Positions 1-64,000 of a stretch of 64,000 nt of DNA are shown piece after piece. Both the position numbers and the translations under genes were made by a program. Each line of letters starts with the position of its first letter. Position 1 is the first letter of the stretch. The notes below the pieces were generated by a model. The model was given only the letters and a program-made list of their open reading frames with translations, was not told where the DNA came from and did not search any database. Location of the stretch: the NCBI GenBank assembly GCA_040002895.1, contig JBDUDP010000005.1, forward strand, positions 3,110 through 67,109, read 5' to 3'. This stretch comes from Gemmatimonadota bacterium. GTDB taxonomy: Bacteria; Gemmatimonadota; Gemmatimonadetes; Gemmatimonadales; GWC2-71-9.

Positions 1-873
1 CTCTACTATCTCTTCCTCGCGCTGGTGTTTGTGGCGATCCCTGCCCTGCAGGGTGGGCCGTGGGCACAGTCAGAATTCGTGCGGCAATCAGGGTCGCCGT
101 GGTGGTACCTGCTCTATCAGGGAAATCTGCGTGAAGCACTCGTCGGCCACGAACCGGCGTATGTGCTGGCACCACTCTGGTCACTCGCGATCGAGGAGCA
201 GTTCTACCTGCTCTGGCCGTTCCTGGTATCGAGTGTCTCGCGGGTGCGACTGCGCCCGATCCTCACCGCGACCATCGGCCTGGCGCTCCTCTATCGCGTT
301 ATGACCCTGCTGGTGTGGCCGGCCAACGAGCGAGTGCAGTATCTCGCCACGCCAGCACGAATGGATGTCCTCGCCATCGGGGCGCTGCTGGCACTTGGCC
401 TGCGCGACGGCTGGCTTCGGATCGAGCGGCCGCTGCTTACCCGCGCTACGCTCGCCGGACTCGCGTTGCTGGCCGCAACCTTCGCGCTCGGCGGCCTCGA
501 CCGAAACACCGAATTCGGGCGCACGCTCGGCTACAGCGTGGTGGGCCTGAGCTTTGGATTGGTGGTTTTGTGGGCCGTCACGGGCCGCGAGACGGCCGAG
601 ACAGGATGGCTGCGATGGACGCCGCTGCGCGCGCTCGGCAAGGTCTGCTACGGCGTGTACATCCTGCAGCGACCGATGGAGGTCGTGGTCGGAAAGCTGA
701 CTGAGGTGATGGGAATTCCGTGGGATCGCACGGCGCTGTGGACCGTCCCGGTGCTGATGGCGGTGACCTTTGCGACGGCCGCGCTGTCGTGGTTCGCGTT
801 CGAGAAGCCGGTGCTCGGGCTCAAGCGACACTTCACGGTGCTCGGCCACCCGCAGGCGACCACCGCACCCTGA
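1..873 (+). CDS. Acyltransferase family 3 membrane protein (OafA-like O-acyltransferase), 5'-truncated by window edge
   Basis: Frame 1 is open from nt 1 (LYYLFLALVF..) into ORF 25..873. The product is a multi-helix hydrophobic protein. It carries 'PLWSLAIEEQFYLLWP', typical of Acyl_transf_3. Confidence 0.6.
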   Translation, partial: LYYLFLALVFVAIPALQGGPWAQSEFVRQSGSPWWYLLYQGNLREALVGHEPAYVLAPLWSLAIEEQFYLLWPFLVSSVSRVRLRPILTATIGLALLYRVMTLLVWPANERVQYLATPARMDVLAIGALLALGLRDGWLRIERPLLTRATLAGLALLAATFALGGLDRNTEFGRTLGYSVVGLSFGLVVLWAVTGRETAETGWLRWTPLRALGKVCYGVYILQRPMEVVVGKLTEVMGIPWDRTALWTVPVLMAVTFATAALSWFAFEKPVLGLKRHFTVLGHPQATTAP

Positions 874-874
874 G

Positions 875-2386
875 TCAGGCCGCCGGCGGCTTGGGGAAGA
901 GATTCTCCGGCTTCCGCGTGGCGGCACCGGTCATGTCGGGTGACAACGCCTCATTCCACGCGGCCTCGGCCGTGCCGCTCCGCCCCAACGCACTCCACAA
1001 CTCCTGCGCCTTGCCCGGCATCACGGGTGACGTCATCACCGCCAGCCGCAGCAGGCAGCGCGCGAGTGCGGCCAACGCGGCGTCGAGCCGGGCCTCATCA
1101 CCGGACTTGGCCAGCGCCCACGGCGCAGTGACCACGATATAACTATTGGCCTCGCCTACCAGCCGCCATGCCGCCTCAACAGCTCCCTTGAGGTCGAAGG
1201 CATCCATGGCACGGGCATAGTCGGTCACGGCAGCGTCGCCGTCCTGGTCGAGCGACTCGGTGGCCGCCGAGGCGGGGACGACGCCGTCGCGGAATTTGGC
1301 CAACATCGCCGTGGTGCGCGAGGCGAGGTTGCCGAGGCCGTCGGCGAGATCGCTGGTATAGCGGGCGTCGAAGCGTTCGTAGGTGAAATCGCCGTCGTTC
1401 TCGAAACCGACCTCGCGCACCAGGAAGAAGCGCAGCGCATCGGCGCCGTGGCGGTCGATGGCTTCGTCGAGTGAGACGCTGTTTCCCTCCGATTTGCTCA
1501 GCTTGGCCCCGCCCCATTGGACATAGCCGTGCGCCCACACTTCGGCGGGGAGTTCCAGGCCCGCCGCCATGAGCATCGCCGGCCAAATGAGGCAATGGAA
1601 GCGGGTGATCCCCTTGCCCACGACGTGCAGATCGGCGGGCCAGACGTCGGTGTACGACGCGTCGGGATAGTCGATGGCGCTGAGATAATTGATGAGCGCG
1701 TCGAACCAGACGTAGACGGTTTCGTCGTCGGAGCCGGGGAAGGGAATACCCCAAGGCAGTCGGCCGCGGGAGACCGAGATGTCCTGCAGTCCCTCATCGA
1801 GCACGCGCAGCATCTCGTTGCGGCGGATCGCCGGTTCCACGCGGAAGTCGCCGGAGTCAATTTTCTCGCGCACCGCCGCCGTCCAGCGGGAGAGCCGGAA
1901 AAAGGTGTTCCGCTCCTTGGTGGGAACCAGCTCGCGTGAAGGGTGCTCGCCACAGCGGCCATCGACGATCTGGCCCGGTTGCTTGAACTCCTCACAGCCC
2001 ACGCAGTAGAGCCCCTCGTACTCACCCACGAAGAGATCATCGGGGTTGCGTGCCTTGATCTGCTCCAACAGGGCGGTCACCGCTCGTGCATGGCGCGGCT
2101 GGGTGGTGCGCATCCAGTCATCGTGTGAGCAGTGCAACCGTCGCCAGGTCGACTCGAACCGCTCGGAGATGGTATCGACCCAGGTCATCGGCGTGCCGCC
2201 GCTCGCAACCGCCGCCTGATAGACCTTCTGGCCGTGCTCATCCATCCCCATGACGAAGCGCACCGGCTTGCCCTGGAGGCGATACCAGCGCGCGATCACG
2301 TCGGCGCCCACTTTCTCGAGCGCATGGCCGAGGTGGGGGTCACCGTTGGAATAATCGATGGCGGTGGTGATGTAGAACGGCTTCAT
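875..2386 (-). CDS. metG: Methionyl-tRNA synthetase (short form, no C-terminal tRNA-binding domain)
   Basis: N-terminus 'ITTAIDYSNGDPHLGHALE' is a HIGH-type motif. 'KLSKSEGN' is the KMSKS motif, and there is a CxxC..C knuckle. The start forms an ATGA overlap with the stop of the upstream PSP1 gene. Confidence 0.95.
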   Translation of the reverse strand: MKPFYITTAIDYSNGDPHLGHALEKVGADVIARWYRLQGKPVRFVMGMDEHGQKVYQAAVASGGTPMTWVDTISERFESTWRRLHCSHDDWMRTTQPRHARAVTALLEQIKARNPDDLFVGEYEGLYCVGCEEFKQPGQIVDGRCGEHPSRELVPTKERNTFFRLSRWTAAVREKIDSGDFRVEPAIRRNEMLRVLDEGLQDISVSRGRLPWGIPFPGSDDETVYVWFDALINYLSAIDYPDASYTDVWPADLHVVGKGITRFHCLIWPAMLMAAGLELPAEVWAHGYVQWGGAKLSKSEGNSVSLDEAIDRHGADALRFFLVREVGFENDGDFTYERFDARYTSDLADGLGNLASRTTAMLAKFRDGVVPASAATESLDQDGDAAVTDYARAMDAFDLKGAVEAAWRLVGEANSYIVVTAPWALAKSGDEARLDAALAALARCLLRLAVMTSPVMPGKAQELWSALGRSGTAEAAWNEALSPDMTGAATRKPENLFPKPPAA

Positions 2387-3768
2387 GCGCGCGGCGGTCC
2401 TTCGCGGTCGCGCGGGGGCCTGCCGGAGGGCCGTTCCTGGCGCGGCGGCGGCGCGGCCACGGCGGGCGCAGCATCGCCGGCGAGCTGGGCCTGCTCCAGT
2501 TCATCGCGCAGGTCGAGCAGCGTGAGGATGCGCGGGCCCTGTTCGTCGTGACGCAGGAACACCCGTTCGCGGAAGATGTCGACGGCCACGACCTTCTCGT
2601 TCCCGCGCAGGGTGCGCACCAACTTCCCCTCCTTGGGGAAGCGCTTGCGCGCGGTGACGTAGAACTCGTGTTCGTACTTGAGGCAGCAGAGCAGGCGACC
2701 GCAGCCGCCGGAGATCTGGGCCGGGTTGAGCGAGAGGTGCTGGTCCTTGGCCAGCGCGAGATTCACGGGACCGGGCTCAGTGAGCCAAGTGCTGCAGCAG
2801 TACTCGCGGCCGCAGCGGCCGACGCCGCCGAGTCGCGCCGCCTCATCGCGCACGCCGATCTGTCGCAGTTCGATGCGGGTGCGGAAACGGGTGGCGAGTT
2901 CGCGCACCAGGGCGCGGAAGTCGACCCGGCGATCGGCGGTGAAATAGATGCTGAGTCGGCCGCGATCCCACTGCCACTCAGTGTCGGAGATCCGCATCGG
3001 GAGTTCGTGCGCCTTGGCCCGCTCCATCACCTGGCGACGGACATCCTCTTCGCCGCGGCGCAGTTCCTCGTGCTGTCTGACGGCATTGGCATCGGCGCGA
3101 CGCACCACCTTGGCGAGCGGAGCCGGCTTGGCGGGGGTGTCACCCGGCCCTTCCGTGTTGTCACCCCGCCCTTCCGTGGCGTCACCCCGCCCTTCCGTGG
3201 CGTCACCCCGCCCGGAGGGCGGGGTCTCCCGCGTCGGGTCTGCGCCGACCGGAGTCGGAGCGGTGGGATCGTCCCGCCGGGCGGTTGTCGGCGTCTGCAC
3301 TGGCTGGGAGGCCCCGCCCTCCGGGCGGGGCGACTCCGTGTTGTCTCCCGTCGCGATTGTCGGCGGCTGCACGGATCGGGAGGCCCCGCCCTCCGGGCGG
3401 GGCGACTCCGTGTTGTCTCCCGTCGCGGTTGTCGGCGTCTGCACGGATCGGGAGGCCCCGCCCTCCGGGCGGGGCGACTCCGTGTTGTCCGGGCGGGGCG
3501 ACTCCGTGCCCTCTGGGCGGGGCGACTGCGTGTCATCCGAAGTCGCGACCAGCGTGGGCGTCGGCGGCTCCGACGTCCCGCACGAGGTGCAGCCGCCGCA
3601 CTTCGCCTCAGCCGCATCGCCCGTGGCATTGACCCAGCCGTAGTCGAGGCCGCGCTCCACCTCCACCACCACCGGCTCGTTCAGCTTCAGCGGGGAGGCG
3701 GCGTCGTGCCAATCAAAGAATGCCCGGCGATTGCCCTTGAATCGCACTTCCACCGTCTGCGACATCAC
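2383..3768 (-). CDS. PSP1 domain protein (RicT/YaaT homologue) with a ~200-aa repeat-rich insertion
   Basis: The N-terminus 'VEVRFKGNRRAFFDW..VVVEVERGLDYGWV' and the C-terminal PSP1 block 'ISDTEWQWDRGRLSIYFTADRRVDFRALVRELA..RIELRQIGVRD' with 'CGREYCCSTWL' and 'GGCGRLLCCLKYE' lie in one frame. The two blocks are separated by TESPRPEG and GRGDATE repeats. Confidence 0.8.
   Translation of the reverse strand: MMSQTVEVRFKGNRRAFFDWHDAASPLKLNEPVVVEVERGLDYGWVNATGDAAEAKCGGCTSCGTSEPPTPTLVATSDDTQSPRPEGTESPRPDNTESPRPEGGASRSVQTPTTATGDNTESPRPEGGASRSVQPPTIATGDNTESPRPEGGASQPVQTPTTARRDDPTAPTPVGADPTRETPPSGRGDATEGRGDATEGRGDNTEGPGDTPAKPAPLAKVVRRADANAVRQHEELRRGEEDVRRQVMERAKAHELPMRISDTEWQWDRGRLSIYFTADRRVDFRALVRELATRFRTRIELRQIGVRDEAARLGGVGRCGREYCCSTWLTEPGPVNLALAKDQHLSLNPAQISGGCGRLLCCLKYEHEFYVTARKRFPKEGKLVRTLRGNEKVVAVDIFRERVFLRHDEQGPRILTLLDLRDELEQAQLAGDAAPAVAAPPPRQERPSGRPPRDREGPPRA
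3139..3225. repeat. 21-bp tandem repeat (about 3.5 units, gtcaccccgcccttccgtggc) ending in a 9-bp GC hairpin
   Basis: Units lie at 3139-3159, 3160-3180 and 3181-3201, with a partial unit from 3202. They encode GRGD(A/N)TE x3 on the minus strand. The terminal inverted repeat ACCCCGCCC-GGA-GGGCGGGGT spans 3205-3225. Confidence 0.9.
3283..3536. repeat. 72-bp tandem repeat x3 grading into 24-bp units x3, each 72-bp unit carrying a perfect 9-bp GC hairpin
   Basis: 72-bp units start at 3283, 3355 and 3427 and are about 90% identical by eye. The palindrome GCCCCGCCC-TCC-GGGCGGGGC occurs at 3311-3331, 3383-3403 and 3455-3475. 24-bp units lie at 3465-3488, 3489-3512 and 3513-3536. All periods are multiples of 3, so the repeats are in frame. 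Confidence 0.9.
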
Positions 3769-4727
3769 GCTTCCGCGTAGGCGCCCATCGCCGCGTATTT
3801 GTCGTACCGGCGCTTGACCAGTTTGTCGGAGCGGCTCTTGCGCAGCTCGGTGAGATGGCGAATCAGCACAGCGCGCAGCGACTCCCCAGCGGTCTCGGGG
3901 TCGAAGTGGGCACCGCCGTTGGGCTCGGGAATGATCTCGTCCACGAGGCCGAGTCGCAGCAGGTCGTCGGCGGTAAGCTTGAGCGCCTCGGCCGCGCGCT
4001 CGCGCTGCGCCGCGTCCTTCCAGAGAATGGCGGCACAGCCCTCGGGCGAGATGACCGAGTAGACCGAGTTCTCGAACATCAGGATCCGGTCGGCCACGCC
4101 GAGGGCCAGGGCGCCACCGGAGCCGCCTTCGCCGATCACCACCGAGATGATGGCGGTCTCGAGGGCAGACATCTCCAGGATGTTGCGCGCGAGCGCCTCC
4201 GACTGGCCGCGCTCCTCGGCGCCGAGTCCGGGGAACGCGCCGGGGGTGTCGATGAGCGTGATGATCGGGGCGTGGAAGCGGGCGGCCATCTGCATCAGCC
4301 GGAGCGCCTTGCGATACCCCTCGGGGTGCGGCATGCCGAAGTTGCGCTTGATGTTGTCCTTGGTGTCGCGCCCCTTCTGGTGGCCGATCACCATGACCGA
4401 AACGCCGCCGAGGCGGGCCCAGCCGCCGACGATGGCGGGATCGTCGCGGAAGAGTCGGTCGCCGTGGAGTTCGATGAAGTCGGTGAAGATTGACGAGAGG
4501 TAATCGAGCGTGTAGGGCCGGCGCGCGTGGCGTGCGACCAGAACACGCTGCATCGGGGTGAGACCTTGGTAGATCTCTTCACGCCGGGCGTCGAGCTTTG
4601 CCTCCAGCGTGGTGAGCTCCCCGGTCACGTCGATATGGCGCTCGTCACCGACGCGCTTGAGTTCATCAATCTGTCGTTCGAGTTCCGCGAGCGGCTTCTC
4701 GAACTCCAAAGTGTATGAGGTGGCCAT
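3765..4727 (-). CDS. accA: Acetyl-CoA carboxylase carboxyltransferase alpha subunit
   Basis: Full-length similarity to AccA, e.g. 'LDFEKP..ELE..I..L', '[11 protein letters not shown]' and '[26 protein letters not shown]'-type motifs. The stop overlaps the PSP1 start (ATGA). Confidence 0.95.
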   Translation of the reverse strand: [320 protein letters not shown]

Positions 4728-4733
4728 GCCAAC

Positions 4734-7700
4734 TCACCCCGCTCGAATGAAGGAGACGGCGTCGCTGCCGAACAGTTCACGCAGCGCGCGGATGGTGTCT
4801 TCGTGTGGTTCGACTCGCAGCCGGCGGGCCCTGAGTCGGACCGCCGTGCCGTTCCCGTCGGACCAGTCAATATAGAGCGGGGCGGGCCCGGGGTGGGTGG
4901 CGCAGAGCCGGGCGGCCGAGCGGACCACGTCGGCGGCCGGGGCGAGCGGGGCAGTCCAACGGATCGCGATGCCCAGCATCCCGGCGGCCTCGATCTCCGG
5001 GAGCCCGCGGGCACTCTCGACCACGAACGGTGCCTGGTCCTCCCCGCGGTCGCGGGAGGAGTAGCCACCGTTGAGGAGCATCGCCTGGTCGACCTGGATC
5101 ACCTGGTTCAGCTTGGACCATGCCTCCGGGAAGACGATGGCCTCCGCCGTGCCGTGAAAGTCCTCCAGCGTGACCCGGGCATACTCCTTCCCGGTCTTCT
5201 TGGAGATCTGGCGCTTCACCGCCGTGATCACGGCACCGATGGCGACCTGATGCTCGCTCCATTCGCTCAGCGTGGCGGTGGTGCGCGTGCCGAACAGTTC
5301 GACCACGGGCCGGTGTTGCTCCAGCGGATGTCCGGAGATGAAGAAGCCGAGGATCTCCTTCTCCTTGGCCAAGCGCTCGGCCTCGCTCCACTGCGGCACG
5401 TCGGGCATGCTGTGTTCCACGCGCGTGGCCGCGACGGTGTCGCCGAAGAGCGATTCCTGTCCGGCGGCTTCCTCCTGCTGGAGGATCTGGGCTTCGCCGA
5501 GTGCCTGGTCGAGCGTTGCCTGCAACTGCGCCCGGTGCGCTCCGAACGAATCGCACGCACCCGCGGCGATGAGCGACTCGAACACCCGCTTGTTGCAGAG
5601 CCGGGTGTCGACCCGTTTCACGAAGTCAAAGAACGACGTGAACGCCCCCTCACTCCGTGCCGCGATGATCGAGTCGATGGCGCCGCCGCCGACATTGCGG
5701 ACCGCGCCGAGGCCGAAGCGGAGCCGCTTGCCGCCGACCACGGTGAACTTGTAGCCGGATTCGTGCACGTCGGGCGGCAGCACCTCGAGACCGAGTTCGC
5801 GGGCCTCGTTGATGTACTGCACCACCTTGTCGGTATTGCCGATTTCGGAGGAGAGCAGCGCCGCCATGAACTCGGCCGGATGGTGCGTCTTGAGCCAGGC
5901 CGTCTGGTACGACAACACAGAATAGGCGACCGAGTGCGACTTGTTGAAGCCGTAGCGGCCGAAGGTTTCGATCTGTCCGGCGAGCTCGTTGGCGAGCTTC
6001 TTCGGGTGCCCCAGCGCGATGGCCTTGGCCACAAACTGCTCGAGCTCCGCCTTGATGAGCTCCGCATCCTTCTTGCCGACGGCCTTGCGCAGCACATCGG
6101 CTTCGGCCAGCGTGAATCCTGCCAGCACGTTCGCGATCCGCATCACCTGTTCCTGATATGTGATCACGCCGTAGGTGGGGGCGAGGATCTCCTCGAGCGA
6201 CGGATGCGGGTAGGTCACCGCCTCCTGCCCGAGCTTGCGGCGGATGAAGACGGTGTGCATGCCGGCGTCGAGCGGCCCGGGGCGGAGCAGGGCGTTGGTG
6301 GCGACCAGGTCGTCGAAACGGTCGCACTTCATCTGCCGCAGCGTGTCGGTCGCGAGTGCCGACTCGAACTGGAAGATGCCGGCAGTACGCCCGCGACGCA
6401 GCAGGTCGTAGACCGCGGGATCGTCGAGCGGCAGGGTGTCCATGTCGAGCGCCACGCCGTGCCGCTGCTTCACCATCTTCACCGCATCATAGATCACGGT
6501 GAGCGTCTTGAGGCCGAGCATGTCCATCTTGAGCATGCCCACGCGCTCGAGTGCGCCCATTTCGTACTGACAGATGATCGAGTCGGCGCCGTCGAGACTC
6601 GCGCCCGAGCCCTTGGTGGGTGCCGTGCAGACGGGGACGTAGTCGGAGAGCGGTCCCGGGGCGATCACCAGGCCGGCGGCGTGCACCGAGGCGTGGCGAG
6701 AGAGTCCCTCGATGCGCGAGGCGTACTGGAAGACGCGGCGGTAGGTCTCGTTCTCGCGCAGCGCCACCTTGAGTTCGTCGATTTTCTCGGCCGCCTCGGG
6801 AATCGTCATCGAGAACGCGGGACCCGACGGGATCAGCTTGGTCAGCTTGTCGGCCTCGCCCGGCGCCACCTTGAGGACCCGGGCGACGTCCTTGACGGCG
6901 GCACGCGCCTTCATGGTGCCGAAGGTGATGATCTGCCCCACGGATTCGCGGCCGTAGCGCTCGCGCACGTACTCAATCACCTCGCCGCGTCGCTCGAAAC
7001 AGAAGTCGACGTCGATATCGGGCATCGACACGCGTTCCGGATTCAGGAAGCGCTCGAACAGCAGGTCGAACGCGAGCGGGCAGACGTTGGTGATGCCGAG
7101 TGCATAAGCCACGATCGAGCCGGCAGCCGAGCCGCGACCCGGCCCCACCGGGATGTCGCGTGCCCGCGCCGCATCGATGAAATCCGCCACGATGAGGAAG
7201 TAGCCGGCGTATCCCGCGGTGTTGATGACCGAGAGCTCGAAATCGAGCCGGGCACGCACGTCGTCGCGCAGGGGAGATCCGTAGCGTCGCACGGCCCCGG
7301 CCTCGGCGAGGTCGCGCAGCAGGTCGGTGTCGACCTGATAGCCGTCCGGGAGCGGGAATGCCGGCACGAAGTAGCGCTTCTCGAAGTCGAACTCGCAGGT
7401 GTCGGCCACCGCTTGCGTCAGTTCGAGCGTCTCGAGGTTGTCCGGAAAGAGCTGGCGCATCTCGGCCTCGCTCTTGACGTACGACTCGTTGCCGGTGAAG
7501 CGGAATCGCTTGGGATCGTCCAGATCGGCGCCGGTGCCGATTGCCAGCAGCACGTCGTGCGCCTCGGCGTCGTCGCGCTTGAGGTAGTGGGCGTCGTTGG
7601 TGGCCACCACACCCAGTCCCAGCTCCTTGCCGAGTTCGAGCATCCCCTTGGTGACAATCGCCTCCTCGGGAATGCCGTGATCCTGGATCTCGAGGTAGAA

Positions 7701-8213
7701 GGCGTCGCGTCCGTAGAGTTGTGCGAAGTACTCGGCCGACTCCCGCGCCTTCTCGTACCGCCCCTGCCGCAGCCAGAGGGCCACCTCGCCCGACAGGCAC
7801 GCCGCGAGGCAGACGATCCCCTCCTTGTGGCGCTCCAGTACTTCGCGGTCGATGCGCGGACGGCGATAGAAGCCCTCGACATAGCCGATCGACGAGAGCT
7901 TGATGAGATTCTTGTAGCCGACCGCGTTCCGGGCCAGCAGCACGAGGTGCGAGTACTGCGCTGGGGCCCATGCGGGCTTGGCGGTCTGGGTCCTGGGGCC
8001 GAAGGCGAGGTAGGCCTCGAAGCCGAGAATCGGACGGATCCCCTGCTTTCGGGCCTCGTCGTAGAAGGAGCGGGCGGCGTGAAGGTTGCCGTGGTCGGTG
8101 ACCGCGAGCGAATCCATGCCCAGCGACTTGACGTGCTTGACCAGCTCGGGCAACCGATTGGCGCCGTCGAGCAGTGAGAATTCGCTGTGGGTGTGCAGGT
8201 GCGCGAAGGCCAT
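4734..8213 (-). CDS. dnaE: DNA polymerase III alpha subunit
   Basis: The PHP motif 'MAFAHLHTHSEFSLLDGA' sits at internal Met81 of ORF 4734..8453. A full-length DnaE polymerase core and OB fold follow. The 80 upstream codons overlap hisIE and are Arg/Trp/Cys-rich, so the start is placed at 8213. Confidence 0.93.
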   Translation of the reverse strand: MAFAHLHTHSEFSLLDGANRLPELVKHVKSLGMDSLAVTDHGNLHAARSFYDEARKQGIRPILGFEAYLAFGPRTQTAKPAWAPAQYSHLVLLARNAVGYKNLIKLSSIGYVEGFYRRPRIDREVLERHKEGIVCLAACLSGEVALWLRQGRYEKARESAEYFAQLYGRDAFYLEIQDHGIPEEAIVTKGMLELGKELGLGVVATNDAHYLKRDDAEAHDVLLAIGTGADLDDPKRFRFTGNESYVKSEAEMRQLFPDNLETLELTQAVADTCEFDFEKRYFVPAFPLPDGYQVDTDLLRDLAEAGAVRRYGSPLRDDVRARLDFELSVINTAGYAGYFLIVADFIDAARARDIPVGPGRGSAAGSIVAYALGITNVCPLAFDLLFERFLNPERVSMPDIDVDFCFERRGEVIEYVRERYGRESVGQIITFGTMKARAAVKDVARVLKVAPGEADKLTKLIPSGPAFSMTIPEAAEKIDELKVALRENETYRRVFQYASRIEGLSRHASVHAAGLVIAPGPLSDYVPVCTAPTKGSGASLDGADSIICQYEMGALERVGMLKMDMLGLKTLTVIYDAVKMVKQRHGVALDMDTLPLDDPAVYDLLRRGRTAGIFQFESALATDTLRQMKCDRFDDLVATNALLRPGPLDAGMHTVFIRRKLGQEAVTYPHPSLEEILAPTYGVITYQEQVMRIANVLAGFTLAEADVLRKAVGKKDAELIKAELEQFVAKAIALGHPKKLANELAGQIETFGRYGFNKSHSVAYSVLSYQTAWLKTHHPAEFMAALLSSEIGNTDKVVQYINEARELGLEVLPPDVHESGYKFTVVGGKRLRFGLGAVRNVGGGAIDSIIAARSEGAFTSFFDFVKRVDTRLCNKRVFESLIAAGACDSFGAHRAQLQATLDQALGEAQILQQEEAAGQESLFGDTVAATRVEHSMPDVPQWSEAERLAKEKEILGFFISGHPLEQHRPVVELFGTRTTATLSEWSEHQVAIGAVITAVKRQISKKTGKEYARVTLEDFHGTAEAIVFPEAWSKLNQVIQVDQAMLLNGGYSSRDRGEDQAPFVVESARGLPEIEAAGMLGIAIRWTAPLAPAADVVRSAARLCATHPGPAPLYIDWSDGNGTAVRLRARRLRVEPHEDTIRALRELFGSDAVSFIRAG

Positions 8214-8214
8214 C

Positions 8215-8856
8215 TCAGCGCTCCCGGGCGGCCAGTTCGCCGAGCACAGTGTCCAGCGAGACGCCGCGCACCTGGAGCAGCACCAGCAGGTGGTAGAGCA
8301 GGTCGGCGGCCTCGCTGGCCAGCCGTTCATCCGATTCGGCATGCGCGGCGACGATGGTCTCCACCGCCTCCTCGCCCACCTTCTGCGAGATCTTGGGGAG
8401 GCCGCGTTCAAAGAGTGAGCTGGTATACGAATCGGCCGGGCGCGTGCGGTCACGGTCGGCGATGATTCCGGCCAGGCGCGTGAGCAAGTGTCCGCCGGGA
8501 TCGTCTCCGGCCGAGACTTCCCCGGAGCGGGTCACCCGATGGGCAAAGCAGGTGGGGGTGCCGGTGTGGCAGGCGGGGCCGGTCTGTTCCACCCGGTAGA
8601 GGATGGTGTCCCGGTCGCAATCGACCCGGATCTCGACCAGGCGCTGGGTATTCCCCGACTCCTCGCCCTTGCGCCAGAGGGCTCCCCGCGACCGGCTCCA
8701 ATAGTGGGCCTCACCGGTGGCATGCGAGCGAGCGAGCGCCTCCCGGGAGCCCCAGGCGAGCATCAGGACGTCGCCAGTCCGCGCGTCCTGCGTCACGATC
8801 GGGAGCAGGCCGGCGGCATCAAAGCGGAGGGAGTCGAGCCACGGTTCAGGCGTCAC
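8215..8856 (-). CDS. hisIE: Bifunctional phosphoribosyl-AMP cyclohydrolase / phosphoribosyl-ATP pyrophosphatase
   Basis: HisI block '[52 protein letters not shown]'. HisE block '[23 protein letters not shown]' follows. GTG start. Confidence 0.9.
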
Positions 8857-8884
8857 CGGAGAATCGTATCGCGTTCCCCCCTGA

Positions 8885-8913
8885 TTGTCAAAAGTCGTTG
8901 CCCTGCTTAGGCT
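8885..8913 (+). promoter_or_regulatory. Candidate sigma70-type promoter for the peptidase operon (TTGTCA-17 nt-TAGGCT)
   Basis: A -35-like TTGTCA lies at 8885-8890 and a -10-like TAGGCT at 8908-8913, with a 17-nt spacer. The pair sits about 36 nt upstream of the ATG at 8950. This is pattern match only. Confidence 0.3.
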
Positions 8914-8949
8914 TACGTCGATTCCCCATCGTCACTCGGAGTCTGCTGC

Positions 8950-10635
8950 ATGCGTCACGTGTCGTCGCTCCCGCTGGCCGGCTCGCTGCTCCTCCTGGCG
9001 GCCTGCGGCAGCTCGCCTACCGGTCCGGTCACGGTCGAGCCGCTCTGTTCGACACCCATGGCCGTCACGCTCAATCCGGGCGACTCTCGCGTCCTCAACG
9101 CCTCCAGCGAGACGGCCTGCATCCGGCTCCCCGGAGCTGCCAGCGCCAGCGAATATCTGGTGGTGGCCTACAGCGGTAACGGCACCGAGTCCAACAACGG
9201 TGTGTCGGCCAGCTACGCGCTGCAGGGTGATCCGGCCGTCGCGACAGCGTCCGCGGTGGCCGGGTTCGGCTCCCTCTCGGAGCTGCCCGGTACCGCGCCA
9301 TTCGTGCGAGGTAGTGCGGCCGAGTTCCACCTGCGGCTTCGCGCCGCAGAGCACGCGCTTGCCACCAGCGGCTCGGCACAGCTGCAGCACCTCTGGAGCG
9401 GACCCCCGGCGGCGAGGGTGATCCCGGTCTTTGGCGATCGCGATTCCTTCTCGGTCTGCAAGGTGATTGTCTGCAACTCCTTCACGCGGGTCGGCGCTAC
9501 TGTGCGCTACGTGGGTCGTGCCGGCGTGATCTACCTCGACGATGCCACCACGGCCGGCGCCGAGCAGCTGACCCAGGCCGATCTCGACCAGCTCGGCGGC
9601 GTCTTCGATGACTACCTCTATCCCGCCGACACCACCGCCTTCGGGCGGGAGTCGGACATCAATGGCGACCAGCGCGTCGCGATCCTGATCACCAAGGCCG
9701 TCAACGACCTCACACCTGATTGCACCAACGGGCGCGTAATCGGCTACTTCTTTGGCAATGACCTGCTCGTGGGCGCAGTGGGATCGAATCGTCGCGAGGT
9801 GTTCTATGCCTTCGCACCGAAGCCCGCGACCGCCAGCTGCAGCGCGGTGACACGCTCGCGCGAGTTGACCTCGCTGCCGCCCACGCTGATTCACGAATTT
9901 CAGCACATGATCTCGTACAACCAGCATGTTCTGATTCGTGGCAGCTCCGACGAAGATCTCTGGCTCAACGAGGGGCTGTCGCACTTTGCCGAGGAGCTGG
10001 GCTTCCGGGTGACACCCGACGCCGCGTGTCCTGCGGCGACCAGTTGCTTCTCCCAGTTCGCCTCGGGCGACCTAAGCGATGCCTACGATTATCTCAACGA
10101 TCCCGAGGCCACCTTCCTGATCGCACCACGCAGCGGCACCGGTTCGCTGGCCGAGCGTGGTGCGGCGTGGCTCTTTGTGCGCTGGGCTGCGGATCACTTT
10201 GCCAGCGACACGCTGCTGGGGACGTCGCTCACGCGGGCGCTGGTGCAGACCACGCAGGTCGGATCGGAGAGTGTGGCGAGTGCCGCGGGCATCCCGTTCT
10301 CGACGCTGGTGGGCGAGTGGCAGATGGCCAACTACACGGACAACCTGCCGGGTTTCCCGCAGGTCGGTCGGCTGCGCTATCGCACCTGGGATTTCCGCGG
10401 AGTCTTCGGGCGCAACTCGCCCGCGGTGTTTGCGAAGCCGTATCCGCTCACGCCCGACAGCACCAGCGGGAGCTACTCGCGCAGCGGCACGCTGCGAGGT
10501 GGCAGCGGGCGGCATGTGCGCTTCAAGCTGCCGGCCGGGTCACCGGGCGTGACGGTGCGGCTGGCCGGTTCCACGGCCGGGACGCGCGTGAATGACGCCA
10601 TTCTCCCCCGGATCGCGGTGGTTCGCATCCAGTGA
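8950..10635 (+). CDS. Secreted lipoprotein, HExxH gluzincin-type metallopeptidase (possibly M30/hyicolysin-like)
   Basis: Lipobox signal 'SLPLAGSLLLLAAC'. Zinc motif 'LIHEFQHMISY', followed 27 residues later by 'WLNEGLSHFAEE' as a candidate third-ligand Glu. The C-terminal ~90 aa look beta-rich. Confidence 0.6.
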   Translation: MRHVSSLPLAGSLLLLAACGSSPTGPVTVEPLCSTPMAVTLNPGDSRVLNASSETACIRLPGAASASEYLVVAYSGNGTESNNGVSASYALQGDPAVATASAVAGFGSLSELPGTAPFVRGSAAEFHLRLRAAEHALATSGSAQLQHLWSGPPAARVIPVFGDRDSFSVCKVIVCNSFTRVGATVRYVGRAGVIYLDDATTAGAEQLTQADLDQLGGVFDDYLYPADTTAFGRESDINGDQRVAILITKAVNDLTPDCTNGRVIGYFFGNDLLVGAVGSNRREVFYAFAPKPATASCSAVTRSRELTSLPPTLIHEFQHMISYNQHVLIRGSSDEDLWLNEGLSHFAEELGFRVTPDAACPAATSCFSQFASGDLSDAYDYLNDPEATFLIAPRSGTGSLAERGAAWLFVRWAADHFASDTLLGTSLTRALVQTTQVGSESVASAAGIPFSTLVGEWQMANYTDNLPGFPQVGRLRYRTWDFRGVFGRNSPAVFAKPYPLTPDSTSGSYSRSGTLRGGSGRHVRFKLPAGSPGVTVRLAGSTAGTRVNDAILPRIAVVRIQ

Positions 10636-11507
10636 GGTCGTGGCTGGGGGTTGCCGTCCTACCGCTGCTGGTCGCGGCACTCCGGGGGCAGGATGCTCCG
10701 CCGATTCCGGCCCTCGCCAACTTGCCCGCCTCCGTGCGCGTCGCCGGCTTTGCCGGTGCCGGCGTCGCCATCCCGGGCTATGCCTCGGCCGTCTTCGACA
10801 ATCCCTCGGCAATCGGCCCGATTCGCAAGCTCTCTTTGGAAGCCGCCTATGCCCGGCTCCCCGACGACAGTTGGTACACCACCGGGGCGGCCGCCTTGCG
10901 CGCTGGGCCGTTCAATGTCGGTGGTGGCTATCGCTACCTGCGCTATCAGGGTGACCCGCCGATTCACGACAACCTCTCCTGGGTGGGTGCTGGCGCGTAT
11001 CGACTGAGCGGCGTCGCCATCGGCGCCTCGGCCAAGTACGTCTCGGTGACCGATTCCGTCGGCACGGTGTACCGCACCCTTACCTCCGATGCCGGGCTCA
11101 CGCTGGCCTTCTTCGACATCGCCGCCATTGGGCTCACGTTCCAGAATCTCGGTCGCTATTCGCTGAGCGGTGCCGGGTTGCAGCTTCCCTCCAGCACCCA
11201 TCTTGGCTTCTCATTCAACCTCATCGACACCTATTCCAACGGTCGGTTGCTGGCCACGGTCGAGACGGTGTGGGCCGACGGCGAGCCGCGTCGCAGCATC
11301 ATTGGGCTCGAGGGTGGGGTGGTGTTCCACGGCGTGGGGCTGGTGGGGCGCATCGGGACCGGTGGCCAGCCGGCAGGGAGTGGGGTCGGGAAGACGGCGT
11401 ACGGTGCCTCGCTGGTGCTGCCGCGTACGCGCATTGACTATGCCTACCAGAGTCGCAGTGCGCTGGGTCGCAGCGTGCATCTCGTGGGCCTGAGCTGGAC
11501 ACCCTGA
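10632..11507 (+). CDS. Outer-membrane beta-barrel protein, FadL/PorV-like N-terminal motif
   Basis: Signal peptide 'MRSWLGVAVLPLLVAALRGQ'. 'VAGFAGAGVAIPGYASAVFDNPSAIG' resembles the G-x-G-G-A..NPA motif of FadL/PorV-type barrels. The rest shows an alternating beta-strand pattern. Its ATG overlaps the upstream stop (ATGA). Confidence 0.45.
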   Translation: MRSWLGVAVLPLLVAALRGQDAPPIPALANLPASVRVAGFAGAGVAIPGYASAVFDNPSAIGPIRKLSLEAAYARLPDDSWYTTGAAALRAGPFNVGGGYRYLRYQGDPPIHDNLSWVGAGAYRLSGVAIGASAKYVSVTDSVGTVYRTLTSDAGLTLAFFDIAAIGLTFQNLGRYSLSGAGLQLPSSTHLGFSFNLIDTYSNGRLLATVETVWADGEPRRSIIGLEGGVVFHGVGLVGRIGTGGQPAGSGVGKTAYGASLVLPRTRIDYAYQSRSALGRSVHLVGLSWTP

Positions 11508-12631
11508 TGGTCAAAAGGAGCCGACTGCGGATGGGATTGCTGATTGCTGCCGCTACGCTGCTGCTGGGATATGGCACTGCCTACGTCGCGTCATCGGAGG
11601 TGCGCTATCTCTCGCGCGCGGGCATCGAGGAGACGCGCATTCTCACCGGGCGGATCCCCATCACCGCGCTGGCGCGTGATAGCTCGGTACCCGATTCCAT
11701 CCGCGCCATGGCAAAGCTGGTGGTGGAGGTGCGCGGTTATGCCGCGCGACTGGGCCTCGATGCCAAGGAGACCTACACCAGTTACAGCGACGTCGGACGC
11801 GACACCCTGTTGTTGGTGCTCACGGCCTCACCGAAGAATTGTCTCTGTCCGGTGACCTGGCGTTATCCGATCGCGGGACGAGTACCCTACAAGGGATTCT
11901 TTGATTTCGACGAGGGCAAGCGCGCCGCCTCCAGCTATGCGGTCAAGGGGTATGACGTGAACCTGCGTCCCTCGGCCGCGTTCTCGACCCTGGGATGGTT
12001 CAACGACCCGCTGCTCTCGACGGCGCTCACCCGCGACTCGGTGGAGTTGGCCTCGTTGGTGTTCCACGAGATTGCCCACAACACTATCTGGGTGAAGGGC
12101 GCCACCGATTTCAACGAGAGCTTCGCGCAATGGGTGGGCTACCGTGCCACCGAGGAGTTCTTCCTCGCCCGCGGCGACACCGCGCTCTCGTTCCGCGCCG
12201 GCGACCGCTGGCATGATGAGCAGGTGCTGGGCGACTACTACGGCCTGCTGCTCGGCAAGCTCGACTCGCTCTATGCTCTCAAGCTTCCCAGCGACGAGAA
12301 CGATGCGGGGCGGGCGACAATCGCCCGTTGGAGTGCCGACACGCTTTCCGGTCCGCTGGGACAATCCCTGCGGACCATCCGGGTCACCCGCTTCGCGGAG
12401 CGGCCCATCAATAACGCCCAGCTGCTGGGCGTGCGCCTCTATCGCACCGAATTGCCGCTCTTCAGCAGCTGGGACCGCGCCTTCCGAGGCGACCTCACCC
12501 GGGCGCTTTACACTCTGGGGGCCCTGCTCCAGGACGCCAAGGGGAGCGAGGCGTTCGATCTGATGCGGGCGATGGTCAAGACCATCCGCCCCATCGGCAA
12601 CCCGGCGGCGGGTGCGGGCGATCCACAGTAA
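11507..12631 (+). CDS. Putative aminopeptidase (COG4324 / Aminopep family zinc peptidase)
   Basis: 'LVFHEIAHNTIWVKGATDFNESFAQWVG' matches the HExxH..FNES signature of this family. It has an N-terminal membrane or signal helix. Its ATG shares one nt with the upstream TGA. Confidence 0.7.
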   Translation: MVKRSRLRMGLLIAAATLLLGYGTAYVASSEVRYLSRAGIEETRILTGRIPITALARDSSVPDSIRAMAKLVVEVRGYAARLGLDAKETYTSYSDVGRDTLLLVLTASPKNCLCPVTWRYPIAGRVPYKGFFDFDEGKRAASSYAVKGYDVNLRPSAAFSTLGWFNDPLLSTALTRDSVELASLVFHEIAHNTIWVKGATDFNESFAQWVGYRATEEFFLARGDTALSFRAGDRWHDEQVLGDYYGLLLGKLDSLYALKLPSDENDAGRATIARWSADTLSGPLGQSLRTIRVTRFAERPINNAQLLGVRLYRTELPLFSSWDRAFRGDLTRALYTLGALLQDAKGSEAFDLMRAMVKTIRPIGNPAAGAGDPQ

Positions 12632-12666
12632 GTTGCAGGTCACCTTCTCGAGTTGGAGCCGGCCCG

Positions 12667-14028
12667 ATGGATGATCAGTTCATTTCACGAGAGGAGCCGC
12701 GCCTGCTGGCGGAGCTCTTTGATTTCCTTGCCATCCCGAGCGTCAGCACGCTGCCGGCCCATGCCGATGACTGCCGTCGCGCAGCCCAGTGGCTGGTCGA
12801 TCAACTGTTCACCCTCGGGTGTCCCACGGTACAGCTGATCGAGGGCGATGGCCATCCGGTAGTGTGGGGCGAGAGCCCGCACGTTCCCGGTGCGCCCACA
12901 CTGCTGATCTATGGTCACTACGATGTCCAACCGCCTGATCCGCTCGATGAGTGGCACACGCCGCCGTTCGTGCCGTCCATCCGCGATGGACAGCTGTTCG
13001 CGCGCGGCGCCATCGATGACAAGGGGCAGGTGTTCTGCCTGCTCAAGGCGTATGAGGCGACGCTGGGCGAAGGGAAGCTGCCCCCCATCAACGTCCGCTT
13101 CTTGTTCGAAGGGGAAGAAGAGTGCGGCGGGCGGGTGGTGTTCGACCTGCTGGCCGCCGAACCGCAGCGCACCGCGGTGGATGCGGTCCTCGTCGCCGAC
13201 ATGTCATACTACGCCAAGGGGTGGCCGGCCGTCTACACCGCGTTGCGCGGCATGTGCTACGCCGAGCTGCATGTGCGTACGCTACAGCGAGACCTGCACT
13301 CGGGGAGTTATGGCGGCGTGGCACCGAACGCCATCGAGACGCTCTGTCGCATGCTCACCGATCTCAAGGGACGCAGCGGCAAGATTCGGGTCCCCAAGCT
13401 CTACAAGAGTGTCGAGGCGCCGAGCAAGGCAGAGCGGAAGGGGTGGAACTCGCTGCCGTTTGATGAAGCCGAGTTCCTGCGCGATGAAGTCACGGCGAGT
13501 GCACTTACCGGCCTCGAGCGGTTCACGGTGTTCGAGCGCACCTGGGCACTGCCGACTTTCGAGATCCACGGCATCCGTGGTGGCTTCACCGGCGAAGGCG
13601 CCAAGACGGTGATCCCGGCCGTCGGCGTCGCCAAGATCTCGATGCGGCTGGTGCCGGGCCTCTCGCTCGCGTTTGCCCAGGCGCAGCTGCGCAAGGCCGT
13701 CGCCAAGGTTGCGCCGCCGTTCGCCGAGTGGGAGCTCAAGTTCTTGCATGGCGGCGATCCGGTGCAGGTCGATGTCACGCATCCGGTGTTCCAGGTACTC
13801 GATCGCGCCTTCGAGGAAGTGGTGGGGCGTCCCACCGTGGCGGTGCGTGCCGGTGGCTCGATTCCGATCGTGCCCGAGCTCGGGCGCAGCGGCGCCCCGG
13901 TGCTGCTCACCGGCATCGGATTGCCCGATGATGGTCTGCACTCACCGAACGAGAAGCTGGATCTCAGTCAGTTGTGGGAGGGGATTCGCGTGTTCGGGAG
14001 GTTCTTCGAGTTGCTTGGGGCGAAGTAG
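12667..14028 (+). CDS. M20 family dipeptidase (ArgE/DapE/CPG2-like)
   Basis: 'LLIYGHYDVQPPDPLDEWHTPPF.P.IRDG.LFARGAIDDKGQ', 'FLFEGEEECGG' and a C-terminal 'G.PDD..HSPNEK' motif. Confidence 0.85.
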   Translation: MDDQFISREEPRLLAELFDFLAIPSVSTLPAHADDCRRAAQWLVDQLFTLGCPTVQLIEGDGHPVVWGESPHVPGAPTLLIYGHYDVQPPDPLDEWHTPPFVPSIRDGQLFARGAIDDKGQVFCLLKAYEATLGEGKLPPINVRFLFEGEEECGGRVVFDLLAAEPQRTAVDAVLVADMSYYAKGWPAVYTALRGMCYAELHVRTLQRDLHSGSYGGVAPNAIETLCRMLTDLKGRSGKIRVPKLYKSVEAPSKAERKGWNSLPFDEAEFLRDEVTASALTGLERFTVFERTWALPTFEIHGIRGGFTGEGAKTVIPAVGVAKISMRLVPGLSLAFAQAQLRKAVAKVAPPFAEWELKFLHGGDPVQVDVTHPVFQVLDRAFEEVVGRPTVAVRAGGSIPIVPELGRSGAPVLLTGIGLPDDGLHSPNEKLDLSQLWEGIRVFGRFFELLGAK

Positions 14029-14165
14029 CACCGGTCTGTGGCCGCGCTGGCCCAGCGTTGGCGCGGTGTGTACAGCGGTGTACTGTTCGTGAGCACCCCT
14101 CATGCCGGGACGTGGTTCTGTTGCCGGTGAATTGTCGAGAGGTCAGGTAGGCAGCGAGGCCCCCT

Positions 14166-16736
14166 ATGTATCAACTCTTCCCGCGGCTCTCTATCCAGTG
14201 GAAGTTGCCTCTTCTCGTGACGGCCGTGATGCTTCTCATCATTGCGGCCCTGCTGGGCTTGGCATACCGCGAGGTGGAGCGGGTCTCGGCAGCAACAGTG
14301 TCCGAGCGACTTCAGACCCTCTCGACCCAGATTGAGACGTCGCTTCGCAGCAGCTCCGCTGCCTCCGAGCATGGCGCGCGTCGCCTCGCCTCGCTACCCG
14401 AAGCCCACCAGTACTTCCGATCGCCATCCTCCGCGGCGGCGGGGGTGTTGTTCGCGGCGATCGCCCGCATCGATGGTGATGACTCCACCGCGGCGGCGGT
14501 TGCGCTGCTCGATGTCGACGGGCGGCCGCTGGCGATCAGTGGGCGAATGCACGCCTCGATCGCATCGCTCCCACTCCCAGTGCTTGCGTCCCGCCTTGCA
14601 GCGTCTCCGGATTCCGCGGCGGTGGGGCCGCTGCAGGTCGTTGGTGGTAAGACCGTCTTTCCGGTCATCGCTGTCGTGACGGAAGGAGGGCGCGAGATCG
14701 GCCGACTCGTCCGCTGGCGGGTGGTGGTACCGAGACCATCGGCGCGGGCGCAGATCGGCGCACTGTTCGGTGGCGGCAGTGCACTGCTGCTCGGCACGCC
14801 GGGCGGAGCCTGGACCGATCAGGTGGAAGTGGTGCCGCAGCCCGAGCTCCCCATGGTCGCCACCACCGCGGCCATCCGCTATACCACCGCCGCCGGGCGT
14901 GGACATCTCGCGGCGGTCGCGTATGACTCCATCTCGGGGTGGTTCAGCGTGCTGGAAGTGCCGGACAGCGTTGTGGAGGCCCCGGCCAGGAATTTTGCGA
15001 CGCGGATCGGGATGATCGGGCTGGCGCTCTCGCTGCTCGCCACCGTGCTGGTCTGGTGGTTCGGCTACCGGATCTCGATCCCGATCCACCGGCTCACGGC
15101 AGTGGCCGACGCGATGGGGGCCGGGCGGGAGCGCGTCCGTGCTGCGGTGACTGGTGACGACGAAGTTGGTCGGCTTGCCCTGACCTTCAACCGCATGGCC
15201 GATCGCATGGAAGCGGGGGCTGCCGCGCGGCAGGCGTCGGAGCGCCAGTGGCGCCTCCTCTTCACCCACAATCCCGTGCCGATGTGGGTCTTTGAGCCCA
15301 CATCGCTCCGTTTCCTCGCCGTCAACGATGCGGCCGTCAAACAGTACGGTTACTCGCGCGCGGAATTCCGCCAGCTGACCCTGCGCGATATTCGCCCGCC
15401 CGAACATGTGGGGATTCTGCTGGAGACGGTCGCCGATGGACTCCGGGAAAATCATACTGTGCGCCAGTTTCGGCACCGCCGCAAGGATGGCACCTTCTTC
15501 GATGTTGAGCTTACCGGAAACAACGTCGAGTTCAATGGTACCCCTGCGCGGTTCGTCATCGCGCAGGACATCACGGTACGCCAGGCACTTGAGTCCCAGT
15601 TGCGCCAGTCGCAGAAGATGGAGGCGGTAGGGCGGCTGGCCGGCGGCGTCGCCCACGATTTCAACAACTTGCTCGCGGTCATCATCGCCTATACCGAGCT
15701 GGTGCGATTCGATACTCCCGACGACGATCCGCATGCTGCCGACCTTGACGAGGTTAAGGCCGCTGGCGAACGCGCGAGCGCACTCACACGCCAGTTGCTG
15801 ACCTTCTCGCGCCGTGATGTGGTGCTTCCTGCGGTGGTCGACCCCAACGGCGCCGTCGCGGCGGTTGACAAGTTGCTGCGGCGACTGATTGGTGAGGATA
15901 TCCACGTGGTGGCCGAGCTCGCTCCTGAACCCGGCGCCATCCACGTCGATCCCGGACAATTTGAACAGGTCCTCATCAATCTGGCGGTCAACGCGCGTGA
16001 TGCCATGCCGACGGGTGGCACGTTGACGATCCGAACCGAGCAGGTGACCGTTGACGAGGCGAGTCGAGAGCTTCACGGCCTACCAGAGGCAGGGCGCTTC
16101 GTGGTGATCTCCGTGAACGACACCGGCGTGGGGATGACGCCCGACGTCCGGAGCCACATCTTCGAGCCGTTCTTCACCACCAAGGAGGTGGGGAAGGGGA
16201 CCGGCCTCGGCCTCGCCACGGTCTATGCCATTGTCACGCAGGCGGGCGGAAGCGTCTCGGTTTATTCCGAGCTGGGGACGGGGAGCACGTTCCGGCTTTA
16301 CTTCCCGGTCGTCGCGGCTCCCGATGCCGTCGCGGCGATTACATCGGGCCAGCATCCCGTGGTGGGAGGCCACGAGACGATTCTGCTGGTCGAGGATGAC
16401 GCCGCGGTGCGTGCCGCCGCCGTCAACGTCCTGCAGCGGCTGGGGTACACCGTACTGGGCGCGGAAGGGGCAGACGATGCCGCCGCCATAGTTGCGCGGC
16501 ACGCCGGGGTCATCGATCTGGTCATCAGCGACGTCGTGATGCCGGGCACCGATGGTCCCACGCTCCTGCACCACCTACGCAACGAGCGGCCGGGGATCAA
16601 GACCTTGCTGATGTCGGGGTATACCGGCGACGCGATCACGCGGCGCGGGGTCATGGAGAGCGGGGTGCCTTTCCTGCAGAAACCCTTCACGGTGGGTCGA
16701 CTGGGCAGGATGGTGCGAGAGGTGCTCGACGGTTGA
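14166..16736 (+). CDS. Hybrid sensor histidine kinase (periplasmic sensor, HAMP, PAS, HisKA, HATPase, receiver)
   Basis: Two TM segments flank a ~270-aa extracytoplasmic region. The HAMP region carries '[17 protein letters not shown]'. A PAS region follows. H-box '[12 protein letters not shown]', G-boxes 'DTGVGM' and 'GKGTGLGLA', and receiver '[18 protein letters not shown]'. Confidence 0.9.
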
Positions 16737-16767
16737 TGGGCGTCAGCGCAAGCGATGCAGGAGTGCG

Positions 16768-17367
16768 TCAATCCTCGTCGCGCACCACGCGCGGCCGGCC
16801 GCCGCCAGCGTACTGCGCCTCGATCCTGGAGTAGAGGTCATCCGCGCCGATCACGCCCTTGACTGAGGCAATCACGCCGCAAACCACATCCTCGGCCCAG
16901 TATTCGTCGGGGCGACCCTTCTCGGGAAGCAGCAGTCGCTTCTTCTGCAGATAGTCGATGGCGGTTTGCTGCCACTCGGCCTGCGCGGTGGCCACCACCG
17001 ACCACGACCCGGTGGCCCGCAGCTCCATCTCGGCGAGCGCATCGAGGTGCTCCCGCAGCTCGCGGGCGATCGGCCCGGTGCGCAGGCGGTCGGCGACCAA
17101 CGTGAGCACGGCGCGTCGCTCGGACTCCATCGGCTCCGGCAATGGGGCCATATAGTGCCGCTGATCGGCCACCATCTCCGCCAGTCGCACGCAGACCGCA
17201 CGGATCGCTGGCGTCAGTTCGCTCGGTGCCTCAGCCGCCCACGAGGTCGCGGCGCGGAGGATGGCCGAAATCCGGTCATCGGCCGCAGTGGAAATCTTCT
17301 CCTGATCAAACGCGTCAGCCATACCGTGAAGGGTGTCCCGCCCCGGCTCGAATGGCAAGGGAAGCAT
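16768..17367 (-). CDS. Hypothetical cytoplasmic protein (199 aa), translationally coupled to lipB
   Basis: Internal Met72 of ORF 16768..17580 shares one nt with the lipB stop (TGATG at 17365-17369). Codon bias is good. I recognised no family. Confidence 0.5.
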   Translation of the reverse strand: MLPLPFEPGRDTLHGMADAFDQEKISTAADDRISAILRAATSWAAEAPSELTPAIRAVCVRLAEMVADQRHYMAPLPEPMESERRAVLTLVADRLRTGPIARELREHLDALAEMELRATGSWSVVATAQAEWQQTAIDYLQKKRLLLPEKGRPDEYWAEDVVCGVIASVKGVIGADDLYSRIEAQYAGGGRPRVVRDED

Positions 17368-18035
17368 CAACTCTGCCACGGTGCAAGCGAGAACGCCGCG
17401 GCGAACGAGGCCACCGTGGCCGCGCGGGTGGCCTCCCAGATCGCGGCGTGCTCGTCGCGGTCGCCCCGCTCGCGAGCCACGGAGGTCATCACCACACCCT
17501 CGAGGCCACAGGGCACGATCTGGTCGAACCATCGCAGGTCGGGATGGACGTTCAGAGCGAAGCCGTGGAGCGTCACCCACTGCTTCACGTGGATGCCGAG
17601 ACTCGCGATCTTGCCTTGAGCGGTCCAGACACCGGTTTTTCCCGCGACGCGGTCCCCCGGAATATCGAGAGTCGCGAGGGCGTTGATGAGTGCCTGCTCC
17701 AGGGTGCGCAGGTACCAGTGAAGATCCTCGCGGTGTTGGGAGAGGTGCAGGATCGGATAACCCACCAACTGTCCCGGCCCGTGCCAGGTCACGTCACCGC
17801 CACGCTCGATCTCGACGACCTCGGCCCCGGAGGCGCGGAGGGCCTCGATCGGCACCGGCAGCGAGCTGGCCTGTGTTCCGCGGCCCAGCGTGTAGACCGA
17901 GTCGTGCTCCACCAGCAACAACATGTCGTGCGGGAGAGAGCCGTCGATGCGCGCGAGCCGCAGGGCACGCTGCCGTTCCAGGACCTCATGGTAGCCGCGC
18001 CGACCGAGGTCGACCACCTCGAGTGGTCGCGCCAT
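17367..18035 (-). CDS. lipB: Octanoyltransferase (lipoyl(octanoyl) transferase)
   Basis: 'LLLVEHDSVYTLGR', 'ERGGDVTWHGPGQLVGYPIL', 'GIHV..WVT.HGFALNV' and 'IVPCGL' motifs. The start is placed at Met68 (MARPLEVVDLG), which overlaps the upstream stop (TGATG). Confidence 0.9.
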   Translation of the reverse strand: MARPLEVVDLGRRGYHEVLERQRALRLARIDGSLPHDMLLLVEHDSVYTLGRGTQASSLPVPIEALRASGAEVVEIERGGDVTWHGPGQLVGYPILHLSQHREDLHWYLRTLEQALINALATLDIPGDRVAGKTGVWTAQGKIASLGIHVKQWVTLHGFALNVHPDLRWFDQIVPCGLEGVVMTSVARERGDRDEHAAIWEATRAATVASFAAAFSLAPWQS

Positions 18036-18493
18036 CAGACCGCCGCGCGGGCCCGTCGCGCAAACCAGGCCGCGACGACGGCCGCCACCGCCGCCAGCCC
18101 CAGCAGGGCCGTGGTGCCCAGCACGCCGCGCACCATCATCGTCAGGATCACGCTGAGCATGAACCCACCGAAGGCCGACACCATGGCGAGCCCGCCGCGG
18201 CGATAGTTCGAGTCCACCGGGCCCATCAGCAGCCACGCCACGCCGGCCGAACCGAAGACGGCGATGGCGGTGCCGTAGATCAGGAGGTTGACGGCGGTGC
18301 CGTCAGTGATGTTCTCGCGCGACGTGATGCCACTGTTCGCGGCGACGTATGTGGTGGCCCAGGTCACCACGGCAATGGCGGCGATGGCCAGTGCCATCGC
18401 CGCCGCCATCGCGTTGGCGGCGAGGCCCACGCGGTCGTCCTTGGGAGCCGACTCGCCGAACGGGTTCGGCGAGGGATGCGCCGGATCGGCCAC
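18035..18493 (-). CDS. Small integral membrane protein (about 4 TM helices), unknown function
   Basis: 152-aa Ala/Gly/Val-rich product with four hydrophobic segments. It abuts the lpd stop (18494) and overlaps the lipB start. Confidence 0.55.
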   Translation of the reverse strand: MADPAHPSPNPFGESAPKDDRVGLAANAMAAAMALAIAAIAVVTWATTYVAANSGITSRENITDGTAVNLLIYGTAIAVFGSAGVAWLLMGPVDSNYRRGGLAMVSAFGGFMLSVILTMMVRGVLGTTALLGLAAVAAVVAAWFARRARAAV

Positions 18494-19894
18494 CTAGATG
18501 TGGATGGCCCGGCCCATCGAGTCGAGCGCCGCCTCGGCGATCGCCTCCGAGAGCGTCGGGTGCGCGTGAATCGCGAGGTCGACTTCCTCGACGGTGTACT
18601 CATTGGTGCGCGCCATGACCAACTCGCCAATCAACTCCGAGGCGTGCCCGCTGACGATGTGCGCGCCCACGATCTCGCCGTACTTCTTGTCGCGAATGAT
18701 TTTCACGAAGCCGTCGGTCTCGTTGGTCGCGCGCGCGCGCCCGTTGGCGGAGAACGGGAAGCGACCGACCTGGATGTCGAGGCCTTTTTCCTTGGCCTGT
18801 TCTTCGGTGAGCCCCACGCTGGCCACCTCGGGATGACAATAGGTCACACTCGGCACGTTGCTGTAGTCGATCGCCTTGGGCGCATGGCCCGCGATCACCT
18901 CGGCCACGTGCACCCCTTCGCGCGTGCCCTTGTGGGCCAGCATCGGCGGTCCGGCGACGTCGCCGATGGCGTAGATCCCCTTCACGCTGGTCTGCAGGGT
19001 CGTGGGATCGACCTGGATGAAGCCGCGGTCGGTGAGCTTCACGCCAACCTTCTCGAGGCCGATCGCCTCGGTGTTCACGGCGCGTCCGGCCGCCATCAGC
19101 ACCTTCTCCGCGGTCACGCTCTGCGACTTGCCACCCACTTCCAGCTGGAGGGTGACGCCACTGTCCTTCACCTCCGCCTTCACGACCTTCACCCCGGCCA
19201 GCACGGTGATGCCACGCTTCTTGAAGGACTTCGCGATCACGTCGGAGCACTCGGCATCCTCGACCGGCAGGATCCGCGGCAGCGCCTCGACCAACGTGAC
19301 CTCGCTCCCGAAGGCATTGAAGATGTCGGCGAATTCCGAGCCCACGGCGCCGCCGCCCACAATGGCGAGGGTCTTCGGAGCCTGCTCGAGAAAGAGCGCC
19401 TCGTCGGAGGTGATCACGGTGGTGCCATTCACGGTGAGGCCGACCTGGGGAATCCCCTTGGTGCGCGACCCGGTGGCCACCACGATTGCCTTCGTCGCGG
19501 TGATGGTATCGCCGCCGACCGTGACCGTGGTGGCGGAGGCCAGGATGCCGGTGCCCTTGATGACCGTGATCTTGTTCTTCTTCATCAGGAACTCGACGCC
19601 CTTGGAATTCTGCTCGGCCACCTTGCGTGAACGCTTCATCGCCACGCCATAGTCCACCACCACGTCGCCCACGGTGATGCCGAGTTCCCTGGCGTCCTTG
19701 CGGATCAGGTTGGCCGTGGACGAGCTGTGCAGCAGGGCCTTGGTCGGGATGCACCCGATGTTGACGCAGACGCCGCCGAGCTTCTCTTTCTCGATGACGA
19801 CGGCGCTGAGGCCGAGCTGCGCGGCACGAATGGCTGCCGGATAGCCGGCCGGCCCACCACCCACGACCACCACGTCAAACGACTGATTTGCCAC
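18494..19894 (-). CDS. lpdA: Dihydrolipoyl dehydrogenase (E3)
   Basis: 'DVVVVGGGPAGY', redox-active 'GGVCVNIGCIPTK', and C-terminal 'HAHPTLSE'. GTG start with GGAG 10 nt upstream. Confidence 0.95.
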   Translation of the reverse strand: MANQSFDVVVVGGGPAGYPAAIRAAQLGLSAVVIEKEKLGGVCVNIGCIPTKALLHSSSTANLIRKDARELGITVGDVVVDYGVAMKRSRKVAEQNSKGVEFLMKKNKITVIKGTGILASATTVTVGGDTITATKAIVVATGSRTKGIPQVGLTVNGTTVITSDEALFLEQAPKTLAIVGGGAVGSEFADIFNAFGSEVTLVEALPRILPVEDAECSDVIAKSFKKRGITVLAGVKVVKAEVKDSGVTLQLEVGGKSQSVTAEKVLMAAGRAVNTEAIGLEKVGVKLTDRGFIQVDPTTLQTSVKGIYAIGDVAGPPMLAHKGTREGVHVAEVIAGHAPKAIDYSNVPSVTYCHPEVASVGLTEEQAKEKGLDIQVGRFPFSANGRARATNETDGFVKIIRDKKYGEIVGAHIVSGHASELIGELVMARTNEYTVEEVDLAIHAHPTLSEAIAEAALDSMGRAIHI

Positions 19895-19933
19895 GAGTAA
19901 AGCTCCGCAATAGAGTCAGAAACCATAATTCTC

Positions 19934-19996
19934 GAGAGAGGAGAAAGGAGAGAAGAGAGAAGAGCCTTCTCCTCTCTCCTCTCTCCTCTCTCCTTC
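19934..19996. repeat. Homopurine/homopyrimidine imperfect inverted repeat (long hairpin) between pdhC and lpd
   Basis: A 31-nt all-purine tract (gagagaggagaaaggagagaagagagaagag, 19934-19964) is followed after 'cc' by a ~30-nt all-pyrimidine tract (ttctcctctctcctctctcctctctcctt). The core stem is GAGAAG-AGC-CTTCTC and is extendable with bulges. The composition is atypical for this GC-rich sequence. Confidence 0.8.
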
Positions 19997-19999
19997 CGC

Positions 20000-21232
20000 T
20001 TACCAGACTAAGGCCAACGGATTCTCCAGCATCCCCACCAGCGTCTTGAGGAAGGCGGCACCACTGGCGCCGTCGATCACCCGATGATCGCAGGAGAGGG
20101 TCATCCGCATCCGCCGGCGGGCCACGATGGCGCCGTTGTGCACCACCGGCTTCTCCTCGATGCGCCCGACCGCGAGGATCGCGGCCTCGGGCGGATTGAT
20201 GATCGCCGTGAATTCATCGATGCCGAACATTCCGAGGTTCGACACCGAGAAGGTGGCGCCGGTGTACTCCTCCGGCTTGAGCCGCTTCTCGCGCGCCCGA
20301 CCCGCGAGTTCACGCACCTCGCCGGCGATCTCGCGCAGTCCCTTCTGGTCGGCATGGCGGATGATCGGTGTGATCAGTCCCTCGTCGATCGCGACGGCAA
20401 CGCCGATGTGGACGTCCTGCCACTGCCGGATGCGATCGTCCAGCCACCAGGCATTCACGTTGGGATGCTGCGTGAGTGCGGCGGCCGACGCCCGGATGAT
20501 CAGGTCGTTGAACGAGAACTTCCCCTTGTCGTCCGAGGCCAGCAGCGCCACGCGGGCGTCATGCGCCCGCTCCATGTCCACTTCAGCCGTGAGGTAGAAG
20601 GTCGGAATGGGGCCGATGGATTGCACCAGCCGCTTGGCGATCGCCTTGCGCATCTGCGACAGCGGAATGTCGCTGAAGGTCGACACCGAAATGCCGTCCG
20701 TGCGTCCGCCGCCAGCCGGTGCCGCTGCGAGCTGTTCGAGATCGCGTGCGATGACCCTGCCCTCCGGGCCCGATCCGGCAACCGAGGCGAGATCGAGCCC
20801 GCGGTCGGCGGCAATGCGCTTTGCCAAGGGCGACGCCTTCACGCGTCCGCCGGCCGCCGCGGGCGCCGCCGATGTGGCCGGCGCCGCTTGTAGGGCCGGC
20901 GCTTGCGTCGGCGTTGCAAGCGGCGCCTCTTGTACGGGCGCCGCAAGCGGCGCCCCTACAGCCGGCGCCGCCTCGCCACCGGGCACCGCTTCGCCTGCTT
21001 CACCGATCCAACCCACCGGCTGCGCCACGGGCACTGTGCTTCCGGCGGGCACCACGTGCTTGAGCATGATGCCGGCCGCGCGGGCCACCAGCTCCATGAC
21101 GGCCTTGTCGGTCTCCACTTCGGCGAGGACATCGCCGACGGCTACCGCATCGCCTTCGTTCTTCTTCCACTCGACGAGACGGCCTTCTTCCATCGTCGGG
21201 GAGAGTGCTTCCATCACCACTTTGGTCGCCAT
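20000..21232 (-). CDS. pdhC: Dihydrolipoamide acetyltransferase (E2) of the pyruvate dehydrogenase complex, single lipoyl domain
   Basis: Lipoyl domain 'LAEVETDKAVMEL', an Ala/Pro linker, E3-binding 'ASPLAKRIAADRGLDL..V.GSGP.GR', and catalytic 'DHRVIDG'. The start is placed at Met19 (MATKVVMEALSPTMEEG). Confidence 0.9.
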   Translation of the reverse strand: MATKVVMEALSPTMEEGRLVEWKKNEGDAVAVGDVLAEVETDKAVMELVARAAGIMLKHVVPAGSTVPVAQPVGWIGEAGEAVPGGEAAPAVGAPLAAPVQEAPLATPTQAPALQAAPATSAAPAAAGGRVKASPLAKRIAADRGLDLASVAGSGPEGRVIARDLEQLAAAPAGGGRTDGISVSTFSDIPLSQMRKAIAKRLVQSIGPIPTFYLTAEVDMERAHDARVALLASDDKGKFSFNDLIIRASAAALTQHPNVNAWWLDDRIRQWQDVHIGVAVAIDEGLITPIIRHADQKGLREIAGEVRELAGRAREKRLKPEEYTGATFSVSNLGMFGIDEFTAIINPPEAAILAVGRIEEKPVVHNGAIVARRRMRMTLSCDHRVIDGASGAAFLKTLVGMLENPLALVW

Positions 21233-21236
21233 GTCG

Positions 21237-22217
21237 TCAGTCCCGGTAGCAGACGCGGCGGACGGCGGCGGCGATCTTGCCCGCATCCGTCTTGGCGGCC
21301 TTTTCGAGGTGCTTGTTGTAGGGCATCGGCACGTCGGCCTGAGTCACCCGCAGCACGGGAGCGTCGAGGTCATTGAACGCCTCGCGCTGGATCAGGTCGA
21401 CGACTTGTGCACCGACGCCGGCGAAGGCCCACCCTTCTTCGGCCACGACGCAGCGGTTGGTCTTGGCCACCGACGCGAGGATGCACTCCTCGTCGAGCGG
21501 TCGGATAGTGCGCAGGTCGATCACCTCGGCGTCGATTCCCTCGCCTTCGAGCGTCTTGGCCGCGTTGAGGGCCGGCGCGACAGTCTTGGAGTGGCAGACG
21601 ATCGTGACCTGCGTGCCGGCCCGCTTGATGTCGGCCTTGCCGATCGGGGTGACGTACTCCTCATCGGGCACTTCGCCCTTGAGGTTGTAGAGCATCTCGC
21701 CTTCGATGAAGATCACCGGGTTCGGATCACGGATCGCCGCCTTGAGCAGGCCCTTGGCATCGGCCGGCGTGGCCGGCATGACGACCTTGAGGCCGGGGAT
21801 GTGGGCATACCAGCTCTCGAACGCCTGCGAGTGCTGGGCGCCGAGCTGCAGGGCTGCGCCGCCCGGCCCGCGAATCACGATGGGGCAGCCGATCTGGCCG
21901 CCGCTCATGTAACGAATCTTGGCCGCGGCGTTGACGATCTGGTCGATCGCGAGCAACGCGAAGTTCCAGGTCATCATCTCGATCACCGGCCGGAGGCCCA
22001 CCATCGCGGCCCCGACGCCGATGCCGGTAAAGCCGAGCTCCGCGATCGGGGTGTCGACCACGCGCATCGGTCCGAACTCCTCGAGCAGGCCGCGCGAGAC
22101 CTTGTAGGCTCCATCATACTCGGCCACTTCCTCGCCCATCAGGAAGACGTCGCCGTCGCGCTGCATCTCTTCACGGAGCGCCTGATTCAGCGCATCACGG
22201 TAGCTAAGGATCGCCAT
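21237..22217 (-). CDS. pdhB: Pyruvate dehydrogenase E1 component beta subunit
   Basis: 'ILSYRDALNQALREEM..D..VF.MGEEV..Y.GAYKVS.GL' and a transketolase-like C-terminus. The start at Met12 overlaps the pdhA stop (TGATG). Confidence 0.95.
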   Translation of the reverse strand: MAILSYRDALNQALREEMQRDGDVFLMGEEVAEYDGAYKVSRGLLEEFGPMRVVDTPIAELGFTGIGVGAAMVGLRPVIEMMTWNFALLAIDQIVNAAAKIRYMSGGQIGCPIVIRGPGGAALQLGAQHSQAFESWYAHIPGLKVVMPATPADAKGLLKAAIRDPNPVIFIEGEMLYNLKGEVPDEEYVTPIGKADIKRAGTQVTIVCHSKTVAPALNAAKTLEGEGIDAEVIDLRTIRPLDEECILASVAKTNRCVVAEEGWAFAGVGAQVVDLIQREAFNDLDAPVLRVTQADVPMPYNKHLEKAAKTDAGKIAAAVRRVCYRD

Positions 22218-23242
22218 CAGCTCTCCTCCGGGGCGTAGACATCGGTCCACAGCTCCGAGGCGTCGGGCTCGGGCGATTCCTCGGCGAAGGTCACCGCATC
22301 GGCCACCTCGGCCACCACCTCGGCGTCGAGTGCGGCAAGCGCGGCATCGTCAAGCAGGTCGAGCTCGCGCATCCGGGCCTCGAGCAGCGCGATGGGGTCG
22401 CGCATCCGGGACTCCTCGAGTTCCTCCTTGCTGCGATAGGTGCCGCTGGCGGCATCCGACATCGAGTGGCCCACGTAGCGGAAGCAGCGAATGTCGAGCA
22501 GGGTGGGGCCGTCGCCGGCGCGTGCACGTGCCACGGCCACATCCATGGCTTGGCGCACCGCGACCACGTCCTGCCCATCGACTTCGACGCCCGGCATCCC
22601 GTAGGAGGCAGCGCGCAGGGAGAGCTCGGTGATCGCCGCGGCGCGCTTCATGGCCGTGCCCATGCCATAGCCGTTGTTCTCGATCGCGAAGATGGCCGGC
22701 AGCTTCCACAGCCCTGCCATGTTGAGCGCCTCGTGGAACGACCCGATGTTGGCGGCCGCCTCACCGAAGTAGGTCAGCGAGACCTGGTCGGTCTTGCGGT
22801 ACTTGGCGGCCCAGGCAAAGCCGGCACCGAGCGGGATCTGGCCGCCCACGATGCCGTGGCCGCCCATGAAGCCCCGCGAGAAATCGAACAGGTGCATCGA
22901 GCCGCCCTTGCCCTTGGAGCAGCCGGTGGCCTTGCCGAAGAGCTCCGCCATGATCGCGCGGGCGCTGAGGCCGCGCGCGAGCGCCTGTCCGTGCTCGCGG
23001 TAGGCGCTCACGACGTAGTCGTCGTCGCGCAGCGCGGAGATCGTGCCCACGGCCACCGCCTCCTGGCCAATGTAGAGATGGCAGAAGCCGCCGATCTGGC
23101 CGATGGAGTAGGCCTCACCGGCCCGCTCCTCGAAGCGGCGAATCAGCAGCATCATGCGCAGCCAATCGTGGTACTGATCGGCGAACGGGGCATCGGCGCC
23201 ACGACGCGTGGAGCGCGACGTGTTTTCGGTCGACACAGCCAT
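22217..23242 (-). CDS. pdhA: Pyruvate dehydrogenase E1 component alpha subunit
   Basis: 'GFCHLYIGQEAV', a TPP-binding 'GDGA/GEAAANIG..HE..N'-like block, and 'YR..GHSMSD'. Confidence 0.95.
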   Translation of the reverse strand: MAVSTENTSRSTRRGADAPFADQYHDWLRMMLLIRRFEERAGEAYSIGQIGGFCHLYIGQEAVAVGTISALRDDDYVVSAYREHGQALARGLSARAIMAELFGKATGCSKGKGGSMHLFDFSRGFMGGHGIVGGQIPLGAGFAWAAKYRKTDQVSLTYFGEAAANIGSFHEALNMAGLWKLPAIFAIENNGYGMGTAMKRAAAITELSLRAASYGMPGVEVDGQDVVAVRQAMDVAVARARAGDGPTLLDIRCFRYVGHSMSDAASGTYRSKEELEESRMRDPIALLEARMRELDLLDDAALAALDAEVVAEVADAVTFAEESPEPDASELWTDVYAPEES

Positions 23243-24195
23243 TACGAAGTCCCCTTGGCGGAGCGGGCCTGATCCCAGGCATGGTAGGACGAGCGGGTCA
23301 GCGGCGAACTCTCGACATGCGAAAAGCCCATCGAAAGGCCGATCTGCTTCAGTTCGGCAAATTCATCGGGCGTGTAGTAGCGGACCACCGGCAGGTGACT
23401 CTCCGACGGGCGCAGGTACTGCCCCATCGTCACGATATTCACGTCGCTGCGGCGCAGGTCGCGCAGGCAGGTGAGGATCTCGTCCCACTCTTCGCCCATG
23501 CCCAGAATGATGCCCGACTTGGTGAGGGCCGTGGCGTCCATCGCGCGCGCATTGGCGAGCACCCGCAGCGCGCGGTCGTAGCGTCCGCCCGGACGGGCAA
23601 GTCGATAGAGTCGCTCCGCCGTCTCGAGATTGTGGTTGAGAATGTCGGGCCGCGCATCCATCACCAACTGCAGTGCTCGCTCGGACCCCTTGAAGTCGGG
23701 AATCAATACCTCGACCGACGTCTCCGGGAGTCGCTGCTTGATCTCGGTGATGCAGCCGGCGAAAGCCTCGGCGCCTCCATTGGGGAGGTCGTCACGATCC
23801 ACCGACGTGATTACCACGTGCTCCAGCCCCATCCGCTCCACGGCGTCGGCCAGCCGGGCCGGCTCGGCGGCGTCGAACGCCTTGGGCGTGCCGTGGGAGA
23901 CGGCGCAGTAGGCACAGTTCCGGGTGCAGACGTCGCCGAGGATCATGAAGGTGGCGGCCTTGTGCTCCCAGCACTCGCCGATGTTGGGGCAGCGCGCCTC
24001 TTCACAGACCGTATGGAGGCCGAGTTCCCGCATCATCTTCTGGAGATGGAGGTAACCGGCCCCGCCGGGGGCCTTCACCTTGAGCCACGACGGCTTCCGC
24101 GCCGGTGCCATGGGCAGGACGGCGGTGGGCAGGACGGGCTCCGGCAGGGGAGATCCCGAGGACTGACGGGTCAGTTGAATCAGTGGTACGGCCAC
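23242..24195 (-). CDS. lipA: Lipoyl synthase
   Basis: Two cluster motifs, 'CEEARCPNIGEC' and radical-SAM 'CTRNCAYCAV'. The stop overlaps the pdhA start. Confidence 0.95.
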   Translation of the reverse strand: MAVPLIQLTRQSSGSPLPEPVLPTAVLPMAPARKPSWLKVKAPGGAGYLHLQKMMRELGLHTVCEEARCPNIGECWEHKAATFMILGDVCTRNCAYCAVSHGTPKAFDAAEPARLADAVERMGLEHVVITSVDRDDLPNGGAEAFAGCITEIKQRLPETSVEVLIPDFKGSERALQLVMDARPDILNHNLETAERLYRLARPGGRYDRALRVLANARAMDATALTKSGIILGMGEEWDEILTCLRDLRRSDVNIVTMGQYLRPSESHLPVVRYYTPDEFAELKQIGLSMGFSHVESSPLTRSSYHAWDQARSAKGTS

Positions 24196-24295
24196 GCGGA
24201 CTCTTGCTCCTCACCCAGTGGTGGGCGCCGGCGTCAACCGGCGCTAGCCCAACAAGATAGCCGAATTGGGGGGCTGGGGTGAGGGGTTGCGAATT

Positions 24296-25087
24296 CTATT
24301 TTCCGGCCTTGACCGCCCCGACAAAGAGCACCGCAGAGGTCGGCGCTTGGGAGCCGCCTTCGGGTTCCCGGGTCACGGCGGTTGCTGCGACGGTGCCGGG
24401 AGGCAGGGTTACATCCTGCACCAATGCCCGGCCGTCTGCCCCCGGGTTGAAGGTCACCGACGGGATCGGCTTGCCGTCGACGATGAACCAGAGCTGATAG
24501 GCCTGGCCCGCCGGAGCGGTCTCGAGCGACGCCACCGAGAGCACCGCACTGCGCCGCTTCTGATCGACATAGACCTTCACGGCCGGCTTGGCATCGCCGG
24601 TGGAGGCGAGCGTGACCAACTCCACCGACGGGTCGGTGAGTCGTGCGATCATGGAGTCGCGCTGGGTGACGGCATCCAGGGTGCGTGCCGCAAAGGCGTT
24701 CGCCGTTGCGGTAGCCTGACGCTCCTGACCGAGATCGTGGTTGAGCTTGAAGACCACGAGCAGGGAGGCGGCGAGTGCCGCACCGAGCCAGAGTGGTGCC
24801 CGGGACCGACGCGAGGGGATCATGGGCAGCACCTTTGCTTCCACGGCCACCGGCTCGGGGTGGGCCACCGCGTGGGCCATGACCCGCTGCTTGAGCCCGG
24901 CCGGCAGTGCGACAGGCGTGCTCAGGGCCAGCGCGGAGAGGGCTTCGCGCGCGGCGGCGACATTGCTCGCGAGGGTCGGGTCGACCGCGAGCCGGGTCTC
25001 GAACTCGGCGCGCTCGGCCTCGTCGAGCAGCTCGAGCACGTACTCCTCGACCAGCTCATGCATGGGGTGACGCGACGAGTCGGTCAT
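24296..25087 (-). CDS. Anti-sigma factor, RskA-like (anti-sigma-K type) with a single TM
   Basis: N-terminal 'ELVEEYVLELLDEAERAEFE..L..DP'. A central TM 'LWLGAALAASLLVVF'. The C-terminal periplasmic block 'YQLWFIVDGKPIPSVTF..' is typical of the RskA domain. ATGA overlap with the sigma gene. Confidence 0.75.
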   Translation of the reverse strand: MTDSSRHPMHELVEEYVLELLDEAERAEFETRLAVDPTLASNVAAAREALSALALSTPVALPAGLKQRVMAHAVAHPEPVAVEAKVLPMIPSRRSRAPLWLGAALAASLLVVFKLNHDLGQERQATATANAFAARTLDAVTQRDSMIARLTDPSVELVTLASTGDAKPAVKVYVDQKRRSAVLSVASLETAPAGQAYQLWFIVDGKPIPSVTFNPGADGRALVQDVTLPPGTVAATAVTREPEGGSQAPTSAVLFVGAVKAGK

Positions 25088-25728
25088 GCGTACCCCTCCG
25101 GCCCAAGGGCGGTGAGCAGTTCGCGCAGTTTCCGCAGACCGAGGCGGACGCGCGTCTTCACGGTACCCAATGGCTCGCCCAGCCGCTCGGCGATCTCGGT
25201 CTGCGACAGGCCCTCGAAGTAGGCGAGGTCGAGTGCGGCGCGCTGCGAATCGGGCAGTTCCATGAGTGCGTCGCGGATCCGCCGGGCCTGCTCGTTGGCG
25301 ATCACATTGGCCACCGGAGAGGCAAACGCGCTACCCATCGCCGGGGCCGCGCTGCTGGCGCTCTCCGCCTCCGCCGCGTCGCTCAGGCGCCCACGACGCG
25401 TTCGCGAACGCACAGTATCGAGCGCCCGGCTGCGCGCGATGGTCGCGAGCCACGCCGCCACCGACCCGCGACCGGTCTCGAACCGTGATGCCTCGCGCCA
25501 CGCTTGCGCGAACGTATCGACCACGACTTCCTCGGCGTCCGCCTGTTCCCGGGTGATGCGCAGTGCGAGGCCGAGAAGATTCGGGGCAAAGCGATCGTAG
25601 AGTGTCGACATCGCCGCAGCGTCTCCCCGCGTCATGGCAAGCACGAGGGCAGCATCGTCAGGCACGTATCGCGCGGCGGCATGAACCATGAGCTGTCGGG
25701 CAATTCTCCAGGCGGAGCGAGGGAGCAT
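25084..25728 (-). CDS. ECF-type RNA polymerase sigma-70 family factor
   Basis: Region 2 'LYDRFAPNLLGLALRIT..ADAEEVVVDTFAQAW'. Region 4 'LP..QR.AL.LAYFEGLSQTEIAERLGEPLGTVKTRVRLGL.KLR'. Confidence 0.85.
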   Translation of the reverse strand: MLPRSAWRIARQLMVHAAARYVPDDAALVLAMTRGDAAAMSTLYDRFAPNLLGLALRITREQADAEEVVVDTFAQAWREASRFETGRGSVAAWLATIARSRALDTVRSRTRRGRLSDAAEAESASSAAPAMGSAFASPVANVIANEQARRIRDALMELPDSQRAALDLAYFEGLSQTEIAERLGEPLGTVKTRVRLGLRKLRELLTALGPEGYA

Positions 25729-25780
25729 GCAGCTGCGCGAATGCTACTGGTGCCCCCCAGTCGGTCACAAGTTTCCCGAT

Positions 25781-26230
25781 TCATGGGAGCGCCTGCGCTG
25801 GGTCACCCTTGAGATATACGAGTTGCGCACGTCGACCGTCGATTCGGACCAGCGCCACGTTCACCTGGTCGCTGAACCGTTCCTGCAGCAGGGTGACGCT
25901 CAGCCGCCCCTGGCCCACACGTCCGGACGCGGTGCCGTCGAGCGTGATCCGGACGCGATCCCCTTCCGTGACGATCGCCGATGGCAACAGTGTCACCCTG
26001 ACGCCCTGCTGATCGGTGAGCGTGATGCTGCGTGAGAGATAGGCTGCCACGGCGTCCCGGTTCAGTCCCGGCGGAAAATCATCATGGTAGACCCGGACCA
26101 CGGCGGTGACGTCGCGGCCATTGGCGACCAGCTCGACGCGGGCCGCGTGGACGGGATGCCAGGTCCAGGCGCCCAGGGCGACGACCAGCAACGCCACGCC
26201 GCTCAGCGCACGCAGTGCCCGGCCTACCAC
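25781..26230 (-). CDS. Exported small protein, DUF6702-like
   Basis: A signal peptide is followed by 'HPVHAARVELV..VVRVYHDDF', resembling the His-start beta-sandwich proteins found next to HupE-type genes. It overlaps the HupE stop by 7 nt. Confidence 0.45.
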   Translation of the reverse strand: MVGRALRALSGVALLVVALGAWTWHPVHAARVELVANGRDVTAVVRVYHDDFPPGLNRDAVAAYLSRSITLTDQQGVRVTLLPSAIVTEGDRVRITLDGTASGRVGQGRLSVTLLQERFSDQVNVALVRIDGRRAQLVYLKGDPAQALP

Positions 26231-26808
26231 GGCAACCGCTCCGCGGCCATGACCAGTGCCACGCTGGCCACGGTGGCCGAGGTAAGTCGCATCCGCCAGC
26301 GAGTGGCAGCCGATTGGTCCGCTGTGGCGCGTGCGATGACACGATCGGCCACGGCCAGCGAACCCACGAGCGTGGCGAGTACCAACGTCTGGCCGAGTTC
26401 GATTCCGATGTTGAAGCCGAGGAGTGGCAACGCCACACCTCCATCAAAGAGTGCCTGCAGCGTCGTGGCGAAGCCGGCACCATGCACCAGCCCGAACAGT
26501 CCTGCCAGCACTGGGCGCAGCGCGCCTGCGGGTCGGGTGCCGTGAGCGAACAGGTTCTCGGCCGCCGCGATCACGATGGTGCACGGAATCAGGAACTCCA
26601 CCAGCGGGATCGGGAAGTGCACGACGCCCAACGCCACGAGGGCCAGCGTGATGCTGTGCCCCACCGTGAATGCACTGACCACCATCATTCCGTGACGCCA
26701 GTCGCGCGGGCGATAGCTCGCCGCGAGTGCGGCCAAAAAGAGCAGGTGGTCGAGTGCCTCGATCGAGACGATGTGCTTGAATCCAACGGTGATGAACGTG
26801 CCGATCAT
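26224..26808 (-). CDS. HupE/UreJ family membrane protein (HupE_UreJ_2 type)
   Basis: 'GFKHIVSIEALDHLLFLAALAA', 'FTVGHSITLAL', 'GLVHGAGFA' and six hydrophobic helices. The start at Met20 gives an ATGA overlap with the TPR gene stop. Confidence 0.75.
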   Translation of the reverse strand: MIGTFITVGFKHIVSIEALDHLLFLAALAASYRPRDWRHGMMVVSAFTVGHSITLALVALGVVHFPIPLVEFLIPCTIVIAAAENLFAHGTRPAGALRPVLAGLFGLVHGAGFATTLQALFDGGVALPLLGFNIGIELGQTLVLATLVGSLAVADRVIARATADQSAATRWRMRLTSATVASVALVMAAERLPW

Positions 26809-28001
26809 GGCGTGACTCCTAGTGCGGTGGCGTGCGCGCGCAGGGCGATGTCTTCGGTGCCCCAACGCAGCGCCTCACGCATCGCGACGCGAGCCTCGGC
26901 GTCGCGGCCGCTACGGTGGAGTGCCCAGGCGTAGAGGTCCCAGCCGTACACGTCACGCCGGGTCGTGAGCTCCGCTTCGGCCTGTGCGAGCACGGTCGGG
27001 ACTTGGTGATTGGCGTCGAGCAGCGCGAGCCGCCACTGCCGATGCCACACCGTGGGGGGGGCTGCCGCGATGGTGGTCTCGAACGCGAGCATCATCCGAT
27101 CGGCTGCGGCGTGATCGCCAAGTTGCGAATGCGCCTGACTCGCGAGCGCGAAGGCAAGTGGATCCTCACCGGCGTTCATGGCCGCTTCGGCGCGCTCCAG
27201 CGCGCGCACGGGATCGTGCATGGCGAGGGCGAGCCGCGCCTGGGCCAGCAGGATCCTGGGGTCGTCTGCGACCACGCGAGCCGCCGCGTCGAGGGAATGG
27301 GTCGCGGCATCATACGCGCCAACGGTGAGCGCCAGCTCGCCGAGTCGCAGGTCGAACCAGGCGATCTGTTCGGCTGGCGTACCCGCGCGTCGCCGGGCTT
27401 CGTCGCGGGCCTGCTCCAGCAGCGTGCGGGCATGAGCGGAGCGACCGCGCAACGAGGCCCAGCGTGCGACGCGGGCGGCCACGGCAGGATCAGCACCGGC
27501 GCGGTCGAGCGGAGCAAAGATGCTGTCGGCCTGCAGGTAGTTTCCCAGCTCGAGATCGATCTCGCCGCGTAGCGAACGCGCACCGGCCGCCGTAGGGTCG
27601 GCCGACAGCAGGGAATCGGTCGCCGCCGCCGCCTCGAGGAAGCGATGTTGCCCTACCAGTGCGATGGCGAGCGCGTGAAAGGCCTCGCTGTTGTGCTGTC
27701 GGCGGTTGGCGAGCGAGATGCGCGCCTCCCGCTCGGCCAGTACAAGGTCCGCCGGGGTCCCGCGTTCGCGGGCGCGCTGGAGGTAGAGCGCGGCGAGCTT
27801 CAGGTGATCCATCGCGCCGGTGGGGTCGCGCAGGGCGCGAGCCTGATACCACACGATGTCGGCATCATGTTGCTTCCGCTCCGCCGCCACGTCCCACTGT
27901 GGCGACGACGCGGAGCGCGTGGGACCGCGCAGGGCAACAGCGGCAGTCGCGCTGAGTGCCACCACCACCGCCACCAGGGCGGTCACACGCACGGCATTCA
28001 C
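26805..28001 (-). CDS. Exported tetratricopeptide-repeat (TPR) protein
   Basis: Signal peptide 'VRVTALVAVVVALSATAAVA', then a repeated ~34-aa helical-pair pattern (A..Y/L..A...G....A). GTG start in a GTGA overlap. Confidence 0.7.
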   Translation of the reverse strand: MNAVRVTALVAVVVALSATAAVALRGPTRSASSPQWDVAAERKQHDADIVWYQARALRDPTGAMDHLKLAALYLQRARERGTPADLVLAEREARISLANRRQHNSEAFHALAIALVGQHRFLEAAAATDSLLSADPTAAGARSLRGEIDLELGNYLQADSIFAPLDRAGADPAVAARVARWASLRGRSAHARTLLEQARDEARRRAGTPAEQIAWFDLRLGELALTVGAYDAATHSLDAAARVVADDPRILLAQARLALAMHDPVRALERAEAAMNAGEDPLAFALASQAHSQLGDHAAADRMMLAFETTIAAAPPTVWHRQWRLALLDANHQVPTVLAQAEAELTTRRDVYGWDLYAWALHRSGRDAEARVAMREALRWGTEDIALRAHATALGVTP

Positions 28002-28576
28002 GGGTTGGCCGGGGCCAGGTACGGGAAGCCGCTGATGAAGGGCGAGTCGCTGGCCACGTTGTCCGTGGTGAGGCCGGGCGACACGTTGCTCGGATCGAGC
28101 AGCGGGCCAAAGATGGCCATGAGGCCGGCATCGACGACGTCATCGGTGAGCTTGCGCCCGCCGTAGCCGTTGGCCAATGCCCAGCTGAGCCAGCCCGCAG
28201 TGGCTGGATCCTTGTCGGTCTGCACGATCAACATGTCGGGCAACAGTACGGTGGCCAGCGTGTTCTGGACGGTCGCGTTCCGCCCGGCCACCGTCGCCAC
28301 GAAGTTCACCAGCTCGGCGCGGATAGTTGCCACATCGGTTGCCGGCCCGGTGCTGCCGTGCAGCGCGTGACTGCGCTTGGCGAGGAACACCTCGCTCACC
28401 AACGGATTGCCGAGCCGCTGGACCTGGTTGTACATCCGCGGGGTGGTGTCCATGGTGGTGGTCATGGTCTCGGTGTTGTCGCTGCACGCGGCGGCCAGGA
28501 CGGCCACCAGCAACAACGGCGCAGTGCGAAGCAGGGACATCGTTGCGTTCCTGGTCGGAGTCGGAGTGGTATTCAT
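27998..28576 (-). CDS. DUF4331 C-terminal-half protein with its own lipoprotein signal
   Basis: 'LLLVAVLAAAC' lipobox. 'VQRLGNPLVSEVF', 'GYGGRKLTDDVVD' and the terminal 'FPYLAPA' match the C-terminal half of DUF4331 proteins. The ATG at 28576 forms an ATGA overlap with the upstream stop. Alternative starts lie at 28594 and 28540. Confidence 0.7.
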   Translation of the reverse strand: MNTTPTPTRNATMSLLRTAPLLLVAVLAAACSDNTETMTTTMDTTPRMYNQVQRLGNPLVSEVFLAKRSHALHGSTGPATDVATIRAELVNFVATVAGRNATVQNTLATVLLPDMLIVQTDKDPATAGWLSWALANGYGGRKLTDDVVDAGLMAIFGPLLDPSNVSPGLTTDNVASDSPFISGFPYLAPANP

Positions 28577-29295
28577 CGGGAGATGGTCCCCCACATGCCG
28601 ATCTTGGCGTTGCCGCCGGCCGTCAACATCGACGTCGGAAGCTCGATCACGATTGCGGCAAGGTTGGCACCGAGCACGGCGTCGACGGCCTGACCGGCGG
28701 GCCGGAAGGCGGAGGCCGATGCCGTCGATGGAGTTGAGAGCGGGCCGGTGCTGGGACGGCGATCCGGCAGGATGCGGAAGAACTGCTCGAGATCGATGAA
28801 GAACGGATCATCACGCACGCCGGCGAACACCTGGATGCCGCTGGAGCTGCCCAGGATGCTGTTGATGCTGCCCTTCACCACCGGATCGGCGCCGAGGACG
28901 ACATTCTGCATCGCGCCCTTCACCGTCGGGGCCAGCGGACCGCGCACCTGCACCTGCTGCGACGCGCCGGAGCCGGTGAACGTGATCTGGAACACGAGGT
29001 CTTCCATCGCATCACCGGTGTTGTCGATCTTGATCTGGTACAGCAGGTTCTTGTCGAACGAGGCCGTGGCGGTCGTCGACGGTGAGATGAACGGCTGGGA
29101 ATTCAGCACCAGCGCGATCCGACCTGCCGTCGTGGGGAAGGCATAGAAGTCGGTCATGTCCTGCTTGGGATTGAGTTCGACATCCGCCGTGTCCTGGTGG
29201 TCGGACGCCACCGCGATCTGGCGGGCCCCCATCAGGCCGGCGATGCCGATGGCCACGGCAAGGCCGAGGCGCATGGGTCGTGAAATGGTGATCAT
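28573..29295 (-). CDS. DUF4331 N-terminal-half protein (secreted)
   Basis: A signal peptide is followed by 'ASDHQDTADVELNPKQDMTDFYAF', 'LLYQIKIDNTGDAMEDL', 'FAGVRDDPFFIDL' and 'AIVIELP..IGMWGTISR', which match the N-terminal half of DUF4331. AAGGAG lies 10 nt upstream of the ATG at 29295. Confidence 0.75.
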   Translation of the reverse strand: MITISRPMRLGLAVAIGIAGLMGARQIAVASDHQDTADVELNPKQDMTDFYAFPTTAGRIALVLNSQPFISPSTTATASFDKNLLYQIKIDNTGDAMEDLVFQITFTGSGASQQVQVRGPLAPTVKGAMQNVVLGADPVVKGSINSILGSSSGIQVFAGVRDDPFFIDLEQFFRILPDRRPSTGPLSTPSTASASAFRPAGQAVDAVLGANLAAIVIELPTSMLTAGGNAKIGMWGTISR

Positions 29296-29456
29296 CCTGC
29301 TGAAGCTCCTTGAAGAAGTGGTCTCGCTGTTGCGGACGTGGGGGGTACGCGAGCAATCCCGGAACGGATCTCTGGCTGTCTTCACCGCCGGCCCAGGCTG
29401 CCACTACCCCCGAGGCCAGGGCATCGGCACCTTCCAGCACCCCAACCAGGTGCCCG

Positions 29457-30185
29457 ATGCTCAGCGATCCACTGATCCTCGCCGCGCAGGACCTTGCGGT
29501 CCGCTATCCCAAGTTTCTCCTCGGCCCCTTGTCATTCGGCATCCGCGGAGGCGAGACGGTGGCCCTTCTCGGCGCCAACGCGGCCGGGAAGACCACGCTG
29601 CTGCGCGCGGTCACCGGGCGCATCCGGGAGCGCGAAGGGCTGGTGCAGCTGTCGGGTCGGGATCCGCTGAAGGCCCCGCCAGAGTGGCGGGCCAAGGTCG
29701 GCTTCGCGGCCGAGAAGCCGATGATTGATGCCGCCTTGCGGGTGCGCGAGTGGTACGCCTTTCTTGCCGACTGTTATCCCACGTGGGACGTGGCTTATCA
29801 GCGCGACCTGTCCGCGCGGCTCGGTCTCGATGACAGCATGCGCGTGGGCGTCCTCTCCCGAGGCAGCGCCGTGAAGGCGGCCTACATCGGCGCCGAGGCG
29901 TATCGTCCAGATCTGTTGATTCTCGACGAACCGACCAACGGGCTCGATCCGGTGGTGCGTACCGAGATCCTCGCCATGCTGCGCGACTGCTTCGCTGCAG
30001 CGCCCTCTCGGGCGTTGTTCTTCTCGTCGCATCTGCTCGAGGACGTCGAGGCGCTCTGCGACCGGGCCCTCCTGCTTCGAGACGGACAGCTGGTCGGCGA
30101 GCTGTCGCGGGAGGTGCTCACCGAGGCGCGCGCCTCGGGCCGCCTCACGGCGCTGGTTACCGAGGGGTTGCGGGGCACGCCGTGA
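29457..30185 (+). CDS. ABC transporter ATP-binding protein (ABC-2/exporter type)
   Basis: Walker A 'GANAAGKTTLL', signature 'LSRGSAVKA', Walker B 'LLILDEPTNGLD'. The start is placed at Met50 of ORF 29310..30185. Confidence 0.85.
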   Translation: MLSDPLILAAQDLAVRYPKFLLGPLSFGIRGGETVALLGANAAGKTTLLRAVTGRIREREGLVQLSGRDPLKAPPEWRAKVGFAAEKPMIDAALRVREWYAFLADCYPTWDVAYQRDLSARLGLDDSMRVGVLSRGSAVKAAYIGAEAYRPDLLILDEPTNGLDPVVRTEILAMLRDCFAAAPSRALFFSSHLLEDVEALCDRALLLRDGQLVGELSREVLTEARASGRLTALVTEGLRGTP

Positions 30186-31612
30186 ACTGGCGCGGCTATC
30201 GGGCCTGCGTCCGACGCGAGGTGCGTCGCGGGCGGCGCGGAATGATGGTCTACACCCTGCTGGCCCTGATGATGCTGGTGCTGGCCTTGGTTGTCGGCGA
30301 GGAGGTGGCACCGGTGCTCGGTGCACTCTCACTCCCCATCGCGATCTTCGTCCTGTTCGGCCCATCGGCCGATCTCGCCCGCGACAAGATCCACGGACAC
30401 TTTGAATTCAATCGCACGTTGCCGATTCCGCCGCGGATGATCGCGGCCGGCTGGCTGAGTGGGACTGCGATTCGGCTGTTGCCGGTGGCGCTCATCGTGT
30501 TCATGAGTCTGTTGGCATTCCGTGGTTCGGGTGAGTTCGACACCCGCGGCGATCGCGCGGCGTTGCTGCTCTTCCCCGTGCTGGCCTATGGGACGGCGTG
30601 CGGCGTGGTGTGGGGGCTGCTGGCCGTGAGCGCCCGATGGACGGTTCGCCGATTGTGGTGGCTGCCGCTGTCGCTCTGGCTGTTGCCACAGCTGGTCGCG
30701 ACCGTGCTCCCGGCGACGATGCAGGCATCGCTGGAGGAGTGGCTCGCCCGGCTCGGACACACGCTGGTGGATTGGCTGGGGCAGCCGGATGGTCGACTCG
30801 CGCTGGGCCTGCTGCTGCTTGGCGCACTCGCCATGATCTTTCTCGCCTCCACCCTGTTGTTCGCCTCCGGGGTGGTGCGCCATCAATACGATTCCACCGG
30901 CCTCGGCGTGATCCTCGGGGAGGCTCCGAAGCGCGAGCTCGAGGCGATCGGCGCGGGCGTGGTCCTCGCCGTGGCACGGCTGCGGTTGCGACTCGCGACC
31001 GAGCAGTTTCGACGTGAACTGATCATCCTCGTGCTGTTGTTTGCCGTGGCGGCCGCTGGACCGGGCGAGACGCGAGAGTGGGCGCGTCGCTACATCCCCA
31101 TCCTGGCGGCGCTGCTGCCGGCCAGCGTCGCCTTCCAGCTGCTTGCCGCCCGCACCACCGGTCAGCTCGAGGGATTGCAACAGCTCCCGCAGTCGCGTGC
31201 CGCCATTGCGCTCGGTCACCTGGTCGCCATTGGCGTCATGGCCGTCCCAGGTGCGCTGATCATTCTGGTGACGCACGCGCTCGAAGGCCGCGCGCCCACA
31301 TTTGCTGGCGCGGTGGAGCTGTGGGGATGGTTTGTGGTGATGGCATGGGCTGCGGCGTCGGTGGGGCTCTGGTTCCGGCCTCGCTACCTGCCCTACCTCA
31401 TCGCGGGGATCATCGCACTGGTCGCCGGCGCCGTGGCCGTGCTCGGTGGGACAGGGGTGTTGCTGCGACTCGCCGGTGCCCCCGGGTCATTGGCCGCGTG
31501 GCGTGAATCGCTCGGCCTGATGCTTCCCATCATGACGCTGCTGTTGGTGGGGGCGGCGGGCGTTCCACTCTTCGCGTACGCGCTCAGCCGCTACCAGCAT
31601 CGCCCGACCTGA
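30182..31612 (+). CDS. Polytopic membrane protein, putative permease partner of the ABC ATPase
   Basis: 476 aa with about 12 hydrophobic helices. GTGA overlap with the ATPase stop. No family recognised. Confidence 0.6.
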   Translation: MNWRGYRACVRREVRRGRRGMMVYTLLALMMLVLALVVGEEVAPVLGALSLPIAIFVLFGPSADLARDKIHGHFEFNRTLPIPPRMIAAGWLSGTAIRLLPVALIVFMSLLAFRGSGEFDTRGDRAALLLFPVLAYGTACGVVWGLLAVSARWTVRRLWWLPLSLWLLPQLVATVLPATMQASLEEWLARLGHTLVDWLGQPDGRLALGLLLLGALAMIFLASTLLFASGVVRHQYDSTGLGVILGEAPKRELEAIGAGVVLAVARLRLRLATEQFRRELIILVLLFAVAAAGPGETREWARRYIPILAALLPASVAFQLLAARTTGQLEGLQQLPQSRAAIALGHLVAIGVMAVPGALIILVTHALEGRAPTFAGAVELWGWFVVMAWAAASVGLWFRPRYLPYLIAGIIALVAGAVAVLGGTGVLLRLAGAPGSLAAWRESLGLMLPIMTLLLVGAAGVPLFAYALSRYQHRPT

Positions 31613-31621
31613 GCAACGGAT

Positions 31622-32728
31622 CTACCAGTTCCAGAATCTGGTGGGGCGCACGCGTCGCGCTTCATCGGGCAGTTCATCCCCGGCCATGCCCCGCGCGATC
31701 AGCTCCCCAGTGATGCCGGCGAGCAGGATGCCGTTGCGGCCATGGCCAGTGGCGTACCAGAGTCCTGGGAGGCGTGGCTCCGGACCGATGATCGGCAGGC
31801 CATCCGGCGTGCCGGGGCGCAGGCCAGCCCAGGTCCTGCTGGGGGTGGCCGTGGCGAGGGCGGGGTAGATCTCCGCCACACGCGTGAGCAGCTCGCGAAT
31901 CCCCTCCGCTGTCACCGCCACATCGAAACCGACGTGCTCCATCGTGGCGCCCGCCAACAGTTCGTCGCCGCGCTTGAGGAGGTAGCAGTGGGGGCCGTAG
32001 ACAATCGCCGGCGGAATGGCCTCCGGCCATGGGAACGCGGCGATCTGGCCGCGCACCGGCTCCACCGACACTGGCCGCGGAAGGTGGCTGAGGCGTCCGG
32101 CCCAGGCGCCGCCCGCAATCACCACCGAGTCGGCGCGATGGCGGTCGGCGGCACCGATGACCCCCAGCAGCTTCCCGTCCTTGATGTCGAGCCCGACTGC
32201 CTCATCCGTCACGAGGCGGGCACCATGGCGCGTCGCGTCGGCCCGGAAAGCGGCGACCAATGACGACGGGTCCAGGGCACCGTCTTCGGGAGCCCAGAAC
32301 GCGCCTGCGGCCGGCGCGAGCCAGGGCCAGCCCCGCTGGACCTCTTCGGTCGAGAGCCAATCGGCGCGATATCCTTGCTGACGCTGCCACGCCACCTTCG
32401 CCTTGCCCGCATCGACCTCGGCTTCACTCCACGCCAGCTGGAGGATGCCGCTCTCCATCATGCCGATCGACCGTCCGCCGGCCTCGCCGAGGGCCCCGGC
32501 GTTGCGCCGGTAGTAGCTCCGGCCGGCCAGCGCGAGGTTGAAAAGCGGATCCTCTGGGGTGGCCTCGATTTGTGCTGCCAGCATCCCCGCCGCGGCACGC
32601 CATCCTTCGCCCGGCGTCTCGGGGCGCTGGAGCAGGGTGACGCTCCGGCCGGAGCGGGCGATTTCACGGGCACAGGCGGAACCCACGGCTCCACCGCCGA
32701 TGATGAGGACGTCAGTTCCGGAAGGCAT
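31622..32728 (-). CDS. FAD-dependent oxidoreductase, glycine oxidase (ThiO)/DAO-like
   Basis: 'DVLIIGGGAVGSACAREIARSG' dinucleotide fold, DAO-family length, and a C-terminal 'GHGRNGILLA' motif. Confidence 0.8.
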   Translation of the reverse strand: MPSGTDVLIIGGGAVGSACAREIARSGRSVTLLQRPETPGEGWRAAAGMLAAQIEATPEDPLFNLALAGRSYYRRNAGALGEAGGRSIGMMESGILQLAWSEAEVDAGKAKVAWQRQQGYRADWLSTEEVQRGWPWLAPAAGAFWAPEDGALDPSSLVAAFRADATRHGARLVTDEAVGLDIKDGKLLGVIGAADRHRADSVVIAGGAWAGRLSHLPRPVSVEPVRGQIAAFPWPEAIPPAIVYGPHCYLLKRGDELLAGATMEHVGFDVAVTAEGIRELLTRVAEIYPALATATPSRTWAGLRPGTPDGLPIIGPEPRLPGLWYATGHGRNGILLAGITGELIARGMAGDELPDEARRVRPTRFWNW

Positions 32729-32821
32729 ATGGTTCGGGTTGAAACCTCAAACAGCTGGGGGACGTATCATATATCAGTGCCCGGCGCAGGGCGGGGCCAA
32801 TCCCAGGACGGGAGTCTAACA

Positions 32822-33043
32822 ATGGTACGCAATATCGGTGGTTTCGCGGTTTTCGCCTTCCTCGCGATGCTCGCCTTCAAGGTGCTCGGTGGGCTCTTCG
32901 GGGCAGTGTTCGCGTTGGTCGGAACAATCCTCTGGTTCGCGTTCCTCGGATTCGTGTTCTACACGATCCTGAAGATCTTTTCGCCTGGTACTGCCGAGAA
33001 GGTGCGGGACACGATTCGCGGGAATCCCAGCCCAAGCGCCTGA
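32822..33043 (+). CDS. Small membrane protein (73 aa, 2 TM)
   Basis: An in-frame ATG lies inside ORF 32375..33043. The product 'MVRNIGGFAVFAFLAMLAFKVLGGLFGAVFALVGTILWFAFLGFVFYTILKIF' has two clear helices. The upstream part of the ORF is antisense to thiO. Confidence 0.45.
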   Translation: MVRNIGGFAVFAFLAMLAFKVLGGLFGAVFALVGTILWFAFLGFVFYTILKIFSPGTAEKVRDTIRGNPSPSA

Positions 33044-33059
33044 CGCGAGTTGGGTGTGG

Positions 33060-33563
33060 TCAGAATCGGCCGGTGAACCGCGAGGAATCGGGGTGCACCG
33101 GCCGAGTCACTTCGGCGGGTGGTGTGGATGAGTGCAGGTGGAGCACCCGCCATCCGCCGGCTCGCGACTGACCGATGATGAAGGTGGCACGCCCTTCACT
33201 GGCGGGTTCGCCGACGGTGTTGGGAAGCCAGCGATACTCCACCGACCCGAAGACAAACCCTCCGGTCACGGTGATCCGACTCGAGCCAAGCTGCACTCTG
33301 CCTTCAAGCCCGATGCCCGCGATGCGCGGTGCATCGGCGCGCGGCTCCCCGTTGGCGATGATCTCCGCGTCCTCGACGTAGAGCGAATCGGGTTCCTGCA
33401 GCGCGGCGTCGGCGGCAAAGGCGCGACTGATCAGGCTGCCGGCGATCGAGTCCGCCGTGAACGCGGCAAGCGTCACCGTGGCCATCGGCGCGGGCAGGGG
33501 GCCGCTGTTGCGCGCGCCGCAGCCCGCGAGGCCGAGCAGGGCGAGCGCGGCCGCGACTCTCAC
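33060..33563 (-). CDS. Lipoprotein with NTF2-like (DUF4440/SnoaL-like) fold
   Basis: Lipobox 'LALLGLAGC'. The C-terminus 'RATFIIGQSRAGGWRVLHLHSS' is typical of DUF4440-type NTF2 folds. GTGA overlap with the upstream gene. Confidence 0.55.
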   Translation of the reverse strand: MRVAAALALLGLAGCGARNSGPLPAPMATVTLAAFTADSIAGSLISRAFAADAALQEPDSLYVEDAEIIANGEPRADAPRIAGIGLEGRVQLGSSRITVTGGFVFGSVEYRWLPNTVGEPASEGRATFIIGQSRAGGWRVLHLHSSTPPAEVTRPVHPDSSRFTGRF

Positions 33564-34519
33564 GGCGGACCATCCAACGCGTCGAGAATGCCCCAGACCA
33601 GCAGCGGAATCATGATCTCATGGTGTCCGGTGATTGCGATGCCGATCCCGTGCCCGCGCGTCGGACGCTGCACCACGTTCATCCGCGGACGATAGTGGCG
33701 AATCATGTCGAAATCGGCGGCAAGGAAACCGGTGGGCCGACCCTCGCCGAGGTTGCGGGCGATGGTGAGCGCCTTGAGGAAGACCTCGGGCATCACGACG
33801 GCGCTGCCGAGGTTGAGCACCGCGCCGCCATCGTGCAGGTCGGGGAGCGACCCGGCGAGTCGGCGGAAGTCGCGCAGTGCGGTCGCGCCCAAGGCGGCGC
33901 CGTCGATGGCGGGATGCTGGTGGATGATCTCGGCGCCCATGGTCGGATGCACGGTAAACGGTACCTCAAGGCGGCGACACGTCAACAGCAGCGACGCGTC
34001 TGCTCCCGTGAGGTGCCCGCGCCCAGCCAGCGCGTCCGCGAGTCCCTCGCCCAGACCGTGTCCCGCTCCAGCTGCCGCCGTGATCGCCTGGTTCATCTCG
34101 CGACCGGTCTCTTCCACCATCCCAAAGGTGCCATCGGCGAGACCGGCCTCGACGTCCTCGCTCGTGCCGCCGAACGCCGCGAGCTCGAAGTCGTGGATCG
34201 CGGCCGCCCCGTTCATGGCGACGTGCGTCACCACGCCGCGCTCGAGCAGGCGCCCCAACAGCGGTCCGAGGCCGGTCTTGATGACATGGCCGCCGAGCAG
34301 CAGGGTGACGCCACGCTGCTGGCGGGCGGCCCGCGCCACATGACTGACGACGGTGCGGAGGTCGCGGGCGGCCAGCAGGTCGGGGAGGGAGGCGAGAAAG
34401 GCGCGGAACGATTGGTCCGCGCCTGGGGGAACGGCGAGCAGCGACGGGTCCACCTTGTTCTGCCGTCCGGCGAACGGCACGGTGCGAAGTCGGGAGAAAT
34501 CCGCTTCGCGCCAGTTCAT
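33560..34519 (-). CDS. Conserved hypothetical protein, possibly deoxyhypusine-synthase-like fold
   Basis: 'LLLGGHVIKTGLGPLLGRLLERGVVTHVAMNGAAAIHDFE' and the later 'AVLNLGSAVVMPEVF' are arranged like the two nucleotide-binding segments of DHS-like proteins. This is a weak by-eye call. ATGA overlaps at both ends. Confidence 0.5.
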   Translation of the reverse strand: MNWREADFSRLRTVPFAGRQNKVDPSLLAVPPGADQSFRAFLASLPDLLAARDLRTVVSHVARAARQQRGVTLLLGGHVIKTGLGPLLGRLLERGVVTHVAMNGAAAIHDFELAAFGGTSEDVEAGLADGTFGMVEETGREMNQAITAAAGAGHGLGEGLADALAGRGHLTGADASLLLTCRRLEVPFTVHPTMGAEIIHQHPAIDGAALGATALRDFRRLAGSLPDLHDGGAVLNLGSAVVMPEVFLKALTIARNLGEGRPTGFLAADFDMIRHYRPRMNVVQRPTRGHGIGIAITGHHEIMIPLLVWGILDALDGPP

Positions 34520-35259
34520 CCGGCGCCGTTGGGCAGCGTCACGCTCCGGAGCACGAGCGCCACCGTGCCGAAGTTATAGGTGGTCTCGATGCGCACCGGA
34601 ATGCGTCGGGCATCGTCGGTGAGCCAGAGTCGCGCGTCGGAGGTCTTGGAGAACATGCCGTTCGGCTCGTCAACGACCGGATGCAGCACGAGGCACTTCA
34701 CCTTGGTGCCGTCGGGCATCTCCATCTCTTCGCGCTTGAGTACCTCGACCGTCACCGGATTCTTCTCACTGCGGAAGTAGCGGTCGTACTTGTAGACGCG
34801 TTTCACCACCAGCGGTGTGGTGCGCATGAAGTAGATGAACGCCACATCATCGAGCGGTGCGCGCGAGGTGGGCTTGGGCGCATCGGCGTTGCGCCGGAAG
34901 AAGCCGGAGTCAGGGTAGATGAGGAAATCCTCGTTCCGCACCTTGCCATTCTCCTCCAGCCGCTTGGTGAAGCGGCGCGACACGAAGTCCTCGATCCCGG
35001 TCCACGAGGTGATGGTGGTGGAGTTCTCGAACTTGAAGAGGCCCGCATTGACCCGGATGCCCGAGGTGAGCGCAAACTTCCAGCTCGGCGCGCCCCGAAT
35101 GGTCTCGCTCGGCAGCACGCTCAGGGTGGCCGAGCCGGCATTGAGGAAACCGAACTTCCCGCGGTACTCGAGCACCTCGCCCACGGCGAATGGCACGGCG
35201 GTCATCGTCGCGGGGGGCGTGGAGATCACCTGCATCATCAGTGCGAGGCCCAGCATCAT
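34516..35259 (-). CDS. DUF3108 domain protein (exported)
   Basis: An N-terminal hydrophobic segment, then 'FAVGEVLEYRGKFGFLNAGSATLSV' and a beta-rich remainder typical of DUF3108. Confidence 0.6.
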   Translation of the reverse strand: MMLGLALMMQVISTPPATMTAVPFAVGEVLEYRGKFGFLNAGSATLSVLPSETIRGAPSWKFALTSGIRVNAGLFKFENSTTITSWTGIEDFVSRRFTKRLEENGKVRNEDFLIYPDSGFFRRNADAPKPTSRAPLDDVAFIYFMRTTPLVVKRVYKYDRYFRSEKNPVTVEVLKREEMEMPDGTKVKCLVLHPVVDEPNGMFSKTSDARLWLTDDARRIPVRIETTYNFGTVALVLRSVTLPNGAG

Positions 35260-36050
35260 CAGGCAGCTTCCTTGGTCGAGGCCGTCCGGGACGACCGCTC
35301 TTCACGGGGTGGCTTGCTCGTCACGGGAGGTGCGACCAGCAGCGTACGCGCGGCCCAGAGTTCGCGCGCGAGCGGCCAGGCATGATATCGACTCTCGCGC
35401 TGGTGCCGATCGACCCGTTCCACCACCGGAACGGACTCGACGCGGCGTGCCCCTGCGGCGGCCCAGGCCAGGAGTTCCGCCCGTGCCGCCCATCCCTCAG
35501 TGGCGAGCCATGCGCCGGGCTTCTCCCGGAACGCATTGCGCAGCGCGACCAGACGAAAGGCCGCAAAGCCGGAGACGATGTCGCGGACTCCAGCCACACG
35601 AACGCGGCGTCCCAGCAGGCGCGGTGCCCAGCGACGTACCATCCGGCGCCAGCGGTCGGTTTCGCCCACAACCGTCGCTTCACCCACCACCACATCGGCA
35701 CCGCTGTCGAGGCGCTTCAGGAATTCCGGAAGATCCGCAGGGTCGACCGCGAAATCCGCGGGGAGGATGATCGCGGCATCGCGCTTGTGACGATCGCTCC
35801 GTCGCAGCGCCTCCTGCAGCAGACGTTCCACGGTGGCGGCGTAGCCGAGCCGTGTCTCCGAGCGGAGCACGGTCAACGGGAGCGCCTTGGCGTACGGCAC
35901 AAGCACCTCGCCGGTCGCGTCGGTGGAGCCGTCGTCGCCGACCAGCAGCTGGTATTCGCGACCCGAATCCTCGAGCACGCGGCGAATCTTCCAGAGCAAC
36001 AGGCCGATGGTGCTGGCCTCGTCATGGCTGGGAATGCAGAAGTAGATCAT
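35259..36050 (-). CDS. Glycosyltransferase family 2 (polyprenyl-phosphate glycosyltransferase-like)
   Basis: 'IPSHDEASTIG..L' and 'LLVGDDGSTDAT' (the DxD region). The size and C-terminus resemble DPM1/GtrB-type GT2 enzymes. Confidence 0.85.
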   Translation of the reverse strand: MIYFCIPSHDEASTIGLLLWKIRRVLEDSGREYQLLVGDDGSTDATGEVLVPYAKALPLTVLRSETRLGYAATVERLLQEALRRSDRHKRDAAIILPADFAVDPADLPEFLKRLDSGADVVVGEATVVGETDRWRRMVRRWAPRLLGRRVRVAGVRDIVSGFAAFRLVALRNAFREKPGAWLATEGWAARAELLAWAAAGARRVESVPVVERVDRHQRESRYHAWPLARELWAARTLLVAPPVTSKPPREERSSRTASTKEAA

Positions 36051-37132
36051 TGCGTTTCCGTCGTGAGCATCAGCGAACGATAGAGGGCCAGATACTCCTC
36101 CGCCATCCGACGCGCCGAGAATCGGGCTACCCGTTCCCGCGCACGCTGCCCCAGGTCCGTGGCCAGCGCGCGATCCTGGATGATGCGAAGCACCGCGGTG
36201 GCAAGAGCGGCCGCGTCCTGGACCGGGACCACGAGCCCCGCCCCATCCACCAGGATCTCCGGGATGCCCCCGCCGGCCGTGGCGGCCACCGGACGTCCCA
36301 GCGCCATGGCATCAAGCATGGCGGTGCCGAGTCCCTCCTCCTTGGAGGAGGTCACGAAACAGTCGGCGGAGGCGACGAGCGGAAGCGGATCGGGGAGGTG
36401 TCCCAACAGGCGAACGGTGTCGTGAAGGCCAAGGTCGGCAATCTGTCGCTCGAGCAGGCCGCGCAGTGGACCCTCGCCGGCGATGGCCCAGATCAGCTCG
36501 GGGTTGCTCGCGCGGGCATGCTGCGCCGCGAGGACGAGGGTGCGGTGATCCTTGTGATCCACCAGCGCGCCGGTGGCCAGTGCGAGGGGGCGGTCGGTCG
36601 AGAGGCCGACGGCGGCTCGGGCGCCCTGCGCGGAGGTACCGGCCACGGCGTCCACGTCGATCCCGGAGTGGATCACCGGGACACGATCGGGATCGATCCC
36701 GCTCTCGACCACGATGCTCCTGACCGCCTCGGAGATGGCCACCACTCGGTCGGCGCGTCCCCAGAACCCCTGGCGTCGGAGCGGGAAGTCGACGCGCCGG
36801 GTGGCGATGAACGGCACCCGGGAAAGCGTCGCGGCCATGCCCGCGATGGTGGTCGAGTGTCCATCGTGCGCGTGCAGGATCGCACCGCCACGACGACTCT
36901 CCACCCAGGCCCCGCGTGCAGCCGCCGGCGAAAGCCCGGCCTGCCAGCCCACGGCGTGGGTGCGCACTCCCACGTCGCCGAGACGTCGGTCGAGCTCCGT
37001 GCCCACGCCGGTCACGACCACCTGTGGGACGTCGAGTCGCTGCAGCTCACGGGCCAACAGCCACGCCTGTTTCTGTCCGCCGCGCCACTCCCGTCCACTC
37101 GCGACGTGCACAATTCTGGGTGTGGCCGTCAC
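36047..37132 (-). CDS. Glycosyltransferase family 4 (GT-B, Glycos_transf_1)
   Basis: 'IVHVASGREWRGGQ' N-terminus and the C-terminal 'VTSSKEEGLGTAMLDAMALGRPVAATAGGGIPEIL' EX7E-type motif. The GTG start at 37132 is in a GTGA overlap. Confidence 0.85.
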   Translation of the reverse strand: MTATPRIVHVASGREWRGGQKQAWLLARELQRLDVPQVVVTGVGTELDRRLGDVGVRTHAVGWQAGLSPAAARGAWVESRRGGAILHAHDGHSTTIAGMAATLSRVPFIATRRVDFPLRRQGFWGRADRVVAISEAVRSIVVESGIDPDRVPVIHSGIDVDAVAGTSAQGARAAVGLSTDRPLALATGALVDHKDHRTLVLAAQHARASNPELIWAIAGEGPLRGLLERQIADLGLHDTVRLLGHLPDPLPLVASADCFVTSSKEEGLGTAMLDAMALGRPVAATAGGGIPEILVDGAGLVVPVQDAAALATAVLRIIQDRALATDLGQRARERVARFSARRMAEEYLALYRSLMLTTETQ

Positions 37133-37851
37133 TCGCGGCGTGCCGCCTGGACCAATGCTGCGAACAGCTTGAGGTCGCGTGCGTCGGGATGCAGGGCCAG
37201 TTCTTCGGGATGCCATTGCACCAGCACGATCCATGTGTCCGGATCGGCGCTCTCCATCCCCTCGATCACGCCGTCAGGAGCAGATGCGGTGACCACGAGT
37301 CCGGGGCCAACCAGATCGGGGGCCTGGTGATGGAACGAGTTGGCGGAGATGGTGGTGGCACCGAGGATGCGATGCAGGTGGCTGCCGGCCACGATCTCGA
37401 CGTCGTGTGCCACCGCATCCCGTGCGCCCGCAGGGTCGTGGCTGATGTCGCTCGGTTGTTGCGCGGGCAGATCCTGAACCAGGGTGCCACCGAATGCCAC
37501 ATTGCAGATCTGGATGCCGCGACAGATGCCGAGGATCGGGAGATCACGGGCCTGGGCATCGGCGATGAGCGCGAGCTCGTTGGCGTCGCGGCGGTGATCA
37601 GGCACGCCGGCCATCGCGTGCGCGGTGGCCCGGTACCGTGCCGGATCGACATCCTCGCCGCCGGTGAGCAGCAAGGCGTCGCACTCCCCGAACAGCTCCA
37701 GCACTTCGTCCGTGCTGCACTCCGGCAGCAACAGCACCGGGAGGCCACCGGCGGCGAGCACGGCCTGGACGTACGGCACGTTGACGCCGGTGATGTGCTG
37801 CCCGTTGCGCGCTCTGGTGACGGCGGCGACGCCAATGCGGGGACGGCTCAT
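37129..37851 (-). CDS. Class I glutamine amidotransferase-like, gamma-glutamyl hydrolase family (peptidase C26, PuuD-like)
   Basis: 'LLLTGGEDVDP..Y', nucleophile elbow 'ILGICRGIQI.NVA.GG' and 'FHHQA'. Confidence 0.85.
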   Translation of the reverse strand: MSRPRIGVAAVTRARNGQHITGVNVPYVQAVLAAGGLPVLLLPECSTDEVLELFGECDALLLTGGEDVDPARYRATAHAMAGVPDHRRDANELALIADAQARDLPILGICRGIQICNVAFGGTLVQDLPAQQPSDISHDPAGARDAVAHDVEIVAGSHLHRILGATTISANSFHHQAPDLVGPGLVVTASAPDGVIEGMESADPDTWIVLVQWHPEELALHPDARDLKLFAALVQAARRE

Positions 37852-38333
37852 CGCAACGAATCCGGGAAGAGGGGACAGCGCGGATCGGCAATGGTGCGCG
37901 GATCGAGGCGCACGCCGAGCAGCGGGAGGGTGAGTTCGGGAAGGAGCAGCTGGCCAAGGACCGTGGCGCCGGGGACCGCGACGCCCTCATAGATCACCAC
38001 GCCCTGCACCTGATACCGTCCATCGACCACGAGCACCCCGTATCCGGCTGGCGCGCCAGCAGGGTGCTCGGTGACGGTGAGCCGAAGTCGGCCGGTGGAA
38101 TCGGTGGCCAACGCGCCGGTGACTGCTGCACCGGCCACGAAGCGGACCGGCACGCGTTCCGGGACGACCGGCGGCACCTGGTCGAGCAGGTTGCCCTTGC
38201 CGAACGACTCCAGCACCACGAGCGGTGCCGTGAGCGCCGAGATGCCGCAGGCCGCCGACCCGCTCTTCGACGTGCCGCACCCTGCCAGGGCGGCGCAGAC
38301 GACGAGGCTGAGGGGGGCGAGCTTGGCGATCAC
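37848..38333 (-). CDS. Hypothetical lipoprotein
   Basis: The GTG at 38333 gives 'VIAKLAPLSLVVCAALAGC', a lipobox. The ORF extends to 38411, but that stretch looks non-signal. ATGA overlap with the downstream amidotransferase gene. Confidence 0.5.
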   Translation of the reverse strand: MIAKLAPLSLVVCAALAGCGTSKSGSAACGISALTAPLVVLESFGKGNLLDQVPPVVPERVPVRFVAGAAVTGALATDSTGRLRLTVTEHPAGAPAGYGVLVVDGRYQVQGVVIYEGVAVPGATVLGQLLLPELTLPLLGVRLDPRTIADPRCPLFPDSLR

Positions 38334-38440
38334 GGCGGGCCTCCGGACGAAGGGGACGGTCCAATCTAAGCGGGCGGTTGCTTGACCACGGTGCGTCGCG
38401 GCGGGTACCATTCGCCTGCCTTCCTCTCGCCATCCCCGGA

Positions 38441-38974
38441 ATGAATCTCGACGACCTGAAGCTGCATCTCGACCGGCTCTTTGCCACGCGTCCCGACCCC
38501 CGCGATCAGGCGGCCGGGCTGCGGGACGCGTTGGTCGAGTTCAAGGTCGGCATCGGCCAGCTGCGCGAGGCGCTCGGCCGCACCGAGCGGGAGCTCGAGG
38601 TGACGCGACGCGAAACGTCCGATTACGAGCGACGCGGGCGGCTCGCGGGTGAGGTCGGCGACCTTGAGACCGCGCGACTCGCCGACGAGTACACGGCCAA
38701 GGCCCGAGAAAAAGTCGACCTGCTGGAACGGAAGGTCATTATCCAGCGCGACGAACTCCACATGGCCGAGCGGGACTACGACGCCACCAAACAGCAGTAC
38801 CAGGCCGCTGCTCGCGGGATTCCCTCCGGCCTCCGCGCCTCCCCCGATCCCCTCGACGACTCCGCCGCCTACGAATCCGCCACCGAACACCTCCTCCTCG
38901 ACCAGCGCGCCAGGGAATCGGCGGTCGAGGCCCAGCTCGCCCTGCTCAAGAAAAAACTTTCGGAGCCCACGTGA
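38441..38974 (+). CDS. Coiled-coil protein, weakly PspA/IM30-like
   Basis: Met22 of ORF 38378..38974. A heptad-rich, charged helical sequence ('GQLREALGRTERELEVTRRE', 'GDLETARLADEY..KAREKVDLLERK'). Confidence 0.5.
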   Translation: MNLDDLKLHLDRLFATRPDPRDQAAGLRDALVEFKVGIGQLREALGRTERELEVTRRETSDYERRGRLAGEVGDLETARLADEYTAKAREKVDLLERKVIIQRDELHMAERDYDATKQQYQAAARGIPSGLRASPDPLDDSAAYESATEHLLLDQRARESAVEAQLALLKKKLSEPT

Positions 38975-40491
38975 CGACGCTGCCTCCCCAGACCGGATTC
39001 TTCGGCCATCCCGCCGGACTGCGCACCCTCTTTTTCGCCGAGATGTGGGAGCGATTCTCCTACTACGGCATGCGCGCCCTGCTGGTGCTCTTCATGACCG
39101 CACCCAAGGAGGTTGGCGGCCTCGGCTGGGAGGTGCTCAAGGCCGGTGCCGTCTACGGCGTCTACACCTCGCTGGTCTACATGCTCTCGCTGCCGGGTGG
39201 CTGGATTGCCGATCGGATCATCGGGCAGCGGAAGGCGGTGTTCTGGGGCGGGGTGGTGATCATGCTGGGTCACATCGCCCTCGCTGTTCCGATCGAGAAC
39301 TTTTTCTTCCTCGGGCTGGGACTCGTCGTCGTCGGCACAGGCCTGCTCAAGCCGAACATCTCCACCATCGTCGGGCAGCTTTACTCCAAGGACGATATCC
39401 GTCGTGACGGCGGCTTCTCCATTTTCTATATGGGCATCAACCTCGGTGGCTTCGCGGCGCCGCTGGTGACGGCCTACCTCGCCCAGAGTCCGGGCTTCAA
39501 GGCAACGCTGGCAGGCTGGGGCCTCTCGCCCGAGAACTCCTGGCACTTCGGCTTCGCCGCGGCGGCCGTCGGCATGGCGCTCGGTCTGATCTGGTATGTC
39601 GTCGACTCCAAGTCGATGGGTGACGCCGGGTTGCACCCGGCGCCGGTGAGCGGCCCGGAGGAGCATGCCCAACTTCGTCGCCTGCTCTGGGGCAACGTCG
39701 CCCTGCTGGTCGCCATCCTCGGCATCATTGGCGCACTCGGCGCCGCAGGGGTCATCGAGATCACTGCCGCTCGCGTGAACACCGCGTTTGGCGGACTGCT
39801 GCTGGTGACGGTGCTGGTGTTCTTCGGCTGGCTCTTCTTCGCGGCGAAGTGGACGCCTGAGGAGCGGCGGCGCCTGGTGGTCATTGCGGTGCTCTTTCTC
39901 GGCGCGGCGGTGTTCTGGTCGGTGTTCGAGCAGGCGGGCTCCACGTTGAGTCTCTTCGCCGACCGGAGCACCCGGAACGAGATCTTCGGCAAGTCGTTCA
40001 CGTCGGGATCTTGGCAGTCGATCAATTCCCTCTGGATCATCCTTCTCGCGCCGGTGTTCGCGTGGGTTTGGGTGAAACTCGGCAACCGCAACCCCTCCTC
40101 GCCGGCCAAGTTCGCTTTCGGTCTCCTGTTCGTTTCGCTCTCCTTTGCATGGATGGTCCCGGCGGCCAAGCTGGCCGGGGAAGGGAATCGGGTGGGCTGG
40201 TGGTGGCTGCTGGTCTGCTACTTCCTGCAGACGGTGGGTGAACTCTCGCTCTCCCCGGTGGGGCTCTCCGCCATGACGAAGCTCGCGCCGACGCGCGTGG
40301 TCTCGTTGATGATGGGGGTCTGGTTCCTTGCGGCATCGGTCGGCAACTACATCGGTGGCAACGTGGCTTCCCTATATGAATCGTTCTCGCTGCCGACACT
40401 ATTCGGGGCAGTCTCGTTGTATGCCCTGGCATTCGCGATCATCCTCGCGCTGCTGGTGCGACCCATCAATCGGATGTTGGCGAAGGGATAG
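38971..40491 (+). CDS. Proton-dependent oligopeptide transporter (POT/PTR2 family, DtpT-like)
   Basis: 'FFAEMWERFSYYGMRALLVLFM', 'GGWIADRIIGQRK' and 'FYMGINLG' motifs, with about 14 TM. GTGA overlap with the upstream gene. Confidence 0.9.
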   Translation: MTTLPPQTGFFGHPAGLRTLFFAEMWERFSYYGMRALLVLFMTAPKEVGGLGWEVLKAGAVYGVYTSLVYMLSLPGGWIADRIIGQRKAVFWGGVVIMLGHIALAVPIENFFFLGLGLVVVGTGLLKPNISTIVGQLYSKDDIRRDGGFSIFYMGINLGGFAAPLVTAYLAQSPGFKATLAGWGLSPENSWHFGFAAAAVGMALGLIWYVVDSKSMGDAGLHPAPVSGPEEHAQLRRLLWGNVALLVAILGIIGALGAAGVIEITAARVNTAFGGLLLVTVLVFFGWLFFAAKWTPEERRRLVVIAVLFLGAAVFWSVFEQAGSTLSLFADRSTRNEIFGKSFTSGSWQSINSLWIILLAPVFAWVWVKLGNRNPSSPAKFAFGLLFVSLSFAWMVPAAKLAGEGNRVGWWWLLVCYFLQTVGELSLSPVGLSAMTKLAPTRVVSLMMGVWFLAASVGNYIGGNVASLYESFSLPTLFGAVSLYALAFAIILALLVRPINRMLAKG

Positions 40492-40505
40492 CCCGTGCGA
40501 GGTGC

Positions 40506-42479
40506 GTGGTGACGAGTGAATCGAGAGGTGGCTCAGCGGTGCTGGTCCACCTCTCCTGTTTCGGCGGGCTGCGCGTCACGGCGGAGACGCCGCTGGGTCC
40601 TGGATTCCTGGATCCACGACGGGTGGCCCTGTTGGCCGTGCTGGCGGCTGCCGGACGCGAGGGCGTCCGCCGCGAGCGACTCCGCGACCTGCTCTGGGAG
40701 GACAACGCCGACGGCGCCGCCGATCGCGAACTCGAGGCCGCGCTCGCTGCCCTGCGCCGCGGCGGCAACGGTGATGCCCTCCTCCTCGGCGACGACACCG
40801 TCCGGCTCCATCCCGATCGGGTCACCAGTGACGTCGCCGAATTTCTCGCGGCCGTCGACCGCGATGACTCGGCCACCATCGCCCGGCTCTATGAAGGACC
40901 CTTCCTGCATGGCGTCGCGCTCGATGCCGGGCCCCGCTTTGCCACTTGGCTGGCAGACTCACGAGAATATTTCGCCGAGCTGTTTCAGCAGGCGATGTCC
41001 CGGTCACGCTCTGGGGCTGACGTGCGCTCCGATGCGGCCGTCGATGAGGCGCTGCCCCGGTGGCGGCGCTGGTGGTGGGGCGTGCCCATCGCGTGCGGTG
41101 TTGTTGCCGTGGTCTGGTTTGCCACGCGTCCTCGCACGGTACGCGATGCCGATGCCGCGATGGCGCACGGCGCGTTTGGCCTCGCTGCGGACGGTTATCA
41201 GCGGGCCGTTGCGCGTCGGCCCGCCGATGCGATGCTCTGGTTCAAATTGTCGCGGGCGTGGGATGCTTCGGGCAATGTCACCGGTGCCGATTCGGCATCG
41301 CGCCGCGCCGATGCGCTCACGGAGCAGCGCTCGCGGGACGAGGCGCGACTGGTGCACGGACAGCAGTTGTGGCGCGAGGGACGAATCGTGCAGGCCTTGG
41401 CGAGCCTCGACTCACTGCTGCGCGAGCGACCCAACGACCCCAACGCGTGGGCGCTGCGCGCACTGGTGGTGACCCGGTCGGGCGCGTTGATCGGCGTGTC
41501 GCGCGAGAGCGCGCTACCGGCGCTTGAGCGGGTCACGACGCTCGATCCCTCGCGGATCGCGGCATGGCGTGCACTGCTGGCACTCGCGCTTGGCCGCGGT
41601 GATACCACGCTGGCGAGTCGCGCGTGGACGGCAATGGAGCGCGTCACCACCGACAGTCAGTTCCGATGGCTACCCGCGCTGTGGTCGGCGGATACGATGG
41701 CGTTGACACGGGAGATTGCGCGCCTGCCCATGCTGTCGCCTCGTGAGCTGCTCGATCACGCCGTCTGGATCGGCCTTGTCACGGGGCGAACCACCGACGC
41801 GTTGCGGGTGACCGATGCACTCCTGGCACGCCCCGATGCCGATGCATTCCTCACCGAGACTCGGTTGCTCCGGGCGCAACTGTACGGCTCCGTGGCCGAC
41901 TGGTCAGGGCTCGAGCAGGAAGGGCGCGCGCTCTGCCACACCTGGCCCTGGGGCGGGATGATGTTGGAGGTGGCGGCGGCGCTCGCACCCGCTCGCACGG
42001 TCGATCGCGCGGCGCTGCGTGCACTCCGGGACCGGCTCGCGGCCGTGCAGAGCGATTCGGCACAGCGCCCCTTGCTCCTCCCCGGGTGGAGCCGGACGCT
42101 TCGGCTCTATCTCGTGGGAGAGCTCTCCGCTCGGCTCGGTGACGCCGGCGGCGTACAGGCCGCGGTCGATTCGCTCGCTTCCCCGAAACTGGGGGAGCTC
42201 GAACTCCCTCGCCGAGGGGGGAGTTACGCCCTGTCGCTTCAGGCGCTGCAGCTTGCGCAGCGGGGCGATTCGGCCGGGGCGCTCACCCGGCTGGAACAGG
42301 CCGCTGCCTCGGTGGGGGTCGGTGCTCAGGAGCTGCTCTGGGTCAATGGCTCGCTCGAGCGCCGGCGACGGGTCCGCCTCCTGGAGGCAGTGGGGCGCCT
42401 CGACGAGGCCCGCGGCTGGGCAGGAAGCCTCGGGGGGGTCCGCTCTGACCTGCTGCTGGGGCCAACGCCGGCACCGTAG
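40506..42479 (+). CDS. Membrane-anchored SARP/BTAD-like transcriptional regulator with periplasmic TPR-like domain
   Basis: N-terminal 'LSCFGGLRV..RRVALLAVLAAAGREGVRRERLRDLLWED' (winged-helix of the SARP type). A BTAD-like helical block ('DVAEFLAAV..LYEGPFL'). A single TM 'WWWGVPIACGVVAVVWF'. Then about 430 aa of helical repeats. Confidence 0.6.
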   Translation: MVTSESRGGSAVLVHLSCFGGLRVTAETPLGPGFLDPRRVALLAVLAAAGREGVRRERLRDLLWEDNADGAADRELEAALAALRRGGNGDALLLGDDTVRLHPDRVTSDVAEFLAAVDRDDSATIARLYEGPFLHGVALDAGPRFATWLADSREYFAELFQQAMSRSRSGADVRSDAAVDEALPRWRRWWWGVPIACGVVAVVWFATRPRTVRDADAAMAHGAFGLAADGYQRAVARRPADAMLWFKLSRAWDASGNVTGADSASRRADALTEQRSRDEARLVHGQQLWREGRIVQALASLDSLLRERPNDPNAWALRALVVTRSGALIGVSRESALPALERVTTLDPSRIAAWRALLALALGRGDTTLASRAWTAMERVTTDSQFRWLPALWSADTMALTREIARLPMLSPRELLDHAVWIGLVTGRTTDALRVTDALLARPDADAFLTETRLLRAQLYGSVADWSGLEQEGRALCHTWPWGGMMLEVAAALAPARTVDRAALRALRDRLAAVQSDSAQRPLLLPGWSRTLRLYLVGELSARLGDAGGVQAAVDSLASPKLGELELPRRGGSYALSLQALQLAQRGDSAGALTRLEQAAASVGVGAQELLWVNGSLERRRRVRLLEAVGRLDEARGWAGSLGGVRSDLLLGPTPAP

Positions 42480-42486
42480 CGGCGCC

Positions 42487-42515
42487 TTGACGTATCAATA
42501 TTTATTGATTACAAT
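42487..42515 (+). promoter_or_regulatory. Near-consensus sigma70 promoter TTGACG-17 nt-TACAAT for arsR
   Basis: The -35 TTGACG lies at 42487-42492 and the -10 TACAAT at 42510-42515, with a 17-nt spacer. The ATG at 42523 lies 7-8 nt downstream of the -10, suggesting a leaderless transcript. Confidence 0.55.
42494..42509. promoter_or_regulatory. ArsR/SmtB-type operator palindrome ATCAATA-TT-TATTGAT
   Basis: A perfect 7-bp inverted repeat fills the promoter spacer immediately upstream of arsR. It is AT-rich in a GC-rich context. Confidence 0.6.
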
Positions 42516-42522
42516 GGAACGC

Positions 42523-42849
42523 ATGACCATCACGGTTGCCGCTTCCCGCCACCGCACCGCAGCGCTGGCCCATGCCCTCTCCGATGAGACCCGGCTGGAT
42601 CTGCTCGCCGCGCTGCGACATGGCGAACGCTGCGTCTGCGACTTGGTCAGCGATCTCGATGCCGCCCAGTCCCGTCTCTCGTTCCACCTCCGCGTGCTCA
42701 AGGATGCCGGCCTGGTCACTGACCGGCGTGAGGGGCGCTGGAGCTTCTACACCCTGGTGCCAGGTGCAATCGATGAACTTCACGATGCCGTCGTCGCGAT
42801 GAAGCCGCCTCATCTGCTCCCCGTGCTCGCTGGAGCGTGCTGTTCCTGA
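42523..42849 (+). CDS. arsR: ArsR/SmtB family metalloregulatory repressor
   Basis: 'LSDETRLDLLAALRHGERCVCDLV..L..AQSRLSFHLRVLKDAGLV..RREGRW.FY' (HTH with a CVC metalloid site). An in-frame ATG at 42514 would overlap the -10 box. Confidence 0.85.
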   Translation: MTITVAASRHRTAALAHALSDETRLDLLAALRHGERCVCDLVSDLDAAQSRLSFHLRVLKDAGLVTDRREGRWSFYTLVPGAIDELHDAVVAMKPPHLLPVLAGACCS

Positions 42850-42872
42850 GGGCCGTCTTGTTTTCCCGAATT

Positions 42873-42890
42873 AATCAATAATTGTTGATT
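42873..42890. promoter_or_regulatory. Second ArsR-type operator-like palindrome AATCAAT-AATT-GTTGATT upstream of arsM
   Basis: An 18-nt inverted repeat with one mismatched pair. It shares the ATCAA/TTGAT half-sites with the arsR operator. It is directly followed by the SD GGAGGAG (42891-42897) and the arsM ATG at 42905. Confidence 0.5.
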
Positions 42891-42904
42891 GGAGGAGATG
42901 TGCC

Positions 42905-43723
42905 ATGTCCCATGCTGAGCTGACAAATCTGGTGCGGGAACGCTACGGCGAGGCTGCGCGTCGCGCCGAAGGCAACGAGCGCGCTGGCGGCTGTTGCGGC
43001 GGGAGCTGCGGGGCCGATCCGATCACGTCCGATCTCTACGCGGCGGATGAGTCGTCACAAGTTCCCGACCTTGCCGTCGCCGCATCGCTCGGCTGCGGCA
43101 ATCCCACGGCGCTGGCAGCACTGCGTCCCGGCGAGGTGGTGCTCGACCTTGGCTCGGGAGGGGGGATCGACGTGCTGCTGTCGGCGCGCCGCGTCGGGCC
43201 AACGGGGAAAGCGTATGGGCTCGACATGACCGACGAGATGCTCGCGATTGCGCGCAAGAATCAGGCAGCCTCGGGGCTCGACAATGTCGAGTTCCTGAAG
43301 GGGGAAATCGAATCGATCCCCCTACCCGACAACTCGGTTGATGTCATCATCTCGAACTGCGTCATCAATTTGTCGGGTGACAAGCGTCGGGTGCTGAGCG
43401 AGGCCTTCCGCGTGCTGCGACCCGGCGGCCGCTTCGCCGTCAGCGATGTGCTCACCCGAGGCGACATCCCGGCTGAGGTTCGGAGCAGCATGGCGCTCTG
43501 GACCGGCTGTGTGGCCGGCGCACTGGATGAGGAGGAGCTGCTGGGAATGCTGCGGGAGATCGGCTTCGTGGAGCCGAGCATCGAACCGACCCGGGAATAC
43601 ACCGGCGCCGATGCGGCGCAGATCCTGGCGGATGGTGGACTCGCCGACACGCTGCCGACTGCCGCCATTGACGGTCATCTGTTCTCGGGTTTCGTGCGCG
43701 CGCTGAAGCCGCTCCCGTCGTGA
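42905..43723 (+). CDS. arsM: Arsenite S-adenosylmethionine methyltransferase
   Basis: N-terminal 'VRERYGEAA......GGCCGGSCG', '[10 protein letters not shown]', SAM motif '[12 protein letters not shown]' and 'LWTGCVAGA' with the conserved Cys residues. Confidence 0.9.
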
Positions 43724-44625
43724 GCCTCGCGATTCGCCCGGCGCGGCGCAATGACCTGCCGGCAGTGGAGGCCTTGTTGCGCGCCGCGTCGTTGCCGGTG
43801 GATGGCGTCGCGGAGGCATTCGACCACTTCGTGGTGGCGGATGCCGACGGCGCCGTCGTGGCGGTTGCGGGTCTCGAGGTCCGCGAGCACGACGCCCTGG
43901 TTCGGTCGGTCGCCGTGACCCCGTCGTTGCGTGGCACCGGTGTGGGTCATCGGTTGATTGCACGGATCCTTGCCGAGGCCAGGGCGCTCGCGGTCGATCG
44001 ACTCTGGTTGCTGACACTGAGTGCCTCGGAGTACTTCCATCGCTTCGGTTTCCGCGCGGTATCGCGAGAGGATGCACCGCCGGCCCTCCAGGCCACGGTG
44101 GAGTTTCATCATGCCTGCCCTGCCACTGCGGCGGTGATGGTTCGTCGCATGGCCCCGCTTCGCGTTCTGGTGCTCTGCACGGCGAATGTGGCGCGGAGTC
44201 AATTGGCCGAGGCACTGTTGCGGCATCGCGGCGGCGACCTCGTGCAGGCCGCGAGCGCGGGCGCAGTACCGGGAGGTGGAGCGCATCCATTGGCGGTGGC
44301 GGAGTTGGGGCGGCGCGGTATTGAGTGGAGCGGGAAGCGGTCACAAGGGATTGAGGCGGTGGCGGCGCAGCCGTGGGATCTGGTGATCACGGTGTGTGAT
44401 CCGGCGCGCGACGCCTGTCCGGTGTTGCCTGGGGCGGCGATGGTACACTGGGACCTGGTCGATCCGGTTGAGGCCGGTCCCGGGGAGCAGGAACAGCGTG
44501 CCGCGTTTGCCGCCACGGCCGACGCGCTCGATCAGCGCATCGGTCTGCTGCTTGAACTTCCGCTGGCACTCTATGACCGCGAGCGGCTCGCGCGCGAGGC
44601 CACGGCGTTGCATCGGGTCGACTGA
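43720..44625 (+). CDS. arsC: Fusion protein: ArsN2-type GNAT N-acetyltransferase + LMW-PTP-type arsenate reductase ArsC
   Basis: Residues 1 to about 145 are GNAT ('LRSVAVTPSLRGTGVGHRLI', 'YFHRFGFR'). They are followed without a stop by 'RVLVLCTANVARSQ' (the CX5R P-loop) and 'VITVCDPARDACP' (the redox Cys pair). GTGA overlap with arsM. Confidence 0.8.
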   Translation: MSLAIRPARRNDLPAVEALLRAASLPVDGVAEAFDHFVVADADGAVVAVAGLEVREHDALVRSVAVTPSLRGTGVGHRLIARILAEARALAVDRLWLLTLSASEYFHRFGFRAVSREDAPPALQATVEFHHACPATAAVMVRRMAPLRVLVLCTANVARSQLAEALLRHRGGDLVQAASAGAVPGGGAHPLAVAELGRRGIEWSGKRSQGIEAVAAQPWDLVITVCDPARDACPVLPGAAMVHWDLVDPVEAGPGEQEQRAAFAATADALDQRIGLLLELPLALYDRERLAREATALHRVD

Positions 44626-44629
44626 TACT

Positions 44630-45508
44630 TCAGGGCTTCGCGGCGCGCCGCCCGGCAGTCGTGGGGTAGGCCACATCGGGTGGCGGGTCGCCGCGGGGCC
44701 AGTCGTTCTGCTTGCCGACGAAGTCGGGCCGCGGACGGGAGACGACATACGCGGCCACGTTGAGCGCCTGGGCATCGGTGAGCGTCACGGCACGATCGTA
44801 GGGCATGTTGTGGAGAATGAACGAGGCGGCCGTGCGGATCCGTGCCATGCCGGCGGCGATGCCGAAACTGTTCGGCCCCCAGGTCGCCGGGGCGATGCCG
44901 GTTCCCTCACCATCGGCACCGTGGCAGCGGGCGCAGGTGCTCGCGAAGATCGCCGCGCCGGCGACGGTGTCACCGTGGGTTTCCTCTCCCAGCTGCAGAC
45001 CCTGACCGGGCACCTTGTCGCCGACGCGCACGCCTCGCGAGATGAACGCGAAATACGCCACGATATCGCGCATGGCGGGGTCGTCCCATGCGAGTGCGGT
45101 GCCGACCATGGAGCGTTCGAAGCAGTCGTTGATGCGATCCTCGAGGCGCGAGATGCTCGCGGAGCGGGACCGGAACTGCGGAAAGCGTGCGTACACCCCG
45201 GTGAACGGGATGGCACCCGCACGTCGTCCATCGTCGAGATGGCAGGAGAGGCAGCGCAGATGGTTGCCGACATTGTCGGGGAGGGAATCGCGCGTTGCCG
45301 CGAGGATGGCATGGCCACGCAGGATGCTCCGGCCCATCTCGCCATCGGGAAGCGCCGAGCCATCGGGGGCCTGCAGCGCTCCGAGCGGTGTAGGGGGCGG
45401 TGGCGGCAGTGCGGCCGGCTCCGGCTGGCGGCACCCCACCAGCAGCGCGAGCAGCAGGGCGGGGAGCAGCTTTTGGCAGGCGGTGCCCGGCGAGTCCAGC
45501 GCGATCAT
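44630..45508 (-). CDS. Dihaem c-type cytochrome lipoprotein, TsdA (thiosulfate dehydrogenase)-like
   Basis: Lipobox 'LLALLVGC'. Two haem motifs, 'CLSCH' and 'CARCH'. 'RINDCFERSM' resembles the Cys-ligand segment of TsdA-type proteins. The start at Met7 overlaps the TauE stop (TGATG). Confidence 0.65.
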   Translation of the reverse strand: MIALDSPGTACQKLLPALLLALLVGCRQPEPAALPPPPPTPLGALQAPDGSALPDGEMGRSILRGHAILAATRDSLPDNVGNHLRCLSCHLDDGRRAGAIPFTGVYARFPQFRSRSASISRLEDRINDCFERSMVGTALAWDDPAMRDIVAYFAFISRGVRVGDKVPGQGLQLGEETHGDTVAGAAIFASTCARCHGADGEGTGIAPATWGPNSFGIAAGMARIRTAASFILHNMPYDRAVTLTDAQALNVAAYVVSRPRPDFVGKQNDWPRGDPPPDVAYPTTAGRRAAKP

Positions 45509-45873
45509 CACCCGACCTTGATCCACATGCGGACGGCCATGATGGCGAGGAAGACGGCGAAGGCGCGCTGGAGGGTTGCTCCGGTCAGCCCCTGGGCGTA
45601 GCGGGCCCCGAAGAACACGCCGATGGCGATCCCTCCGGCAATCAGCATGGCGGCGCGGATGTCGACGTGTCCGGCCTTCCAGTACTCACGAGCTCCAAAG
45701 AGACCCACCGGAAGCAGCAACGCGGCGAGCGATGTGCCGGTGGCCGTGTGCACCGGCATCCGACCCATCGAGACCAGTGCCGCCACGATCACCACGCCCC
45801 CGCCGATGCCGAAGAGTCCCGAGAGCACTCCCGCTCCCAGACCGACCATCAGATACAGCACGTCCATGTGCAC
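45508..45873 (-). CDS. Half-size TauE/SafE (TSUP) family membrane protein
   Basis: 121 aa with four helices. 'GLGAGVLSGLFGIGGGVVIV' and 'GTSLAALL' motifs of the TauE family. Confidence 0.7.
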   Translation of the reverse strand: MHMDVLYLMVGLGAGVLSGLFGIGGGVVIVAALVSMGRMPVHTATGTSLAALLLPVGLFGAREYWKAGHVDIRAAMLIAGGIAIGVFFGARYAQGLTGATLQRAFAVFLAIMAVRMWIKVG

Positions 45874-45896
45874 TCCGGATAAAGGGCGGGTGGCCG

Positions 45897-48728
45897 TCAG
45901 AAGAGCACCTCGATGCCGAAGCGCAGGAGTCGAGGCGGGCCGTAGACGAACAGCGGTTGAGTATAGTCACGCGCCGCCGCCACGTAGAGCGGCAGCAGCT
46001 CATTCTGGCCGGCGATCATGCCGTCGCCGTTGAGATCGGCGGAGCGACGGTAGCGATTCGATTCGTACGGAATCGGATTCGGATTGGCGTTGTACGCTTG
46101 GGTCGCCAGCCGCGTGATGGTGGTCTCGGACGCGTAGGGGTTCCCGGTGTCTCGGCGCACCGATGTCTGGTTTCGGGTGTTGAGGACATTGCGCGCGTCG
46201 ATGTAGAGGCCACCGACCATCGACCCGAACTTGACCGGACGACGAAAGAGCATGTCGAGCGTGTATTGCGACGGTAGCCGTGAACCGTTCGGTTCGGCCG
46301 CGAGGTTCCGCCCGGTGCTGTCCGTCCGGGAATAGGGGAGGCCGGAGCCGTAGCGCAGCACGGCCGCGCCAAGGATCGACCCGAACGGACGCACCCCAAA
46401 GATCCGCGGTCCGAAGGAGCGGCTCAATTCGCCGTCGATCGTGGCGATGAGGGAGATGCGCCGGTCATAGTCGAGCGGGAAGGAGGCGCGTGCCGGCGCC
46501 GCGAGGGTATCGCCCGTGTTGGGGTCGATGCCACCGAGGCGCCGCAGTTCGAACGCGTCCGTCACCGTGGCCTCCGCGCGCTGGACCACGGCCGCGAGGC
46601 GTGCGCCCCAGCCGTTATGGCGTTCCCGCTCGAAGATGAACTCGCCGCCGATGACGTTGCCGACGTCGGCATTCACGAACACCGACGAGTCGGGATTCAC
46701 ACCGATCGGGGCGGTGGCCACGAGGCCGTCGAGCATCTTGGTGTAGATGTTGATCCGCAGCGAGCTGTGCTCACGCACCCGGATCCGGCCGCTCAACTCG
46801 AATTGGGTGGCCGATTCGAAGCCGAGGTTCGGGTTGCCCTGGCGAAAACGGCCAGTGCGCGTTGTGTCGTCGAATGCCGCATCGACAAGAAACTGGAGGT
46901 CAGGTGCCTGCGAGAAGCGGCCGATGCTCGCAACCACGGTGGCATTCTTGAGCACCGTCGACACGGCGATGCGCGGATTGATTGAACTCCGGGCGCCGAG
47001 GGTCTTGTTCTGGCTCGCGAGCGCGCTGCCGGGGTCGAAGCCGTCATAGCGGATCCCGGCGGTGAACGCGAGGTCGCTGGTGCGCGCCTGGGCCTCGAGG
47101 TACGCCCCGGTGAGGATCGGCTTGAAGTTCGAGGCCGTCGCGGGCGGAGTGGTTCCGCCGACTGGCCGATAGGCCTGCACCCGTTGGAAGGTCTTGACGT
47201 TCTGCGATGCCGCCAGGCCGCCGAAGTAGACCTCGGTGTGCTCGCCCATGCTGAGGGTCATGTCGACTTGACTGCGCAGTTCCGTGAAGCGGTTCCACGC
47301 AATCTCCCCCTGCGATGCGCCGGAAAGGAAGAACGCCTGCACGCCGTAGGGGGTGTCCCCCGAGAACGACGGCGCCTCGAAGCCGGGGAGCGCGCTCCGT
47401 GCGGCAACCGTGTCCTGTCGTCGTGCGAGCTCCTCGTCTTGAATGCGGAGTCGCTTGCCGGTGAAGGCGCCGAACTTGTAGTCGGGTGCCGCCACGGCGC
47501 CGCGCACGAACTCTTTCGCGAAATAGCCGATCCGGATGTCCCCGACCAGCGGGCGAACGGAGTTGGCACCCGGCAGGACCTGCAGGTGCCCGGTCATGAG
47601 CGTGCCATCGACGCGCCGGCCCGGGGCAAAGTCGGGGTTGTACTTGTACTGCTGGTCGTAGAGGTAGCGTTGCTCGGTGGTCCCGAGCGCGAAGAAGCGC
47701 GAGACCATCCGTTGACCCATCGGGATGGTCAGCTTGCCGCCCACGGTGTAGGTCTCGCCGCTGTTGTGCGGCAGCGGCGCGGGCTTGGCCGAGCGGGGAT
47801 CCCGGGGGTCGGTCGGCGCGGGCGCGTTCGCGGGGTCGGCATCCAACCGTCCCTGCAGATCCACGATCGCGACGGCCGTCACCTTGCCGACCACCGGTCC
47901 GTCGGCCTGCAGCACGACCCGATCGAGTCCCAGGTCACCGGCGCCGCTGAGCGGACGATCGGTTTCATAGGCGGTGCGGCCCTGCCAGTGGCTGCCGCCG
48001 TCGCGCGTGATCACGTTGATGATGCCGGAGAGCGCCTGACCATAGCGCGCCGAGAAGCCGTTGGTGATCAGGGTGGCTTCGGTGATGATGTCGGGTGGGA
48101 TACGGATGCCGGGGCCACCGGTCGAGGCATCGAGTTGGTTCTTGACGCCGAAGCCGTCGAGCAGGAACGACTGCTGCCCCACTCGGCCGCCGCGGTAGCT
48201 CTCGCCCACGACGCCCGCCTGCAACGAAAGGGCGTCTTCCAGCGACGACACCGGCAGGCGACGCAGGTCGGCCTCGGTGATGCGCTGGGCCGTGGAGGTC
48301 GCGAGCGGATCGAGCACCGGGTCCTGGACGCCCACGGCCTTCAAGTCGGCGAGTTGCACCGCGACCGGCGCCATGCGGATGTCGGCGCGGGTGAATTCAT
48401 CGGAGCGCACCACGATGCTGTCGCGCCGGGCCGGGCGATAGCCGGGGATGATCGCGTCGATCCGGTGACTTCCGACGGTCATCCCGCGAATCCGGTAGTT
48501 GCCGGCGGTGTCGGTGGCCGTGAGCCGACGGCCGCCGTCGATCCGGATCTCGACGCCCCCGAGGGCGCGGTTGGTCGCGGCATCGACCACGGTACCGACA
48601 ATGCCACCGACCCCCTGGGCGGAGGCGGCTGTGGCGGTCAGTGTGACCAGCGCGACGAACAGGGCGGGTACGCGCATGCGGCCTCGCGACTCGGGGGGGA
48701 TGTACGCAGCTGTCATGGTGGCCTTCAC
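45897..48728 (-). CDS. TonB-dependent receptor with N-terminal carboxypeptidase-regulatory-like domain
   Basis: 'GIVGTVVDAATNRALGGVEIRI..TDTAGNYRIRGM' (CarboxypepD_reg). Plug 'LEDALSLQAGV..' and 'NGFSARYGQALSGIINVITRDG'. A long barrel ends in '..RFGIEVLF'. The GTG at 48728 is in a GTGA overlap; the alternative ATG at 48677 gives a cleaner signal peptide. Confidence 0.9.
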   Translation of the reverse strand: MKATMTAAYIPPESRGRMRVPALFVALVTLTATAASAQGVGGIVGTVVDAATNRALGGVEIRIDGGRRLTATDTAGNYRIRGMTVGSHRIDAIIPGYRPARRDSIVVRSDEFTRADIRMAPVAVQLADLKAVGVQDPVLDPLATSTAQRITEADLRRLPVSSLEDALSLQAGVVGESYRGGRVGQQSFLLDGFGVKNQLDASTGGPGIRIPPDIITEATLITNGFSARYGQALSGIINVITRDGGSHWQGRTAYETDRPLSGAGDLGLDRVVLQADGPVVGKVTAVAIVDLQGRLDADPANAPAPTDPRDPRSAKPAPLPHNSGETYTVGGKLTIPMGQRMVSRFFALGTTEQRYLYDQQYKYNPDFAPGRRVDGTLMTGHLQVLPGANSVRPLVGDIRIGYFAKEFVRGAVAAPDYKFGAFTGKRLRIQDEELARRQDTVAARSALPGFEAPSFSGDTPYGVQAFFLSGASQGEIAWNRFTELRSQVDMTLSMGEHTEVYFGGLAASQNVKTFQRVQAYRPVGGTTPPATASNFKPILTGAYLEAQARTSDLAFTAGIRYDGFDPGSALASQNKTLGARSSINPRIAVSTVLKNATVVASIGRFSQAPDLQFLVDAAFDDTTRTGRFRQGNPNLGFESATQFELSGRIRVREHSSLRINIYTKMLDGLVATAPIGVNPDSSVFVNADVGNVIGGEFIFERERHNGWGARLAAVVQRAEATVTDAFELRRLGGIDPNTGDTLAAPARASFPLDYDRRISLIATIDGELSRSFGPRIFGVRPFGSILGAAVLRYGSGLPYSRTDSTGRNLAAEPNGSRLPSQYTLDMLFRRPVKFGSMVGGLYIDARNVLNTRNQTSVRRDTGNPYASETTITRLATQAYNANPNPIPYESNRYRRSADLNGDGMIAGQNELLPLYVAAARDYTQPLFVYGPPRLLRFGIEVLF

Positions 48729-49792
48729 GGCAGGAGGTTCCGGAAGAGGTAGAGATCCCCGGTCTTCAACGAACCGACGCGCACGAGCACGTCCCCATTG
48801 GTGGGGGACACTCGCACCGCCGTCCAGATGCCTTCGGTCGAGGTCACCAGAGTGGCCGCGCCGCCGGCGGAGGAGAACTGGAAGAGCTGGTAGACCGGCT
48901 TCGGGCCGCCCAGCGGACTGAGGACCTGCTCGTAGACATTGGCCACGCAGCGCGTGGCGCGGCAGCTGACATCCTCGATGCGCTTATCAATTCCGGGCAG
49001 GAGCGTCACGATCGAGGTGATCGCCCCGCCGGCGACCGGCATCTTCGAGATCGTGAGGTCCTTGGCGAAGATGATACTCCCGCCATTGTCCGCCAGTGTG
49101 AAGCTGCTCGCGCCTTCGGTTCCGGCCATCGTCTGCAGCGTGGCTCCACTCGACGTGATCGTGCCGCGCACGACGGCGAGCTGGTTGAAGACGGTATCCC
49201 GCAGCGCGCACGGGCAGGGCGGCCTCACGGTGATCTCTTGCGCCATGGCGATGAACTGGTCGCTGCCGACCCAAGTAATGTCGCCGAGCCAGTTTGGTGC
49301 GAGTCCTCCACCCAACTGGACCGGCAGCGACAACAGCGTTTGACGCGACAGGGGCGCGACCGTGTCGGCGAGGAAGAGCGTCACGCGCACGGGCACCTGA
49401 TCGAGTGGCTTCGAGGCACCGACGAGGTAGAGCAGCTTGCCGTCGGTCGAGAGCGCGCCGGATGCCATGGTCTCGGCCGAGTCGGCATGACCGGGCCGAT
49501 TGTCGCAGAGGGTGAAGAGCCGGGTGCCGCCGCCACCCGGCAGCATGGCGAGACAGCGATCATGGTCGGCGCGGCCCGGGTCGCCAAAGGTGTAGAGGAT
49601 CCCCTTGCCGTCCGCCGTCCAGGTCGCGCCATAGTCGGCGTCGCCGTTGAAGGTCAATCGCAACATGGCCGCGGTGTTGTACGGCCCTTGCTGGTCGACG
49701 CTTGATGAGGCGAACGGTTCGCTGTGTCCGCAGGCCATGAGGGTCATGGCGAGACTGACCACGGCCGCGTGTGCGCAATTTCGCTTGGGCAT
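48725..49792 (-). CDS. Lipoprotein, TolB-like beta-propeller (paralogue B)
   Basis: Lipobox 'LAMTLMACGHSE'. 'TWTADGKGILYTF' is a PD40-like repeat. 'DRCLAMLPGGGGTR'. The sequence is beta-rich throughout. Confidence 0.55.
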   Translation of the reverse strand: MPKRNCAHAAVVSLAMTLMACGHSEPFASSSVDQQGPYNTAAMLRLTFNGDADYGATWTADGKGILYTFGDPGRADHDRCLAMLPGGGGTRLFTLCDNRPGHADSAETMASGALSTDGKLLYLVGASKPLDQVPVRVTLFLADTVAPLSRQTLLSLPVQLGGGLAPNWLGDITWVGSDQFIAMAQEITVRPPCPCALRDTVFNQLAVVRGTITSSGATLQTMAGTEGASSFTLADNGGSIIFAKDLTISKMPVAGGAITSIVTLLPGIDKRIEDVSCRATRCVANVYEQVLSPLGGPKPVYQLFQFSSAGGAATLVTSTEGIWTAVRVSPTNGDVLVRVGSLKTGDLYLFRNLLP

Positions 49793-49866
49793 GGAAACCT
49801 AGCGTCGGGGGTGAACTCGCAAGATCGCACCGGAATCGCGTCTCCGCGACCCGGGGCATGGGAGGA

Positions 49867-51051
49867 TCAGGAGCAGATGCACTGGCCCGCTGGGCCGAGG
49901 CAGTAGGAGTACAGATCGGTAGTGAAGGTGAACTCCTGCACGATTCTGTGTTCGACCACCAGGCGACAGCCATCAGGCGATGCTGCCAGGGCGCCGAAGG
50001 CTGCGAGCGAGCCCTGCACTCTGAATCGTCCGGGTGCCGCGACCAGGGTGCTGGCGGTACCGAGCGACGGGTCAATCACGATGATGGCAGCATCCGGCCC
50101 GAGGCCTACCGGCGGGTCCGGGTACCTGAACTGGTCGAGACGCTGGTAATTGTGCCGTACCGCAGCGATTCGGTTTCCGACCCGTACCGGGTCCCGCAGG
50201 ATCGTTGGTCCGCTCACGGGAGGGCTGGTATAGACCACCTGCCTGACCCCTCCCGTAATCGGGATCCGGTAGAGGGTGGGGTCATTGAATCGCGTCAGGT
50301 AGAGTGAATCTCGCCCGGCCGAAAAGTCGAACCCACTGGCGCTGTCGCTTCCGGCCACTGCCGTGAAGACCACACCATTCGCCGTCAGGTCACCTCGCAG
50401 GATCCCTATCCCGAACGCGATGGTGTCGACCTTCACCTCGTTGTCCGGGCTGCCGACGAGGGACTGGTCGTGGACCGGCACATAAAAAGTGCTGGTCGAG
50501 AGCCAGCGTGGCGTGCCGAAGTGGTCGAACGAGAAGCCTCCGATGACAGTAGGTGTCGTCAGGAGCACACGCCCCGGCCAGGGAGCGGCCAACGTCGCCA
50601 AACGCAGGGAGCCCTGGCTGACCAACGGCGCCCGAATCCCGGAGGAATAGGCGCCGTAGAGGAGGGCCCCGTCAGTCCCCAACGCCGCATGTTCGAAGGC
50701 ATCGGTGGTGGCATCGCCCGCGAAATCGGCCCGACAGATCTCCTGGCGCGTGCCGCCACCCGCAGGCAGGAGTCCGATGCAGCGATCGAAATCCGGTCGC
50801 GCCGGAACCGCCGGTGGGGGGAGGAATCGGTCTTGAAAGGAGTAGAGCAGGGTCTTCCCATCGGGCGAAAAACCGCTGAGCAGGTCCATCCCGCTCGCGT
50901 AGGTCAGCCGGGTCGGAGTTCCGATGACAAAGGGCCCGCTCGCCGCTTCCGGGCCGGTCGCGGTGTAGCTCTCGCTGTGGCCGCAGGCAGCGGTGACCAG
51001 AAGGATCGCGAGCAGGGGTCGAAATGTCGGCTTAAGACTCACAGTGGTCAC
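49867..51051 (-). CDS. Lipoprotein, TolB-like beta-propeller (paralogue A)
   Basis: Lipobox 'LLVTAACGHSE'. 'FSPDGKTLLYSF', 'DRCIGLLPAGGGTR', and a C-terminal Cys cluster 'YCLGPAGQCICS'. It shares conserved blocks with 48725..49792. Confidence 0.55.
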   Translation of the reverse strand: MTTVSLKPTFRPLLAILLVTAACGHSESYTATGPEAASGPFVIGTPTRLTYASGMDLLSGFSPDGKTLLYSFQDRFLPPPAVPARPDFDRCIGLLPAGGGTRQEICRADFAGDATTDAFEHAALGTDGALLYGAYSSGIRAPLVSQGSLRLATLAAPWPGRVLLTTPTVIGGFSFDHFGTPRWLSTSTFYVPVHDQSLVGSPDNEVKVDTIAFGIGILRGDLTANGVVFTAVAGSDSASGFDFSAGRDSLYLTRFNDPTLYRIPITGGVRQVVYTSPPVSGPTILRDPVRVGNRIAAVRHNYQRLDQFRYPDPPVGLGPDAAIIVIDPSLGTASTLVAAPGRFRVQGSLAAFGALAASPDGCRLVVEHRIVQEFTFTTDLYSYCLGPAGQCICS

Positions 51052-51087
51052 CGAGGAATGTTGTCATGTTGTGCCCCGCCACTTCCT

Positions 51088-52455
51088 TCAGCGCACGAAG
51101 GTGGGGAACTGGATCACGGACTCATTCCCCTTGGGGCCGACCGCGGCCACGCCGAAGTCAAAGTCATCAATGATGACACCTTGCAGCAGCAGCGAGGTCG
51201 CTCCGGCCGGCACCCAGCGCCAATACTGCCACTGCGGCGCGGTGGTGTCCCGCCAGTAGACCTTGTAGCCGAGCGGCGGGAGGCCGGTTGCCGGGGTCCA
51301 CGAGACGGTCGTCGACGCCGAGACCGCGCCCTGGAGGCGCACCTTGCTCGGCGGGGCAGGGGCCCAGGCGAGCGAGGCGAGCACCAAGGCGTTCACGCCG
51401 GTGAGCCGCGCAGCGTAGTCAACATTGACTCCCGCCACCACATCGCCGAACTCCCGGCCATTTTCAGTGCGCAGGTCCTGATGCTGCCGATCGTAGTGCT
51501 CGTGGCTTTCCATGATGCGGACGCCCGGCATCCCGAGGTCGTTGAACGGGCGGTGGTGGCCGCCGCGTCCGAACCGGTCGAGCCGGTAGATCATCCGGGG
51601 TTCCAGCTCCGGGAGGTAGCTGCGCACGAGCCGCTCGATGTAGCGCGCGAGCTGCCGAGACGGACCGTCGACTTCTCCACCATAGCTGCGGCGTGCCCGG
51701 CGTTCCTCGTCGCTTTCGATGGCCGAGACCGGCTCCGAGAAGATCCGGAACGATCGGTTATCGACTTCGCCATTGATCCCGGAGACGTTGCCGATCATGT
51801 CGTTGTTGAGCACGGCCTCGACGACCCATGCGCTGTCCCGAACTTCCTTGGCCAGGGAAGTCCCACCCCAGAGTCCCTGCTCTTCACCGCTCAATCCGGT
51901 GTAGATGATCGTCTTGCCGAAGGTGTAGTGGGTCAGCGTACGCGCTGCCTCGAGCACACCCGCCATGCCGCTGGCATTGTCGTTGGCCCCGGGCGCGTCC
52001 TTGATGCCATCATTGCCGTTGCTGTTGCGCGAGTCGATGTCACCCGACATCAGCACCACGTGGGTCGGGTCGACGCTGCCGCGCTGGATCGCGATCACGT
52101 TCACCACGTTCACCTCGGGCGTGGCGCGCGGGCCACTACCCTGACCTTTCACCACAGATTGCTGGTAGCGGACCTCGAGGCAGTCGCCGCAGGCGGCACT
52201 GATGCGCCGAAATTCGGCAAAGAGCCAGCGCCGTGCCGCGCCGATGCCGCGCGTGGGCGAAAGGGTATCGGAGAAGGTGTTGCGGGTGCCGAAGCTGGCG
52301 AGGGCGCGGACGTCGCGCTCGATCTGGGCGGGGCGGGGGGCCCGTCCGATCGAGTCGAGTCGCGGATCAAGCGCGGGGGGGAGTCCTTGGGCGCCGAGCG
52401 GAGCGGTGCCCAAAGCGAACGCGGCACCGATGGCCACGGCACGAAGCAACTTCAC
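51088..52455 (-). CDS. Secreted M28 family aminopeptidase with C-terminal fibronectin-III-like domain
   Basis: A signal peptide. 'GANDNASGMAGVLEAAR', 'GEEQGLWG' and 'HH.P.D' metal ligand blocks. The C-terminus 'PPSKVRLQGAVSASTTVSWTPA..GYKVYWR' is FN3-like. Confidence 0.85.
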   Translation of the reverse strand: MKLLRAVAIGAAFALGTAPLGAQGLPPALDPRLDSIGRAPRPAQIERDVRALASFGTRNTFSDTLSPTRGIGAARRWLFAEFRRISAACGDCLEVRYQQSVVKGQGSGPRATPEVNVVNVIAIQRGSVDPTHVVLMSGDIDSRNSNGNDGIKDAPGANDNASGMAGVLEAARTLTHYTFGKTIIYTGLSGEEQGLWGGTSLAKEVRDSAWVVEAVLNNDMIGNVSGINGEVDNRSFRIFSEPVSAIESDEERRARRSYGGEVDGPSRQLARYIERLVRSYLPELEPRMIYRLDRFGRGGHHRPFNDLGMPGVRIMESHEHYDRQHQDLRTENGREFGDVVAGVNVDYAARLTGVNALVLASLAWAPAPPSKVRLQGAVSASTTVSWTPATGLPPLGYKVYWRDTTAPQWQYWRWVPAGATSLLLQGVIIDDFDFGVAAVGPKGNESVIQFPTFVR

Positions 52456-52541
52456 GAGAGGGATCCGGGGTGGAAGGGATCCTCAAAGCTACCTCGCCTC
52501 GCGGCCGATGTCAGTCACCCCCGGTGAGTTGCCGCTGTCAC

Positions 52542-53792
52542 TCAGCCAAACAATCCCACCCCACCGGTTCCCTCGAAGCCGGGGAAGACCGCCGCCAGAT
52601 CGGCGCCGCCGAGGTGACCGGTCAGCACCTCGCCAAACACGGCCCGGAAATCCGTCGTGACGGCGAGGTCACGGCCCTCGTAGCGCGCCTCGGGGGCGAG
52701 CGTCGGCCAGCGACCATATACCTTGCCGCCGCGCACGTCGCCGCCGATGACCATCATCGCGGTGCCATGGCCATGATCGGTGCCGCCGGTACCATTCTCC
52801 TTCACCGTCCGACCGAACTCGCTCATCGTGACCACGACCACATCGCGCATCTTCTCACCGAGGTCGGCCGTGAAGGCGCCGAGGGCACCGCCGAGTTCGT
52901 CGAGCCGGGTGGCGAGCTGGCCCTGATCGGCACCCTGATTCACGTGGGTATCCCAGCCGCCGACATCGGCAAACGCCACCTGCATGCCGAGGTCGGCTTT
53001 GATGAGCTGCGCGATCTGCTGCATGGATTGGCCGAGCTTGCCGCGTGGGTACTGGGCCCCGTTGGCCGGTGCCAGACCGGTGGGGTTGGCCGCTTTGAGC
53101 ATCTTGATGGCCTCGAACCCTTCCGCCGAGGATGAGGCCACCAGTCCGGTCGCCGCGCCCTCGTACAGTGATTCGAAGGCACGGGTGAGCCGCTGCTCGC
53201 CCTCGGCGCGAGAGGCGCGCATGCCGAAGGTGCGCAGGTCGTCGATGGCCAGCGCGGGGGCGCTGCCCGCCAGGGTACGCGGCAACTGAGGGCCGAAGGC
53301 CACCGCGCGAAACGGCGTCTCGGTGTGCTCGCGGGCGTGGGAGCAGTAGCGGTTGGCCCAGCCATCGGGCGTGCTTTTCCGGTCGGGCGTGCCGCTTTCC
53401 ATGTAGTCCTGGGCATCGAAGTGCGACCGGGTGGTCGACGGCGATCCCACCGCGTGCACGATGGCGAGTGCGCGTTGCTCCCAGAGCGGCTTGAGCGCGG
53501 CAAGGCGCGGGTGCAGGGCAAACATCCCATCGAGTGAGATGAGCTGTTCGCGGGGCAGGGCAATCCGTTGACGCTCCTGCCAGTACCATTGGTCGCCGGC
53601 GGGGACGATCATCGAGAGGCCGTCCACGGCGCCGCGCTGAAAGAGGCAGACCAGCGTCTTCTTGCCGGCGAGGCCACGGCGCAGGTCGCCGAGGGCATAG
53701 GCGGCGCGGTCGAGGAAGAGCGGGTCGGCGCCAAGGGAGACCATGGCGAGGCTGCCGGCCTGAATGAAGGCGCGTCGGGAGATGGGCATCAT
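52542..53792 (-). CDS. DUF1501 domain protein (Tat-exported, sulfatase/alkaline-phosphatase-like fold)
   Basis: Twin-arginine signal 'MMPISRRAFIQAGSLAMV'. Hallmark 'VVVTMSEFGRTVKENGTGGTDHGHG'. Confidence 0.85.
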   Translation of the reverse strand: MMPISRRAFIQAGSLAMVSLGADPLFLDRAAYALGDLRRGLAGKKTLVCLFQRGAVDGLSMIVPAGDQWYWQERQRIALPREQLISLDGMFALHPRLAALKPLWEQRALAIVHAVGSPSTTRSHFDAQDYMESGTPDRKSTPDGWANRYCSHAREHTETPFRAVAFGPQLPRTLAGSAPALAIDDLRTFGMRASRAEGEQRLTRAFESLYEGAATGLVASSSAEGFEAIKMLKAANPTGLAPANGAQYPRGKLGQSMQQIAQLIKADLGMQVAFADVGGWDTHVNQGADQGQLATRLDELGGALGAFTADLGEKMRDVVVVTMSEFGRTVKENGTGGTDHGHGTAMMVIGGDVRGGKVYGRWPTLAPEARYEGRDLAVTTDFRAVFGEVLTGHLGGADLAAVFPGFEGTGGVGLFG

Positions 53793-55501
53793 TGTCTCTG
53801 GAATTCGGGACCGCCCAGCGCCAATCCTACCGCGAGCGCGCGGGCCTCTCGGGGGTTGCCGATGTCACCGAGCTCGCGGAGGATGGTCTCCCGCGTGTGG
53901 GCGGACATCTGGCCATTGAGGAAGGTGGCGTCGACCGCCTCCACCAGCGCCGCGTGGTCCGCCGTCGCGGGCAGGATCCGATCGAGGTCGACGCGGACCC
54001 CGGGCAGCCGTCCAGACGCCAGCGCCACCGCGAAGTTCATGCGCGCCAACAGGGCACCGCTGTTGACCCAGTCCATCTGCGCTTCGGGGTAGCCGTTCGG
54101 CGTGGTCATCTGGAAGAGCGGCTGACCGAGTCGCGACAGTTGCTGCGCCAACCGGGGTGTGCTGTCGGTCTCGCCGCCGACCGCACGCACCGCACTCACC
54201 ACGAATTCCAACGGCGTCTTGACCTTGCTCTGGACGTTGGCCCCCGTCCAGAAATCGGGCGACGCGATGATCGCGCGCATCACCTCGCGGATGTCGCCGT
54301 TGGTTCGCTTCCACGCGCGCACCGCATCATCGACGCAGCCATCGGGTGGGTCATCGGCCACAAAGCGTGCGCACAGCTGGGCGCTGATGTGGTGCATCGT
54401 GGCAGGCTGATCGGCCAGCAGCTGCAACAGGCGAATGCCTTCGTCCTCCCCGTGGCCCGCCGGGAAATCCACCCCGAGCACCGACTTGGCGCCGCGATCG
54501 TGCGCGGCCGCCAGGAAGCGGAACTCGTAATTGCTGCGTCGGTCCATGCCCCAGCCGGTGAGGATCCGTGCCACATTGCCGACGTCGGCCTGGGTGTAGC
54601 CCCCGTCGACGCCCAAGGTGTGGAGTTCCATGAGCTCGCGGGCGTAGTTCTCATTGATCCCCTTCGGCATGCGCTGGCGGATGCGTTCCATGACGCTCGG
54701 GTCCACCTGACGCGCGCCCGCCTGTCCTGCACGGGGGAGGGGCTGGCGACGCTGACGACCATTGAACATGCTGCCGCGCGAGGCCGCGGGAGCGCGGGCG
54801 CTTCGTCCGCCCGTGGCAACCGCGAGCATGTCGGTCCCAGCGGCAACGCTCTCGACGTTGTCGAGGTAGAACAGCATGGCCGGACTCTTGGCCGTGGCCA
54901 GCAACAGGTCGCCGAAGCGTGCGAAGACATTGGGGCGGATGGTGTGTTCGAGATAGTCGGCGAAGTAGGCACGATCGAAGCCCTTGCCGATGAACACGTT
55001 GAAATGGTTGGTCCAGAAGTCGGCGAGCACCTCGGCCAGCTGACGATCGGAATCGACTGCTCGCAGGAGCGTGACGCTCACGAGGTCGGCGTTGAGGTCG
55101 CGCAATTCCTTCTTCCCGCCGGTCGCGCGTTGCGTCCGGAGCTCTGCCTGGGACATGGCGGCGCGCATCGAATCGGCGCCACCGGCCTGCGCCTTGAGGG
55201 CCTTGGCGATCTGGTCGGTGTGCATCGCCACCATGTCGCGGACCGGTGTGGTCAGCACCGCGAAGGCCGCCTCTCGCGGGCGGAGGGCCGGGTCCTGGGG
55301 GTCGCGGTACGCGAGCTCGCGATCGATCCAATGCTGCACTCCCTCCTTGGCGACGGCCGCGACCTCGCCCGGCGATGCGCCATAGGCAAGCCGGTTGAGG
55401 ACGTGACGGGCTGAATCGGTGGGGGTCAGCGCGGTCTGCGCGGCGGCGGGCGCTTTGACGAACAGGGCGAGAGTCGCCGCGGCGAGGAGGTGTCTGGTCA
55501 T
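53789..55501 (-). CDS. DUF1800 domain protein (exported)
   Basis: The internal Met at 55501 gives the signal 'MTRHLLAAATLALFVKAPAAAQ', followed by 'HVLNRLAYGASPGE', 'FWTNHFNV' and 'ELHTLGVDGGYTQ.DV', typical of DUF1800. ATGA overlap with DUF1501. Confidence 0.8.
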   Translation of the reverse strand: MTRHLLAAATLALFVKAPAAAQTALTPTDSARHVLNRLAYGASPGEVAAVAKEGVQHWIDRELAYRDPQDPALRPREAAFAVLTTPVRDMVAMHTDQIAKALKAQAGGADSMRAAMSQAELRTQRATGGKKELRDLNADLVSVTLLRAVDSDRQLAEVLADFWTNHFNVFIGKGFDRAYFADYLEHTIRPNVFARFGDLLLATAKSPAMLFYLDNVESVAAGTDMLAVATGGRSARAPAASRGSMFNGRQRRQPLPRAGQAGARQVDPSVMERIRQRMPKGINENYARELMELHTLGVDGGYTQADVGNVARILTGWGMDRRSNYEFRFLAAAHDRGAKSVLGVDFPAGHGEDEGIRLLQLLADQPATMHHISAQLCARFVADDPPDGCVDDAVRAWKRTNGDIREVMRAIIASPDFWTGANVQSKVKTPLEFVVSAVRAVGGETDSTPRLAQQLSRLGQPLFQMTTPNGYPEAQMDWVNSGALLARMNFAVALASGRLPGVRVDLDRILPATADHAALVEAVDATFLNGQMSAHTRETILRELGDIGNPREARALAVGLALGGPEFQRQ

Positions 55502-55657
55502 GCTCTGGAGACGGATGCCGGTCACGAGGGTTAAGCACACCGCGAGAAGTGACCCCGCAACCTTTGCCGGGGTCTGGCGCGTATAGCTAACTTGTGCGCG
55601 TTCCAGGGGCCCTCGGGCACCCATTCGCCCGTTGTCCTCACCCGTGCCCCGACCGTC

Positions 55658-56470
55658 ATGCTCCCATTCCGGCGCCTGCTGCGTCGCACCATTCAGGCTG
55701 TCGCCCTCCTCCCCGTGCTGGCCGGTTGTTCGGCGGTGGGGCTCGAGCTGCCGAACTATGGCTTCTATGGCTTCGCTCCCCGTCCTGATGGGGCGAAGCT
55801 CAAGATGCTCACGGTCTCGGAACGGGCCGTGAGTATCGTCGGCGACCCCCCTGCCCAACTCGGGGAAGCCGCCTTCCAGCTCGACACGGTAATGGTGGGC
55901 GGGCAGCAGGCCTGGCTGCTCACGCGCCAGCGTTCCGGGCAGGCGGTCCTCGATCGGTCCGACAGTATCTGGCTCGATCGCTGGACGCTGAAGCCGATCG
56001 CCACGTGGGGTTCGTTCAGCGACGTGCAGATCCGCCAGTACTTCAATCGGCGGTCGGTGGTGACCGAACGGATCACGTCCAAGGGGCGGCGGTCGCGCGC
56101 GCGGATCCTGCTCGACGCGGAACCCTATGCAGAGCCGGGTATCGAGCTGGTGATGGCGACCATGCCGCTGAGCGAGAACTACAACGGCGCCCTGCCGCTG
56201 GTCCTCACTCGGCGGCCCACGGAGTTGCACTGGCTCCGCTTCCGTGTGGCCCAGAAAGTCTTCATGCCGGGCGACAACGGGTCGTTGCGGGCGACTTGGG
56301 TGGTCGAAGGCGACATCGACGGGGTCCTGCGACGCTACTGGGTGGACGCCGACGATCGTACGGTCGTGAAATGGGAGGAGCCGGGTCCGGACGGTGCGAC
56401 GGTGCGCTGGATTCGGGGTCGCTCGATGCCGCGCCTGCAGACATTTGAGGTCGAGCGCATCGGCAACTAG
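55658..56470 (+). CDS. Hypothetical lipoprotein
   Basis: Met23 of ORF 55592..56470 gives 'MLPFRRLLRRTIQAVALLPVLAGC', a lipobox. GC3-rich codon usage. The product is beta-rich and no family was recognised. Confidence 0.5.
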   Translation: MLPFRRLLRRTIQAVALLPVLAGCSAVGLELPNYGFYGFAPRPDGAKLKMLTVSERAVSIVGDPPAQLGEAAFQLDTVMVGGQQAWLLTRQRSGQAVLDRSDSIWLDRWTLKPIATWGSFSDVQIRQYFNRRSVVTERITSKGRRSRARILLDAEPYAEPGIELVMATMPLSENYNGALPLVLTRRPTELHWLRFRVAQKVFMPGDNGSLRATWVVEGDIDGVLRRYWVDADDRTVVKWEEPGPDGATVRWIRGRSMPRLQTFEVERIGN

Positions 56471-57294
56471 ACGGCGAGCAGACCGCGCAGTGTGGTGACG
56501 GCGAGACCGGAGAGCTGCACCCGACTCGACGTGACCGTGCAGCGGAGGGTGCCGCCTCGCGGTGAGGCCTGCCGCGCGACGAGCGTGCTGGTGCCCAGGA
56601 CATCCTCCCAATACGGCGCCAACGCGCAGTGCGCCGAGCCGGTTACTGGATCCTCGGGAATTCCCAGCCGGGGGAAGAAGCAGCGCGAGACGAAATCGAT
56701 GTCCGGGGTGTCGCCCGCCGCGGTGACGATGATGCCACGCACATCGAGGGTGGCCAAGAGTCGCTGGTCGGGCTTCAAGTCTCTCACCGCCCGCGCGCTT
56801 TCCACTACACAGAGCAGGTCGAAGTCGCCGAGCAGCACACTGCGCGGGGTCACGCCGAGCGCCTGCGCCAGCGTGGGAGGCGCGGGGATCAACGCCGACC
56901 GGATCGCGGGGAGGTCGATCATGATCCAGCCGTCCGCATCCCGTGACGCGGTCAGCAGCCCGCTGCGAGTGTGAAATCTCGCCTCCGCGTCCAGTGCGAG
57001 GTGACCACCCTCCCAGAGAAAATGTGCCGCGGCGAGCGTGGCGTGACCACAGAGGTCGACCTCGGCCGCGGGCGTGAACCAGCGCAGCGCATAGCCGTCG
57101 TCGCGTGGCACCAGATACGCGGTCTCCGCCTGATTCATCTCCATGGCGAGCTGCTGCATCCACTGCGGGTCGGCCGGTTCAGCGAGCAGCACGATCGCCG
57201 CCGGGTTGCCCGTAAAGGGCCCGGCGGCGAACGCGTCGATCAGATGGAGCGGTCGTTGGCCGGCGTTCAGGGCTTGACCTTGCTGCTCAGCCAT
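56467..57294 (-). CDS. PhzF family isomerase-like protein
   Basis: 'LHLIDAFAAGPFTGNPAAIVLL', 'AQEMN.AETAYL', 'RWFTP..EV.LCGHATLA' and 'VTGSAHCAL.PYW'. Confidence 0.85.
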   Translation of the reverse strand: MAEQQGQALNAGQRPLHLIDAFAAGPFTGNPAAIVLLAEPADPQWMQQLAMEMNQAETAYLVPRDDGYALRWFTPAAEVDLCGHATLAAAHFLWEGGHLALDAEARFHTRSGLLTASRDADGWIMIDLPAIRSALIPAPPTLAQALGVTPRSVLLGDFDLLCVVESARAVRDLKPDQRLLATLDVRGIIVTAAGDTPDIDFVSRCFFPRLGIPEDPVTGSAHCALAPYWEDVLGTSTLVARQASPRGGTLRCTVTSSRVQLSGLAVTTLRGLLAV

Positions 57295-59171
57295 GCCGTG
57301 CGGAACGCCAGCTGTGCGGCACTCGGCGTGCGACCGGCGTCCTCGAAGGTCACCACTTGCACGGCGGGATTCGTGGCAACGGTGAGGACGGCATCGCGGC
57401 GACCGGCGCGTCCCTCGAAGCTCACCGTCATCCGTTCTCCCACCTTGTGGCCTGCGATGGCAGATGCGAGGACGGAGTCGGCCGAGATGTCCTTGCCATC
57501 AACAGAGAGGATGCGGTCGCCCGTCTCGAGTCCGGCGGCGTACACGGGCGTGCCAATGAGCACCGACGACGCGATGGTGTAGCCGGAGCCGGCTGGCGGT
57601 GCGCCTTGCGTCCCGCGCCCGCCGCGCCCGCCACCACCACCACCAACCGGGAACCCGATCCAGGGAGCGTCCGGTTGCGACAGTCGCACCAGCATGCCCG
57701 CGGGTTCCAGCAGTGCGTTGTAGTCGGGAAGCTCGTGCCCGTCGACATAGCGAGCCCAGAAGGTGTTGGCCCAGGCGGTGTCGCCCGCCACGCCGCCGAG
57801 GATCCGGCGGGCATCGGTGAGGGTGTAGGCGATCTCGGGCTTGCCCTGGTGGAGCCAGAGCGCGCGCATGTAGTCATCGAGCGACTTGCCGTGCGCGCGA
57901 AGCGAAAGATCAAGCGCCAGCGCGATACCCGCGCCGTAGGTGTAGTACGAGATGAAGTTATTGGCGGTGTTCTGCTGGTCGATCGACACGCCGGCATCCT
58001 GGAAGACCGCCTGCTGGCTCATCTGGATCGGGCCGAAGATTCGGCGACCGGGGGAGTTGGTGATGTTGTTGATGGTGCCGCCGAGCCCGCGCGGGAAGTT
58101 GGCGACCGGGAGCAGCCCCGCGCGCGTCATCACCAACGGCCCGTAGTACTGCGTGAATCCCTCGGCGATCCAGAGCGCGTCCGACATGTTGGCGCGGTCG
58201 TAATCGAACGGTTCAAGGGTGGCGGGGCGAATGCGCTTGACGTTCCAGGTATGGAAGAACTCGTGGGAGACCGTGCCGAGCGGCCCGTTGCCGTTGTCGC
58301 CCATGCTGTTGCTGCTGGTCACGCTGGTGGAGTTGCGGTGCTCCATGCCGTCGCCGCTGCAGCTGGGTCGATAGCAGCCCACAAAGGTGTAGCTGCCGTA
58401 GTCGAACGCGGGGAGTTCACCAAAAACTGCCGCCGCTTCGCGCACGATCTTCGCTGCGCCCTCGGCGTAGGTATCGATGGACGAAGCGGGAGCGGGGTCG
58501 TCGACCGCGACGCGGATGGTCTGGGTTCGGCCGCCGCTCGTCTCCTGCCATTGCCGCCACTGGATGGCGCCGAGATGCGTCGGCGAATCAAAGAAGTACT
58601 GCATGCCGGGCGCGGTGAAGGTCTCGCCCTGCGTGTCGCCCACCAGCTGCGTGGCCACCGTCCAGCTTGGATCGGGCTTGTGGATCCGGAGCGTGATTGG
58701 ACGCGCCTCGAGGCCGCGGGCATACATGAAGGTGCCCTGCGGTTGGATATGCGCTTGCACCAGATCGAAACCGGAATAGGTGCCATCGGCGCGATTCGCG
58801 AAGAGGGTGTAGCGCAGCGTGACCGTGCCGTCGTGACCGCTCACGTCCCAACCGTAGGGGTCGGGCCGGGTGACGCGCAGCGCGCGGCCCTTGGAGTCGA
58901 CCGCCTTGACGTCATACACGTTCTTGGCGTACTCGTGCAGGGCATATCGCCCAGTGGAGGAGCGGGCCATGCGGGCATGCAGGGTACCGGCCGGAAGCGC
59001 GCTAAAGGTCGCGGTGACTTCGGCCTCGTGATGCACGGCATTGGGGAAGGCGATCTCGTAGTGGATCGCTGCGCCCTTGTTGCCTTGCGCAATCGGACGC
59101 AGCTGGGCCGAGGCGGGTATCGCGAGCAGGGCGGACAGTAGCAGGGTCAGCGGGAGCGGACGTACGCGCAT
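57267..59171 (-). CDS. M61 glycyl aminopeptidase with C-terminal PDZ domain (secreted)
   Basis: 'SHEFFHTWNVKRIRP' and 'EGFT.YY'. PDZ 'LETGDRILSVDGKDI'. The ATG at 59171 is preceded by AGGAG 8 nt upstream and gives the signal 'MRVRPLPLTLLLSALLAIPASA'. Confidence 0.85.
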   Translation of the reverse strand: MRVRPLPLTLLLSALLAIPASAQLRPIAQGNKGAAIHYEIAFPNAVHHEAEVTATFSALPAGTLHARMARSSTGRYALHEYAKNVYDVKAVDSKGRALRVTRPDPYGWDVSGHDGTVTLRYTLFANRADGTYSGFDLVQAHIQPQGTFMYARGLEARPITLRIHKPDPSWTVATQLVGDTQGETFTAPGMQYFFDSPTHLGAIQWRQWQETSGGRTQTIRVAVDDPAPASSIDTYAEGAAKIVREAAAVFGELPAFDYGSYTFVGCYRPSCSGDGMEHRNSTSVTSSNSMGDNGNGPLGTVSHEFFHTWNVKRIRPATLEPFDYDRANMSDALWIAEGFTQYYGPLVMTRAGLLPVANFPRGLGGTINNITNSPGRRIFGPIQMSQQAVFQDAGVSIDQQNTANNFISYYTYGAGIALALDLSLRAHGKSLDDYMRALWLHQGKPEIAYTLTDARRILGGVAGDTAWANTFWARYVDGHELPDYNALLEPAGMLVRLSQPDAPWIGFPVGGGGGGRGGRGTQGAPPAGSGYTIASSVLIGTPVYAAGLETGDRILSVDGKDISADSVLASAIAGHKVGERMTVSFEGRAGRRDAVLTVATNPAVQVVTFEDAGRTPSAAQLAFRTAWLSSKVKP

Positions 59172-59184
59172 CGGGGTGATCTCC

Positions 59185-60156
59185 TCAGGAATCAGCATAG
59201 TGACAAGCGACCTCTCGGTCTCCGATCGTACGGAGCTGGGGGCGCTCGGAGTTGCAACGACCGTCGCGCTGCGGGTGGAAGCAGCGCGGGGCGAAGGGAC
59301 AGCCGGGTGGCGGGGCCGCGGGCGACGGCGGTTCGCCCTCCAGGACGATCCGGCTGCGTCCGCTGGTCGGGTCGGGATCAGGCACCGCCGACACCAGGGC
59401 TTGGGTATAGGGATGCCTCGGCGTGCTGATCACCGAGCGCGCGGGGCCGACCTCGACGATGGTGCCGAGGTACATCACCGCGATTCGGTGGGCGACCTGC
59501 TGGACCACCGCGAGGTCGTGGGCGATGAACAGGTAGGCGAGTTGGCGACGATCGCGCAGGTCGAGCAGCAGGTTCAGCACCTGCGCCTGCACGGAGACGT
59601 CGAGGGCGGAGACCGGTTCGTCGCACACCACGAACCGCGGCTCCACCGCCAGCGCACGCGCGATGCCGACGCGCTGGCGTTGGCCGCCGGAGAACTCATG
59701 CGGGTAGCGCGAGGCGTACGAAGCGTCGAGTCCGACCTCGGCGAGCAGTTGCGCCACCCGATCGGGCAGTTCCGCCTTGGTGGCCAGGCGGTGGATCACC
59801 AACCCCTCCGCGACGGAATCGCCGATCGTGCGGCGCGGGTTCAAGGCACCGAGCGGGTCCTGAAAGACGATCTGCATGCGACGCCGGGTGGCACGCATGG
59901 TGGCAGGGTCGAGCGAGGCGAGGTCGTGGCCCTCGAAGCGCACGACGCCGGCCGTGGGTGGCTCGAGACGCAGCACCGCGCGTCCCACCGTGCTCTTGCC
60001 GCTCCCCGACTCGCCCACCAGCCCCAGCGTCTCGCCCGGAGCGATGCTGAAGGAGACGCCATCGACCGCTTTGACCGGCGGTGTGCTGCGCGAGAGGAAA
60101 CCCCCGCTGTGATAGTGCTTCACGAGGCCTTCGACCGACAGCAACGGGGTGGTCAT
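59185..60156 (-). CDS. Oligopeptide/dipeptide ABC transporter ATP-binding protein (OppF/DppF type)
   Basis: Walker A 'GESGSGKST', 'SGGQRQR', 'VCDEPVSALD', and a C-terminal oligopeptide-ABC extension with 'CPFAPRC'. Confidence 0.9.
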   Translation of the reverse strand: MTTPLLSVEGLVKHYHSGGFLSRSTPPVKAVDGVSFSIAPGETLGLVGESGSGKSTVGRAVLRLEPPTAGVVRFEGHDLASLDPATMRATRRRMQIVFQDPLGALNPRRTIGDSVAEGLVIHRLATKAELPDRVAQLLAEVGLDASYASRYPHEFSGGQRQRVGIARALAVEPRFVVCDEPVSALDVSVQAQVLNLLLDLRDRRQLAYLFIAHDLAVVQQVAHRIAVMYLGTIVEVGPARSVISTPRHPYTQALVSAVPDPDPTSGRSRIVLEGEPPSPAAPPPGCPFAPRCFHPQRDGRCNSERPQLRTIGDREVACHYADS

Positions 60157-61133
60157 TCGACGGCTCCGGTCGCAACCCAGCAGGCGACGTCATGACCAGG
60201 CGTGAGTGCCTCGAGTGGCGGTTGCGCGGTGCTGCACTTGGCGATCGCGAGCGGGCAGCGCGGGTGGAATCGGCATCCGCTGGGCCATTGATCGGGCGGG
60301 GGGACCGTACCCGGAATCGGGGTGAGTCGCGCCGCTGTCGCCTCGAGGCGTGGAATCGACGCGAACAGTCCGCGGGTATACGGGTGGGCCGGCGCCGCGA
60401 AGAGTGCCGCAGTTGGTGCGCTCTCGACGACCCGGCCGGCGTACATCACCAGCACACGATCGGCGCGACCCGCGACGATCCCGAGGTCGTGGGTAATCAG
60501 GAGCACCGCCATGCCTCGGGCGCGACGAAGCGCGTCGAGCAGCTCGAGCATCTGGGCCTGAACCGTGACGTCGAGCGCGGTGGTCGGTTCATCGGCAATC
60601 AGCAGGTCGGGTTCCCCGGCCAAGGCAATGGCGAGCATGACACGCTGGCGCATGCCACCGCTGAGTTGGTGCGGATAGGCATCGACACGGGTGGCCGGGT
60701 CGGCGATGCCGACTTCGGTGAGCAGCGCCACGGCGCGCGCGCGGGCCTGACTCGCGCCGATTTTGGCGTGGGCTGTAATCGCTTCGCTGATCTGCGCGCC
60801 GATGCGCATGACCGGATTGAGCGACGACATCGGGTCCTGGAACACCATCGCGATCCGGCGGCCGCGCACGGCGCGGAGCTCGGGCTCGCTGGCGCCGGCG
60901 AGGTCACTGCCGGCGAAGCGGATACGGGTGCGTTTACCCAGCGTGGCGTTGGCAGGCAGGAGCCGCGGAATCGCGAGTCCGGTGAGCGTCTTGCCGCAAC
61001 CCGATTCCCCGACGAGCGCGACGAGTTCTCCTTCCGCCACATGGAAACTCACGTCATCCACCGGCACGATGGCTGCGCCGTCCCGACGTGGGAACGCGAT
61101 CTGCAGGTGGTCGACTTCGAGCAGGGTCGTCAT
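60153..61133 (-). CDS. Oligopeptide/dipeptide ABC transporter ATP-binding protein (OppD/DppD type)
   Basis: 'GESGCGKT', 'LSGGMRQR', '[11 protein letters not shown]' and 'GCRFHPRC'. The start at Met50 ([10 protein letters not shown]) gives an ATGA overlap with the permease stop. Confidence 0.9.
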
Positions 61134-61936
61134 CGGCTGTCGGGCTGGAGGGAGCGGCGCAGGGTCTCGCCGAGCAATGTGGCGGTCGAGGTCGCGAGGA
61201 CCAACCCTGCGGCAGGAAAGAACAGCAACCAGGGCGCCCGCCCCAGATATTCGCGCGCATCGAGCAACATGCCGCCCCATGAGGGCTCGGGGAGCGGGAG
61301 GCCGAGCCCGAGGAACGAGAGTCCCGCCTCAAGCAGGATGGCGTCGGCGACGCCGAGGGTCGCCGCCACCAACATCGGGGCGAGGGTTCCCGGGAAGATG
61401 TCGCGCAGCAGCACCCGTGCCGGTCGCGCGCCGAGGGCCCGTGCCGCGAGCACATAGGGCGCGTGCCGCAGCCGAAGGGTCTCGCCGCGGACGAGGCGTG
61501 CCATGCCCGGCCACCCGGTGAGGCCGATGACGACGGCAAGTACCGGGGTCGAGAGTCGGCCGGTGGCCGCGATCAGCACCAGCAGGACGATGACGCGCGG
61601 CAGGGCGAGGCCGACATCGATGAGTCGTCGCAACATGCCGCTGACGACGCCCTCGGTGCTTCCCGCCAGCAGCCCCAGGAGTGAGCCGATGGCCGTCGCC
61701 ACCATGACGGCGATGGCCGCGATGCCGAGCGAGTTCCGCGCGCCCCAGGCGAACCGGGCCAGCACGTCGCGTGCGAATTGATCGGTGCCGAGCCAGTGCG
61801 CCGCCGAGGGCGCGTGCAATGCCTCGGTGAGGAGATTCCCTTGTGCATAGGGGCTTCCCGCAAGCAGCGGTCCCAGGACGGCAATGAGGGCGAGGATCGA
61901 CAGCAGGGCGAAACCGGCACGCGTCGACGTAGTCAT
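61130..61936 (-). CDS. ABC transporter permease (OppC/DppC type)
   Basis: BPD_transp_1 pattern with the EAA-like loop 'YVLAARALGARPARVLLRDIFP'. The start at Met53 gives an ATGA overlap. Confidence 0.85.
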   Translation of the reverse strand: MTTSTRAGFALLSILALIAVLGPLLAGSPYAQGNLLTEALHAPSAAHWLGTDQFARDVLARFAWGARNSLGIAAIAVMVATAIGSLLGLLAGSTEGVVSGMLRRLIDVGLALPRVIVLLVLIAATGRLSTPVLAVVIGLTGWPGMARLVRGETLRLRHAPYVLAARALGARPARVLLRDIFPGTLAPMLVAATLGVADAILLEAGLSFLGLGLPLPEPSWGGMLLDAREYLGRAPWLLFFPAAGLVLATSTATLLGETLRRSLQPDSR

Positions 61937-62904
61937 GTGCTGCGCTGCACCGGGTCCACCACGCGATAGAGCAGGTCCGCGAGCAGAGAACCGAGTTGCA
62001 CTGCCACGACCAGGAGCAGCCCCGCGCCGACCACCAGCGGCACGTCGTGCGCCGCGGTGGCTTCGGCGATCAGCGCGCCCAGCCCGGGCCAAGCGAACAA
62101 CCCCTCAATGAAGACCGCGCCCGCCACCAGCATCGGGAGCCAGAGGCCGAACAGTGTCACGATTGGCGTGAGCGCGGGTCGCCAGCAATGCCGCCAGGCG
62201 ATCCGAGCGGGTGAGACACCGCGTGCGCGAGCCGCCTGCACCCAGGGCGCATTGACGATGCCCTGTACCGCCGCGCGCTGCTGCCGGATCGGCACGGCGA
62301 TGGTGGCGAGCACCATGGTCGCGAGTGGTAGGATGAGATGACGGATGCGATCGACGAGGACGCTCCACGCGCTGGCGTCGATCGGCAGCAGCACGTCGGA
62401 ACGTCCCGCCACCGGGAGCCACCCAAGACGGATGCCGAACAGCCAGACCAGCACCATTCCCGCGACGAACGAGGGCACGGCATAGCCGACGAGGGTGAGC
62501 GCACCGAGGGCACGGGCACGCCAGCTCCCCGGGTGCATCGCGGCCCACAATCCGAGCGCGAGTCCGAGGGTGAAATCGATCAGCAGGGTGAGGGCACCGA
62601 GGAGCAACGTCGGTCCGAGGCGTTCGAGCAGGACGGTGGTGACTGGGACGCCGCGCGTCATGGAGTAGCCGAGATCGCCATGCGAGAGGGCGCGGAAATA
62701 TTCCACCAGCTTGGCACCCATCGGGCGGTTGGTGCCCCATCGTTCGGTGAGGGCTGCGAGCTGCTCCGGTGTGACAGCACGATCGCCCAGCACCGCGGCG
62801 AGTGGGTCACCCGGCAGCGCGTGCACCAGCGCCACCAGCGCCACCGCCGCCAGCAGCGCCGTGAGCAGGCCATCGGCTCCGCGGCGGACGAGCCAGCCGC
62901 GCAC
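61933..62904 (-). CDS. ABC transporter permease (OppB/DppB type)
   Basis: N-terminal 'LVRR....L..LL.V..LVF.L..L.PGDP' and 'WVQAARARGVSPARIAWRH' (EAA loop). GTG start. Confidence 0.85.
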   Translation of the reverse strand: MRGWLVRRGADGLLTALLAAVALVALVHALPGDPLAAVLGDRAVTPEQLAALTERWGTNRPMGAKLVEYFRALSHGDLGYSMTRGVPVTTVLLERLGPTLLLGALTLLIDFTLGLALGLWAAMHPGSWRARALGALTLVGYAVPSFVAGMVLVWLFGIRLGWLPVAGRSDVLLPIDASAWSVLVDRIRHLILPLATMVLATIAVPIRQQRAAVQGIVNAPWVQAARARGVSPARIAWRHCWRPALTPIVTLFGLWLPMLVAGAVFIEGLFAWPGLGALIAEATAAHDVPLVVGAGLLLVVAVQLGSLLADLLYRVVDPVQRST

Positions 62905-62905
62905 G

Positions 62906-64000
62906 TCAGCGGTCGCGCGGAAGGGCGGCCTCGGGGCGGACGCGCCAGAGCCACAATGAACGCCAGCTCTTGCTCGGCCAGATGGTCACATTCGTGAGCC
63001 GTTGGTGCACCGCAATCACATTGACTGGGGCCATCAGAAAGATGGCGGGATGCCACGCCGTCATTCGGGAGAGCACCGCACCCCAAGCCGCCAGCGGCTT
63101 TGTGCTGGACTCGGCCGCGCGCAGCCGACGGTCGAATTCCGGATCGCACCAGTGTCCAACATTGGATGTCCCCGGGGCGGCGGCGGTGGCGCAGGACCAA
63201 CTCTGCACTAGCGACGAGGGAGCCGGGTCTTGGTTGGCACCGGCGAGGTCGATATCGAAGCGTCCAGCCTTCTCCCGCGCGGTGTAGGTGGAGCGGTCGA
63301 CTTGTTCGAGATCGGCTTGCACGCCTACAGCGCGCCACATTTGCTGCGCCGGCACCGAAATGGTTTGGCGTACGCCGGGGGGAACGAGCACGCTCATCCG
63401 AAGCGGCTGCCCGTTACGATCCAGAATCCCGTCGCCGTCACTGTCGCGCCAACCGGCGTCGGCGAGGAGTGCGCGCGCGCGGACGATGTCTTGCCCCGCC
63501 GCCGTGATTCCCCGCGGCGTCATCCACCCCCAGATTTGCGACTGCGCCGCATCGGGCACCACGACCCCTCGCGGGAAAACGCTTTGGGCCAACGTCACTC
63601 GGTCGAGGGCGAGGGTGAGTGCTTCGCGCACGCGCACGTCGCCGAAGATCGGATGGGGTGCGGCGGTATCGGCCGGATTGCGGCTGTTGAAGAGGGCGTA
63701 GAACAGCAGATTGCTGGCGACCGTCACGAGCCGTAGTTGGGGCTGAGCGCGAAGCTCATCGATGTTGTTGAGGGGCACACCCTCCAGCAGATCGGTCTCG
63801 CCGCTGAGCAGCAGATTTTTGCGCGCCGTCGGATCGGAGACATAGCGCACCAACACGCGTGCGATCCCCGGCTTGCCCAAAAAGAAGTTTGGATCGGCGC
63901 GGAGTTCGACCAACTCGCCGGGAACGCGACGAACGAAGCGATAGGGGCCGTTGCCAACCGGCATCTGTGCCCAGCGGGACACAGCGATCGAATCGATTGG
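62906..64000 (-). CDS. ABC transporter substrate-binding protein, family 5 (OppA/DppA-like), N-terminus beyond window
   Basis: 'VGNGPYRFV...PG..VEL..NP.F' is typical of SBP_bac_5. The reading frame stays open from 63982 to nt 64000, so the gene continues outside the window. Confidence 0.8.
   Translation of the reverse strand, partial: PIDSIAVSRWAQMPVGNGPYRFVRRVPGELVELRADPNFFLGKPGIARVLVRYVSDPTARKNLLLSGETDLLEGVPLNNIDELRAQPQLRLVTVASNLLFYALFNSRNPADTAAPHPIFGDVRVREALTLALDRVTLAQSVFPRGVVVPDAAQSQIWGWMTPRGITAAGQDIVRARALLADAGWRDSDGDGILDRNGQPLRMSVLVPPGVRQTISVPAQQMWRAVGVQADLEQVDRSTYTAREKAGRFDIDLAGANQDPAPSSLVQSWSCATAAAPGTSNVGHWCDPEFDRRLRAAESSTKPLAAWGAVLSRMTAWHPAIFLMAPVNVIAVHQRLTNVTIWPSKSWRSLWLWRVRPEAALPRDR

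Follow-up and report, generated by a model that had tools for sequence, protein, structure and literature searches.

A candidate ECF-regulated nickel or copper capture-and-import relay encoded by a DUF4331–TPR gene cluster of a Gemmatimonadota bacterium

The gene cluster at positions 24296–29295 of the window (the whole analysed stretch of 64,000 nucleotides) probably encodes an ECF-regulated relay that captures Ni(II)/Cu(II) in the envelope and carries it into the cell, a reading to which we give a probability of about 0.55. Nickel is our best single guess for the metal, and copper the second. Seven minus-strand open reading frames were confirmed, encoding the two separate halves of a DUF4331 protein (g1 and g2), a TPR protein (g3), a HupE/UreJ-2 permease (g4), a DUF6702-like protein (g5), a SigK-like ECF sigma factor (g6) and an RskA-type anti-sigma factor (g7). 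In the initial annotation, these genes were seen as a self-regulated module for metal acquisition or metal stress, and the metal part of this idea is strengthened by three families of Ni/Co-type permeases, N-terminal His motifs, His-rich proteins and co-regulated TonB receptors. The family assignments made then (DUF4331, HupE_UreJ_2, DUF6702, sigma and RskA) are every one backed by HMMs in a Pfam search. The view that none of the five envelope proteins has a defined function no longer holds, since DUF6702 and HupE/UreJ-2 fusion proteins were biochemically characterized in 2025 (PMC12537917).

Layout of the locus and recurrence of its core

The gene junctions were read from the sequence. Of the chain of overlaps originally described, g2/g3 (GTGA), g3/g4 (ATGA, with the g4 start at 26808) and g4/g5 (7 nt) stand, whereas the ATGA overlap of g1 and g2 is conditional on a g2 start at 28576. 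An alternative ATG at 28540 has an AGGA in front of it, yields a signal typical of lipoproteins (MSLLRTAPLLLVAVLAAAC) and agrees with the gene calls of orthologues, so that a 32-nt gap between g1 and g2 is more likely. The ECF sigma/RskA-like pair lies on the same strand after a 52-nt gap behind g5, as first described, with Pfam and NCBIfam matches and with an ATGA overlap between g6 and g7. Because the 52-nt gap is devoid of a promoter motif, g6 is probably co-transcribed with the upstream genes.

The families proved to be syntenic elsewhere: the five-gene order recurs across many Gemmatimonadota loci, so that the arrangement is not due to chance, and related arrangements occur in other phyla. 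DUF4331 and TPR form an invariant core: in each of the 49 loci with full flanks, a TPR gene adjoins DUF4331. HupE/DUF6702 and the sigma pair often accompany this core, but not always. The TPR protein (g3, 26805–28001, minus strand; 398 aa, starting with a signal or anchor segment) has weak TPR Pfam matches, all below the gathering cutoff (GA); its counterpart is also found in Armatimonadota-like, Nostoc, Streptomyces, Comamonadaceae, Marinobacter and Pseudoalteromonas loci, and is fused to HupE in locus L085. DUF4331–TPR stands without an adjacent permease in 6 of 34 Gemmatimonadota loci (full flanks), 2 of 15 Bacteroidota loci and three loci of other phyla, and such permease-less loci count against a capture-and-import reading.

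Exported proteins and the permease

DUF4331 is a widespread family for which a literature search found no study and a PDB search gave no match in fold. Its N-terminal half is g1 (28573–29295, minus strand; 240 aa, exported and soluble; Pfam DUF4331 124 bits, GA 27), which covers profile positions 1–90 and beyond and whose AF2 model has a pLDDT of 88.7; homologues of 236–247 aa are common. The predicted signal-peptidase site (AVA↓SDHQDT) would leave Ser-Asp-His as the mature N-terminus, an X-X-His of the ATCUN type. ATCUN sites (NH2-X-X-His) bind Cu/Ni, as in serum albumin (DAH) and human Ctr1 (MDH). The A/G↓S/A-D-H context was found in 152/152 distinct DUF4331 sequences, and His is residue 3 of the predicted mature protein throughout the subfamilies examined (A↓SDH, A↓ADH, A↓SSH, MSH), although the likeness rests on predicted cleavage and concerns a bacterial envelope protein of an unrelated, unsolved fold.

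The C-terminal half, g2 (27998–28540, minus strand; 180 aa, or 192 aa from 28576), is a lipoprotein, and its open reading frame (27998–28594) spans profile positions 232–420 with 55.8 bits in Pfam. The lipobox (VLAAAC↓SDN) is followed by QVQRLGNP, a motif found after the linker in full-length DUF4331, and its Cys is kept in at least 80% of 85 homologues from two phyla. The model of a full-length DUF4331 (pLDDT 91.8, pTM 0.88) is consistent with a single compact unit, in which the g1/g2 split point falls between the adjacent beta-strands 236–247 and 250–257.

The permease g4 (26224–26808, minus strand; 194 aa, inner membrane), preceded by an AGGAG Shine-Dalgarno sequence, matches HupE_UreJ_2 with 133 bits (open reading frame 26224–26865) and shows the conserved motifs GFxHI...DHxLF, GHSxTL, HGAGFA and GIELGQ. 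It shares with HupE/UreJ and NiCoT (NicO) permeases, such as Rhizobium leguminosarum HupE, the nature of a membrane component and conserved His/Asp motifs in its first helix, but it belongs to PF13795 and not to the classical PF04955, itself lacks an N-terminal His extension, and has no hydrogenase or urease genes linked to it in the window. The permease that follows DUF4331(–TPR) is HupE_UreJ_2 in Gemmatimonadota, Bacteroidota, Comamonadaceae, Marinobacter, Lichenicola and Pseudoalteromonas; Rhizobium has a classical HupE_UreJ there, and Streptomyces and Nostoc a NicO-like protein. Outside Gemmatimonadota (in Bacteroidota, Rhizobium and other relatives), His is carried in cis, directly after the signal peptide wherever one is present; Gemmatimonadota permeases are without it, and the HPxH protein g5 is found there instead.

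The latter (25781–26230, minus strand; 149 aa, exported) scores 25.2 bits against Pfam DUF6702 (GA 24), and its orthologues score higher. After the predicted signal peptide it starts with an HPxH motif (AWTW↓HPVHAARVE), a start that is invariant in 30 DUF6702-like homologues; the predicted W↓H cleavage site is non-canonical. PaDUF6702 binds Ni/Co/Cu via its N-terminal His, with Ni binding at 5.6 pM (PMC12537917).

The promoter and the sigma/anti-sigma switch

An ECF18-type promoter (ATCCGTTCCGGGATTGCTCGCGTA; 29346–29369, minus strand) lies ∼50 nt upstream of the g1 start codon, with a −35 ATCC, a 16-nt spacer and a −10 CGTA, in agreement with the published ECF18 consensus GCATCC / CGTAT (PMC13492112). 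Within the window alone the motif count is not significant (2 versus 0.89 expected); among orthologues, ATCC-N16/17-CGTA occurs at most 260 nt upstream of 76 of 87 DUF4331-N genes, versus 0.023 expected per region. The same motif precedes separately transcribed sigma genes (L014, L019, L035, L054–57, L082) and, on the opposite strand, divergent TonB-dependent receptors, and in Pseudoalteromonas the sigma/anti-sigma pair is present with a perfect TGCATCC-N16-CGTAT promoter. The early idea of self-regulation is thereby reinforced. A check for Fur/Zur/NikR-type boxes, which had been proposed for the region upstream of g1, found no such palindrome of ≥8 bp (exact 6-bp seed), and a riboswitch search of this region found none.

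The sigma factor g6 (25084–25728, minus strand; 214 aa, no Cys) matches ECF sigma regions 2 and 4 in Pfam, as well as NCBIfam models, and its top PDB match is Mycobacterium tuberculosis SigK (4NQW, 1e-27). Compared against g6, module-linked sigmas outscore by far the unpaired ECF sigmas of the same loci, and the pair adjoins the DUF4331 module in four different arrangements in Gemmatimonadota and Bacteroidota. The single-pass anti-sigma g7 (24296–25087, minus strand; 263 aa) has a periplasmic RskA_C domain (71.9 bits) and matches the NCBIfam anti-sigma equivalog NF052375 (125 bits, cutoff 100). Being without Cys, it has no zinc-binding anti-sigma motif; the conservation pattern of its periplasmic domain reveals no conserved His/Cys suggestive of direct metal sensing, which counts against a metal reading. 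The likeness to M. tuberculosis SigK/RskA and to ECF18/ECF19 comprises the closeness of g6 to SigK, the RskA_C domain, the overlapping neighbours and the ECF18-type target promoter, but g6 is without the two conserved SigK cysteines and falls below the NCBIfam SigK cutoffs, and the SigK regulon consists of fasciclin antigens versus DUF4331, TPR and permease here.

The proposed relay and its alternatives

In the proposed relay, g1–g7 would form one operon transcribed from the promoter at 29346–29369, encoding a metal pathway together with its own switch. The membrane anti-sigma g7 would keep g6 inactive until an envelope signal, plausibly metal availability, frees it; g6 would then transcribe g1–g7 in a positive feedback and, in relatives, also a TonB-dependent outer-membrane receptor. 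Soluble g1 and lipoprotein g2 may complement each other through their beta-strands and so restore a single DUF4331 unit tethered to the membrane, whose processed Ser-Asp-His N-terminus would be a Cu(II)/Ni(II) site, with g3 as a putative scaffold near the permease. Finally, g5 could act as a metallochaperone with an N-terminal His, a free-standing counterpart of the ‘anglerase’ domains that are fused to HupE/UreJ-2 in other systems, and hand the ion to g4 for import. The missing metalloregulator box and riboswitch and the reliance on predicted signal-peptidase sites count against metal import. The regulatory logic recalls FecI/FecR, where an autoregulated ECF sigma and a single-pass anti-sigma control a TonB-dependent receptor and uptake genes; here, however, the anti-sigma is of the RskA and not the FecR type, and no co-regulated receptor is linked within the window, which also tells against import.

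It is unlikely, in our estimate, that DUF4331–TPR instead helps to bind or process a TonB-dependent substrate (a metallophore–metal complex or another scarce nutrient) and does not bind free ions; in Bacteroidota it might form a surface-exposed lipoprotein complex feeding the receptor, with HupE and DUF6702 as optional downstream modules. Among extra neighbours, TonB-dependent receptors are the most frequent (22 loci), but one is nearby in only 5/34 Gemmatimonadota loci versus 11/15 in Bacteroidota. They have a CarboxypepD_reg N-terminal domain, gave no Pfam signalling-domain match at E ≤ 0.001 and fit no known substrate-specific subfamily, a point that weakens this alternative and the import reading alike. 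The lipoprotein nature of the C-half, with an acidic run after its Cys in Bacteroidota (CDDDD, CDKND) that we take to resemble the surface-export signal of this phylum, the many loci with a permease-less core, and the many invariant Asp residues of DUF4331, suggestive of Ca-type or catalytic sites, favour a receptor partner, while a free ion is indicated by the X-X-His N-terminus and by ion permeases that replace one another. Slightly more doubtful is protection from metal excess by the same components: DUF4331 (through its ATCUN motif), DUF6702 and the small His-rich proteins encoded inside Bacteroidota operons would sequester toxic Cu/Ni, and the ECF pair would sense metal stress in a way comparable to CnrYXH. 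The NicO family also includes exporters, a point likewise counted against import, ECF sigmas typically answer envelope stress, no metal-starvation regulator box was found upstream, and the very tight binding of ATCUN sites is no less suited to sequestration than to hand-off. The affinity of PaDUF6702 is also very high, and the protein was termed a ‘metal sequesterase’ (PMC12537917); one ECF sigma, CnrH, serves Ni/Co resistance (cited in PMC7826278). Such protection is at odds with import-only TonB-dependent receptors that share the promoter or sit inside the operon, with the established role of HupE in Ni import (Brito 2010, cited in PMC12537917) and with the interpretation of the N-terminal-His::HupE/UreJ-2 architecture as metal capture for uptake (PMC12537917).

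A regulon of general envelope or cell-surface function, governed by a SigK/RskA-type switch, with no relation to metals and an incidental permease, appears improbable; DUF4331 and TPR would then be structural or enzymatic envelope proteins. The mycobacterial SigK regulon, its supposed analogue, has one secreted and one lipoprotein antigen (MPT70/MPT83), a pairing echoed by the secreted and lipoprotein chains here. Fasciclin genes stand beside Streptomyces DUF4331 loci. Some DUF4331 genes adjoin type II secretion or sortase genes, which also counts against a metal reading; in addition, neither the signal nor the role of SigK/RskA is known (PMC7509140). Yet three Ni/Co-type permease families at the same position in six phyla, N-terminal His motifs and His-rich proteins would make an unlikely coincidence.

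The capture-and-import relay has a parallel in the Ang-1/Ang-2::HupE/UreJ-2 and DUF6702 proteins (Nat Commun 2025, PMC12537917), in which HupE_UreJ_2 is joined to an exported beta-rich domain with a processed N-terminal His that binds Cu/Ni. That study makes no mention of DUF4331, a TPR partner, a TonB receptor or ECF control, and the neighbours of Ang-1 are mostly given as of ‘unknown function’; DUF4331, with its His at position 3 and not position 1, would have been missed by the search method used. The window encodes its His protein separately, downstream of the permease, but g5 is DUF6702-like with a conserved N-terminal HPxH, and proteobacterial relatives of the operon have N-terminal-His::HupE_UreJ_2 fusions of exactly the published kind.

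Architecture of the operon and its conserved core

The seven ORFs g1 to g7 are read from the minus strand, from 29295 down to 24296, in a window of ~68% GC, and the family calls of the initial annotation were all upheld by Pfam. DUF4331 (PF14224) accounts for g1 and g2 (124.3 and 55.8 bits vs GA 27); g3, a TPR protein, gives weak TPR matches; g4 is a HupE_UreJ_2 permease (PF13795, 133.1 bits vs GA 24.5); and the exported protein g5 matches DUF6702 (PF20420) at a borderline 25.2 bits vs GA 24 and over profile positions 61–139 only, with strong precomputed DUF6702 matches for its orthologues in L001 and L004 (L numbers designate homologous loci from other genomes, and coordinates following them are internal to the locus). 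The last two genes encode a SigK-like ECF sigma factor (g6) and an RskA-type anti-sigma factor (g7). Most junctions also stand as originally described, namely a GTGA, an ATGA and a 7-nt overlap, a 52-nt gap ahead of g6 and the ATGA by which g7 overlaps g6; the exception is the ATGA overlap of g1 with g2, the more likely start of g2 being the ATG at 28540, which has a Shine–Dalgarno sequence ahead of it.

None of the genes on either side is related to the cluster. Directly 3′ of the anti-sigma gene lie housekeeping genes (18494–24195, minus strand) for lipoyl synthase, then E1-alpha, E1-beta, E2 and E3 of a 2-oxoacid dehydrogenase complex, which are syntenic in close relatives. Upstream and divergent from the operon are an ABC transporter ATPase, probably starting at the ATG near 29457, and an overlapping 476-aa ORF without Pfam match (29457–31612, plus strand); only close relatives (L005 and L006) keep this pair beside the operon, and no ECF18-type motif (ATCC-N16/17-CGTA) is found on its strand. 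Neither a 943-aa ORF (45897–48728, minus strand), with a weak generic TonB-dependent-receptor match (4e-13 to a receptor HMM built here) and no ECF18-type motif nearby, nor a hybrid histidine kinase of HAMP-PAS-HisKA-HATPase-receiver organization (14166–16736, plus strand) appears linked to the operon. An Rfam search of 23500–30500 returned no riboswitch and no other element, and the search for sigma-70 promoters and terminators gave nothing useful beyond a terminator-like hairpin within g5 (26083–26102, minus strand), consistent with chance (2.0 such sites expected).

The DUF4331 profile of ~421 positions is divided between two chains, g1 taking the N-terminal part and g2 positions 232–420, each with a separate export signal; no single chain in the window spans the whole domain. 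The split is kept in 80/80 loci retrieved from genomes, unsplit full-length DUF4331 is found elsewhere, and g1 is identical to a protein of a Gemmatimonadota metagenome-assembled genome. A frameshift or pseudogene origin of the two ORFs was rejected, since the length and position of the split are conserved in hundreds of homologues, and is also countered by the conserved lipoprotein signal of the C-terminal half. The lipobox Cys is conserved in g2 and most of its homologues, and the complex would therefore be membrane-tethered. AlphaFold2 models reach a pLDDT of 88.7 for g1 and, for a full-length relative, a pLDDT of 91.8 and a pTM of 0.88, from which the full-length chain would seem to form a single compact unit. 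The split site falls between consecutive strands of the full-length model (236–247 and 250–257), so that g1 and g2 would have to reassemble by beta-strand complementation. No PDB relatives of DUF4331 were found by phmmer, profile search or Foldseek with two high-confidence models, nor any of g5 and g7.

The initial annotation had made its proposal dependent on synteny of these families in other genomes, and such synteny is indeed found. Loci from homologue look-ups, and 80 loci from a scan (12-sequence alignment) in which each species was represented by one genome, were annotated with HMMs made from the window proteins; counts refer to the 49 loci with full flanks, in a sample skewed to relatives of g1. 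In all 49 the TPR gene stands 3′ of the split DUF4331 pair, and in other phyla a TPR gene is also found 3′ of full-length DUF4331 genes; DUF4331 plus TPR is therefore the core, and the remaining operon genes are its frequent accessories. Gemmatimonadota loci (n = 34) have HupE_UreJ_2 and a DUF6702-like gene in 21 cases, the sigma/anti-sigma pair in 22 and a TonB-dependent receptor in 5, the corresponding figures for the 15 Bacteroidota loci being HupE 4, DUF6702 0, sigma pair 4 and receptor 11; some loci are without any permease. A single 655-aa ORF in the Bacteroidota locus L085 (13013–14980) fuses a HupE_UreJ_2 domain with a homologue of g3, an arrangement that would place the TPR partner at the permease; the related loci L063, L068, L074, L075 and L077 have a separate TPR gene, convergent with the permease gene.

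Predicted N-terminal histidines and the permease slot

The predicted signal-peptidase cut in g1 (marked ↓) is AVA↓SDHQDT, so that the domain begins where the signal peptide ends and its third residue is His. The pattern (A/G)↓(S/A)-D-H-x-D occurs at the predicted site in 152/152 distinct sequences, other DUF4331 subfamilies begin with A↓SSHREAP or MSHH, and His is residue 3 of the predicted mature protein in all subfamilies examined. A His at mature residue 3 is the ATCUN arrangement (NH2-X-X-His) for Cu(II)/Ni(II), and the DUF4331 N-terminus is thus predicted, from the expected cleavage, to be of ATCUN type. Among high-GC DUF4331-N signal peptides, 27/64 contain two arginines followed by hydrophobic residues (e.g. 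TRRRFVLASG; loci L008, L016, L026 and L041 among others), an indication that some lineages may use Tat export; the twin arginine is absent from the signal peptide of g1 (MITISRPMRLGL...).

Transmembrane His/Asp/Glu motifs (GFxHI..DHxLF, GHSxTL, HGAGFA and GIELGQ) are conserved across 36 homologues of g4. The permease slot is occupied by HupE_UreJ_2 in Gemmatimonadota, Bacteroidota, Comamonadaceae, Marinobacter, Lichenicola and Pseudoalteromonas, by classical HupE_UreJ in Rhizobium leguminosarum and by NicO-like proteins in Streptomyces and Nostoc punctiforme; the three families are interchangeable at this place. Outside Gemmatimonadota the first residue of the predicted mature permease is His (A↓HKASD, A↓HPLGNF, A↓HTAGG, A↓HQLST, A↓HTAV), while the permeases of Gemmatimonadota are without an N-terminal His and are followed instead by a g5-type gene, the product of which has a family-invariant HPxH after the predicted signal peptide; an N-terminal His would thus be provided either in cis or in trans. 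HPxH stands immediately after the hydrophobic segment in 30/30 g5 homologues, the −1 residue of the window protein being a Trp, non-canonical for signal peptidase, and an N-terminal His after signal-peptide cleavage has been reported for 65% of the DUF6702 family (PMC12537917).

Small His-rich proteins (117–165 aa) are encoded between DUF4331-C/TPR and TonB receptor genes in six Bacteroidota loci (L063, L072, L077, L083, L084 and L085), at ~10.2–12.0 kb in each locus, with that of L072 at 6156–6653. They have an N-terminal hydrophobic segment, a His-rich stretch (e.g. HAFKSKTHQHSNYHTHTHFKTHHVEDH) and a conserved C-terminal PPPxx, and gave no match in Pfam/NCBIfam searches.

Promoter and ECF regulation

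The motif ATCC-N16/17-CGTA precedes the DUF4331-N gene in 76/87 upstream regions, vs 0.023 expected per region. The window copy, ATCCGTTCCGGGATTGCTCGCGTA (29346–29369, minus strand; ATCC-N16-CGTA), and the orthologue consensus, (A/C)ATCC(G/A)-N15-CGTA, agree with the ECF18 consensus, −35 GCATCC and −10 CGTAT (PMC13492112, Table 4). The count within the window (2 matches vs 0.89 expected) is by itself unremarkable, and the motif owes its weight to the conservation of its position across orthologues; the second match (22454–22477, plus strand), antisense inside the E1 gene, is consistent with chance. The motif is also found upstream of sigma genes that make up their own transcription unit and, on the other strand, ahead of divergent TonB-dependent receptor genes. 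None lies in the 52-nt gap between g5 and g6, and the sigma pair of the window would therefore be read through from the g1 promoter, giving positive autoregulation. As to the Fur-, Zur- or NikR-type box that the initial annotation suggested looking for, no inverted repeat of at least 8 bp is present upstream of g1.

Relative to the module, the sigma pair is found in four positions: downstream, upstream in the same orientation, divergent and convergent. The first impression from L001–L006, that its adjacency was vertical synteny only, was rejected on finding these four arrangements in two phyla and is further countered by the pair in Pseudoalteromonas and the shared promoter. From the arrangements and the Pseudoalteromonas promoter it follows that the regulatory link is real and recurs in three phyla, without being universal: the DUF4331 genes of Armatimonadota-like, Nostoc, Streptomyces, Rhizobium, Comamonadaceae and Rhodobacterales loci have no such motif ahead of them, and ECF control is therefore clade-specific. 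The Pseudoalteromonas locus (L097, 3582–9198; plasmid/chromid NZ_CP032091.1 of P. donghaensis HJ51) has the same architecture with unsplit parts, in the order ECF sigma/RskA_C pair, a perfect TGCATCC-N16-CGTAT promoter, full-length DUF4331 (A↓SSHREAP), Ig-like lipoprotein, TPR and a HupE_UreJ_2 fused to an N-terminal-His domain; this culturable gammaproteobacterium would be a good experimental model. In L019 (6842–9644) the split DUF4331 pair is duplicated in tandem, with a near-identical ATCC-N16-CGTA promoter ahead of each copy and a downstream, convergent sigma/anti-sigma pair with its own motif.

The sigma factor g6 consists of regions 2 and 4 only, and its best PDB match is Mycobacterium tuberculosis SigK (4NQW, 1e-27). 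It falls under the NCBIfam SigK and PRK12519 cutoffs (172.6 bits vs 222 and 149.4 vs 226) and contains no cysteine, so that the SigK Cys pair (C133/C183), present in 94% of ECF18 and 56% of ECF19 members (PMC7509140), is absent. Module-linked sigma factors form a coherent group, apart from the unpaired ECF sigmas of the same loci. The anti-sigma factor g7 matches RskA_C (71.9 bits vs GA 29.4) and NF052375 (125.3 vs 100), with a hydrophobic segment at about residues 98–115 and no conserved His or Cys in its periplasmic domain.

Candidate function and relation to known systems

The best explanation, given a probability of about 55%, is an envelope relay under ECF control that would capture and import metal. 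The N-terminal His of PaDUF6702 mediates binding of Ni (5.6 pM), Co and Cu, and Cu and Ni are also bound by ‘anglerase’ domains, which have an N-terminal His and are fused to HupE/UreJ-2; most anglerase neighbours are described there as having no known function, and the paper does not mention DUF4331 (PMC12537917). Ni(II), common to ATCUN sites, DUF6702 and HupE/NicO permeases, is the candidate metal, Cu(II) being the next. Sequestration or stress protection would also fit the tight sites and the ECF logic and is nevertheless improbable, the TonB receptors speaking against it. A TonB-dependent system for a metallophore or a nutrient, in which DUF4331 would be the binding partner and possibly surface-exposed in Bacteroidota, is considered unlikely; searches for the substrate class of module-linked receptors gave sub-threshold generic matches only. 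A non-metal envelope regulon, for which the SigK regulon of mycobacteria would be the model, seems the most doubtful. Standing outside the metal relay explanation are the many invariant Asp of DUF4331, the permease-less loci and the presence of DUF4331 beside type II secretion or sortase genes.

The anglerase::HupE/UreJ-2 systems have their His domain fused to the permease (PMC12537917), whereas g4 is without N-terminal extension and g5 is a separate downstream gene; because of this unfused His domain the operon is not a member of that group, although proteobacterial relatives of the operon do have the fusion. By analogy the cluster would work like these systems, without membership. The g6/g7 pair is SigK/RskA-like, but g6 differs from SigK by its lack of cysteines and its scores under the subfamily cutoffs. 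The likeness to FecI/FecR is in logic only, since g7 is of RskA and not FecR type, and FecI/FecR receptors have an N-terminal signalling domain whereas module-linked receptors show CarboxypepD_reg, Plug and barrel only.

DUF4331 is a sizeable family (4088 matches in a 90%-identity cluster database; 2048 representative clusters) without a solved structure, and of which no mention was found in the open-access literature searched; queries joining HupE, anti-sigma, TonB and nickel, or RskA and HupE, also returned nothing relevant. The DUF4331–TPR core, its ATCUN-type N-terminus and its ECF18-type promoter wiring are undescribed in the literature searched, and on the relay reading, which is somewhat more probable than not, the operon is a route of metal uptake in which both components and regulation are new. 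DUF4331 gains a concrete, testable role and partners (TPR scaffold, N-terminal-His carriers, Ni/Co-type permeases, TonB-dependent receptor), the 2025 ‘anglerase’ concept is widened to a multi-protein relay, and SigK/RskA-like ECF pairs of bacteria other than Actinobacteria are given a regulon and a promoter, the candidate cues of these pairs (metal limitation or excess) being now directly testable in culturable carriers. If this reading is correct, the annotation of trace-nickel and trace-copper acquisition would change in soil Gemmatimonadota, Bacteroidota and many Proteobacteria. A wider joint proposal is only tentative: DUF4331–TPR may be a widespread, previously unrecognised Ni(II)/Cu(II) capture device with a new fold and an ATCUN-type N-terminus, split here into a soluble and a lipoprotein chain; metal might be passed via N-terminal-His carriers to HupE/UreJ/NicO permeases; and the device might be what SigK/RskA-type switches chiefly control in Gemmatimonadota, Bacteroidota and some Gammaproteobacteria, possibly even the source of their signal. 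If true, metal availability would be a natural cue of a sigma/anti-sigma family of so far unknown inducer.

Several neighbourhoods show further associations. On Rhodobacterales plasmids (L093, Jannaschia; L095, Paracoccus; ~5.3–12.3 kb) a long DUF4331 (535–545 aa, A↓SSHREAP) has genes of type II secretion around it (GspD/J/K, A24 prepilin peptidase) and no TPR or permease, a context that the metal relay does not explain. Fasciclin-domain genes adjoin DUF4331–TPR–NicO clusters in Streptomyces anulatus (L092, 11286–11939) and Streptomyces sp. CA-256286 (L099, 9369–9899). The fasciclin proteins MPT70/MPT83 are a hallmark of the mycobacterial SigK regulon, and the Streptomyces neighbours may hint at a deeper tie between SigK-type regulons and the DUF4331 module; in L099 a class F sortase lies immediately 3′ of DUF4331. 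About ten Gemmatimonadota loci (e.g. L012, 14017–15084; L026, 14834–16153) have a DUF1684 gene and a 439-aa Redoxin/AhpC-TSA-domain gene 3′ of the anti-sigma gene, where the window has lipA instead, and a Redoxin gene is also found near the DUF4331–TPR pair in L087.
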